This document shows, one piece after another, positions 1 through 64,000 of a stretch of DNA of 64,000 nucleotides (within the stretch, counting starts at the first letter, position 1; each line of letters begins with the position of its first letter). Below the pieces are notes generated by a model. It made no database searches. It saw only the letters and a program-made list of their open reading frames with translations, and was not told the origin of the DNA. This stretch comes from Macrostomum lignano. Taxonomy: Eukaryota. Location: NCBI GenBank assembly GCA_002269645.1, contig NIVC01001805.1, forward strand, positions 137,906-201,905. Direction: 5' to 3'. The position numbers were made by a program, and so were the translations under genes.

Positions 1-3000
1 AGAATCGCCCCAATAAACTTTCATAACCAGCAGCCTAGAAGAATAGCCCCCCCCCAATGAGCTTTCATAACCAGCAGCCTAGAAGAATCGCCCCCAATGA
101 GCTTTCATAACCAGCAGCCTAGAATAATCGCCCCCCCAATGAGCTTTCATAACCAGCAGCCTAGAAGAATCGCCCCCCCCCAATGAGCTTTCATAACCAG
201 CAGCCTAGAAGAATCGCCCCCCCCCAATGAGCTTTCATAACCAGCAGCCTAGAAGAATCGCCCCCCCCCATATGAGCTTTCATAACCAGCAGCCTAGAAG
301 AATCGCCCCCCCCCCCAATGAGCTTTCATAACCAGCAGCCTAGAAGAATCGCCCCCCCCCAATGAGCTTTCATAACCAGCAGCCTAGAAGAATCGCCCCA
401 ATAAACTTTCATAACCAGCAGCCTAGAAGAATCGCCACCCCCCCCCCCAATGAGCTTTCATAACCAGCAGCCTAGAAGAATCGCCCCCAATGAGCTTTCA
501 TAACCAGCAGCCTAGAAGAATCGCCCCCAATGAGCTTTCATAACCAGCAGCCTAGAAGAATCGCCCCCCCCCAATGAGCTTTCATAACCAGCAGCCTAGA
601 AGAATCGCCCCCCCCCAATGAGCTTTCATAACCAGCAGCCTAGAAGAATCGCCCCCCCCCCCCAATGAGCTTTCATAACCAGCAGCCTAGAAGAATCGCC
701 CCAATAAACTTTCATAACCAGCAGCCTAGAAGAATCGCCCCCCCCCCCCAATGAGCTTTCATAACCAGCAGCCTAGAAGAATCGCCCCCCCCCAATGAGC
801 TTTCATAACCAGCAGCCTAGAAGAATCGCCCCCCCCCCAATGAGCTTTCATAACCAGCAGCCTAGAAGAATCGCCCCCCCCCAATGAGCTTTCATAACCA
901 GCAGCCTAGAAGAATCGCCCCCCCAATGAGATTTCATAACCAGCAGCCTAGAAGAATCGCCCCAATAAACTTTCATAACCAGCAGCCTAGAAGAATCGCC
1001 CCAATAAACTTTCATAACCAGCAGCCTAGAAGAATCGCCCCCCCCCAATGAGCTTTCATAACCAGCAGCCTAGAAGAATCGCCCCCCCAATGAGCTTTCA
1101 TAACCAGCAGCCTAGAAGAATCGCCCCCCCCAATGAGCTTTCATAACCAGCAGCCTAGAAGAATCGCCCCCCCCCAATGAGCTTTCATAACCAGCAGCCT
1201 AGAAGAATCGCCCCCCCCAATGAGCTTTCATAACCAGCAGCCTAGAAGAATCTTCCCCCCCCAATGAGCTTTCATAACCAGCAGCCTAGAAGAATCGCCC
1301 CCCAATGAGCTTTCATAACCAGCAGCCTAGAAGAATCGCCCCCAATGAACTCCCATAACCAGCAGCCTAGAAGAATCGCCCCCCCCCCAATGAGCTTTCA
1401 TAACCAGCAGCCTAGAAGAATCGCCCCCCCAATGAGCTTTCATAACCAGCAGCCTAGAAGAATCGCCCCCCCCCCAATGAGCTTTCATAACCAGCAGCCT
1501 AGAAGAATCGCCCCCCAATGAGCTTTCATAACCAGCAGCCTAGAAGAATCGCCCCCAATGAGCTTTCATAACCAGCAGCCTAGAAGAATCGCCCCCCCCC
1601 AATGAGCTTTCATAACCAGCAGCCTAGAAGAATCGCCCCCCCCCCAATGAGCTTTCATAACCAGCAGCCTAGAAGAATCGCCCCCCCCAATGAGCTTTCA
1701 TAACCAGCAGCCTAGAAGAATCGCCCCAATAAACTTTCATAACCAGCAGCCTAGAAGAATCGCCCCCCCCAATGAGCTTTCATAACCAGCAGCCTAGAAG
1801 AATCGCCCCCCCCCCCAATGAGCTTTCATAACCAGCAGCCTAGAAGAATCGCCCCCCCAATGAGCTTTCATAACCAGCAGCCTAGAAGAATCGCCCCCCC
1901 CCCAATGAGCTTTCATAACCAGCAGCCTAGAAGAATCGCCCCCCCAATGAGATTTCATAACCAGCAGCCTAGAAGAATCGCCCCAATAAACTTTCATAAC
2001 CAGCAGCCTAGAAGAATCGCCCCAATAAACTTTCATAACCAGCAGCCTAGAAGAATCGCCCCCCCCAATGAGCTTTCATAACCAGCAGCCTAGAAGAATC
2101 GCCCCCCCCCAATGAGCTTTCATAACCAGCAGCCTAGAAGAATCGCCCCCCCCCCCAATGAGCTTTCATAACCAGCAGCCTAGAAGAATCGCCCCAATAA
2201 ACTTTCATAACCAGCAGCCTAGAAGAATCGCCACCCCCCCCCCAATGAGCTTTCATAACCAGCAGCCTAGAAGAATCGCCCCCCCCCAATGAGCTTTCAT
2301 AACCAGCAGCCTAGAAGAATCGCCCCCCCCCCAATGAGCTTTCATAACCAGCAGCCTAGAAGAATCGCCCCCCCCCCAATGAGCTTTCATAACCAGCAGC
2401 CTAGAAGAATCGCCCCCCCCCCAATGAGCTTTCATAACCAGCAGCCTAGAAGAATCGCCCCCCCCCAATGAGCTTTCATAACCAGCAGCCTAGAAGAATC
2501 GCCCCCCCCAATGAGCTTTCATAACCAGCAGCCTAGAAGAATCGCCCCCCCCCAATGAGCTTTCATAACCAGCAGCCTAGAAGAATCGCCCCCCCCCAAT
2601 GAGCTTTCATAACCAGCAGCCTAGAAGAATCGCCCCCCCCCAATGAGCTTTCATAACCAGCAGCCTAGAAGAATCGCCCCCCCCAATGAGCTTTCATAAC
2701 CAGCAGCCTAGAAGAATCGCCCCCCCAATGAGCTTTCATAACCAGCAGCCTAGAAGAATCGCCCCCAATGAGCTTTCATAACCAGCAGCCTAGAAGAATC
2801 GCCCCCCCCCAATGAGCTTTCATAACCAGCAGCCTAGAAGAATCGCCCCCCCCCAATGAGCTTTCATAACCAGCAGCCTAGAAGAATCGCCCCCCCCCAA
2901 TGAGCTTTCATAACCAGCAGCCTAGAAGAATCGCCCCCCCAATGAGCTTTCATAACCAGCAGCCTAGAAGAATCGCCCCCAATGAGCTTTCATAACCAGC

Positions 3001-5910
3001 AGCCTAGAAGAATCGCCCCCCCCAATGAGCTTTCATAACCAGCAGCCTAGAAGAATCGCCCCCCCCAATGAGCTTTCATAACCAGCAGCCTAGAAGAATC
3101 GCCCCCCCCCAATGAGCTTTCATAACCAGCAGCCTAGAAGAATCGCCCCAATAAACTTTCATAACCAGCAGCCTAGAAGAATCGCCCCCCCCCAATGAGC
3201 TTTCATAACCAGCAGCCTAGAAGAATCGCCCCCCCCAATGAGCTTTCATAACCAGCAGCCTAGAAGAATCGCCCCCCCCCCAATGAGCTTTCATAACCAG
3301 CAGCCTAGAAGAATCGCCCCCCCCAATGAGCTTTCATAACCAGCAGCCTAGAAGAATCGCCCCCCCAATGAGATTTCATAACCAGCAGCCTAGAAGAATC
3401 GCCCCAATAAACTTTCATAACCAGCAGCCTAGAAGAATCGCCCCAATAAACTTTCATAACCAGCAGCCTAGAAGAATCGCCCCCCCCAATGAGCTTTCAT
3501 AACCAGCAGCCTAGAAGAATCGCCCCCCCCAATGAGCTTTCATAACCAGCAGCCTAGAAGAATCGCCCCCCCCAATGAGCTTTCATAACCAGCAGCCTAG
3601 AAGAATCGCCCCAATAAACTTTCATAACCAGCAGCCTAGAAGAATCGCCCCCCCCCCCCAATGAGCTTTCATAACCAGCAGCCTAGAAGAATCGCCCCCC
3701 CCAATGAGCTTTCATAACCAGCAGCCTAGAAGAATCGCCCCCCCCCCAATGAGCTTTCATAACCAGCAGCCTAGAAGAATCGCCCCCCCCAATGAGCTTT
3801 CATAACCAGCAGCCTAGAAGAATCGCCCCCCCCCAATGAGCTTTCATAACCAGCAGCCTAGAAGAATCGCCCCCCCCCAATGAGCTTTCATAACCAGCAG
3901 CCTAGAAGAATCGCCCCCCCCCAATGAGCTTTCATAACCAGCAGCCTAGAAGAATCGCCCCCCCCCAATGAGCTTTCATAACCAGCAGCCTAGAAGAATC
4001 GCCCCCCCCCCAATGAGCTTTCATAACCAGCAGCCTAGAAGAATCGCCCCCCCCCCAATGAGCTTTCATAACCAGCAGCCTAGAAGAATCGCCCCCCCCA
4101 ATGAGCTTTCATAACCAGCAGCCTAGAAGAATCGCCCCCCCAATGAGCTTTCATAACCAGCAGCCTAGAAGAATCGCCCCCAATGAACTCATAACCAGCA
4201 GCCTAGAAGAATCGCCCCCCCCCAATGAGCTTTCATAACCAGCAGCCTAGAAGAATCGCCCCCCCCCAATGAGCTTTCATAACCAGCAGCCTAGAAGAAT
4301 CGCCCCCCCCCAATGAGCTTTCATAACCAGCAGCCTAGAAGAATCGCCCCCCCAATGAGCTTTCATAACCAGCAGCCTAGAAGAATCGCCCCCAATGAGC
4401 TTTCATAACCAGCAGCCTAGAAGAATCGCCCCCCCCCCAATGAGCTTTCATAACCAGCAGCCTAGAAGAATCGCCCCCCCCAATGAGCTTTCATAACCAG
4501 CAGCCTAGAAGAATCGCCCCCCCCCAATGAGCTTTCATAACCAGCAGCCTAGAAGAATCGCCCCAATAGCTTTCATAACCAGCAGCCTAGAAGAATCGCC
4601 CCCCCCAATGAGCTTTCATAACCAGCAGCCTAGAAGAATCGCCCCCCCCAATGAGCTTTCATAACCAGCAGCCTAGAAGAATCGCCCCCCCCCAATGAGC
4701 TTTCATAACCAGCAGCCTAGAAGAATCGCCCCCCCCAATGAGCTTTCATAACCAGCAGCCTAGAAGAATCGCCCCCCCAATGAGATTTCATAACCAGCAG
4801 CCTAGAAGAATCGCCCCAATAGCTTTCATAACCAGCAGCCTAGAAGAATCGCCCCAATAAACTTTCATAACCAGCAGCCTAGAAGAATCGCCCCCCCCCA
4901 ATGAGCTTTCATAACCAGCAGCCTAGAAGAATCGCCCCCCCCCCCAATGAGCTTTCATAACCAGCAGCCTAGAAGAATCGCCCCCCCCAATGAGCTTTCA
5001 TAACCAGCAGCCTAGAAGAATCGCCCCAATAGCTTTCATAACCAGCAGCCTAGAAGAATCGCCCCCCCCCCAATGAGCTTTCATAACCAGCAGCCTAGAA
5101 GAATCGCCCCCCCCAATGAGCTTTCATAACCAGCAGCCTAGAAGAATCGCCCCCCCCCAATGAGCTTTCATAACCAGCAGCCTAGAAGAATCGCCCCCCC
5201 CCAATGAGCTTTCATAACCAGCAGCCTAGAAGAATCGCCCCCCCCCAATGAGCTTTCATAACCAGCAGCCTAGAAGAATCGCCCCCCCCCAATGAGCTTT
5301 CATAACCAGCAGCCTAGAAGAATCGCCCCAATGAGCTTTCATAACCAGCAGCCTAGAAGAATCGCCCCCCCCCAATGAGCTTTCATAACCAGCAGCCTAG
5401 AAGAATCGCCCCCCCCAATGAGCTTTCATAACCAGCAGCCTAGAAGAATCGCCCCCCCCCCCAATGAGCTTTCATAACCAGCAGCCTAGAAGAATCGCCC
5501 CCCCCCAATGAGCTTTCATAACCAGCAGCCTAGAAGAATCGCCCCCCCCCAATGAGCTTTCATAACCAGCAGCCTAGAAGAATCGCCCCCCCCCCAATGA
5601 GCTTTCATAACCAGCAGCCTAGAAGAATCGCCCCCCCCCAATGAGCTTTCATAACCAGCAGCCTAGAAGAATCGCCCCCCCAATGAGCTTTCATAACCAG
5701 CAGCCTAGAAGAATCGCCCCCCCCAATGAGCTTTCATAACCAGCAGCCTAGAAGAATCGCCCCCCCCAATGAGCTTTCATAACCAGCAGCCTAGAAGAAT
5801 CGCCCCCCCCAATGAGCTTTCATAACCAGCAGCCTAGAAGAATCGCCCCCCCCCCAATGAGCTTTCATAACCAGCAGCCTAGAAGAATCGCCCCCAATGA
5901 ACTCCCATAA
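1..5910. repeat. Intronic satellite: 35 bp core AATGAGCTTTCATAACCAGCAGCCTAGAAGAATCG plus a variable C tract (about 4-12), ~135 copies, open at the window start
   Basis: The core repeats without interruption up to the acceptor CCTTCCAG at 5911-5918. Variant units (AATAAACTTTC, AATGAGATTTC, AATGAACTCCC) recur within the array. Confidence 0.98.
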
Positions 5911-5918
5911 CCTTCCAG

Positions 5919-6380
5919 GTGAACGTGACCATGCTGGGCTCCGCAGTGGACGGGCACCCCAACCTCATGCAGATCATGTTCCCCCAGGGCAGCAGGACCC
6001 GCAGTCTCTATGTGTACACGACGAGGACCAGGAGATCATCAACTGGTACAACGCGGTCCGCGGCTGCAAGTACTATCGCTATCAGATGTCGCTGCTGTCA
6101 GCTGACGAGCTGCGCCAGCTGACTCCTCACCTACGACTTCATCATCTGCGACTGGCTGTGCAAGACCGGGCCGAACCAGACGGAGGCCTGGAAACGGCGC
6201 TGGTGCTTCTGCTGCGCCGGTCGATCTTCTACTTCACCAACTTTATGGAGCCGCTGGCTAAAGGCGAAATCTGGCTGGGCGAGCGCCCGGATTCTCCGTG
6301 GAGTCCGGGGCGCCGGCCAACTTCAAGAAGAAGCCGGTTGGCCACATCTTCACGCTTCCCTAGCAACCGAGTCTTTGGCG
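5919..6380 (+). CDS. ADAP1: 3' exon of an ArfGAP with dual PH domains (ADAP/centaurin-alpha); several frameshifts; homology stops abruptly near 6380
   Basis: Acceptor ttccag|GTG at 5919. Joining frames gives VNVTMLGSAVDGHPNLMQIMFPQGSRTRSLYVY/HDEDQEIINWYNAVRGCKY.../TYDFIICDWLCKTGPNQTEAWKRRWC/LLRRSIFYFTNFMEPLAKGEIWLG/GFSVESG.../NRVF. This parallels the ADAP1 PH1-PH2 sequence (GHPHGLQ, EIVDWFNALR, KTGPKQTEGFRKRWF, AFARGEVFIG, TPDRKF). It could be either a pseudogene or an error-containing assembly. Confidence 0.8.
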
Positions 6381-8349
6381 AAAAAAAATTGACACCCCGA
6401 CAGCGAACTCGACGCCCCAAATAGTCCCTGGCAGTTTAGCCGCCTACCGTATAAAATTCCCCTGTGTTGGCCGCAGGCCGTATGGAAAATAGCTTATTAA
6501 TTAATAATTAGTAATCATGCTTCACTTTGCTATTTGATAAGTCTTCGCACTACTAATTTGACTCGATTATTAAATTTTAAGCAAAGCAACTGGTTTTTAT
6601 ATGTTGAATAGCTAATTAATTAGTTTCCTCATTAACTGCAGCGCTATAATCAGCAGGTTAGATCTAAGTGCTTCCACACCGCAGGCTTCTGTCTATACAT
6701 TTCCTCTCTTTTTAGATGCCTGGACCTACGGGAGGTTTGAAGGAATGATGCCAAAATTTCTATAATTCCTTTTTAACGTTCCCTTTTTCTACAAAACAGT
6801 AACTGTGTTACTAATTCTTGTGTTTACATATATTGTTTTCATATGTGTATTTAAAATACAGTAATTGCTCCCAGAGTTTCACTAAATTCTCCCCAGCTAA
6901 GAGTACATTTCTTATTGGCTGATTTTGTACATTTCTTTAATTTCTGGCCAAAACCAAATCTGCCGTTACTTTGCGGTTCAGTACTGACAGTAGTATAGAA
7001 AGACTATGCGTAGGTTATGCAAGCTAGCTGTGTTTTTTGCATTGTATAAATATGCTTTGACAATTAAATGTTTTATTGCTGACAAACAATATCGGCTAAC
7101 GTACATATTTATTCACAAACGAAGTATGATTTGCTATTCGGCATCCAATCCTAAGAACTGATCTTTTGTCATTTTTATACACTGTTTATTGCGGCTGCCT
7201 TAAAATCGAAATTCTAATTTATTTATAACTTTTATTGCTGACATTACATTTGCCGTGTTGCTTATAGTGCGTGACATTTTTCATATGTAGTTGTGTCTGC
7301 ACCGCTCACTGTTTTTAATTTAAATCAAAAATAAAATCTGCGACTGGTGTGAATTTTCTCTCACTCCGCATTAAACTGGATAAAATATTGCGACTTATGC
7401 GCCGAATCCTTTTTGGTCTTTGCCACCTTGAAATGTATTTTATGAGCATACTTACAAATATTTGTGCATTTTGTTACCATTCCTGTGAGCTACATGCTGC
7501 ACTTAGCTGCTAGCTACCTGTTGCTCGGTATTGACAGTCGTGAACTGAGCTCCAATTTTAAAGTAAATCAACTGTTATTTGACCTGTTAGCCTTCAAAAA
7601 TTAAAATGCCCCTACCTAACCTCATTCTCTCGTATGAGTGCGTATAAGCCAAGGGTATCCGTATACTGTAGTAGTAACCTTCGTCTAAAATTCATTTGCA
7701 AGCTGCATCTAGTCAAGCTAGTCGCATAAGCAATGTTCAATTTTTTAAAAGGATGCATAATCAGCACTATAATTTAAATTTGTTCCACACTTGTCGATAA
7801 GTAGGGATTCTTCGCATTCACACAGGGGCGTAGTAAAGGCATACAGTTGTTCTTAAGTAAACGACAAGTCATGAAACCTCTGGCCAACAGAAATTCAGAA
7901 ATGACTGCACACTCGCTTTGTGACTTTACTAACTTCATTCCCTGGCACTAATGATTATGATCATTTCTCTATGCCATTGAATTCAATTCTCGCGGCCGCG
8001 GCTGACTCGTGATTAAAAATACATGAAGACAATGTTCGGTTTACACTAATTACCGCGCGAATAATATAAATAAAAAATTGATAGGGATTTACAACTTTGC
8101 TCGAAGTATTTTTTAGCTGTTGCTTCAATCTAGTTTAACTTTATTAAACTATTTGATAAGACTTTATTATCAGAGTTAATTACGTTAAAACTGTTGACTG
8201 TCACTAAATGACACTGAGGCACCGATTTAAATTGAAAGATAAGCTAATTTCCTAACTTAAAACGACATAGAGCTGAATTCGTGTTTCACTTTATAAATAT
8301 TTTATTTAGATTGAACCTTAAATCCAATATCCAACTTTTAAGTACAGTT

Positions 8350-10837
8350 ATGAACAGACTTGCTATTCTCACCATCTTCACTGTTTTCGGATTTGTAGCT
8401 GCTGTGAAACCTAAAGTCACTGATAAGGTAAGGGATGAATTGTAAGCAAATGATTGTGCATGGTGGTTGTATTTCCTCTGTTTACGCTAGATGTACGCCA
8501 GACAAACTGTTTGTACGCCATATGTACGCCAGCTAAAGCGTTTGTATGCCAGATGTACGCCAGCTGAAGCATTTGTAGGCCGGAATTTTTCTGGCATATA
8601 CTACATCTTCTGCAATATCGACTACATATAGTTCATTCTTCATTGATTTTTTGTGTGTAGGCTCTGTATTATAAGTATATGATAACTTCTTTTTATATTA
8701 ATTGGAGCCTAATTATTAGAGAAGACTGCAATTTCTGGCAATCCTCTAGTTTTGCACATTTAATTATTTTTTTAGAAAATAGCAACTTTGTTAGGCCTAG
8801 GCCTAGTTATTGCAAGTAAATTTGAACTCCTGCAAGTGCCAGGGTCAGGATTGTATACTGCTGTACGCCAGAACAAAAATTGCTTCCATAGCTCATATAT
8901 GCCAATGTACACCAACAAACTTATTGCACATAAAAGATATGCCAAAATAAAAATTACAAATTATGACCTATATTAACAGCTTGCAAAATTTTAATATTTA
9001 AAAAATTAATATGTTGAAGCAGGTAATTTTTTACTAAACTGTATAGAACTAGCTTATTTTAACTATTTTTGTTTTACTTTTAACTTCTTGAAAAAGTTAA
9101 ACCCAGTTTTTAATTTAGTTTTCTGTTTTTTTATAAGGGGCTAGCTTTTTTGATCAAAATTTAGCTACTATAACTATGTACATGAAGACTATGCCTAATG
9201 TAAACTTAATCATTTTTAATGCTAATTGTGTAGATTGATTAGAACTCAGAACTTTGGTCTCACCTGCTGTCTTGGCAATCTTTATATGCCAAGCTGTATG
9301 CGAAGAAGGCATGCTAGGCCCCTCTGTATGCTAAGTTATATACCAATGCTATAGGCTAAAGTTGAAATCATAATGTACTATTGTATAGATATGAGGGTCA
9401 GTCAAAAAGTCAAAAATCAAAATGATAATTTTGTTCTGGCAAGCATTTTCCTTTAAATAAAAAATTACTTTTCTACATCCCCCTCCATGGTTAAACACTT
9501 CTCCATACGGTGTTGCCATCTCACCAGCCCATTACTGTAGAATGCAGGAGGCTATGCAGCAAGCCACTGTGTAGTGGCCCTCTTAGCCACATTTTTGCCC
9601 TTATACCAGACTCCCTTGATGGCCTCCTTTAACTTTGGGAAGAGGAAGAAGTCTGGAGGAGCCAAATCAAGGGTGTATGGAGGATGCTGAAGGATTTCCC
9701 AGCAAAATTCTTATAGAGCTTTGCAACAGAGCCAGGAAGTGTGGGTTGGTGCATTGTTGTAATGGAAGAGGACTCCCTAGTGTAGCTTGCCAGGTCACTT
9801 TTTGGCCAGTTCTCCGTCAGTTTGTCAGTTCTCTGACAGTTCTCCAACTGTCACCAAATTAACTAGTTCCCTATAAATCTATTTCAAGTCAAAGTAGTCC
9901 CTTTTTATATACCTTTTTGGTTTTCATATCTAATCCTGCTTATTTCAAATAAAAGGTCAAAATTGGAACTTTGTACCATTGCATTGCCTTGCCTATGCCA
10001 TAGGCTAAAATTGAGGGAAAAAATACAAATTATAAAACAACTTGAGTAATTTTATTTTTACTTTAGCCTTTGTCATGGTAAAAGTTATCATTTATAGTTT
10101 CAAGGGAATTAGAGAAGCTGCTTAGCTTCTCACTAAAGTTGCTACTTTGACTAGTGCTTACTACTAAGTGTAACTATTGTATTTTACTAGATATATTAAT
10201 CATAAGCCTAACCTTAGCTTTCCTTTAATGAGCAATGGAGTAATTTTAATATGAAATAATTGAACTATGATTATATTTGTTAATGCACTGTTTTTTTATT
10301 TATACTTGTAAGATTTATATTTTATCTTATTTTTATAAAATTTCTTTTGTTTTGCTCACTTGAAGTTTTGGATTGTTTAATGAAGACAAGTCACTAGCAT
10401 ATCAATAGTTTTATTTTTGCATGATAATCACATAAAAAATTTCACTGATTAAAATCCGGTATCGCTTATACGCTCGTTAGATATGGGGCTGAGACCTCGC
10501 CTCTGGTGCTCTCCCACAGGTGTACTTTGACATCAGCATCGGCGACAAGGATGCCGGCCGCATCGTGATTGGCCTCTTCGGCGAGACTGTCCCGGACACC
10601 GTGCGCAACTTCAAGTCCCTCGCCGAGGGCTTCGAGGCCAAGTCAGGCGAGAAGCTCGCCTACAAGGGCTCCAAGTTCCACCGGGTCATCAAGGACTTCA
10701 TGATCCAGGGCGGCGACTTCACCCGCGGCGACGGCACCGGCGGCAAGTCCATCTACGGTGAGCGATTCCCGGACGAGAACTTCAAGCTGAACCACTACGG
10801 CGCCGGCTGGTGCTCCATGGCCAACGCCGGGCCCGAC

Positions 10838-10869
<32 letters not shown>

Positions 10870-11059
10870 GCGCACCGACTGGCTCAACGGGCGCCACGTG
10901 GTCTTCGGCAAAGTTCTGGAGGGCATGAGCGTTGTCAGGGCCATTGAGAACTCGCAGACGGACGGCCAGGACCGGCCGAAGCAGCCGGTGGTCATCAGAG
11001 ACAGCGGCTCCCTGCCGGTGGACGCCCCCTTCGAAGTGGAGGCCGCGCCCGCCAGCTAA
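8350..11059 (+). CDS. PPIB: Cyclophilin B (ER peptidyl-prolyl cis-trans isomerase), 2 exons: 8350-8427 and 10520-11059, 205 aa
   Basis: Exon 1 encodes a signal peptide plus KPKVTDK ([26 protein letters not shown]) and ends at donor AAG|gtaagg. Exon 2 starts at acceptor cccacag|GTG in phase 0 and carries [42 protein letters not shown] and [17 protein letters not shown] at 11255-11260. Confidence 0.96.
9386..9870 (-). mobile_element. Mariner transposase relic (3' part) in the PPIB intron
   Basis: The minus strand reads [27 protein letters not shown]...[16 protein letters not shown], which matches the mariner HPPYSPDLAPxD motif and C-terminus. A TIR-like TATGAGGGTCAGTCAAAAAG lies at about 9391. 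Confidence 0.8.
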
Positions 11060-13338
11060 ACAGCTCCTGGCTGAAGAGCCTGAAGCAGCAACTCTTTGCC
11101 CCCATTTGCAGACAACTGTAGGCTGTATGAAGTTCAGGTTTACACACTGAGACAGGCGAGTTTTTACCGAAGGGATCAATTTCGTGTAGCTATAAAAATT
11201 ATAACTTTCATTTGATTACTCTACTAATAGTAGAAATGTAAGGAAAATATTTGACAATAAAAGCTATGAAACGTGTTCTCAATACTGTCCTATTAAATAT
11301 ATTGGTTATTAATTATGTTTAGGCTGAAAAACTGAATCAACAGTTGTCTGCCAAATAGGGCTTTGGTGAAGAGTTAAAGAGCCCCAGGTCTGCTTGGCTG
11401 GATGATATTTACTGACCTTTGCAGTCCGTCAGCGATAGAAATGGCGGTCAATTGCTCATTTTTGTGTTTTTCTTGTTTCTCCCGCGCTTTTCTTCAGTCC
11501 AGCTGACCAGTGAGCTCCGCTTTTTTTTAATTTCTCTGTATCGTCATAAAAAATTATTCCTGCGTGCCACCGACTTGGAATTTCATTCATTTTTGGCATT
11601 GCTCTTCTGAATATTAAAACAAGGCTAAGTTGGCGTCAATTCATCCTATTTAGTTGATTTAAATTGTCTTTTGTTTCCCGCAATCGGTTTGCAGTCATTT
11701 GGTTTGTTCTTCTGCTTCCTCTTCTTGGCTTTTCTTTTCTTTGTTATACACGTATTCTTTCATCCACGGGATCGAGTGATTCAGAGTCAATACATGTATT
11801 CTCTGTGCGCTGTTTGTTCGACGCAAATTGCTATGCCTCTCTGCTCAGCATCAAATCCATACTTGGGTTGTATCAGCGGCTTGTTGCTTCGCAATTAAGA
11901 GATGGACTTCATTTTCTTTCTTTGCATGGCAAAAGCAGTGGTGAACTATAGCGAACAATGCAATGGACTGGATTCGCAGGTCCTGGCGTTGGATGCATGC
12001 AGCTATATATATATACGCTTTTGATCCAGAATTGGAAAATTTGCTTGAAGATCTTGCCGACCTCGAAGCTGCTGCATGATTATCGGTTGAACAGGAGTAA
12101 CCGTCTCAATTCCACCAATCAATAGTGTCAGAAAGCCACCGCAGGAGCCGTGACAGGCCAGTCTCAACAGCTGGTCGGCCCTTTAACAACTGTACATGTA
12201 CCTTTAACTGACAGACCCAATGACAGGACCAACTCGTCAAGAAGTACATGTATACTTCATAGTTGGCTGAGTTCACGTTACACGAGAGTCAGAGACGCGT
12301 CTTCTTTATAACACCATTATACGCAGCTTGATGTTACTGTTGTCAATCTACATGGTAATTCTATCAGCCGTTCTAAAAATAAACCCTGCTGTCTATGGTC
12401 CAAATGGGTTGAAGATTTCTGTCCGGTAAATCGGGGTTGTTTAGCTTGGTACTCTTTGGTCCCAAGTATAGTGTCGGGCCATCTATTGATACCAAATTAC
12501 TGTAGTGTCTAAAGAACTAAAATGGTGTCCGCGATACTAGCAGCGGCAGGGGCGTAGCCATGCATGTTAGAGCCACTAGAGGCTTCGCTACTCGTGAAAA
12601 AATATTTATCACTGTCTACCTCCAAAACCATATGCACAAACACATTGTCTCATGTATTTTTAGTAGCCTTATTAAATATCTGATAATGATTCCGAAGAGT
12701 TGAATAATAGCGACAGCATGACACGATGAAAGTCGCCCCCAGATGGGCTGGGCCGAAATTGATTTGCCGCCCGCTTGGCGCCCCACGATGGCGTCCTCTC
12801 AAGGCGCCCCTCTGATAGTGGCGCCCCCTCGTTGAATACATGAATTCAGCGGTTAGATTATGCGATGCAACTGTTAAACTACATTTACGTATATGCACAT
12901 ACAGAGACATGTAAATTGTATTCATGTGAGATGGATCAAATCAGTAACAGATTTTGTTGTCTGCTTCATATCATTGCATGTTTTTATGGATTTTTTACCC
13001 AATTTTCGTTTTAAGTGCAATTAATAAAATACGACTCATAGTGGACAAAAAATGAAACATTATTTTTGTTATGCTATTACAATGCATGAGTCAGCAAAGT
13101 ATACGTCATATAGTTTGTTCTTTCTTCACACGACAACCTGCAATATAATAATACATGTAAATAATTAACTATAATTAAGTGACCTAATTAAACCGCGCCT
13201 GATTAAACGGACGCGACCACTGTAAATATAATTACGAGCGGAGACTTTGTGGGGTCTGCGACTTGGGGTGGGGGTTCTGACTGCAATTAGGGAGCCTCCC
13301 AGCGCCCCAGTCGGACTGCTAATCAAACACCCAGCCTA

Positions 13339-13360
13339 CCCCTATCTTGAAGCTGATTGG
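13339..13360 (+). promoter_or_regulatory. CCCTATCT-N7-GATTGG module (reverse GATA site plus reverse CCAAT box) upstream of Gly/Tyr gene 1
   Basis: cccTATCT tgaagct GATTGG; the same motif with the same 7 nt spacer lies upstream of the paralog at 19063-19083. Confidence 0.55.
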
Positions 13361-13484
13361 CTGCAACAAAATACAGCTTATTGGTGTGCGCCGTATCTGC
13401 CATGTATGTACAGTTCATTTAAGCTGTTAACAATTAGACAACTCTGCAGTGCAAACCCCACCTACCAAATCCCGTCTTCGGCCC

Positions 13485-13491
13485 TATAAAT
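13485..13491 (+). promoter_or_regulatory. TATA box of Gly/Tyr gene 1
   Basis: TATAAAT about 90 nt upstream of the ATG at 13576. Confidence 0.7.
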
Positions 13492-13575
13492 ACATGTAGG
13501 GCAGTCGTTTCGACAAGGCTTCACCAGCAGTGAATTCGCCTTCTATCTACGTCTAATAACACAGCAGCATCCAGC

Positions 13576-14102
13576 ATGAAGTTTCTGGTCGTGTCTGCCG
13601 CCCTAATTGCGGTTGTTTTCGCCGGAGGCTATGACAGCTACGATAGCTACGATAACTACGGCGCTGGCGGCTACGGTTCCGGCTACGGCTCTGAGGGTTA
13701 CGGTGCTGGCGGCTACGGCGGCTACGAGCCTGGCTACGGTGCTGGTGGCTACGGTGGCTACGAGCCTGGCTACGGTGCTGGTGGCTACGGTGGCTACGAG
13801 CCTGGCTACGGCGCTGGCGGCTACAGTGGCTACGAGCTGGCTACGGAGCTGGCGGCTACGGTGGCTACGAGCCTGGCTACGGAGCTGGCGGCTACGGAGC
13901 TGGCGGCTACGGCGCTGGCGGCTACGGCGCTGCGGCTACGGAGCTGGCGGCTACGGAGCTGGCGGCTACGGTGCTGGCGGCTACGGCGCTGGCGGCTACG
14001 GCGCTGGCGGGCTACGGCAGCCAGCATGGCCGGGGCTATGGCAGCAGTGGCAAGGCCAGCAGCAGCAAGGCCAGCAAAGCCAAGAAGGCCGCCCGCCGTT
14101 AA
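13576..14102 (+). CDS. Secreted Gly/Tyr-rich structural protein 1 (eggshell/chorion-like), single exon, frameshifts in the repeat region
   Basis: Signal peptide MKFLVVSAALIAVVFA, then GGYDSYDSYDNY, then (GAGGYGGYEPGY)n and (GAGGY)n. The frame-corrected tail is GYGSQHGRGYGSSGKASSSKASKAKKAARR* with TAA at 14100-14102. Confidence 0.85.
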
Positions 14103-15860
14103 AGTACATGTTGTACTTGGTACAAATCGGCGTATTGCTACGCGTGAAGAACTGTTTTGTTGTAGGATCGTTTATTGCAGATTTATATGCTAGATCCATT
14201 CGGACGCTAGTGATGGTTTGCTAAATATAAAGCAGTTTTTCATATAAACTTAAAAAGTATTCAGATCCATTTGACTCTGTCTGTTTATTTCCTATTCATA
14301 AATAGTTTACGCCGTCTTCAAACTACAATAAGATTAAGGAAGTGAGAAGAGAAAAGAAAAGAGTGGAAAGGGAGAGGAGAGGGGAAAGGGAGAGGAGAGG
14401 AAAGGAGGAGGAGAGGGAAAGGGAGAGAGGGGAAAGGGAGAGGAGAGGGGAAAAGGGAGAGGAGAGGGGAAAAGGGAGAGGAGAGGGGAAAAGGGAGAGG
14501 AGAGGGGAAAAGGGAGAGGGAGGGGAAGGGAGAGGAGGGTCGGATTGCTATTTTGGAGTTTAAAAGACTAGTCCGAGGTTCGGATACTCGTAGAGCGGCT
14601 TGGCGGGCATGGGTTTTCCCAACCCTGCTAAAATTATGATCTCGTCAGTTTGATACTTATAGTTCGTACTATCAAAGCAATCGCAAAATTAGCAGGTCAT
14701 GCGAGCGTATTTAAAACTTTCCAACGTTATAATAACTTGCTACTTGATTAGCTCTGCGTTCGATTCGGTACGGAAAGGGAGAGGAGAGGGGAAAGGGAGA
14801 GGAGAGGGGAAAAGGGAGAGGAGAGGGGAAAGGGAGAGGAGAGGGGAAAGGGAGAGGAGAGGGGAAAAGGGAGAGGAGAGGGGAAAAGGGAGAGGAGAGG
14901 GGAAAAGGGAGAGGAGAGGGGAAAAGGGAGAGGAGAGGGGAAAGGGAGAGGAGAGGGGAAAAGGGAGAGGAGAGGGTAAAAGGGAGAGGAGAGGGTAAAA
15001 GGGAGAGGAGAGGGGAAAAGGGTGAGGAGAGGGGAAAAGGGTGAGGAGAGGGGAAAAGGGAGAGGAGAGGGGAAAAGGGAGAGGAGAGGGGAAAAGGGAG
15101 AGGAGAGGGGAAGGGAGAGGAGGGTCGGATTGCTTTTTTGGAGTTTAAAAAGACTAGTCCGAGGTTCGGATACTCGTAGAGCGGCTTGGCGGGCATGGGT
15201 TTTCCCAACCCCTGCTAAAATTATGATCTCGTCAGTTTGATACTTATAGTTCGTACTATCAAAGCAATCGCAAAATTAGCAAGGTCATGCGAGCGTATTT
15301 AAAACTTTCCAACGTAATAACTTGCTACTTGATTAGCTCTGCGTTCGATTCGGTACGCTAATCCACATCCCATGCAACCATCCGCGCAGATGTTAAAAAT
15401 CTTATTTAAAATAAAAATGAATTTCTGCATATCTAGCTGTCTCACCAAAGCTCCTCGTGACATCACGTGACTGGCGCTTTCTCTCATTTTTCACTCAAGA
15501 TTTTTTTGGATTTTTCCCAGTGTGACAATATTTTGACAGCAGTGACCTTTACCCTAAAAAGTATATTCGCTCTAAGCTTTAATCCCAATCCTTCTGGAAA
15601 ATTATCCTATAATTTTACTCTCCTTTTCATACATTTTCGTTGTTGATTTTTTTGGACTTGAAACTGAAACTCATAAATCATTTTGCATCGAAATTCGATT
15701 ATTTGTGGCTGCACCTGTCACTTTTTGACTGTGTCCCGGTCTTGTGGCTTTCCGGATCAAGGGTGGCAACGAGCTCAGCCAATCAGAATTAGTTTGGTGT
15801 GCGTTCTAGCAAACCGGCTCAGCCAATCAGAATCGACGTGTTTCACTAACAGGACCAGCT

Positions 15861-16223
15861 AAGGGGGGCTGTAGCCCAGCGGTAGCGCAGCTGCTCTGGT
15901 GTGCCAGCGACCCAGGCTCGATTCCAAGTGCAGTCACATTAATTTGGGGCTGAATTGGAATCTCGGCTTGGCTCTGCTCGTGCAATTAACGGCCTTGAGA
16001 GCCAACCCCCCAAGGCGCAGTGAAGTGTACATGCCTAACGATAATATAAAGTTAGGGCCGCTGTACACTCCTGTGTGAGTGTGTGCCTGCGTACGTATCG
16101 CGCGCTTGTGTGCCTGCTCAGGGGAGTCGGCGGAATGGGCAGTAATGCCTCTCGCCGGTTGTGTGCCTATGTCGCTTTAAAGTGCGCCAGGGTGCACACA
16201 ACCCCCTGCCTCTAATAAAAAAA
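15861..16223 (+). mobile_element. tRNA-derived SINE with poly(A) tail and 13 bp TSD
   Basis: A box TAGCCCAGCGG and B-box-like GGCTCGATTCC. The 3' end is TCTAATAAAAAAAAA. The TSD AACAGGACCAGCT lies at 15848-15860 and 16224-16236. Confidence 0.85.
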
Positions 16224-17292
16224 AACAGGACCAGCTGGTCCCTGTAATTTTAACCACCTTTTTTTCCTGCTCGGGTTTAATCAACTTTCCGGTTCTGTAT
16301 TCTGTTATTTCCTATTCTGTCTGTTTACGCCGTTCTTCAAACTACAATAAGATTAAGGAAGTGATTAAGAAGAAAAGAGTGGAAAGGGAAGGAGAGGGGA
16401 AAGGGAGAGGAGAGGGGAAAGGGAGAGGAGAGGGAAAGGGAGGAGAGGGGAAAGGGAGAGGAGAGGGGAAAAGGGAGAGGAGAGGGGAAAAGGGAGAGGA
16501 GAGGGGAAAGGGAGAGGAAGGGGAAAAGGAGAGGAGAGGGGAAGGGAGAGGAGGGTCGGATTGCTATTTTGGAGTTTAAAAAGACTAGTCCGAGGTTCGG
16601 ATACTCGTAGAGCGGCTTGGCGGGCATGGGTTTTCCCCTGCCCTGCTAAATTATGATCTCGTCAGTTTGATACTTATAGTTCGTACTATCAAAGCAATCG
16701 CAAAATTAGCAAGGTCATGCGAGCGTATTTAAAACTTTCCAACGTTATAATAACTTGCTACTTGATTAGCTCTGCGTTCGATTCGGTACGCTAATCCACA
16801 TCCCATGCAACCATCCGCGCAGATGTTAAAAATCTTATTTAAAATAAAAATGAATTTCTGCATATCTAGCTGTCTCACCAAAGCTCCTCGTGACATCACG
16901 TGACTGGCGCTTTCTCTCATTTTTCACTCAAGATTTTTTTGGATTTTTCCCAGTGTGACAATATTTTGACAGCAGTGACCTTTACCCTAAAAAGTATATT
17001 CGCTCTAAGCTTTAATCCCAATCCTTCTGGAAAATTATCCTATAATTTTACTCTCCTTTTCATACATTTTTCGTGTTGATTTTTTTGGACTTGAAACTGA
17101 AACTCATAAATCTTTTTGCTGCGAAATTCCTGATTTTTGACTGGTGCCCTGGTCACTTGTGACTGTGTCCCGGTCTTGTGGCTTTCCGGATTAGTGGCAA
17201 CGGTGTGCTCTAGCCAATCAAATTAGTTTGGTGTGCGTTTCTAGCTAACCGGCTCAGCCAATCAGAATCGACGTGTACTAACAGGACCAGCT

Positions 17293-17529
17293 AGCTCAAC
17301 CCCCCAAGGCGCAGTGAAGTGCAATTAACATTGGAGCCACTTAATATTAACAGTAGGGTTAGGGCCGCTGTACACTCCTGTGTGAGTGTGTGCCTGCGTA
17401 CGTATCCGCGCGCTTGTGTGCCTGCTCAGGGGAGTTGGTGGAATGACAGTAATGCCTCTCGCCGGTTGTGTGCCTATGTCGCTTTAAAGTGCGCCAGGGT
17501 GCACACAACCCCCTGCCTCTAATAAAAAA
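17293..17529 (+). mobile_element. Duplicated copy of the same SINE lacking its tRNA head
   Basis: The same TSD lies at 17280-17292 and 17530-17542, with the same body and tail, but the ~140 bp A/B-box head is absent. Confidence 0.8.
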
Positions 17530-17730
17530 AACAGGACCAGCTGGTCCCTGTAATTTTAACCACCTATTTTTCCTGCTCGGGTTTAATCAACTTTCCGGTT
17601 CGAGTACGTGACCCTGAGGGATGATCTGGGTAAACAGTTACATTCTGATTCTTCTCCAACTGCACGCTGCATGATTCCACACCCCTGTCCAGTGATATCA
17701 AGTTGGAAGACATTATTTCATGCATTTATA

Positions 17731-18358
17731 CTCAGCAACAGTCAAAAGTTCCACCCCACTAAGCGAGATGATTTTTTCACTTATTTCGAGTGACGCCCTA
17801 CGGCACGCGCAAAGCTTATTGCCGCTTGGGGTGGCTTGGGTCTGCTTAATGGTCCAGGCCTGGAGTTTATGCAGACCCAAGCCCAGGAACAACGCCCCGC
17901 CACACCAAGCCGATGCTGTTAGTCAACTGAAGGAACAGCTACAGCTGCGCACTCTGCGCTGGCCTTCCCGGTCCCCAGACATGAATCCCATCGAGCATGT
18001 CTGGGACTTCCTAAAACGTAGCATTCGAAAAGAGAATCCACCATAGAATGTTGCGGAGAGCTCTGCCATTGAAAAGAGAGCCATTGAAATTAACGCTTCG
18101 GAGCGGCTTCCCCAGGAATTTCTGCGCCGCCTCATCATTGGGATGCCCCGCAGAGTCGTCGCACTTCTGCGTGCGAGGGATCCCACACGCATCGCGATTC
18201 TAACTGAAACTTGCATAAAAATTTATGATTTTACTACGAGTATTGATAGTCAATCAACTTTCCCTTCCTCTCGGCGGCTTAGTTGCGTAACTTGAGGGTT
18301 GAATTGTGAGTGTGAAGTTTTCGCAATTTGGAGGGTGGAACTTTTGACTGTTGCTGAG
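17731..18358 (+). mobile_element. Internally deleted Tc1-like DNA transposon (~630 bp) with TIRs and TA flanks
   Basis: TIR CTCAGCAACAGTCAAAAGTTCCACCC at 17731 and its reverse complement ending at 18358, both flanked by TATA. The interior encodes NNAPPHQA...LRWPSRSPDMNPIEHVWDFLKR (Tc1 DD34E C-terminal motifs) with a stop. Confidence 0.9.
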
Positions 18359-19062
18359 TATACGTCCAGAAGCTTGCGTGTACATGTATACAATGGGAAT
18401 TGATGTAATGTACATTCCCCGACACAATAGTCTCGCTCCTGAAAAAGTCCTCTCGAGCTCTTGTCCCTGCATCCCGGCTGGTCAACATGCGTCGATCAGG
18501 TCCCAGCAGCATCCTATCTATCTGCTAAGACTTCAAGATTGACAGATTAAAGGCGCTGGTTGTTTGGCTGCCAGAAACCAGATTTTGAGAGTGCCGGTTT
18601 GGTGAGCCAGTCGCATGCGCTGATGGCGGCGGATTAGTCTAATCTCCGGTTAGCTGATTTCTACCTTTCAATTTTTCGCTGCTTGTCTCTCGCTGTCTTC
18701 TTTTAGCTGCTGAGTCTGAGGCCTGACGACAAGCTTACGGCCCTCCGATCAACATCAAAGGCTCAAGTTGACCCCAAGATGACCCGAAGTTCTGCATCTA
18801 CTATATTATGCTAGAGTACTAAGATGTTGCGCTATACGAATAAGACACAAAAATTCAATAGTTCATTCGCAGCAGTTCATTCACAAGTATTTCTTCACTC
18901 GTGCAGAGATAAAATTAGTGTTCACAAAAAACATACAATAAAAATATCAAAACAGCTGTCACGTGATAATTAGGGGTCTGGGCGGGCAGGCCGGCGTGGT
19001 CACATGACATGGAGGAGTAGACTTTCGGGTATGCTGGTGAGAGGCTTATTTCGTACCCTTAA

Positions 19063-19083
19063 CCCTATCTCGATACCGATTGG
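19063..19083 (+). promoter_or_regulatory. CCCTATCT-N7-GATTGG module upstream of Gly/Tyr gene 2
   Basis: cccTATCT cgatacc GATTGG, with the same spacing as at 13339-13360. Confidence 0.55.
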
Positions 19084-19160
19084 TTCGCGCGAAGTCTTGC
19101 CTGAACATTTCTACCCCGTATTGGGTGGCGTTGCAAGCTGAACTTGAACCGGTTTATGGC

Positions 19161-19168
19161 TATAAATA
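19161..19168 (+). promoter_or_regulatory. TATA box of Gly/Tyr gene 2
   Basis: TATAAATA about 115 nt upstream of the ATG at 19277. Confidence 0.7.
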
Positions 19169-19276
19169 GACCGGCGCCCCAGCCAGCATGAAGCCAGTCC
19201 TGCATGCTAACAAATTATACGTTAATTAGAAAGCATTTTTTGACTTCCCCTGCAAACCAAATTAACCAGCGCCAGT

Positions 19277-19769
19277 ATGAAGTGCCTGCTTGTCCTCGCC
19301 GCCCTGATTGCCGTGGCCTACGGTGACGGCTATGACAGAGTCGATATCTACGACACCTACTATGACGGCTACGGGGCCGGGCACTACGACGAACAAGACG
19401 GTTATGGCAGCTACGGATCGGGCCAAGGTTCAGGCTACGGGGCCGGGCACTACGACGAACAAGACGGTCATGGCAGCTACGGATCGGGCCAAGGTTCAGG
19501 CTACGGATCGGGCCAGGGTTCAGGCTACGGATCGGCCAAGGTTCAGGCTACGGATCGGGCCAAGGTTCAGGCTACGGATCGGGCCAAGGTTCAGGCTACG
19601 GATCGGGCCAGGTTCAGGCTACGGATCGGGCCAAGGTTCAGGCTACGGTTCCGGCTACGGATCGGGCCAAGGTTCAGGCTACGGATCAGGCTACGGTTCC
19701 GGCTACGGATCGCGCTATGGTTCAGGCTACGACTCTTACGGTCATGGCAAGGCCTACCGCCGCCGTTGA
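19277..19769 (+). CDS. Secreted Gly/Tyr/Ser-rich structural protein 2 (eggshell/chorion-like), single exon, frameshifts in the repeat region
   Basis: Signal peptide MKCLLVLAALIAVAYG, then DGYDRVDIYDTYYDGY, two copies of GAGHYDEQDG(Y/H)GSYGSGQGSGY, then (GSGQGSGY)n. The tail is GYDSYGHGKAYRRR* (stop at 19769). AATAAA at 19915-19920. Confidence 0.87.
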
Positions 19770-20722
19770 GCATTGCAGAAGCAACGAGACACTAAAAAAG
19801 CGCCCAAAACACTGTGTACGGTTGTAGCATTTCTCAATGCACTGTAGATTGCGTAATATGTACTCGTATTTGCGAATGATTCGAGCATAATTTATTATTT
19901 AGTTCTGTTTTCGAAATAAAACGTTCTTCTAATTTTACTTCGCCAATCAAAGCTTCCATTGTTGTCGTTTTCCCATTTCCTTGTTCACCAATCGCGCAAG
20001 CAGCCCTGCGCTGCAGATCTGGCAAAAAACCGCGAAGTTTTCTTGAAAGCAACAACAGGTAAGCAACATTTTACATACGGAAATCTAAGAAATTTCAATC
20101 AAAAAACAGATTTATTTCCATGAGGAGGTGAAACTGAAGTCTGCAGTACTGGTGCTTCTCTTAAAAGGATAAATTTAATACGCAATTACATGCACACAAA
20201 TAACGCTAAACACCCATGTACTATTCTTTAATTATTTATGCATTGTTTCAGTTAATCACAGGAAACTAAAAAAATCTGGAAATGTACCAATTGATTAATT
20301 AAGGCATACAGAGTAAAACAATAACTGACTTGAATTTCAACTCGCTTGGGGAAAATAGAATAACAAAAATGAAAACAAAGATAGCAGCTAATTTGTAGCA
20401 GCAGAGGCCGTCTATGTTAGATACGATATTTCAATTTGATAGGCAAAACAAAAGACTGGAAAATCAATCTGGAACAGCCATTAGTAGGCCGGCACAGAAA
20501 CAGCCCCGCCCGGATAAGAATTCAGAGCGGGCACGCGCAACTTGCCGCTTCTGATTGGCAGTCTGATGCTGGCGGATCAACATGGCAAATTGAAAACAGA
20601 AGGTGCGGCATCTGTGACTGGGAGAGATAGTACAAATCAAATCTCTGGTTAAACACGAGCAGTATTTTTATTATGGGACTCTCTGTTGTCACCAGACACA
20701 GCACAACACCTGCATTGACCAG

Positions 20723-20764
20723 TTAGTTCCAGATGTCCGTTGGGAAGCCGCCGCCGCTTGACGA

Positions 20765-20804
<40 letters not shown>

Positions 20805-23752
20805 GGCTGCTGCTGCTTGCCAGCGATTCCCAGGCCCGCCATCTGGCTCTGAATCTGCGGGGGACAGCGGCTGGTTGCTCAGACATCTTTCATCATTGGC
20901 ATCGGCTTCTTCTGCCCCCCCTCTCATCTGCATCCATGGCCTCAGCTTCCCGCTGCTCCTTCATCCCTGGTCTCAGCTTCCCGCTGCTCCTTCATCCCTG
21001 GTCTCAGCTTCCCGCTGCTCCTTTATCCCTGGTCTCAGCTTCCCACTGGTCCTTCATCCCTGGTCTCAGCTTCCCACTGGTCCTTCATCCCTGGTCTCAG
21101 CTTCCCACTGCTCCTTCATCCCTGGTCTCAGCTTCCCACTGCTCCTTCATCCATGGCCTCAGCTTCCCACTGCTCCTTCATCCCTGGCCTCAGTATCCCG
21201 CTGCTCATTCATCCCTGGCCTCAGTATCCCCTGCTCCTTCATCCCTGGCCTCAGTATTCCGCTGCTCCTTCATCCCTGGCCTCAGTATCCCTGCTCCTTC
21301 ATCCCTGGCCTCAGTATTCCGCTGCTCCTTCATCCCTGGCCTCAGTATCCCGCTGCTCCTTCATCCCTGGCCTTTATCACATGTACCTGCTGCAGATAAG
21401 CGGCCTGACTTGTTGGGGTTGGCCCATAGAACAGCTGCTGCTGTTGCTGCTGGAACGGCTGCTGTTGCTGCTGGAACGGCTGCTGTTGCTGCTGGAATGG
21501 CTGCTGTTGCTGCTGGAACGGCTGCTGTTGCTGCTGGAATGGCTGCTGTTGCTGCTGGAACGGCTGCTGTTGCTGCTGGAATGGCTGCTGTTGCTGCTGG
21601 AACGGCTGCTGTTGCTGCTGGAATGGCTGCTGTTGCTGCTGGAACGGCTGCTGTTGCTGCGGCAGTTGAAAGTTGTCACTAGCCTGATTAAACTGAGGCT
21701 GCTGCTGCTGCTGCCCAGTGGAATACAGCAGGGTGCCAGCAGTTTGGCTGTACAAGCCAGTCTGCATCACCTGCTGCTGGTAGAACTGGTGCTGCTGTTG
21801 CTGTTGGTACATGTGCGCCTGCTGCCCGGTTGCCAGCATCGGGCTACTCGCCGAGTAGTGCATGCCGCTTGGTGCGAACACCTGCTGCATCCCCGGCGGC
21901 TGGGCAGCGTACAGGGCCATTATGGAGTCTTTGGCCGACATTTTTGGCGGTGCTGCGGCGGCAGCTGATGATGAAGCATCCGCCACTGACGAGGTTGGCC
22001 AGCTTCCGCCATCATCAAAGATCAAATCCGGATTGACTCGCGGCTGGGTGGCCGCCGCCTGCTGCTGCTGCAGTGCCCCGTTGCCCACGGCAGCGGTGAA
22101 GTTGCCGAACTCGGAGTCCGGCGAAGTAGCCAGTCCCGACCCGTTCCTTGACGCGGCCGTTGATGAGCCGCCGCCAAGCAGGTCATCGTCGCCAATCAGC
22201 AGCAAGTCTTGCGCCGGCCGCGCTGCTGGCGGTGGCGTCGGCTGCGGAGCCGCTTCAGCTGCCTTGCTCGCAGCGGTTGCGGGCGCAGTCGCTGAGCTTG
22301 CCGGAGCCGAGGCCGAGGCAGCGGCAGGCGGTCGCGGAATCGCCCCGATGGAGGCAGCGGGCCGCTGCTGCTGCGCGACTGTGGCGGCGGATGACTTGAC
22401 GAGGCTGTACACCGAGGACGGGTCCGGCCGGGGCGGCTTAAAGTTGGCGATGAGGTAGCGCCGGTCCTCGTACTTGGCCCTGATGAACTGCTCCATGCCT
22501 GGACGGGTCAGGGGTGGGGGAGGGGGAAATGACTTTTAAAATGAAAAATACTTCGATTTATTATGCCGGTCAACTTAATTTATTGTGCACAAATGTTAGG
22601 AGTTTTTGCACTTGCAACAATCGCCTCCGGCTTTCCGCAAGCAAAACCTTTAAACTGTATCTTCATCATGTTTGACCGACTCCAGACTCGAGATTATTTA
22701 GAAAGAAATTCATTTCGGACTTAAAATTGCAATAAAACTTTTAAAACCCCAAATCCAGTGCGTCTGCATAGCGAGCAGGAGAAAAGGGGTGGCGTCTCAG
22801 CACCCCAACCAGGTCGATAAACTGGCAAGCTTGTGTCTGACTTTGACCTCTCCTTACTGCTCTCTCATTGGCTGAGCTAGATTGGACCTGTCTCCTAGGT
22901 TTCGTCTGTCTAATATTTACCTCTCTACTTACTGCGCTCTCATTGGCTGAGCTAGATTGGACTTGCCTCCTAGGTTTCGTCCGTCTAATTTTGACCTCTC
23001 TCCTTACTGCTCTCTCATTGGCTGAGATAGATTGGGCCTGCCCCTAGGCTGAGTTTCGTCCGTCTTGCGTTCACTTGTGTACATCGAGTTAAATGCTTGG
23101 TGTTCATTCTTAACCCCCCCCCCACATGCTCCTCAGGCCGCAAACCCCGAGGAAGGAAAGAAAATTTTAGCTGCCACAATAAATTCAAATGACCATGCGC
23201 AGACAAACTACTGAAAGATGAGTAGACGCTCTACTTTTTCACAGCTTTTTTTCGTGAGAGAGCAGTAAAGACAGATGCCTGATCTGGTATCTGCGGTTTG
23301 CGGCAGCGCCCAAAGCCCCGGTACGAATTATAGGTAAAGTAAATAGCCTCAAAGCCGCCAATAAAAACAAAAAACCCACCAGCGTCGCTGTTCGGCCTGC
23401 GAAAGCTGCTAGGCAGATTGGCCTCGTAGGCGGCCCTGGCCAGCGTGTTGCCCATAGCGGCCACCCCGGCCACCTGGTCCAGAGTCCACGAGTCCAAATT
23501 AACGGACTTCACCTTGGAGATGTGCACGCCCAACTTTCGGTGGATGCCGGCGCACCGGATGCAGATGAACACGCCGATGTTCCAGCTGGCCCAGCGCGGA
23601 CTCTTGGCCTCGCAGTCGGCGCAGTACTTGTTGTCCTCCTCTTTGAGCAGCGAGGCTAAGGCCTCCTGCAGCAGCTCTCTATCCTTGTCCGCCTTGCCGC
23701 CTGAGGCAGCCGACCTGCCGTTCCGCTTCTGCTGCTGGTGCAGGTAGCTCAT
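20723..23752 (-). CDS. SMAP1: SMAP1/2-type ArfGAP, 3 coding exons: 23752-23380, 22498-21387, 20854-20723
   Basis: The ArfGAP zinc finger reads [52 protein letters not shown]. The junction NSDAG|[10 protein letters not shown] has consistent phase 1. A Q-rich low-complexity region follows. The last exon reads [16 protein letters not shown]...[10 protein letters not shown]. The poly(A) signal lies at ~20667-20672 on the minus strand. Confidence 0.92.
20935..21372. repeat. ~31 bp minisatellite in the last SMAP intron
   Basis: The unit CCCGCTGCTCCTTCATCCCTGG(T/C)CTCAG(CT/TA)T is repeated ~14 times. Confidence 0.93.
22835..23065. repeat. Three degenerate ~70 bp tandem copies in SMAP intron 1
   Basis: TTGACCTCTCCTTACTGCTCTCTCATTGGCTGAGCTAGATTGG...CCTAGG...TTTCGTC(T/C)GTC occurs three times. 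Confidence 0.85.
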
Positions 23753-25785
23753 GGCTGGCTGTGGGTACTGGGATGGGGGAGCAACAGTCAATAATTATGA
23801 TTGCACAATGTAGCTCATGGCTGGCTGTGGGTACTGGGATGGGGGAGCAACAGTCAATAATTATGATTGCACAATGTAGCTCATGGCTGGCTGTGGGTAC
23901 TGGGATGGGGGAGCAACAGTCAATAATTATGATTGCACAATGTAGCTCATGGCTGGCTGTGGGTACTGGGATGGGGGAGCAACAGTCAATAATTATGATT
24001 GCACAATGTAGCTCATGGCTGGCTGTGGGTACTGGGATGGGGGAGCAACAGTCAATAATTATGATTGCACAATGTAGCTCATGGCTGGCTGTGGGTACTG
24101 GGATGGGGGAGCAACAGTCAATAATTATGATTGCACAATGTAGCTCATGGCTGGCTGTGGGTACTGGGATGGGGGAGCAACAGTCAATAATTATGATTGC
24201 ACAATGTAGCTCATGGCTGGCTGTGGGTACTGGGATAGGGGAGCAACAGTCAATAATTATGATTGCACAATGTAGCTCATGGCTGGCTGTGGGTACTGGG
24301 ATGGGGGAGCAACAGTCAATAATTATGATTGCACAATGTAGCTCATGGCTGGCTGTGGGTACTGGGATAGGGGAGCAACAGTCAATAATTATGATTGCAC
24401 AATGTAGCTCATGGCTGGCTGTGGGTACTGGGATGGGGGAGCAACAGTCAATAATTATGATTGCACAATGTAGCTCATGGCTGGCTGTGGGTACTGGGAT
24501 GGGGGAGCAACAGTCAATAATTATGATTGCACAATGTAGCTCATGGCTGGCTGTGGGTACTGGGATGGGGGAGCAACAGTCAATAATTATGATTGCACAA
24601 TGTAGCTCATGGCTGGCTATGGGTACTGGGATGGGGAGCAACAGTCAATAATTATGATTGCACAATGTAGCTCATGGCTGGCTGTGGGTACTGGGATAGG
24701 GGAGCAACAGTCAATAATTATGATTGCACAATGTAGCTCATGGCTGGCTGTGGGTACTGGGATGGGGGAGCAACAGTCAATAATTATGATTGCACAATGT
24801 AGCTCATGGCTGGCTGTGGGTACTGGGATGGGGGAGCAACAGTCAATAATTATGATTGCACAATGTAGCTCATGGCTGGCTGTGGGTACTGGGATGGGGG
24901 AGCAACAGTCAATAATTATGATTGCACAATGTAGCTCATGGCTGGCTATGGGTACTGGGATGGGGGAGCAACAGTCAATAATTATGATTGCACAATGTAG
25001 CTCATGGCTGGCTGTGGGTACTGGGATGGGGGAGCAACAGTCAATAATTATGATTGCACAATGTAGCTCATAGCTGGCTGTGGGTACTGGGATGGGGGAG
25101 CAACAGTCAATAATTATGATTGCACAATGTAGCTCATGGCTGGCTGTGGGTACTGGGATGGGGGAGCAACAGTCAATAATTATGATTGCACAATGTAGCT
25201 CATGGCTGGCTGTGGGTACTGGGATGGGGGAGCAACAGTCAATAATTATGATTGCACAATGTAGCTCATGGCTGGCTGTGGGTACTGGGATGGGGGAGCA
25301 ACAGTCAATAATTATGATTGCACAATGTAGCTCATGGCTGGCTGTGGGTACTGGGATGGGGGAGCAACAGTCAATAATTATGATTGCACAATGTAGCTCA
25401 TGGCTGGCTATGGGTACTGGGATGGGGGAGCAACAGTCAATAATTATGATTGCACAATGTAGCTCATGGCTGGCTGTGGGTACTGGGATGGGGGAGCAAC
25501 AGTCAATAATTATGATTGCACAATGTAGCTCATGGCTGGCTGTGGGTACTGGGATAGGGGAGCAACAGTCAATAATTATGATTGCACAATGTAGCTCATG
25601 GCTGGCTGTGGGTACTGGGATGGGGGAGCAACAGTCAATAATTATGATTGCACAATGTAGCTCATGGCTGGCTGTGGGTACTGGGATGGGGAGCAACAGT
25701 CAATAATTATGATTGCACAATGTAGCTCATGGCTGGCTGGGTGGGTAATGGGGGAGCAACAGTCAATAATTATGATTGCACAATG
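23745..25785 (-). repeat. 66 bp minisatellite, ~31 copies; each unit contains the SMAP splice acceptor and ATG
   Basis: The minus-strand unit is CATTGTGCAATCATAATTATTGACTGTTGCTCCCCCATCCCAGTACCCACAG|CCAGCCATGAGCTA. The last copy runs directly into [10 protein letters not shown]. Confidence 0.96.
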
Positions 25786-27789
25786 AAAAAGCAAATGTGC
25801 ATTTTGCAATTTCCAATTTTTACTTTTCATTTCAAGTTATTAATTTAAGGCAGAGATTGGCTGCACATAAGATACTTGAGCATATGAATGACGGTCACAC
25901 TTCAAGTGGAAAATGTTACTTGGATTGAAGCTTTTGACTAAAAAAAGCTTAACTGCTCCTATCTGCAATAGAAATTCTACCAGTCTTACATGCATACACT
26001 TGCAAGAAAAGCTGTGAATTTTAAAAAAAAACACTTTAATTTCTTTTAGCATGAATGAACTATTCTCAGATTTTATTCAAATAAACACTTATTAAATATA
26101 GTTTTGTAAATTTCATGCAAAAAAATATTGCATTTTTTGGACACAATCGCCCAGTAACAAAAAAACTGCCATCACAGAAGTTAGCAAACCCTTATGTTTG
26201 TAGCAAACACATGCTGATTGCAATCATTTAAAACAATGCATGATGCAGTCACAAATATTGTAGATATGAGTTGCTTGCAAGAAGCCTTTTCTATCCAATA
26301 AGCGTCACCAAGCTCATCAAAAATTTGCTCTACAGCAGCCAGACAGCTATTAGCAAAATGTCTTGTGGACAGATGAGACAAACATTGAGTTGTTTTAGGC
26401 ACATTTTGCAGCTCAATATGTTTGATGCAAGCCAAATGAGGCATTTAAGCAAAATAATATAATATTAACTATAAAGCATAGTATAGTGTTCTGCCATAGC
26501 TATGGCTATGGGATCTTATGGCAAATATGGTAAAATAGGTGCCTATGGCAACTACAGATATGCCTACATTAGATAGCTCGCTTTACAGATAGTTGTTGTC
26601 ACATTCCATAGATTTCCATAGCTGTAGTTATTTATTTAAAAAAATATTAGAACCAGGTAGAGTAAAACAAAGATACTTCAGTAAACTCTATTATAGACCT
26701 AGAAACTTATAGATTATACTTAATAAAGTACAATAAAACACTAGCAAACTCTAACTTTTATCAACGTGAATAAGTTCAGCATTAGTAATTTCAGTAGTGG
26801 TTAAGTATTGTTACCCTTTAAAAAGGAAGAAATTTAATCTAACAAAGACAATCAGGTGTTTGTTTTATTTTCTATTTTTATTTGCAGTTGTTTAAGCACC
26901 AGGTTATCTTCTTGATTCAAAATATTTTGTTTCCTAAACTTTTTGTTAAAACTTTGGCTACAGCTATGGGAACTATGGGAATATCGGTAATATTGAGGTC
27001 CCTACAGCTACAGAATAGAGAGAATTGGAATAAGCCATAGCTTTGCTTATGGCTACGGCTACAACATTTGGACCCCCTTATGACAGAACACTAGCATAGA
27101 AATAGCACATCATGCTTGCTTTGGGATGGCTGCATTGCAAGTAGAATTGGAAATATTGTCCAAAATCATAGACATATAAACTTAGTAATGTATCAGGAAA
27201 TACTAGCTATTAATGCTAATGTGACAATGTCATTATGCTATAATTTTTAGTTTCTTCTGTTTTTTATTGTGCTTAAATAGATTTCTTGTAATTAATATGG
27301 GGCTAAGGGGAAGCCTTTTATTTGTTCTAGGAAAAATTCTGTCTATTATTTTGGTTACCACTTTTTTTGCAGTAGGTTTGGAGATTTTAGTGGGTCAGTT
27401 TTGGCATGGTTTTGAGTGTGGGAGTTTTGTGCTTTTTGGTATAGCCTTTTCCTCTCTCTCCTTGCACTCATTGTGCCTCGTTGCCATGTCCCAATGATAC
27501 CAAACAAAACTATTTCCCCTATAGGCTATAGAGCCAACCCAAACCAAATTAAACATTAGATTATATTTAGCATACTGGACTTAGTAACTCAACTGCTGCC
27601 AAGACTATGCCCTAGTAACTTTAATATATAAGTTATATTATTATTTGTCAAGTACTACAATGAAATTAATAACCAAGAATAATTAATACTAAATTTAATA
27701 GTTAAATTAAGTTACAATTTATTTTCTTTTATTTGTTGAACTGCACTGAGTGCTCTGCTACACTAGCTTAGTATGAGAAAGCTAAAGCT

Positions 27790-28095
27790 TGATTATGATT
27801 GGTTGATGCAGCAAGATAATGACCCAAAGCATTCCACCCAGGAATGATTTAATAATAAAAAGCTAAATCTAATAGGTCAAGTCAAAGCTCAGATCTAAGC
27901 ATTATTAAAAGTCTCTCATTTGATCTAAAGAAAGCTGTTCACACTTGCAGACCTAGAAATCTAGATGAGTTAAAGAGGTTCTACATTGAAAAATGGGAAA
28001 AGATTGCTACAAAGCAGTAGAGTTGAGTGATTGTCAGTTATAGAAATCAATTGCAGGCCAATATTATTACTAAACAGAGGCAGATGTAAAAAAAA
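27790..28095 (+). mobile_element. Degenerate Tc1-type transposase fragment
   Basis: Reads DWLMQQDNDPKHS...SQSSDL...DLKKAVHTCRPRNLDELKRFYIEKWEKI...SYRNQLQA with stops and frameshifts, matching the Tc1 QQDNDPKH / SQSPDLNPIE / NLxELxxFxxEEWxKI motifs. Confidence 0.78.
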
Positions 28096-28714
28096 TTCAA
28101 GGGGAAGGCAAGCTATCCTAAGCACTATAACCCAATAGTAAAAAAAGATACCTAGCATAGTTATAGGCCAAAAAAAGTATAGCCTACTTTTTTACCATGG
28201 TTAAGAGGGGGTCATGGCCTTTTTTACCTCCCCATTAGATTGGCCATTACTACTAAGGATAGAGTTACAAAGTATTACTTGTTAAAATTTCAAACAGACT
28301 TACTAAATTTTCATTGGCACTTTCTTGTTTTTGGTAATTTTTTCAAACTACACAATATCCATATTCTAAAAATGGTTTGTTGATAAGTAGGTACCTATCT
28401 ATCCAAGGAGGTATGCAATTGATTTTAGCAAAAATAGCTCAACCAATTTTGTTTGAACTTGCACTATTCAATCAGAATTTTTTCTGTCTGCTTTGTGTGA
28501 CTTTTACTCTACCTGACATGGTGTGAGTGTTGAATTATAAGTGCTACAAATTCATTTATAAATTTGATAAGAGCTAGCCTAGAGGTGAATGGACTGGACT
28601 GTTAATGGAGCAACCTGGGTTCAAATCTTAGTAGGGCCTAGGGCCTAGTGTAACAAAAGTAGCCATTTTTTATTGAAATATTTTATTAAAAGACTAATTA
28701 AAAACACCTGGATT

Positions 28715-28925
28715 TTTGCACTTGATAAGCTAAGGATTACTGCACTTGATAAATGAAGGATTATTGCACTTGATAAGCCAATGATTATTGCACTTGATAA
28801 GCAGGCCAAGGATTATTGCACTTGATAAGCCAAGCATTACTGCACTTGATAAACAAAGGATTACTGCACTTGATAAGCTAAAAATTATTGCACTTGATAA
28901 GCCAAGGATTATTGCACTTGATATG
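28715..28925. repeat. 22 bp minisatellite ATTATTGCACTTGATAAGCCAAGG-like, ~9 degenerate copies
   Basis: Visible tandem repetition of TTGCACTTGATAA. Confidence 0.85.
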
Positions 28926-30734
28926 CTAAGCCTAAGGATAGCTAATGCTAGGCCTATGCTATATTTTAATCACAATGTATAGCAAAAAATGTTCTTGTTA
29001 CATTAGGCCCTATAATGGCATTGCCAGATCCAGGCCTAGCCATTAGAAAATGGGCTCCAGTGCCGGAACTCTAGCAATTATTGTACAGAACTTGCATTTT
29101 TAATCAAAAAGCTTTCTGACTTAAATTTCTAGCACAGAGTAGGCCTAGGATGTCTACCAAACAGCAAAAAATGTTTTTTTTCTGCTCAGATGATACATCA
29201 TCCTGACTATGGCCTATGCCTATGGGTTTAGGCCTAGGCTATGCCTATCAGTATCATCCCCTTATGCTATGGCTGGACATATAAGTTATAGGCCTAACTT
29301 GAGTTGAGTTGAAAGTATATGCAATGCTGATGCAAGCGGTCCCAGGTCAATTCGGTGACAAGACATGTCGGTGACAACAACTTCGGTGACAACTTGGGAC
29401 GTTTCGGTGACACCAGTGGTCAATTCGGTGACAAGCTTTTTAGACTTGATTTGACTATTTTTCGTTGTTAAATATTAAAATATTGCTGTTACTAAACTCT
29501 TATTAAAGTAATAAAGGTTCGTATGCTATCAATTATCATTTTGTTTGAGTGCGTTTGGAGGCATAACACTTATGTTTAACAGCGCGCACTTAATTTTATC
29601 CATACTTTTAATTTTTCAACTCAAGTCAACGAGAATTGATGTTTCGATTTTTTATACTACATCTACATTTACATGTATTGTAGATGTACATGTACGTCTT
29701 AAAAGCCATTGAACGAGTTCAGAAAACAACTGTATATCTATAGGACTATAGCGTAGCTTATGACTGTACATGTTTTTATGTGCTAATTCAGGGACTATAA
29801 CTTATAAGGCAAGGGGCGCCAATAGGGGCGGACGTACCCGTGGATAGAGCTTGATAGAACTTATTGAGCCCCCAAAACCTAAGTTTGCACCCTTTAAACT
29901 AGATTTTTCGCCTCCTACACGCATTTTTGCACCCCTAGCTTAAAAATTGGCGCCCCTCATTGACGCCACGCCACCCCTCATTGGCGCCCCTCATTGACGC
30001 CACGCCAAAAATTGGCGCCACTCATGAATTATTGGCGCCCAAAACTTGGACCGATGCCCCGGCCCCCCTTCGGCCCCCAAATGAAATTTTCGATCCGCTA
30101 CTGTATGTGCGCCTCACAGAGTATAGATTATGGATGAGTTGGCTTGAAATTTATCATGTAATTAATTCTGGCGCTTATTGACAAAGCTGTACTGTGAACT
30201 TATGGTCGTGGCGATCGTGACCATGTTAACATAAACACATGTGTACAAATGTAAAGTCATACAAAACTTGGTCTTCTACATTTAGTAAATGAATAACACT
30301 TATTCGTTCATTCAGCAACACAGTTAAGTGAATGTGATAATTATACTATATAAGAAAATTGCTGCGCTCTTGTTAGCACTCATTACATCACAATGACTGG
30401 TTGCTAACCGCTAAATCCACGAATCACAGAACCAGCATTAAGTTATGCTAGGTAATCTAAACGGATGTGGTCAATCAGAATTGCTTACTTTCTACGCAAT
30501 CGAAATTCTGTGATATTGTGATATTCTATTGGTTAAAACGCCATCACATTACATGTATATTGCGCATGCGTCCTATATCCATACTTGTACAGAAGCAATT
30601 GAACGCAAGACCCATAGCTACCAGTCGGCGCACTATAATATATTTACTCTTTAACACTCAAGAATATCGACTTAATATCTTCTCTGCATCTAAAAAGCAA
30701 CTAGCTAGATAAAGAATACCAGCTCAATTGTCTG

Positions 30735-33500
30735 ATGGAAGTCGAAGAAGACGTCTGTCCAGCGTGTGTCAGAGCAGTAACTGACGAGGAGCCTGCATTA
30801 AATTGTGACAAGTGCAAACATTGGTTCCATCGACTGTGTTTGACTGGTAAGTTTATGCCCTATATTCTGCATTCCATCAACTTAGTGTGCATTCACTCTT
30901 AAAATGGAAGAGGAGAAAGAGGGTAGGGGAGAGAAGGTGGGGAGAGAGGGTAGAGGGGAAGAAGGTAGTGGAGAGAGTGAAGAGGAAAAGAGAGTAGGGG
31001 AGAGAAGGTGGGGAGAGGAGGTAGAGAGGAGAGAGGGTATGTGGAGAGATGATAAATGGCTGAAATTGTTTTTGCTTTTTATTTTAGGAGCATCGTTCAT
31101 TTCTGCTGCACATTATAAGAAGTTGATGAAGAAGAGTTCTTTTTCTTGGTGCTGCATGATCTGCACTACTCAGGAGGTACATGTAGAGAGCGATGCTGAG
31201 GTTGAAGTTGCTGCTGCCGGTGGTGATGAGGTAGAGAGCGATGCCGAAATCGATGTTGCTGCTGCCGGTGGTGATGAGGTAGAGAGCGATGCCGAAATCG
31301 ATGTTGCTGCTGCCGGTGGTGATGAGGTAGAGAGCGATGCCGAAATCGATGTTGCTGCTGCCGGTGGTGATGAGGTAGAGAGCGATGCCGAAATCGATGT
31401 TGCTGCTGCCGGTGGTGATGAGGTAGAGAGCGATGCCGAAATCGATGTTGCTGCTGCCGGTGGTGATGAGGTAGAGAGCGATGCCGAAATCGATGTTGCT
31501 GCTGCCGGTGGTGATGAGGTAGAGAGCGATGCCGAAATCGATGTTGCTGCTGCCGGTGGTGATGAGGTAGAGAGCGATGCCGAAATCGATGTTGCTGCTG
31601 CCGGTGGTGATGAGGTAGAGAGCGATGCCGAAATCGATGTTGCTGCTGCCGGTGGTGATGAGGTAGAGAGCGATGCCGAAATCGATGTTGCTGCTGCCGG
31701 TGGTGATGAGGTAGAGAGCGATGCCGAAATCGAAGTTGCTGCTGCCGGTGGTGATGAGGTAGAGAGCGATGCCGAAATCGAAGTTGCTGCTGCCGGTGGT
31801 AGCGAAAGTGATGAGGTAGAGAGCGATGTTGAGATCCAAGTTGCTGCTACTGCTGATTCATCGATTGAAGACCCAGACCCTCAACCAGTCGCTGATCACA
31901 ATCGTCCAGAGACATTTGAGGTACTTCAAAACGGAAGCAATAGAGGTTCAGTCCTTGTTGTTTCCTCAAAAGGATACAGCTATGGTTTTCACCGTAGGCG
32001 TGGTGATCACGAATACTACAGATGCACTCAGCGCAATCGACATACGCCATGCTGTGCGACCCTAAATCGCAGAGCCGGTGAAGACTTCCGACCAGGAAAA
32101 AGGAACCACTGCCATGCACCAACAGCTGATGCTTGTGCAGTACGAAAAATTATTCGAGACGTGAAGACATCAGCAGCTGCGGATGTCTTCAAATCTGCTG
32201 CGGCTCTATCTGAGAAGCGACTTCTACACAGTTATCGTTCGTCAGAGGCTAAAAACTTGCCAAATCCAGCGAATCTTGCTAGAACAGCTAATCGTTTTCG
32301 AGAAAGGCAACGGCCAGAGGAGCCAAAGACATTAAACTTTGAGCTGCAGCACGAAGCGATTCCCGATGGCTTTTGCAGAAGCGATGTTCGAGTTGGGGAC
32401 CGTCGTCACCTTGTCTTTGCGACTGAGCAACAGATTGCTTTGTTGAAAAAAACTTCCGACATCTACATGGACGGAACCTTCTCAATCGTAAGAAGGCCTT
32501 TTGTGCAGCTCTATTCACTTCACGGTTTTCTGAGGGCGGAAGGACAAATAAAACAGGTAATAATTAAGTTCCTACTGAAACGCTTATAAAGCATAAAGCA
32601 TAAAGTATAAAGCCCACCAAGTATAAAGCATGGAGGCATAGCAAAGAAACTCTAAATCAAATGGTGTTACTCTTAGTAGCGGAATACGCAAATCATAGTT
32701 TATGCATCCTATATATTTAATTTTTTTTCTAAAAGCCGTTTTATTTAAACCAAAAACAGGTACCATTGGCCTTCATTATCATGTCTGGGAGACGAACCCG
32801 GGACTACAAAGCCATTTTAAGGGAAGTTCGAAGATTCGCTCCCGATTTCTCACCCGCGAGATTCGTTCTCGACTATGAGCAGCCAGCCTGGAAGGCGGTT
32901 CGACGCATCTTTCCGCAGGCTGAAGTGCAGGGCTGCAATTTCCACTGGACACAGGCAGTCTGGCGAAAAGTTCAGAACCTGGGTCTGCAGCAGTCCTATC
33001 GTGATGATGATGGCACAGAACGGTTCGTCCAGAAGTTGATGGCACTGCCGTACCTGCCACGTGACGAGATTAACGAGGTGTTTGAAAGCCTCCGAGCTTC
33101 GCAAGCTGCTCAGGCAGACGAAAGACTGCAGGAACTATGCGAGTACATTGGCAGTACATGGTTGGGCGAAGGCAGCAACTGGAAAGCGGATGACATTTGC
33201 GTGTTTGGTCAGCCCATCAGGACCAACAACGACCTGGAGGGCTGGCACTATCGCCTAAACCGTAAAGCTGGGAGTCGCAACCTCCAGTTCTATCTGTTGC
33301 TGCAACTGCTCCACGAGGAAGCTATCCTGGTGCCACTCCAGGCTCACCTGCTGTCCAGAGGGGTACTGCGTCGAGAGCAGCGGCAAGGCTACCGCACAGT
33401 TCAGTCTCGTTTGTTTCGCTACTGGGCGGAACATGAACAAGGTACTCGAAGCACTCGGCGGCTGCTTAAATCCTGTGGTCGTCTCTTTAATCCGAAGTGA
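30735..33500 (+). CDS. MULE transposase with N-terminal PHD finger, acidic repeat linker, FLYWCH-like zinc finger and DDE domain; 3 exons: 30735-30846, 31088-32556, 32760-33500 (773 aa)
   Basis: PHD: CPAC...ALNCDKCKHWFHRLCLTG|ASFI...WCCMIC, joined across a phase-1 intron (ACTG|gtaagt, ttttag|GA). FLYWCH-like: GYSY...YYRCTQR...CCATL...NHCH. DDE: IYMDGTF, FVLDYE, GCNFHW, RTNNDLEGWH. Exon lengths sum to 2322 nt with no internal stop. Confidence 0.92.
31181..31830 (+). repeat. 48 bp coding repeat (VESDAEIDVAAAGGDE) x ~13 inside the transposase
   Basis: In-frame tandem units between the PHD and FLYWCH domains. Confidence 0.95.
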
Positions 33501-36410
33501 CATGACGACTGTGTTGCACCAAAGACTACATATGTACTAGACATATACACTAGACTGTGCATGTACTAGAATCAAGGCCGGATATTTAGGGAACTATACT
33601 ACTCGCGTATACCATGTACTCTCGCAGTAGCGCAACCAGAAATTTGTTGAGGGGGCGAATCATTCGCTTGGTCCCCTTTGATTTTTTCCGGTCCCCCGAA
33701 GGAGGGGCAACCGCCCTCCCCCCCAGCTGGTTGCGCCAGCTGAATTACTCTCATTCTCATTCGTATACTCATTATATTGTACTGTACATGTTGTGTCGAC
33801 TTGTGTTGACGCCTTTTTGGTGCAAATATGTGTACTGTTTCTCTATCCTTGCTAAAATACACTGCTAAATAACTGAACTAGATGTATCATTCAGCTCATT
33901 ATACTATCGATTAATTTCATATACTTACACTGTACGTACTGTAACTAATTGCTTTGAAATAACTTGATTTAGTAACCACAATAAATTTGTTTACGAAAAT
34001 CAGACACCAATAAGAAACTATAGCCTTTGACTATACATCAAAGGGGGGAGGGGGCGGGGGGCGTCGGTCTTAGTTTTGGGCCCAATTATTCATGAGTATG
34101 AGGGGCGCCAATTTTTAAGCTAGGGGTGCAAAAATGCGTGTAGGAGGCGAAAAATCTAGTTTTTAAAGGGTGCAAACTTAGGTTTTGGGGGCTCAATAAG
34201 TTCTATCAAGCTCTATCCACGGGTACGTCCGCCCCTATTGGCGCCCCTTGCCTTATAAGTTATAGTCCCTGAATTAGCACATAAAAACATGTACAGTCAT
34301 AAGCTACGCTATAGTCCTATAGATATACAGTTGTTTTCTGAACTCGTTCAATGGCTTTTAAGACGTACATGTACATCTACAATACATGTAAATGTAGATG
34401 TAGTATAAAAAATCGAAACATCAATTCTCGTTGACTTGAGTTGAAAAATTAAAAGTATGGATAAAATTAAGTGCGCGCTGTTAAACATTAAGTGTTATGC
34501 CTCGAAACGCACTCAAACAAAATGATAATTGATAGCATACGAACCTTTATTACTTTAATAAGAGTTTAGTAACAGCATATTTTAATATTTAACAACGAAA
34601 AATAGTCAAATCAAGTCTAAAAAGCTTGTCACCGAATTGACCACTGGTGTCACCGAAACGTCCCAAGTTGTCACAGAAGTTGTTGTCACCGACATGTCTT
34701 GTCACCGAATTGACCTGGGACCATGCAAGCCGACCTGCACTATAGCAAACTAATAACTACTGCATTTTTAGCTACTTGTTTTATTAAAAATCCTGTTAGT
34801 TTTTAAAAAAAAATCTTAACCTTACAAGAATATACATATATATATCAAAAAAATATATTTTTGGTAAAGTAGATAGACTGTCAAGTCTCAATCTGAAGAT
34901 CAATAGAACATTGCTGAACTTTACTCAAATTTTTCATACCAAATTTACGCGAAATTTTACAATCAATTCAAACAAAGTCTTCCTTTAGATGCGTGAGTTT
35001 AGGCTATTAATTTCCTCAGAATGTAGTATAGTAAGCTAAAATAAGTAAAAATGAAAAAATACAACTAACGAAGTCAGCGGGCATTTGAGTCTAGATGAGG
35101 ACTAAGGGCAATCAAAAGAAATTTTAGGAATTTAGGCGAGAATTCTAAAGAATAGTCTAATAACTTCTTGTGGCTGGCGATGATGGCGCCCCTTTTCCTT
35201 TGGGTTGGCAGTCCTAAGTATTCAGTATATTCTGAACTACTTTAATTGAATGGACGGAGTGATTGAATCCAAAACAATTGACAAAATACTTCGAGTGTCA
35301 GAAAACCAAGCATTAGAAGTTGCTTGGCTAACTTCATACTATAGGCTCAGGTCTCTTGGTTGTCTTCTTCTAGTGGTCCTTGATACTTAACTGCCCGCTA
35401 ATTTTGATGTAGTCTGTGGCATTAAAAGGCAAGAATAGAGTGGGAATATCTTGTACGCAATAAGCTTCTTTCCATATACATGTACAGTACTTATTCATAC
35501 TTAGTGGTGTGTGGAGTGAATCGAGGTTTTTGCTTTAGACAGTTGCGTCGTCGAGCGCCCCCTGTAGATAATTTTTTAATTGAGAATTCAGGGCCTGAAG
35601 CAAAGATCATATATACAGAGAGAATATAAGATCTATGGCCTGAAGGTACCTTTTGTTGAAAAGTTTGCTAGCCGCTGTTGACATTATAGTCAGTCGGACT
35701 CGGCACACAATGAGCTGTTTATTTGTTTAATTTAAAAAAAACAGCGAAAGGACGACACCATGGGGAGTTAAAAACAACAGCAAAAAATCCTGACGTGAAT
35801 GAACCGCATGCTGTCAAATAAATAGAAGCTCAATCAACGAAAAGTCGGCTAACTACGGAGCGCACAAAACGCGATTATTGGAATAGAAGAAGCGCCTAAG
35901 CACGGTTTTTATGAGGTTTTCTTATGAAAAATGAAAGCAAATCAGCGATGCAATTGTTCACAAAATGCAGCACTCATGTACAATTCTATTATTCTGGCAG
36001 TGCAAATGCACAAGAGTTGCATCCTGCATTATAGGGTAAATATTGGTTAATAGACAATTAAATAAGGATTAAAATGATACATCAAGACAATTCCCGAGTG
36101 CCCCTGTTGTTGTTTCTACTGTTCAGTAATATTACATTACCAGTAATATTACAAGACCAGTAATATTGTATTACTAGTAGTACTCGTATTACATGACCAG
36201 TAATGTTGCATTACCAGTAACATTACATGACAGTAATATTGCATTACGGGTAATACTGCAGGACTAGTATTACTGCTGCAGTCTACATGCGTCTCAGTCT
36301 CAGCTCCCCTCAGATTTCGGGCCTTCGGAAAGATACAAATGAAGCCATTATGCTCATTTGAGCACAGAGAGCAAGTTCCCTCAGAGTCCCTGTGTGGTCT
36401 GTGCCCAGAT

Positions 36411-47980
<11,570 letters not shown>

Positions 47981-49164
47981 CTAGTTCTAGTAAGATCAAT
48001 AGAAAAAATCAAAAGTTAATACCGTCACCTGTCTATCAAATTAAATTAAGCTAGTTGTGGTAAGGGTAATCGTAATTATTTTACAGAGTCTACGGTTGAT
48101 TTTTTTAGATTATATCTATTTTTGATATAACTAAACTCTAACAGTATAAGTCGAAAAGACGACCGACCAAAAAAAAATTAAATGTCAAAGAAATATTAAA
48201 TTAAAAACGAAAATCAACACGTGCTGAGAATTCATTATAAAATTATATCTACAACTTTGACAATTTTTATTTCATTAGCAACTTTAATAAACCTATATTG
48301 TGCCTTTTGGAACTTACTTGCAGACATAAGATGGTTCAAATGTTTTAACCTTTGTTTTAAAAGCTTGACGGTTTACCAAAAAGCAACTCCGCCACGAAGA
48401 TTACTGTCTGTCCACATCGACATCGACATCGACATCAGAGCAGCCACATCGACAAATTTGCCCCTTTTGTAACAGAATAGTGGGTACTAATAGGTTTTTA
48501 TTTAAATAGCTGAGATCTTGTATGTTTTTGGCAACTCTGTCCGGCATGAGTACTGCAAATAATTGCTACATGTACGAGCATTGTATAGTAATACCTTAAG
48601 CATCTGTATTTATATATACTTTAAGCCATGCAATCGCTATTTTTCAGTCTAAGAGCATCGCCGCAGGCTGCCCAAAGGCCGCTCGAGAGGCCAGTCTGTA
48701 CTATTAGGTAAAAAGTTTTACAGCCTCACCTCCTCTGCTCAATTCAAGGTGACGTGCGCGCAGGGGGGATTGCTTCCTCCCGATTGCTCCTCTCGATCGA
48801 TCAACTTTCTCTGAGCGCATCAGTCATACCTCTTAATTTGCTCTGGAGGACAGGCGCCACAACGTCATCTGTGTGTACGCCAACCGCGCCAAGCACATCG
48901 ACAAATCCGTAACTGCAGAGCTCAATTCTGCATGCTACCAAACTTACATATAAATACTCTCCTTGATCAGCCAGCTTCCCGAGACCTCATCATTGTCCCA
49001 TACTTCTTGCATGTCTACCAGAGGGCGTCCTGTTGTTTTTAGACTTGGATCGGCGATTAATGCCAGACTAAGCATGGCGCAGCACTAAAAATGGCCTGCT
49101 GGCCGATCCCAAACAACCTGTGGCACCTTCTGGTGACTTCAGCTGCATGCATGGTAGTCGAGTA

Positions 49165-50213
49165 CGGGTTGTCAGAAAATTTCTGATTGTAATAACTTGA
49201 GAACGATAAAAAGTAGAAACATGAAAAGTTACAAATGTCTTCCTTAACATCTATTCACTCAAAGTGTGAGCCCTCAGCTTCAATGCACTTCTCCCAACAC
49301 CGCACCAGCACGTCAATGCCTGCAGTCATGCCATTGTTCGCTGGCGGCAATGCCAGCCTTGTAGGCCCGATTCACGTCTTCCTCTGCGCTGAAACGCTTG
49401 CCCCGCATCGACTCCTTTATGCTAGGAAGTGGAAAAGTCGCATGGACTTAAGTCCAGGAATAAGGCGGATGCGGAAGAATTTCCCACCCCCACGACTCGA
49501 TCGTAGCCAGCACGCTTTGCTTTCGGTGCGGGGCTGCGTTGTCGTGAAGCAGAATCGGGCCAGCCGCGTGAAGTGCAGGCCTTTTGTCCCGAATGGCACG
49601 CCGAACTTTCACCAGAACCCACAGGTGTAGAAATCACCTGCATTGACCGTCTGCCCCACTGGCACAGGCTGATCGAACAACAGACCCTCCCGGTCGAAGA
49701 AAGTCACGTGCATGACCTTCAGCTGGCCGATGCTCCGGATGGCTAGCTTTTGAGGTCGCGGAGAACCTGGTCTGCACCATGTGGCACTCTGCCGCTTCAA
49801 CTCCGCCTCCCAAGAATGCGCCCAGGTTTCGTCGCAGGCAACGATCCTTTGCAGGAACGCCATGCCCTCCCGCCGACACCGCTGCAGGTTGGATGCGCAC
49901 ATGGCGACCCGCAAAAGTCTCCTATGGTCTGCCGCATTTCTTCAAAAATCTCGGTTGCTGAACGCCCCTGAAGGACATGAAACTTGATGATCGCTCGATT
50001 GTCGCGTTTAGAAAAACTCTCTCGCAAGACGGAATGCGCCATGGGTGTGGTTGAAAAATTACTGCTACACAGGCTAGAAATGATCTGGTGCTCTGAAACT
50101 GAAGCTAGCGTCTCTTTATAATATGTAAATATCTATGGCTAAAACCCCAACTCTTCAGCTATTCGTAGAGCTGAGCTATTCTCTAATACACAGAACTTTT
50201 CTGACAACCCTCA
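49165..50213 (-). mobile_element. Degenerate mariner (DD34D-type) element
   Basis: TIRs TA-CGGGTTGTCAGAAAA (left) and TTTTCTGACAACCCTCA-TA (right). The transposase starts at ATG 50042 (MAHSV...RAIIKFHVLQGRSATEIFEEM) and includes IVACDETW, LHDNAAPH and HPPYS. It is frameshifted and part of the DNA-binding region is missing. Confidence 0.9.
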
Positions 50214-51299
50214 TAAACTGCCAAATAGTTATCGAAGGGGCGAGAGCTTCTTGACTTCGTCTGAATTCTAATTGCGCTGTAAATTTTGTTTTTCCATGAC
50301 ACTCATTATTGCCATCATTTAGACCTTGTACTTCGTGCACATGTACATGTAGGAGGCGTGAATGAATAAAATTATTGCTTGGGTATTGATCTTTATAGGA
50401 GCTACAATTTCAAGCCAATAGGAGAGCAACGATGCAAATTCAGTCGCGGGGGGGGGGGGGAATCAAGCCTGTGGTATGCTTAAGCCCAGAGAATATTTAA
50501 ACTATGCGCTACTAAATGGGTGGGTATTGCCTAATGACAGACATCAATTTGTCAACGATGAAGAGTCAAAACTCCAAATGGGGGGGATTTAAGCTACGAA
50601 AGACAAAATAAAACAAAAAACTATGCTCTGCAGACTTGATAAGGCTTGGAGACTGCTGGAATTATGGATCCCTTCTCTGCGCGGGGGTGAGCGGCCCCCT
50701 CTATCCCCTCGGCCTTTCCACACCCGCTCCATTATCCAAAGCGTCCTTGGCAACCAGGCTGTCTAAATTCTCAACTAGGCTGGCCACATGAGCTCAGGCT
50801 TCAGCAACAGGCACCATCCCTCCTGCCGCTGTGCCCAGTAACCACTCAGTGACGGCTGGGGTTGGCTTGCCTTCACCTGCCCTCTTCTGGCTGGAAGCGA
50901 TGGAAGACTGCAGGAACAAACAGACAGGCAAATCAACAGTCAGCCTACACTGGATGCACGGCAGGCCCCCAAACCGGCTGTGCTGCAGTTTGCGTTTTGT
51001 TAAAAAGTCCATTTAAGCCCTGATGGCGGCCAAGCTGCTGCATGGTCAGTGGAGCGGGGCTCGCGCTGTGCTTCTTATCGGGCTTAAACAGTTCTAACGA
51101 TTAATTCTGTAGCTGTAGATAAAAATTATCTACCTGGGCAGGTGGGAAAGTGAGAACTCCATAAAGTCACTGGCGCACTGGGATCACTGGAGCACAGAAG
51201 TAAAAAAATACATCAAGTGTTTAGGATGTGGCTGCATTGCAATTTATCCTAAGTCATCCTGCTCACGGACCCGACTAAAGCACTCCTGTCACCGCATTG

Positions 51300-52190
51300 C
51301 TTTGTTCACCAATTTCGGCGCCTCTTTCGCCAATTCTGGCGGCCTCTTTCACCAATTCTGGCGGCATCTCTTTCACCAATTATCACGGCGTCTCTTTCAC
51401 CAATTCTGGCGCTTCTTTCACCAATCCTGGCGGCGTCTCTTTCACCAATTCTGGCGGCGTCTCTTTCACCAATCCTGGCGGCGTCTCTTTCACCAATTCT
51501 GGCGGCGTCTCTTTCACCAATTCTGGCGGCGTCTCTTTCACCAATTCTGGCGGCGTCTCTTTCACCAATTCTGGCGGCGTCTCTTTCACCAATTCTGGCG
51601 GCGTCTCTTTCACCAATCCTGGCGGCGTCTCTTTCACCAATTCTGGCGGCGTCTCTTTCACCAATCCTGGCGGCGTCTCTTTCACCAATTCTGGCGGCGT
51701 CTCTTTCACCAATCCTGGCGGCGTCTCTTTCACCAATTCTGGCGGCGTCTCTTTCACCAATCCTGGCGGCGTCTCTTTCACCAATTCTGGCGTCTCTTTC
51801 ACCAATTCTGGCGGCGTCTCTTTCACCAATTCTGGCGGCGTCTCTTTCACCAATTCTGGCGTCTCTTTCACCAATTCTGGCGGCGTCTCTTTCACCAATC
51901 CTGGCGGCGTCTCTTTCACCAATTCTGGCGGCGTCTCTTTCACCAATTCTGGCGCCTCTTTCACCAATTCTGGCGGCGTCTCTTTCACCAATTCTGGCGC
52001 CTCTTTCACCAATTCTGGCGGCGTCTCTTTCACCAATTCTGGCGGCCTCTTTCACCAATTCTGGCGCCTCTTTCACCAATTCTGGCGCCTCTTTCACCAA
52101 TGCTGCCGCCTCTTTCACCAATCCTGGCGCCTCTTTCACCAATGCTGGCGCCTCTTTCACCAATTCTGGCGCCTCTTTCACCAATTCTGA
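51300..52190. repeat. 24/21 bp satellite TTCACCAATTCTGGC(GGC)GTCTCT
   Basis: About 38 copies, with TT/TC variants partly alternating. Confidence 0.97.
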
Positions 52191-52769
52191 GAACTAGAGA
52201 TGGAAGAGGATTGGAGAGCAATAACTTCAAATATTTTTCGAGTCAGACTTATTATCTTTATCATAACTAAATCATATATTGTTATATTACTTTTTTATAT
52301 TAAAGTATTAGATCTTTGAGAAGTCCCTGTCAACTGCACGAAGCCCCATCGCTCACTTGTCTCTCGTTAAAAGCGAGCGCCTCTCACCCACGCCCAAATA
52401 AAAAAATGATGTCAGATGCGGGCATCAAAGCGAGACGAGCACCCCCCCCCCTCCAGGCGGCCTCAGGCTGAGCGCCTCCATCCCCAATCTGCAGTCATCC
52501 GTGAGCCAAGATGGGATGGACTGAGGGATGGACTGAGTGTTCGTCAGATGCCCTGCAGGAAAACAAAGGATATAGATGGCCTAGAGCGGACCCCACAGGC
52601 AAAAATGCTTCGTCTTTATTATTTGTAAAGGCGCACCTTTGTCTTTGTACCTGTTGCTATTAATTATTCGTCAGCTGTCTCCTTTCAATTATTAACTTTG
52701 CATAAACTCAATCTTCTAAGTGCTGTCATCAGCTCGCGCAGTTATGATGACATTCCATCCCTGAGTGCA

Positions 52770-53182
52770 TGATCATGTGAGTGTGAGTGACATTTTATCC
52801 GTGAGTTGATCATGTGAGTGTGAGTGTGAGTGACATTCCATCCGTGAGTTGATCATGTGAGTGTGAGTGTGAGTGACATTCCATCCGTGAGTTGATAATG
52901 TTGGTGTGAGTGACATTCCATCCGTGAGTTGATCATGTTGGTGTGAGTGACATTCCATCCGTGAGTTGATCATGATCATGATCATGTGAGTGACATTCCA
53001 TCCGTGAGTTGATCATGATCATGATCATGTGAGTGACATTCCACCCGTGAGTTGATCATGTGAGTGTGAGTGACATTCCACCCGTGAGTTGATCATGTGA
53101 GTGTGAGTGACATTCCACCCGTGAGTTGATCATGTGAGTGTGAGTGACATTCCACCCGTGAGTTGATCATGTGAGTGTGAGT
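52770..53182. repeat. Minisatellite GTGAGTGACATTCCA(T/C)CCGTGAGTTGATCAT with variable (GTGAGT)n
   Basis: About 11 copies. Confidence 0.93.
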
Positions 53183-54076
53183 TATTACATTTCATCTATT
53201 CAGTAGCAGACTGTCCACAGACCTCCCAATACCGCAAGCCGCCTGCAAAAAGTGCTCGAAGGAAGTGGGGAAAAACTTCCCTTTCCTGACACAACCCCTC
53301 CTTCAGCCTGAGCAGGAGGCAGCCCGAGGCATTCTGGGAATGCCCCATTGTTCCCCACCCATCCCTCCTCATTTCCATCCCCTGTTCCCCGCCTTGGCCT
53401 CCCAGATCTTTTGCAACAATTTGGTCTCGGGTCGATTCTTGAGCCCTCCTCCCTCGCCCTCTTCCCTCGCCTTCTTTCCTCTCTGCCTCTGCGCTTCCCA
53501 GGCTGCAAATTGGGTCCAGAAATTAGGCGACAGGGGGGGGTCGGAGGAAGGTGGGAGACAGAATCAATGGGAGGAAAATAGGGGATATTTTTAGTAGAGA
53601 AGTCTGACTAGGGAGTTGGACTGGCTGATTGGTGGGCCATTGTGCGGCCTCCGCCCAGGTGGAGCAGAGCCTATGGCTTGCCTTAGCTGGGAATATCTGC
53701 AGGCTTGGGAGACGGCAGAACGGGAGACAAGCTTCTCTGTTGTCAAGCAATACCGGCGGGTGGGCCTTGCTGGCTTCCATTCTTTCAGCTCTTCTGTTTC
53801 TCTGCTTCTGCCCCCCCCCCTCAGACGCAGCTCCCCCACCTCCGCCGCCTGTAAGCCTCCCGTGAGCTTAGAGGCCCTCAGGCGGCTGCAGCAGTGTGAG
53901 CAGGGAGAGAATAGCAGAAGCAGCCTCAGCAGGCAACAACAGGTGCACAGGGAGACGCTCGCATCGCGGTAGTTGGCTGCGAGAAGCAGAAGAAAGAAGG
54001 GAGAAGGAAGACGTGCTCCAATTTCAGCAATAAACACTGAAAGAAGCCGCCGACAAGACAATTTTTTTGCAACCAG

Positions 54077-55766
54077 AGTCTGACGGCGACAGACTATCCA
54101 TTGCTACAGATGAAGAAAGCAAAGTTGAGCGGCTGAGCGACCGCCGGCCCAGCGCATCTCTCGGGCGAGCGACAGAGACTGGAAGCTCCATCTCGGGCCT
54201 CAGGGCTGGGCCAGTCGTCTTGAAGTTCGGGACAGCCAGCCGTGAGTGTCGTCCTGTAGAGCAAAGCCTCTCTGATGGGTTGTTTGGGCCGTGTCTAGTA
54301 GGGATATGCTTGAGTAGGGATATGCTTGAGTAGGGATATGCTTGAGTAGGGATATGCTTGAGTAGGGATATGCTTGAGTAGGGATATGCTTGAGTAGGGA
54401 TATGCTTGAGTAGGGATATGCTTGAGTAGGGATATGCTTGAGTAGGGATATGCTTGAGTAGGGATATGCTTGAGTAGGGATATGCTTGAGTAGGGATATG
54501 CTTGAGTAGGGATATGCTTGAGTAGGGATATGCTTGAGTAGGGATATGCTTGAGTAGGGATATGCTTGAGTAGGGATATGCTTGAGTAGGGATATGCTTG
54601 AGTAGGGATATGCTTGAGTAGGGATATGCTTGAGTAGGGATATGCTTGAGTAGGGATATGCTTGAGTAGGGATATGCTTGAGTAGGGATATGCTTGAGTA
54701 GGGATATGCTTGAGTAGGGATATGCTTGAGTAGGGATATGCTTGAGTAGGGATATGCTTGAGTAGGGATATGCTTGAGTAGGGATATGCTTGAGTAGGGA
54801 TATGCTTGAGTAGGGATATGCTTGAGTAGGGATATGCTTGAGTAGGGATATGCTTGAGTAGGGATATGCTTGAGTAGGGACATGCTTGAGCGTGGCAATC
54901 ATAGCTATTATCTGCAAGCGAATTCCCGGAACCAGCATCCGCAGACACCCGACCCGTCCATCAAGCAGACAGGCATGCAAGAGCCGCCGAAGATCACTCT
55001 GACGGGTGCCCAGGACTCCGGCAGCTGCGAGTCCACCACGGAGCCCCCCGACAACCGGCAGCAGCCCCAGCGGCATCAACCCGACGCCGCGGTCACCGGG
55101 TCGCTGGCGTCCATCCTGACGCCGAAGAGCCGGCACTCAAAGCCGGCCAGCCTCGCCGATGACGACGACTCGCCCGAGTTTCGCCTGTTCGACCGGCAAA
55201 GCTTCGAGTCCTTGCTCAGGCGCGAGCTGGAGTACCAGCGCCGGGTGGAGGAACGTCGACTCAACGCCGGCGAGGGCCGCCTGGTGGAGGGCGAGATCAA
55301 GTTCGACGACGATCCGGACGCGGAGGAGGACAAGGCCAAGGCCAGCCCGGAGCTGGCGGACGGCTGCGTGCTGCCATCGCGATTCGGCGACTTCCCCGAC
55401 GAGCTGCTGGCCAAGCCGATACAGGAAATCGATAGGCACATCAGGAAGCGGGTGAGGAGTGGGAGAATTTGGGGAGAGTACGGATATCGGGAACGGGAAC
55501 TCAAGAGGCTGCTCAAGCACAATTCTGTGCCAAACGCCATTTCTTCCAGTCATTCGTTGTGGTCAACACCCGATTCCGGCGGAAGTACATCTACAGATTC
55601 TCCGCCAATGAGGCCTTCTACTGCATGCCGCCCTGGAATCCCATCAGAAAGTTCTTTGTGTACTTGGCGACCAACCAGTTTGTTGACTACATAATCATGC
55701 TGACCATCCTGGCCAACTGCGTGTGCCTCGCCCTGCCGAATGACGTGTCTGTTGCAGAGTGAGTGC

Positions 55767-55853
<87 letters not shown>

Positions 55854-55860
55854 CACACAC

Positions 55861-55941
<81 letters not shown>

Positions 55942-55942
55942 A

Positions 55943-55981
<39 letters not shown>

Positions 55982-58900
55982 TTCGCCCCCATTTCAGATA
56001 TGTATTTCTGTCAGTCTACACTCTTGAGTTCATCATAAAGCTGTGCGCCAGAGGGCTGGTCATGGACAGCTACACCTACCTGCGGGACCCCTGGAATTGG
56101 CTGGACGTCGTAGTGTTGCTGATTTCGTGAGTTTTCTGGTCACGGAATTCACTGAAATTATTTGTCTCAAAGTACATTTGTACTTTTCTACCGCTTTGTT
56201 TGGCCTTCCATTTTCAGCTACGTGATGCTCATCCTGCAGAATGTGTCCCTGTCGAACAATGTCAGCGTCGGGTCATTGAGAACTTTCAGAGTTTTCCGCG
56301 TGCTAAAAACAATTACAATTTTTCCAGGTGAGCTGTTGCTACATACTTACGATGCGGGCCTGTTGAGGACCCTTCAACTATTCATTGTTTACGGTCCTCA
56401 GTGCCCGAGTCTGTTGAGGACCTTCACCTGACCTCAGTGCCCGAGTCTGTTGAGGACCATTCACCTGACCTCAGTGTCCGAGTCTGTTGAGGACCATTCA
56501 TCTGACCTCAGTGTCCGAGTCTGTTGAGGACCATTCACCTGACCTCAGTGCCCGAGTCTGTTGAGGACCATTCACCTGACCTCAGTGTCCGAGTCTGTTG
56601 AGGACCATTCATCTGACCTCAGTGTCCGAGTCTGTTGAGGACCATTCACCTGACCTCAGTGTCCGAGTCTGTTGAGGACCATTCACCTGACCTCAGTGCT
56701 CGAGTCTGTTGAGGACCTTCACCTGACCTTCAAAGTCCTCAGTCTATTAGTTTACTGAGTAGCAGGCAACTGTCAGAAACTCAGATTTGCAGCAATATAA
56801 CAAAAAGCAATTAGAGCCGCAAAACTGGCCCACCTTGTCAGGCATGAAGACCATCATCAGCGCCCTGCTGAGCTCATTCCGCATGCTCATGGAGGTCATC
56901 ATCCTCACCATGTTCTGCATGAGCGTGTTCTCACTAGTGGGTCTCCAGGTGTACATGGGGGTGCTGCGCAACAAGTGCGTGCTGTCCGTGGACTGGTCCG
57001 GCTTCAACAGCTCCGACTCGCTGCCGGACAACGGCACCGAGCTCAGCGCCCACCAGTTCTACGCGAACTGGGTGGACAACGTCACCAACTGGCTGTCCGA
57101 TGGAGACGGCGGCTACGTGCTCTGCGGCAACGTGAGCGGCTCCGGCCAGTGTCACAATGCTGCACCCGGCTACGTGTGCCTGGCGGACCGGGGTTCGAAT
57201 CCCAACTGGGGATTCACCAACTTCGACAACTTTGGCTGGTCGCTGCTGTCTATTTTCCAGCTGATTACGCTGGACTTCTGGGAGAACTTGTACGACCTGG
57301 TGAGCAATGCGGCTGGATGTTCAGTCGTCTATCGATTGCCGATGCCGAACATTGCCGAGCACCCAGTACTCATCCTGATGGTGCTGCTATCAGCTACCCG
57401 ATGCTCAACTGAGCACCCCAGTACTCTTCCTGATGGTGCTGCTATCAGCTACCCGATGCTCAACTGAGCACCCCAGTACTCATCCTGATGGTGCTGCTAT
57501 CAGCTACCCGATGCTCAACTGAGCACCCCAGTACTCTTCCTGATGGTGCTGCTATCAGCTACCCGATGCTCAACTGAGCACCCCAGTACTCATCCTGATG
57601 GTGCTGCTATCAGCTACCCGATGCTCAACTGAGCACCCCAGTACTCATCCTGATGGTGCTGCTATCAGCTACCCGATGCTCAACTGAGCACCCCAGTACT
57701 CTTCCTGATGGTGCTGCTATCAGCTACCCGATGCTCAACTGAGCACCCCAGTACTCATCCTGATGGTGCTGCTATCAGCTACCCGATGCTCAACTGAGCA
57801 CCCCAGTACTCTTCCTGATGGTGCTGCTATCAGCTACCCGATGCTCAACTGAGCACCCCAGTACTCTTCCTGATGGTGCTGCTATCAGCTACCCGATGCT
57901 CAACTGAGCACCCCAGTACTCATCCTGATGGTGCTGCTATCAGCTACCCGATGCTCAACTGAGCACCCCAGTACTCTTCCTGATGGTGCTGCTATCAGCT
58001 ACCCGATGCTCAACTGAGCACCCCAGTACTCTTCCTGATGGTGCTGCTATCAGCTACCCGATGCTCAACTGAGCACCCAGTACTCATCCTGATGGTGCTG
58101 CTATCAGCTACCCGATGCTCAACTGAGCACCCCAGTACTCATCCTGATGGTGCTGCTATCAGCTACCCGATGCTCAACTGAGCACCCCAGTACTCATCCT
58201 GTTGCAACTGTACACTCGCACTCTCTACACAATTTGTTGTCTTCTCTGTAACTTCAGATAATCCGCGCGAGCGGGACCTGGAACATAATCTTCTTCATCA
58301 TAATCGTGTTCTTCGGCTCCTTCTACCTGATCAACCTCATGCTGGCCGTGGTGACCATGCGATACGAGGAGCAGGCACTCGAGGACGTGAAGGTGAGGAT
58401 CAGAATCTCGGGTCACAGATGTGAACCAAGAACTGCATTGAGTAAATGCTAACCGAGACATCTTGATTAAAAGCAACATATTGATTCCATCGTCGATATT
58501 CTCCCGGAGAACGAACGAAAAAAATCCATCGAGAATCCCCCAAAAGCCGCCCAAAAAGCTCCTAGAGAATTATCTCAAAAATCCACCTCTCAATAATTCC
58601 ACAGAGAATCCTTCGAAAACCGACTCAAAAAATTTTAACTCTGAGAATCTTCCCCTGAGAACCCCTCAAGAATCCCCCGAGAATCCACCGAAAATCCCTC
58701 GAGAATCCCCCGAGAATCTCCTAAGAATCCCCCCGAGAATCCCCAGAGAATCCCCCGAGAGTACCCCGAAAATCCCCTAAAATCCCCGAAAATCCCCCGA
58801 GAATCCCTCGAGAATCCCCCGAGAATCCCCCGAGAATCCCCCGAGAATCCCCCGAGAATCCCCCGAGAATCCCTCGAGAATCCCCCGAGAATCCCCCGAG

Positions 58901-61900
58901 AATCCCCCGAGAATCCCCCGAGAATCCCTCAAGAATCCCCCGAGAATCTCGCTGAGAATAGTCCGAGAGTCCCTCCAGAATCCTCTCGAGAATCCTTCGA
59001 GAATCCTTTAAGAATCCTCTGAGAATCCCTCGAAAATTCCCTTGTTAGTCCCTCAAGAATCCTTGAGAATTTCTCCTCGATTAGGCCTCTAAAAATCCCC
59101 CGTTCTTTAGTCTAGATAACACCTCTTAAAAACTCTACTATGATCTTCTCATAATTCCCTGAATCCCTTGAGAATCTTTAAAAAAATACTCTCGTGAATT
59201 CCCCCGAGAGTTCCTGCCCCCCCCCCCCCTATTTCCTCGTTGTACCGCATGCATTTGCTTGAGAAATTGTCATAAAGTCTGTTAAAAGCCCTTGAGCAGC
59301 TGCTCTTCAGTCAGATTAGATTAAAGTAGCGATCGGGACAACCAGCTTCCCGGGTTCTTCATCGCAGGCCCTCGAGCGCGAGAATCAGGACAAAAAGCGC
59401 CGCGCCAAGCAGCGCCAGAAGACCGACTACAAGTTCGATCCGCAGAAACTGAAACGGAAGCGCAGGAAAACTAAGCACGTACCGTCGGCGAAGGTCGAGG
59501 ATGCCGCTGGCGCGGCCGATGCTGCCGAAGGAGCTTCTGGCGCTGCCGAGGCGGAGGTTCCAGCGTTGAAGCCAAAGTCGGGGCCAATTATGAAAGCCAA
59601 GCGGCTGACCACCCGACGGAGCCGGCAGGGCCGCCGCCGACTGGGGCGCCCGCTCGCGTCTGGTCGGAGGAGACGTCGGCGGAGGGGCCGGCCGCGGTGA
59701 AAGCTGGCGAAGAGTCGACCGCATCGCTGAGGCAGCAGCGGCAGCTGGAGCAGCTCAAGAGGATGCAGACTAGAGAGACCATCGACTCGCTTGCCAGGAC
59801 TGACAGCCATGCCGACCTGGGAGACGCCGGGGTGAGTGCGGGACCAAGGACCTCTAGTCGCTTCGACGTTTGTATTTCCTGTGGGAGCCCATAGACTTCT
59901 AGAGGTCCTTGTGAGAGCCCATAGACTTCTAGAGGTCTCTTTACAAGGCCTGTGAGATCCCGAGAACTACTGAAAATAAGCAAAGGAACTTGAGTCCTTG
60001 AGATATACCCACATCAAGACCAAGATTCCTAGTAGTCCATGTGTCCATGTGTCCATGTGTCCATGTGTCCATGTGTCCATGTGTCCACGTGTCCATGTGT
60101 CCATGTGTCCATGTGTCCGTGTCCATGTGTCCATGTGTCCACGTGTCCATGTGTCCATGTGTCCATGTGTCCATGTGTCCACGTGTCCATGTGTCCATGT
60201 GTCCATGTGTCCATGTGTCCATGTGTCCACGTGTCCATTTAAACTTTTCAAACTCCAAATTACACCTCAGACGCCATTGAAATGTGTTTGGTCGGTTGTC
60301 ATTGGTTACAAAAAATTTAAAATCACGGTCAAGCCGTTGTATATTTAGCGTGACGACCCATTTAGCTACCCAGACTTGGCTAAGAACTTAGCAATGCGCA
60401 CTTTGTATTGTGTTGCTGCATTTTTGCATCGATTGTGCTCATGTTTACTGATCAGGTTAGCCTTGCCTGACAAGCCCTCATTTTTCATTGTAACCCAGCG
60501 GAAGCTCTACAGAATGCTCAGAGGAGGCGTTGGAGCCGTCTTGAAGTGCCGCGTGGCCCGTTACTAAGCTCTGGCCCTGGCTTCTGCGGCTCAGTCAGTC
60601 TGATCAGATCTCTCACTGCGTGTTGCCACGCGGAGCCGCACGGAGACAAAGGAGCCCTTGAAGCCACGGAGGCAGTAATTGTTAATGATGTTAATAATAA
60701 CCTGCGATGGAGTCCCGTGCCAGAGCTGCCTGAGCAGTTTTTCGCACTCTTCACCCAGTCTCATCCTGCGGCTGGTGACTGACTTACACATCCTCAGTTG
60801 CATTGGGGCGCTGCTTTGTACTTTTAGCTAGGGCATAGCAACAAAACACTGCCTTCTTCATCAACTGAGTCAACTTTGAAATCCTGAAAATTTTTGCACC
60901 CCAGGATGCCCTGCATGATCGCGACAAGGAGGCTGAGGGACCAGCGGGCGATGGAGACACAGGTGAGTGCGAACTGACTGACTGACTGACTGACTGACTG
61001 ACTGACTGACTGACTGACTGACTGACTGACTGACTGACTGACTGACTGACTGACTGACTGACTGACTGACTGACTGACTGACTGACTGACTGACTGACTG
61101 ACTGACTGACTGACTGACTGACTGACTGACTGACTGACTGACTGACTGACTGACTGACTGACTGACTGCCGCCTGACTCTTACCCCAGCCGAGTCGCAGG
61201 GCCCGGTGGACCGCAATTGCCCCTGCTGCGCCAGCTGCTGCCACAACTACATCTGCTGGCTGCAGTTCCAAAATAAGCTGTACACCTTCGCCATGGACCC
61301 CTTCTTCGAGCTGTTCATCACGTGCTGCATCATGCTGAACACGCTGTTCATGGCCACGGAGCATTACCCCATGGACAAGACCTACGAGCTGGTGCTGGAC
61401 ACAACCAACTACATTTTCACCGGCATTTTCACATTCGAAGCGGTCATCAAAATCACCGCGATGAGCCGGCAGTACTTCCAGTCCGGCTGGAACGTCTTCG
61501 ACCTCATAGTGGTGATCGCCAGCCTGGTGGACGTAGGCGTCGAGGGAATCAAGGGGCTGTCCATCTTCCGCACCTTCCGCCTGGTAAGTGGCGCGGTCTT
61601 TGCAGAGGATCTGGGTCAGGCCATGGTAGTTGAAGAGAGGGCGCTAGACTCGACTTTGTCTCCAGCTCATTTCTAAGAAAGTCGAGTCTAGTGTCATTCT
61701 ACTTCAGTTGTGTTTGGGTCAAGCATCAGAAGAATCTGAGTCAAGCTCTGTAGGATCTGGTCAAGCTCTGTAGGATGTGGGTCAAGCTCTGTAGGATCTC
61801 GGTCAAGATCTGTAGGATCTAGGTCAAGCTCTGTAGGATTTGGGTAAAGTCTGAAGGATCTAGGTCAAGCTTTATAGGATCTGGGTCAAGCTTTTTGAGT

Positions 61901-64000
61901 CAGGCTGAAAGTATCTAGGTCACACGTGTCGCTCACTCAGCGGTGGAGCCCCAGATGTGCTCAAACTCCCCCCTCCGCAGTTCCGGGTGTTCCGCCTGGC
62001 GCAGTCCTGGGAGACGATGCGCAAGCTGCTGGTGATCATCTTCTCGGCCCTGGGCCGTGGGCAACCTCAGCTTCGTGCTGTTCATCATCGTGTTCATCTT
62101 CGCCATCATCGGCATGGAGCTGTTCCAGGGCAGTTACAATGCCGAAGTGTTCGGCTCGGCCAGCGACGTGCCGCGCTGGAACTTCGAGGACTTCGGGCAC
62201 AGCATGCTGATGGTGTTCCGGATTCTGTGCGGCGAGTGGATCGAGGCGCTGTGGGACTGCATGCGGGCCAGGGGCGAGCTCTGCGTTGTCGTCTTCATCC
62301 CCTCGCTGATCCTCGGCCACTTCATGGTGAGCCCTCCGGCTGGGCATTCCTGAATTCGAGTATGGACTATGTATTTCCTATAACGTGAAGGCCATTTACC
62401 TCTTACTTTGACTCGCGGTGGCCTTCTCTACATTTCCCCTTGCTAATCCCCGACCTCTCCTCTCTGCACCCCTTCCCTCTTCCCTCCCTTCACTGTCTTT
62501 TTGCAAATACAAATTTTACACCAACTTTTTGGCTGTCTTCGTTTAATACCATGTGACACTGTGTCAGCGCTTTTGGAATTAAAGGTGCACCCCTTCTCTT
62601 CCCCTCCGCCATCTCTCCCCCCTTCTCTTCCCCTCCGCCATCTCTCCCCCCTTCTCTTCCCCTCCGCCATCTCTCCCCCTTCTCTTCCCCTCCGCCATCT
62701 CTCCCCCTTCTCTTCCCTCCGCCATCTCTCCCCCCTTCTCTTCCCCTCCGCCATCTCTCCCCCTTCTCTCACCCTTCCCTCATTCTCACACCCTTCCCTC
62801 CCTTCTCTCAACCTTCCCTCCCTTCTCTCACCCTTGCCTCTCTTCTCTCACCCTTGCCTCTCTTCTCTCACCCTTGCCTCTCTTCTCTCACCCTTGCCTC
62901 TCTTCTCTCAACCTTCCCTCCCTTCTCTCACCCTTGCCTCTCTTCTCTCACCCTTGCCTCTCTTCTCTCACCCTTGCCTCTCTTCTCTCACCCTTGCCTC
63001 TCTTCTCTCACCCTTGCCTCTCTTCTCTCACCCTTGCCTCTCTTCTCTCACCCTTGCCTCTCTTCTCTCAACCTTCCCTCCCTTCTCTCACCCTTGCCCT
63101 CTTCTCTCACCCTTGCCTCTCTTCTCTCACCCTTGCCTCTCTTCTCTCAACCTTCCCTCCCTTCTCTCACCCTTCCCTCCCTTCTCTCACCCTTGCCTCT
63201 CTTCTCTCACCCTTCCCTCTCTTCTCTCACCCTTCCCTCCCTTCTCTCCTCACCTTCCTCCCTTCTCTCACCCTTCCCTCCCTTCTCTCTCTTCCAACTC
63301 ACTGCAAGCTCGCTAGTCTCTCCCGCTCTGTTCAACCTTTCAGGTGCTCAACCTGTTCCTGGCTCTCCTGCTGAACTCATTCAGCAACGAGAAGCTGGCA
63401 AAGGACGATCAGGACAAAGAGGAGAGCTCAAAGTTCGCCGTGGTCAAGCAGCGACTTTCCCGCCTGCTCGCGGCAGCTTGCCGGCCCTGCCTGCGCTTGA
63501 AGTGCTGCCTGTGCGGGCTGGCGGCGGCGGCCGAGGAGCCGCAGGAGTCCCAGGTGGTCGCTTGCAACGGGGAGGTCGGCGCTGGCAACGGGAGGTCGGC
63601 GCTGGCAACGGAGAGTTGGCGCTGGCAACGGGGAGGTCGGCGCTGGCAACGGGAGGTCGGTGCTGGCAACGGGGAGGTCGGCGCTGGCAGCCGGAGCAGC
63701 TGGTTGGCAGCGGCTCGGTGATTACCGTGGCAGAGCGACGGCCGCGGTGGAGCAGCGGCCGGCCAAGGCTGGCGAAGGCGGGTCCCGGAGGAGGCGCCAT
63801 TGAAAACGGCGGCGCTGATGCCGAAACGAGGCCGGTGGCGGTGGCGGAGGCTGCTGACTCCGTAGAGCCTGAAGGAGCAGCCGCTGCGGATTTAACGGAG
63901 CCGGCCGCGGCCACCGAAGAGGATGAAGAAGCAAAGGAGGAGCTGGAGAAGCTGCGGCTGCACGACTGCTGCTGCGAGCCTGCTACTCGCCCTGCCGCCC
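54077..64000 (+). CDS. Nav2: Voltage-gated sodium channel alpha subunit, Nav2 (BSC1/DSC1)-like; N-terminus to the II-III linker, 5' start not found, 3' end beyond the window. Exons: 54077-54241, 54919-55451, 55550-55758, 55998-56126, 56218-56327, 56842-57299, 58258-58392, 59368-59831, 60905-60962, 61189-61583, 61981-62326, 63344->64000
   Basis: N-terminal FRLFDRQS...[19 protein letters not shown]: [11 protein letters not shown]4 [19 protein letters not shown], pore [10 protein letters not shown] (D). DII: S4 FRTFRL|[10 protein letters not shown], pore [10 protein letters not shown] (E), [18 protein letters not shown] junctions with consistent phases. Apparent single-base frameshifts at ~59630, ~62055 and ~63600-63700. 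Confidence 0.93.
54296..54890. repeat. 16 bp minisatellite GAGTAGGGATATGCTT, ~37 copies
   Basis: An invariant array filling the intron 54242-54918. Confidence 0.98.
55765..55981. repeat. (GACA)n microsatellite filling a Nav intron
   Basis: Direct tandem repetition. Confidence 0.97.
56400..56730. repeat. 37 bp minisatellite GTCTGTTGAGGACCATTCACCTGACCTCAGTGTCCGA
   Basis: About 9 copies. Confidence 0.95.
57355..58202. repeat. 55 bp minisatellite GAGCACCCCAGTACTC(A/T)TCCTGATGGTGCTGCTATCAGCTACCCGATGCTCAACT
   Basis: About 15 copies. Confidence 0.97.
58530..59060. repeat. Degenerate ~11 bp repeat GAGAATCCCCC
   Basis: Homogeneous core at ~58790-58930 with decayed flanks. Confidence 0.9.
60036..60236. 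repeat. (GTCCATGT)n 8 bp repeat
   Basis: Direct tandem repetition. Confidence 0.96.
60974..61168. repeat. (CTGA)n microsatellite filling a Nav intron
   Basis: About 48 copies between donor 60963 and acceptor 61188. Confidence 0.97.
61735..61905. repeat. ~21 bp degenerate repeat GGTCAAGCTCTGTAGGATCT
   Basis: About 8 copies. Confidence 0.85.
62595..63290. repeat. CT-rich minisatellites (CCCTCCGCCATCTCTCCCCCCTTCTCTT, then CCCTTGCCTCTCTTCTCTCA)
   Basis: Two adjacent pyrimidine-rich arrays in the intron 62327-63343. Confidence 0.93.

What the first reader, a model, noticed from the sequence alone, without database searches (positions are those of the whole stretch)
29338..34722. Intact MULE whose transposase carries an intron-split N-terminal PHD finger
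Seen: a perfect TSD, near-identical TIRs and an uninterrupted 773 aa spliced ORF with a C4-H-C3 PHD (missing from the ORF track because it is split by an intron), a FLYWCH-like finger and complete D-D-CxxH-E residues. Established: PHD fingers commonly read histone H3 tails (H3K4 methylation state), and MULE transposases usually carry FLYWCH, WRKY or SWIM fingers. Inference: a potentially active transposon that could target integration or expression according to chromatin state. It sits in the AT-rich gap between the 5' end of SMAP and the 3' end of OGA. I cannot check whether this domain combination has already been described.
Basis: partly seen in the sequence, partly recalled or inferred. 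Interest (0 to 1): 0.8.

Follow-up and report, generated by a model that had tools for sequence, protein, structure and literature searches.

The report
Intact flatworm Mutator transposon with PHD finger
This is a complete, recently inserted Mutator-like "jumping gene" in the flatworm Macrostomum lignano whose transposase starts with a histone-reader-type (PHD) zinc finger, but the same protein layout turns out to be common in transposons of many invertebrates, so it is a good example of a known kind, not a new one.

Summary
Window 29338-34722 is a 5,385-bp Mutator-like element (MULE). It has 623/625-bp terminal inverted repeats (2 substitutions, 3 small indels) and a perfect 8-bp target-site duplication (ATGCAAGC). 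A three-exon gene with two GT..AG introns gives an open 773-aa transposase.

The protein has four parts:
- an N-terminal C4HC3 PHD finger split by intron 1
- a 48-bp x 12.9 in-frame acidic minisatellite
- a FLYWCH finger
- a MULE core with D499, D565, C586xxH589 and E687

Each end carries 4-5 copies of TCGGTGACA, found nowhere else in the window. The host is Macrostomum lignano or a very close relative.

The PHD is Pygopus-type by sequence and by predicted fold, and keeps most Pygo H3-tail contact residues except the cage tyrosine.

The novelty claim fails. The same PHD-FLYWCH-MULE layout occurs in cnidarian, crustacean and mollusc proteins: 19 of 83 transposase homologues carry it. The PHD subtype has thousands of relatives, including a Helitron-like protein. 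PHD fingers in MULE and Rehavkus transposases are already published. The element is not Rehavkus.

Chromatin-guided integration remains a plausible but untested inference. Copy number and splicing could not be checked.

The parts
29330..29337 (.). Left copy of the 8-bp target-site duplication ATGCAAGC
   Evidence: Identical 8-mer directly outside both TIR ends
29338..29960 (+). Left terminal inverted repeat (623 nt)
   Evidence: Inverted-repeat pairs I1-I4. Global alignment with the right arm shows 2 substitutions and 3 small indels.
29352..29433 (+). Five subterminal direct copies of TCGGTGACA, the putative transposase binding sites
   Evidence: Nine exact copies in the window, all in the two element ends; 0.23 expected by chance
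29947..30039 (+). Cluster of four TTGGCGCC motifs at the inner edge of the left TIR / start of the 5' leader
   Evidence: Seven of 9 window matches lie in the element; weak enrichment, 1 of 100 shuffles reached 9 matches
30735..30846 (+). Exon 1: start codon and the first half of the PHD finger (C8, C11, C24, C27, H32, C35)
   Evidence: In-frame stop upstream of the ATG. Donor is CTG|GTAAGT. Homologues start 3-10 residues before the first Cys.
30847..31087 (+). Intron 1 (241 nt, GT..AG, phase 1). It contains a GA-rich tandem repeat and has a tandem TAG|GAG acceptor.
   Evidence: Only this splice gives an open frame. TRF arrays at 30907-31049. Both PHD halves align in frame to homologues.
31088..32556 (+). 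Exon 2: second half of the PHD (to C63, nt 31164), acidic repeat linker, FLYWCH finger (aa 321-380, nt 31936-32115) and first catalytic Asp D499 (nt 32470-32472)
31183..31800 (+). In-frame 48-bp x 12.9 minisatellite encoding a 16-aa acidic repeat (VESDAEIDVAAAGGDE in the TRF unit's register). Ten units are identical.
   Evidence: TRF 98% matches, 0 indels; unit listing
32557..32759 (+). Intron 2 (203 nt, GT..AG, phase 0)
   Evidence: The junction GQIKQ|VPLAF matches the family consensus KQVPLxF.
32760..33500 (+). Exon 3: D565 (32871-32873), C586/H589 (32934-32945), E687 (33237-33239), C-terminal region and stop codon
   Evidence: The Pfam MULE domain covers aa 497-591.
33980..33985 (+). AATAAA, a candidate polyadenylation signal. 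It is the only one between the stop codon and the right TIR.
34098..34722 (-). Right terminal inverted repeat (625 nt)
34627..34708 (-). Four exact subterminal copies of TCGGTGACA. A fifth copy carries the single TIR substitution at 34675.
34723..34730 (.). Right copy of the 8-bp target-site duplication ATGCAAGC

Best explanation
Window 29338-34722 is one autonomous, recently inserted copy of a FLYWCH-type (Phantom-like) Mutator-like DNA transposon in Macrostomum lignano or a very close relative.

**Shown**
- Full transposon anatomy: long near-identical TIRs with 4-5 subterminal 9-mers per end, an 8-bp TSD, and one three-exon gene.
- The gene encodes a 773-aa transposase built as PHD, acidic tandem-repeat linker, FLYWCH, MULE DDE core.

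**Inferred mechanism**
- The FLYWCH (WRKY-GCM1 fold) finger binds the TCGGTGACA repeats and brings the ends together.
- The core (D499, D565, E687, with the CxxH motif) cuts the element out and pastes it into a target cut with an 8-bp stagger.
- The N-terminal Pygopus-type PHD most likely docks on the N-terminal tail of histone H3 and tethers the transposase or transpososome to nucleosomes. Its preference for a methylation state is unknown.
- The acidic repeat acts as a flexible, expandable spacer.

The PHD is not a one-off capture. It is the ancestral N-terminal module of a MULE lineage found across Metazoa.

**Sub-confidences**
- MULE identity: about 0.97.
- This copy is transposition-competent: about 0.55.
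- The PHD binds the H3 tail: about 0.4.
For: - **Anatomy.** TIRs, TSD and CDS were all reproduced.
- **Domains.** MULE and FLYWCH score above their Pfam cut-offs. PHD passes its cut-off when scanned alone.
- **Catalysis.** The catalytic residues fall in columns that are invariant across 13 aligned family members.
- **End repeats.** TCGGTGACA occurs 9 times, only in the element ends, against 0.23 expected.
- **Host.** The neighbouring cyclophilin ORF is 99% identical over 100% of its length to an M. lignano protein.
- **Pygo-type PHD.** The best solved relatives are Pygopus PHDs, E about 1e-5. The AF2 model has mean pLDDT 77.6. Foldseek's top ten hits are all Pygo PHDs, TM 0.70-0.79 (normalised to the query), rmsd 0.9-2.4 A.
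- **Histone contacts.** Fiedler 2008 (PMC2726290) names the hPygo1 contacts V350, D352, A356, I357, E360, W366 and Y379. The aligned window residues are V15, D17, A21, L22, D25, W30 and Y47 (alignment).
- **Lineage-wide architecture.** Nineteen of 83 homologues have the PHD. Four homologues show PHD, FLYWCH and MULE matches in Pfam. 'PHD_Pygo' plus MULE labels appear on the source records.
- **A transposon in another phylum.** The Actinostola homologue sits between 60-nt, 88%-matching TIRs that carry their own subterminal repeats.
- **Youth.** Perfect TSD, open ORF and ten identical 48-bp units.
Against: - There is no RNA evidence for either splice. Without splice 1 the PHD is destroyed.
- No second copy or fragment lies in the window. 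None of the element's ORF products is on record in the protein collection, so multi-copy status and mobility are unshown.
- The K4me cage is incomplete. D6 replaces hPygo1 Y341, and across the family only the Trp is invariant.
- The window PHD has a 3-residue insertion (ASF) at the exon junction relative to all homologues.
- The PHD scores below the Pfam cut-off in the full-length protein.
- Binding of FLYWCH to the 9-mers is inference only.
- Near-identical TIRs within one copy do not date a DNA transposon insertion.
Confidence: 0.6

Rival explanations
1. Same transposon, but the PHD-like cross-brace zinc finger is not a histone reader. It would instead serve transposase oligomerisation, binding of a host or co-factor protein (as the rear face of Pygo PHD binds BCL9 HD1), or DNA binding at the element ends.
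For: - The methyl-lysine cage is incomplete. D6 sits at the Y341 position, and the D352 position varies across the family.
- Pygo PHD itself is bifunctional, binding both histone and HD1 (PMC2726290).
- Some PHD fingers bind non-histone partners (PMC3241642 abstract). Some PHD-signature domains lack H3 binding (PMC9640981 title and abstract).
- From my own knowledge, not checked here: the C-terminal cysteine-rich domain of piggyBac transposase is a PHD-like cross-brace finger that binds TIR DNA.
- Tandem arrays of 2-4 such PHDs occur in relatives (P0216, P0244, P0311).
Against: - The residues that anchor H3 A1/T3 and divide the pockets are kept, and W, Y and the acidic residue after Cys3 are conserved family-wide (W30, Y47, D25, A21, L22, V15).
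- The FLYWCH finger already supplies a DNA-binding domain.
Confidence: 0.3
2. The copy is structurally intact but not mobile. It would be a single or low-copy relic whose transposase is disabled by the 206-residue acidic minisatellite, by the 3-residue insertion in the PHD loop, or by failure to splice the GA-repeat intron.
For: - No other copy in 58.6 kb of flanking sequence.
- No identical or near-identical protein among 5.8 billion clustered proteins. The best hit is 56% identical.
- Exact look-ups of the ORF pieces found nothing.
- The two M. lignano relatives on record look like broken or chimeric models (P0001, P0081).
- The ASF insertion is unique to this copy.
Against: - Open 773-aa frame, every family-invariant residue present, consensus splice signals, perfect TSD and near-perfect TIRs.
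- Repetitive low-complexity linkers at the same position are normal in this lineage (P0001, P0025, P0040, P0244), so the repeat is likely tolerated.
- Absence from protein collections is weak evidence, because transposable-element genes are often masked before annotation.
Confidence: 0.35
3. The element belongs to Rehavkus, the PHD-bearing relative of MULEs with minisatellites.
For: It has a PHD finger and a minisatellite. Both are listed as Rehavkus hallmarks in PMC6446971, Table 1 and text.
Against: - The window transposase has no significant similarity to the Rehavkus-3_TC and Rehavkus-1_HR DDE domains. BLASTP gives E of 0.67 or worse, and the family HMM scores are negative.
- It matches Pfam MULE directly.
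- The TSD is 8 bp, not 9.
- The minisatellite lies inside the CDS, not before the 3' TIR.
Confidence: 0.02
4. It is a domesticated host gene (a PHD-FLYWCH chromatin factor derived from a transposase), not a transposon.
For: Transposase-derived FLYWCH and WRKY-GCM1 proteins that lack transposon ends are known (PMC1702500).
Against: - 623-bp TIRs, an 8-bp TSD and subterminal repeats bracket the gene.
- The catalytic residues are intact.
- It lies in an intergenic AT-rich gap.
Confidence: 0.02

Closest known systems
Phantom / FLYWCH-type animal MULEs (Marquez & Pritham 2010; group 20 in Dupeyron et al. 2019, PMC6446971)
   Same: - MULE DDE transposase with an N-terminal FLYWCH finger.
- TSD within the reported 8-10 bp range.
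- Very long TIRs, reported up to 613 bp.
- Hosts include Platyhelminthes.
- Minisatellites are noted in some members.
   Different: - An extra N-terminal Pygo-type PHD and an in-frame acidic minisatellite. Neither is listed for Phantom in PMC6446971 Table 1.
- Placement inside the Phantom clade was not tested, because no Phantom sequences were available and the original paper is not held.
Rehavkus DNA transposons (Repbase; outgroup in PMC6446971)
   Same: PHD finger in the transposase, long TIRs, an associated minisatellite, animal hosts.
   Different: - No detectable similarity of the DDE core.
- Rehavkus has a 9-bp TSD, against 8 bp here.
- The Rehavkus minisatellite lies before the 3' TIR, not in the CDS.
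- No FLYWCH finger is listed for Rehavkus.
MULE transposases of Ciona and C. elegans with a C-terminal PHD (Babu et al. 2006, PMC1702500)
   Same: A MULE transposase combining a WRKY-GCM1-fold DNA-binding finger with a PHD accessory finger.
   Different: In those proteins the PHD is C-terminal and is preceded by two classic zinc fingers. Here the PHD is N-terminal, Pygo-type, and followed by FLYWCH.
Pygopus PHD finger (hPygo1/2, Drosophila Pygo; PDB 2vpe, 2vpg, 4up0, 3zpv)
   Same: - Best sequence and fold match.
- Same C4HC3 spacing, with 12 residues between Cys2 and Cys3.
- WFHR-x-C-(x)-TG motif.
- Conserved equivalents of V350, D352, A356, I357, E360, W366 and Y379.
   Different: - Cage residue Y341 is replaced by Asp.
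- A 3-residue longer loop after TG.
- It sits in a transposase, not a Wnt co-activator.
- No BCL9-type partner is known.
RAG2 PHD finger in V(D)J recombination (own knowledge; RAG2 is named among K4me3-preferring PHDs in PMC2726290)
   Same: A functional analogy only: a PHD that reads the H3 tail and couples a DDE transposase-derived recombinase to marked chromatin.
   Different: - A different transposase superfamily (Transib/RAG).
- The RAG2 PHD sits on a separate subunit.
- Histone binding is shown for RAG2 and not for this protein.

Membership tests
Mutator-like elements (MULE superfamily) | Transposase with the MULE DDE domain (Pfam PF10551) above the curated cut-off | tested here: met
   33.7 bits against a cut-off of 27.6, aa 497-591
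Mutator-like elements (MULE superfamily) | Catalytic D, D, E with a C/DxxH motif shortly after the second D | tested here: met
   D499, D565, C586xxH589 and E687, all in invariant columns of a 13-sequence family alignment
Mutator-like elements (MULE superfamily) | Terminal inverted repeats, often long, flanked by a TSD of about 8-11 bp | tested here: met
   623/625-bp TIRs; 8-bp TSD ATGCAAGC
Phantom family of MULEs | FLYWCH zinc finger upstream of the DDE core (present in part of the family) | tested here: met
   PF04500 at 25.1 bits against a cut-off of 23.6, aa 321-380
Phantom family of MULEs | TSD 8-10 bp and TIR 18-613 bp, as tabulated in PMC6446971 | tested here: met
   TSD is 8 bp. The TIR of 623 bp is marginally above the tabulated maximum.
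Phantom family of MULEs | Phylogenetic placement of the DDE domain inside the Phantom clade | not tested
   No Phantom sequences were at hand. PMC2927773 is not held, and the stored part of the Dupeyron alignment lacks Phantom entries.
Rehavkus | Rehavkus-type DDE core | tested here: not met
   BLASTP E of 0.67 or worse and negative HMM scores against Rehavkus-3_TC and Rehavkus-1_HR
Rehavkus | Minisatellite just before the 3' TIR, and a 9-bp TSD | tested here: not met
   The only arrays lie in intron 1 and the CDS. The TSD is 8 bp.
Rehavkus | PHD finger in the transposase | tested here: met
   C4HC3 PHD at aa 8-63
PHD finger, Pygopus subtype (PF00628 / PF27108 PHD_Pygo) | C4HC3 zinc ligands and a profile score above the cut-off | tested here: inconclusive
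   - All eight ligands are present.
- PF00628 scores 26.2 bits for the isolated domain (cut-off 24) but 18.7 bits in the full protein.
- PF27108 is not in the local Pfam copy. It is recorded on homologues.
PHD finger, Pygopus subtype (PF00628 / PF27108 PHD_Pygo) | PHD cross-brace fold closest to Pygo | tested here: met
   AF2 model with pLDDT 77.6. The top ten Foldseek PDB hits are all Pygo PHDs, TM (query-normalised) 0.70-0.79, rmsd 0.9-2.4 A.
PHD finger, Pygopus subtype (PF00628 / PF27108 PHD_Pygo) | Residues of the H3 A1 / T3 / K4me pockets (hPygo1 Y341, V350, D352, A356, I357, E360, W366, Y379) | tested here: inconclusive
   Seven of 8 are kept or conservatively replaced (V15, D17, A21, L22, D25, W30, Y47). 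Y341 is replaced by D6. Across the family the Y341 and D352 positions vary.
PHD finger, Pygopus subtype (PF00628 / PF27108 PHD_Pygo) | Binding to (methylated) histone H3 tail, or to a BCL9-type partner | not testable with these tools
   Needs peptide binding assays

The most novel reading that the evidence does not exclude
The Pygo-type PHD is a working H3-tail reader that steers this MULE lineage to marked, promoter-proximal or open chromatin. That would make it a pan-metazoan chromatin-targeting module, also reused by Helitron-like elements. The M. lignano copy would be an active element usable as an endogenous transposon vector or mutagen in this regeneration model.
Probability: 0.15. Interest if true: 0.65.

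Novelty: new member of a known kind. Interest (0 to 1): 0.3.

Why it matters
- **For annotation.** It gives a clean, fully delimited reference copy of an autonomous MULE family in Macrostomum lignano: ends, TSD, splice structure and binding-site candidates.
- **For the lineage.** An N-terminal Pygopus-type PHD is a standing feature of a widespread animal MULE lineage, not an oddity of one copy.
- **If the PHD binds H3 tails.** These elements would be a tractable system for testing chromatin-guided integration of a cut-and-paste transposon. MULEs are noted for a bias toward inserting in or near genes (PMC6446971).
- **If the copy is active.** It could be developed into a genetic tool for a flatworm model.

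None of this is surprising to a transposon specialist. PHD accessory domains in transposable elements, including MULE relatives, are already described.

Tried and rejected
- **Copy number and empty sites.** Exact-product look-ups of the 561-aa, 244-aa and 239-aa ORF pieces found nothing. No near-identical protein appeared in the 5.8-billion-protein search. No other copy lies in the window. No eukaryotic genome DNA collection was available.
- **Phantom clade placement.**
  - The Phantom paper is not held.
  - The stored part of the Dupeyron alignment has Rehavkus but no Phantom sequences.
  - The Stylophora sequence in Dupeyron's tree (A0A2B4RWQ0) has a different accession from my two Stylophora hits (A0A2B4RVF7, A0A2B4RH73). 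The element could therefore not be assigned to their 'Ghost-Cnidaria' or 'MULE-Mollusca' groups.
- **A misreading, corrected.** I first took PF27108 to be something other than the PHD, because some hits with low query coverage carry it. Searches show its name is PHD_Pygo, and one search shows those hits do have the PHD.
- **Conserved intron positions.** Rejected. The Actinostola homologue has its whole PHD in exon 1, and the P0025 gene is intronless.
- **TSD at the Actinostola element.** None could be recognised.
- **Literature.** Searches for an explicit description of N-terminal PHD + FLYWCH + MULE found none. The Oxytricha and Maverick papers that matched the search terms were irrelevant.
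- **Domesticated gene and Rehavkus readings.** Both were considered and rejected (see rival explanations).


Full report
**1. What is in the sequence**

Window 29338-34722 is bounded by an inverted repeat that runs almost unbroken for 623 nt on the left (29338-29960) and 625 nt on the right (34098-34722). A global alignment of the two arms shows 2 substitutions and 3 small indels. Similarity collapses beyond about 625 nt.

Directly outside both ends lies the same 8-mer, ATGCAAGC, at 29330-29337 and 34723-34730. Shifting the boundary by one base does not give a 9-bp duplication.

The outermost 100 nt of each end carry direct copies of TCGGTGACA: five on the left and four exact on the right. The fifth on the right is hit by the one terminal substitution. 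The motif occurs nowhere else in 64 kb, against 0.23 expected.

**2. The gene**

Only one combination of GT..AG introns gives an open frame: 30735-30846, 31088-32556 and 32760-33500, for 773 aa. Its intron coordinates name the flanking exon bases, because the intron itself is 30847-31087. A second intron, 32557-32759, also exists.

- The ATG is preceded by an in-frame stop.
- Unspliced read-through of exon 1 stops after 55 codons.
- The donor CTG|GTAAGT and the pyrimidine-rich acceptor are strong.
- The acceptor is a tandem TAG|GAG.
- Both junctions fall inside blocks that align without frame change to homologues: HRxCxTG|...Y...WxCxxC and KQ|VPLxF.
- A single AATAAA lies at 33980, between the stop codon and the right TIR.

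**3. Domains**

| Domain | Score (bits) | Cut-off (bits) | Residues |
|---|---|---|---|
| MULE PF10551 | 33.7 | 27.6 | 497-591 |
| FLYWCH PF04500 | 25.1 | 23.6 | 321-380 |
| PHD PF00628, N-terminal 77 aa alone | 26.2 | 24 | 8-63 |
| PHD PF00628, full-length protein | 18.7 | 24 | 8-63 |

- The PHD ligands are C8, C11, C24, C27, H32, C35, C60 and C63.
- D499, D565, C586/H589 and E687 sit in columns that are invariant in an alignment with 12 homologues.
- Between the PHD and FLYWCH lies a 48-bp x 12.9 tandem repeat, in frame, with 98% matches and ten identical units. It encodes an acidic 16-residue unit.

**4. Host and neighbourhood**

The cyclophilin-B ORF at 10520-11059 is 99% identical over its full length to a Macrostomum lignano protein. 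The next-best hits of comparable coverage are 80% identical or less. The window therefore comes from M. lignano or a very close relative.

The element lies in an AT-rich gap (GC 0.33-0.37). On one side is an ArfGAP (SMAP-like) exon at 23231-23788 (-). On the other are NAGidase (OGA) exons at 39253-40006 (-).

The rest of the window holds no other copy or fragment of the element. The window is unusually rich in minisatellites, with more than 20 arrays. The in-CDS repeat may reflect a host-wide tendency.

**5. The PHD is Pygopus-type**

- Among solved structures the best sequence matches are Pygopus PHDs (E about 1e-5). They are far ahead of other PHDs.
- An AlphaFold2 model built on eight family PHDs has mean pLDDT 77.6.
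- The ten best Foldseek matches in the PDB are all Pygo PHDs, with TM 0.70-0.79 (query-normalised) and rmsd 0.9-2.4 A.
- The source database labels homologues PF27108 'PHD_Pygo'.

Fiedler et al. 2008 (PMC2726290) define the hPygo1 contacts. W366, Y341 and D352 form the walls of the K4me2 cavity, and V350 and A356 form its base. A356, I357, W366 and Y379 form the T3 pocket. E360 is needed for anchoring A1 and R2.

By the alignment the window equivalents are W30, D6, D17, V15, A21, L22, Y47 and D25. Seven of eight are kept or conservatively replaced. The cage tyrosine is lost.

Across the family the Trp, the Tyr and the acidic residue after Cys3 are conserved. The Y341 and D352 positions vary. 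This fits an H3-tail-binding surface, but it says nothing firm about methylation preference.

**6. The architecture is common, not novel**

- A search of 5.8 billion clustered proteins gave 83 transposase homologues. Named hosts include Actinostola, Stylophora, Acropora, Palaemon, Crassostrea, Dreissena, Tegillarca, Gigantopelta and Branchiostoma.
- Nineteen of the 83 carry the N-terminal PHD by a family profile. Many of the rest are N-terminally truncated gene calls.
- Four homologues scanned with Pfam each show PHD, FLYWCH and MULE matches at E <= 0.01, though not all clear the curated cut-offs.
- A PHD-only profile searched against 1.84 billion representatives found 4,959 proteins at E <= 1e-3 and 668 at E <= 1e-10.
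- The best 150 PHD hits are mostly short N-terminal fragments, median 139 aa. At least 30 of them continue into the FLYWCH/MULE part.
- Some relatives have 2-4 tandem PHDs. One has three PHDs in front of DUF6570 (PF20209). From my own knowledge DUF6570 is associated with the N-terminal part of Helitron proteins. This was not checked here.
- The linker between PHD and FLYWCH is repetitive in several relatives, with unrelated units. M. lignano P0001 has an 18-aa acidic unit, P0025 has EEPIADQHAD, and P0244 has a Pro/Ser-rich unit.
- The Actinostola homologue sits between 60-nt, 88%-matching TIRs with their own subterminal repeats. PHD-bearing members in another phylum are therefore transposons too.
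- Intron positions are not shared.

**7. Comparison with what is published**

- Dupeyron et al. 2019 (PMC6446971) list Phantom with TSD 8-10 bp, TIR 18-613 bp, FLYWCH, SWIM or no finger, and hosts that include Platyhelminthes.
- The same paper lists Rehavkus with a PHD finger, a 9-bp TSD and a minisatellite before the 3' TIR.
- Babu et al. 2006 (PMC1702500) describe MULE transposases of Ciona and C. elegans with a C-terminal PHD.
- PMC8557442 calls PHD a common accessory domain of transposable elements.
- The window transposase shows no significant similarity to two Rehavkus DDE domains taken from the Dupeyron supplement. It is not Rehavkus.
- By its features it fits the FLYWCH-type, Phantom-like MULEs. 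I could not test clade placement.
- I found no held paper that explicitly describes the N-terminal PHD-FLYWCH-MULE layout. Repbase was not available.

**8. How it most likely works**

Shown: the anatomy of an autonomous cut-and-paste element.

Inferred:
- FLYWCH binds the TCGGTGACA repeats.
- The DDE core excises the element and integrates it with an 8-bp stagger.
- The PHD docks on the H3 tail.
- The acidic repeat is a spacer.

From memory only: the 9-mer contains a TGAC core reminiscent of the W-box bound by WRKY domains. This is a lead, not a test.

Rival readings are a non-histone role for the PHD and an immobile single copy. Both stay open because no RNA, copy-number or binding data could be obtained.

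**9. Verdict**

The element is a new, well-preserved member of a known kind, and the claimed unusual domain combination is a lineage-wide and widespread feature. Interest is modest.

Noticed in passing
window 8-5895: A 5.9-kb satellite of a 44-bp unit (137 copies, 93% matches) with strong strand skew (GC skew about -0.4, AT skew +0.31).
   Followed up: no
window 23744-25785: A 66-bp x 31 minisatellite (98% matches) that begins inside the upstream end of the ORF holding the ArfGAP (SMAP-like) first coding exon and extends 5' of it. It lies between that gene and the transposon.
   Followed up: no
whole window (e.g. 36803-37056, 38208-38957, 40949-41814, 51305-52189, 54297-54890, 57357-58201): More than 20 separate high-scoring minisatellite arrays in 64 kb. 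Several lie inside or between exons of the OGA-like and ion-channel genes. The genome appears unusually prone to minisatellite expansion, which may explain the in-frame repeat in the transposase.
   Followed up: partly
window 30907-31049; also 14774-15122 and 62590-63289: Intron 1 of the transposase holds a GA-rich tandem repeat (units of 13, 29 and 71 bp). Arrays of similar purine/pyrimidine-rich composition occur elsewhere in the window. BLASTN at E <= 1e-3 did not link them.
   Followed up: partly
window 31086-31090: The intron 1 acceptor is a tandem TAG|GAG (NAGNAG). Use of the second AG would drop Gly38 of the conserved TG motif of the PHD.
   Followed up: no
window 13576-14193 and 19277-19795: Two ORFs with signal-peptide-like starts (MKFLVVSAALIAVVFA.., MKCLLVLAALIAVAYG..) followed by Gly/Tyr-rich tandem repeats. 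They may be paralogous secreted structural proteins.
   Followed up: no
window 21342-22496 (-): The ORF downstream of the ArfGAP exon carries a long Q-rich tract with about 11 copies of QQQQPF, matching a 21-bp tandem array at 21437-21660.
   Followed up: no
proteins P0001 and P0081 (M. lignano, UniRef A0A1I8J146 and A0A1I8IC46): These belong to a second, 56-71% identical MULE subfamily in M. lignano. It has a different acidic tandem repeat (18-aa unit AAADEESEQVATASESED) at the same linker position. Both models look truncated or chimeric.
   Followed up: partly
protein P0311: Three tandem copies of the same PHD subtype precede a DUF6570 domain. From my own knowledge (not checked) that domain is linked to Helitron proteins, which would mean this PHD module is shared between transposon superfamilies.
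   Followed up: partly
window 29815-30039 and 34104-34245: Seven of the nine TTGGCGCC motifs in the window lie in the inner parts of the two TIRs. Four are same-strand copies at 29947-30039. They could be promoter or secondary binding elements. Enrichment is weak: 1 of 100 shuffles reached 9.
   Followed up: partly
L001 4555-4614 / 9726-9785 and 5651-5677: The Actinostola PHD-FLYWCH-MULE gene is flanked by 60-nt TIRs (88% matching) with GTTTCGCC / AGTTCGCCTA subterminal repeats. There is an extra internal copy of part of the TIR, and no TSD could be recognised.
   Followed up: partly
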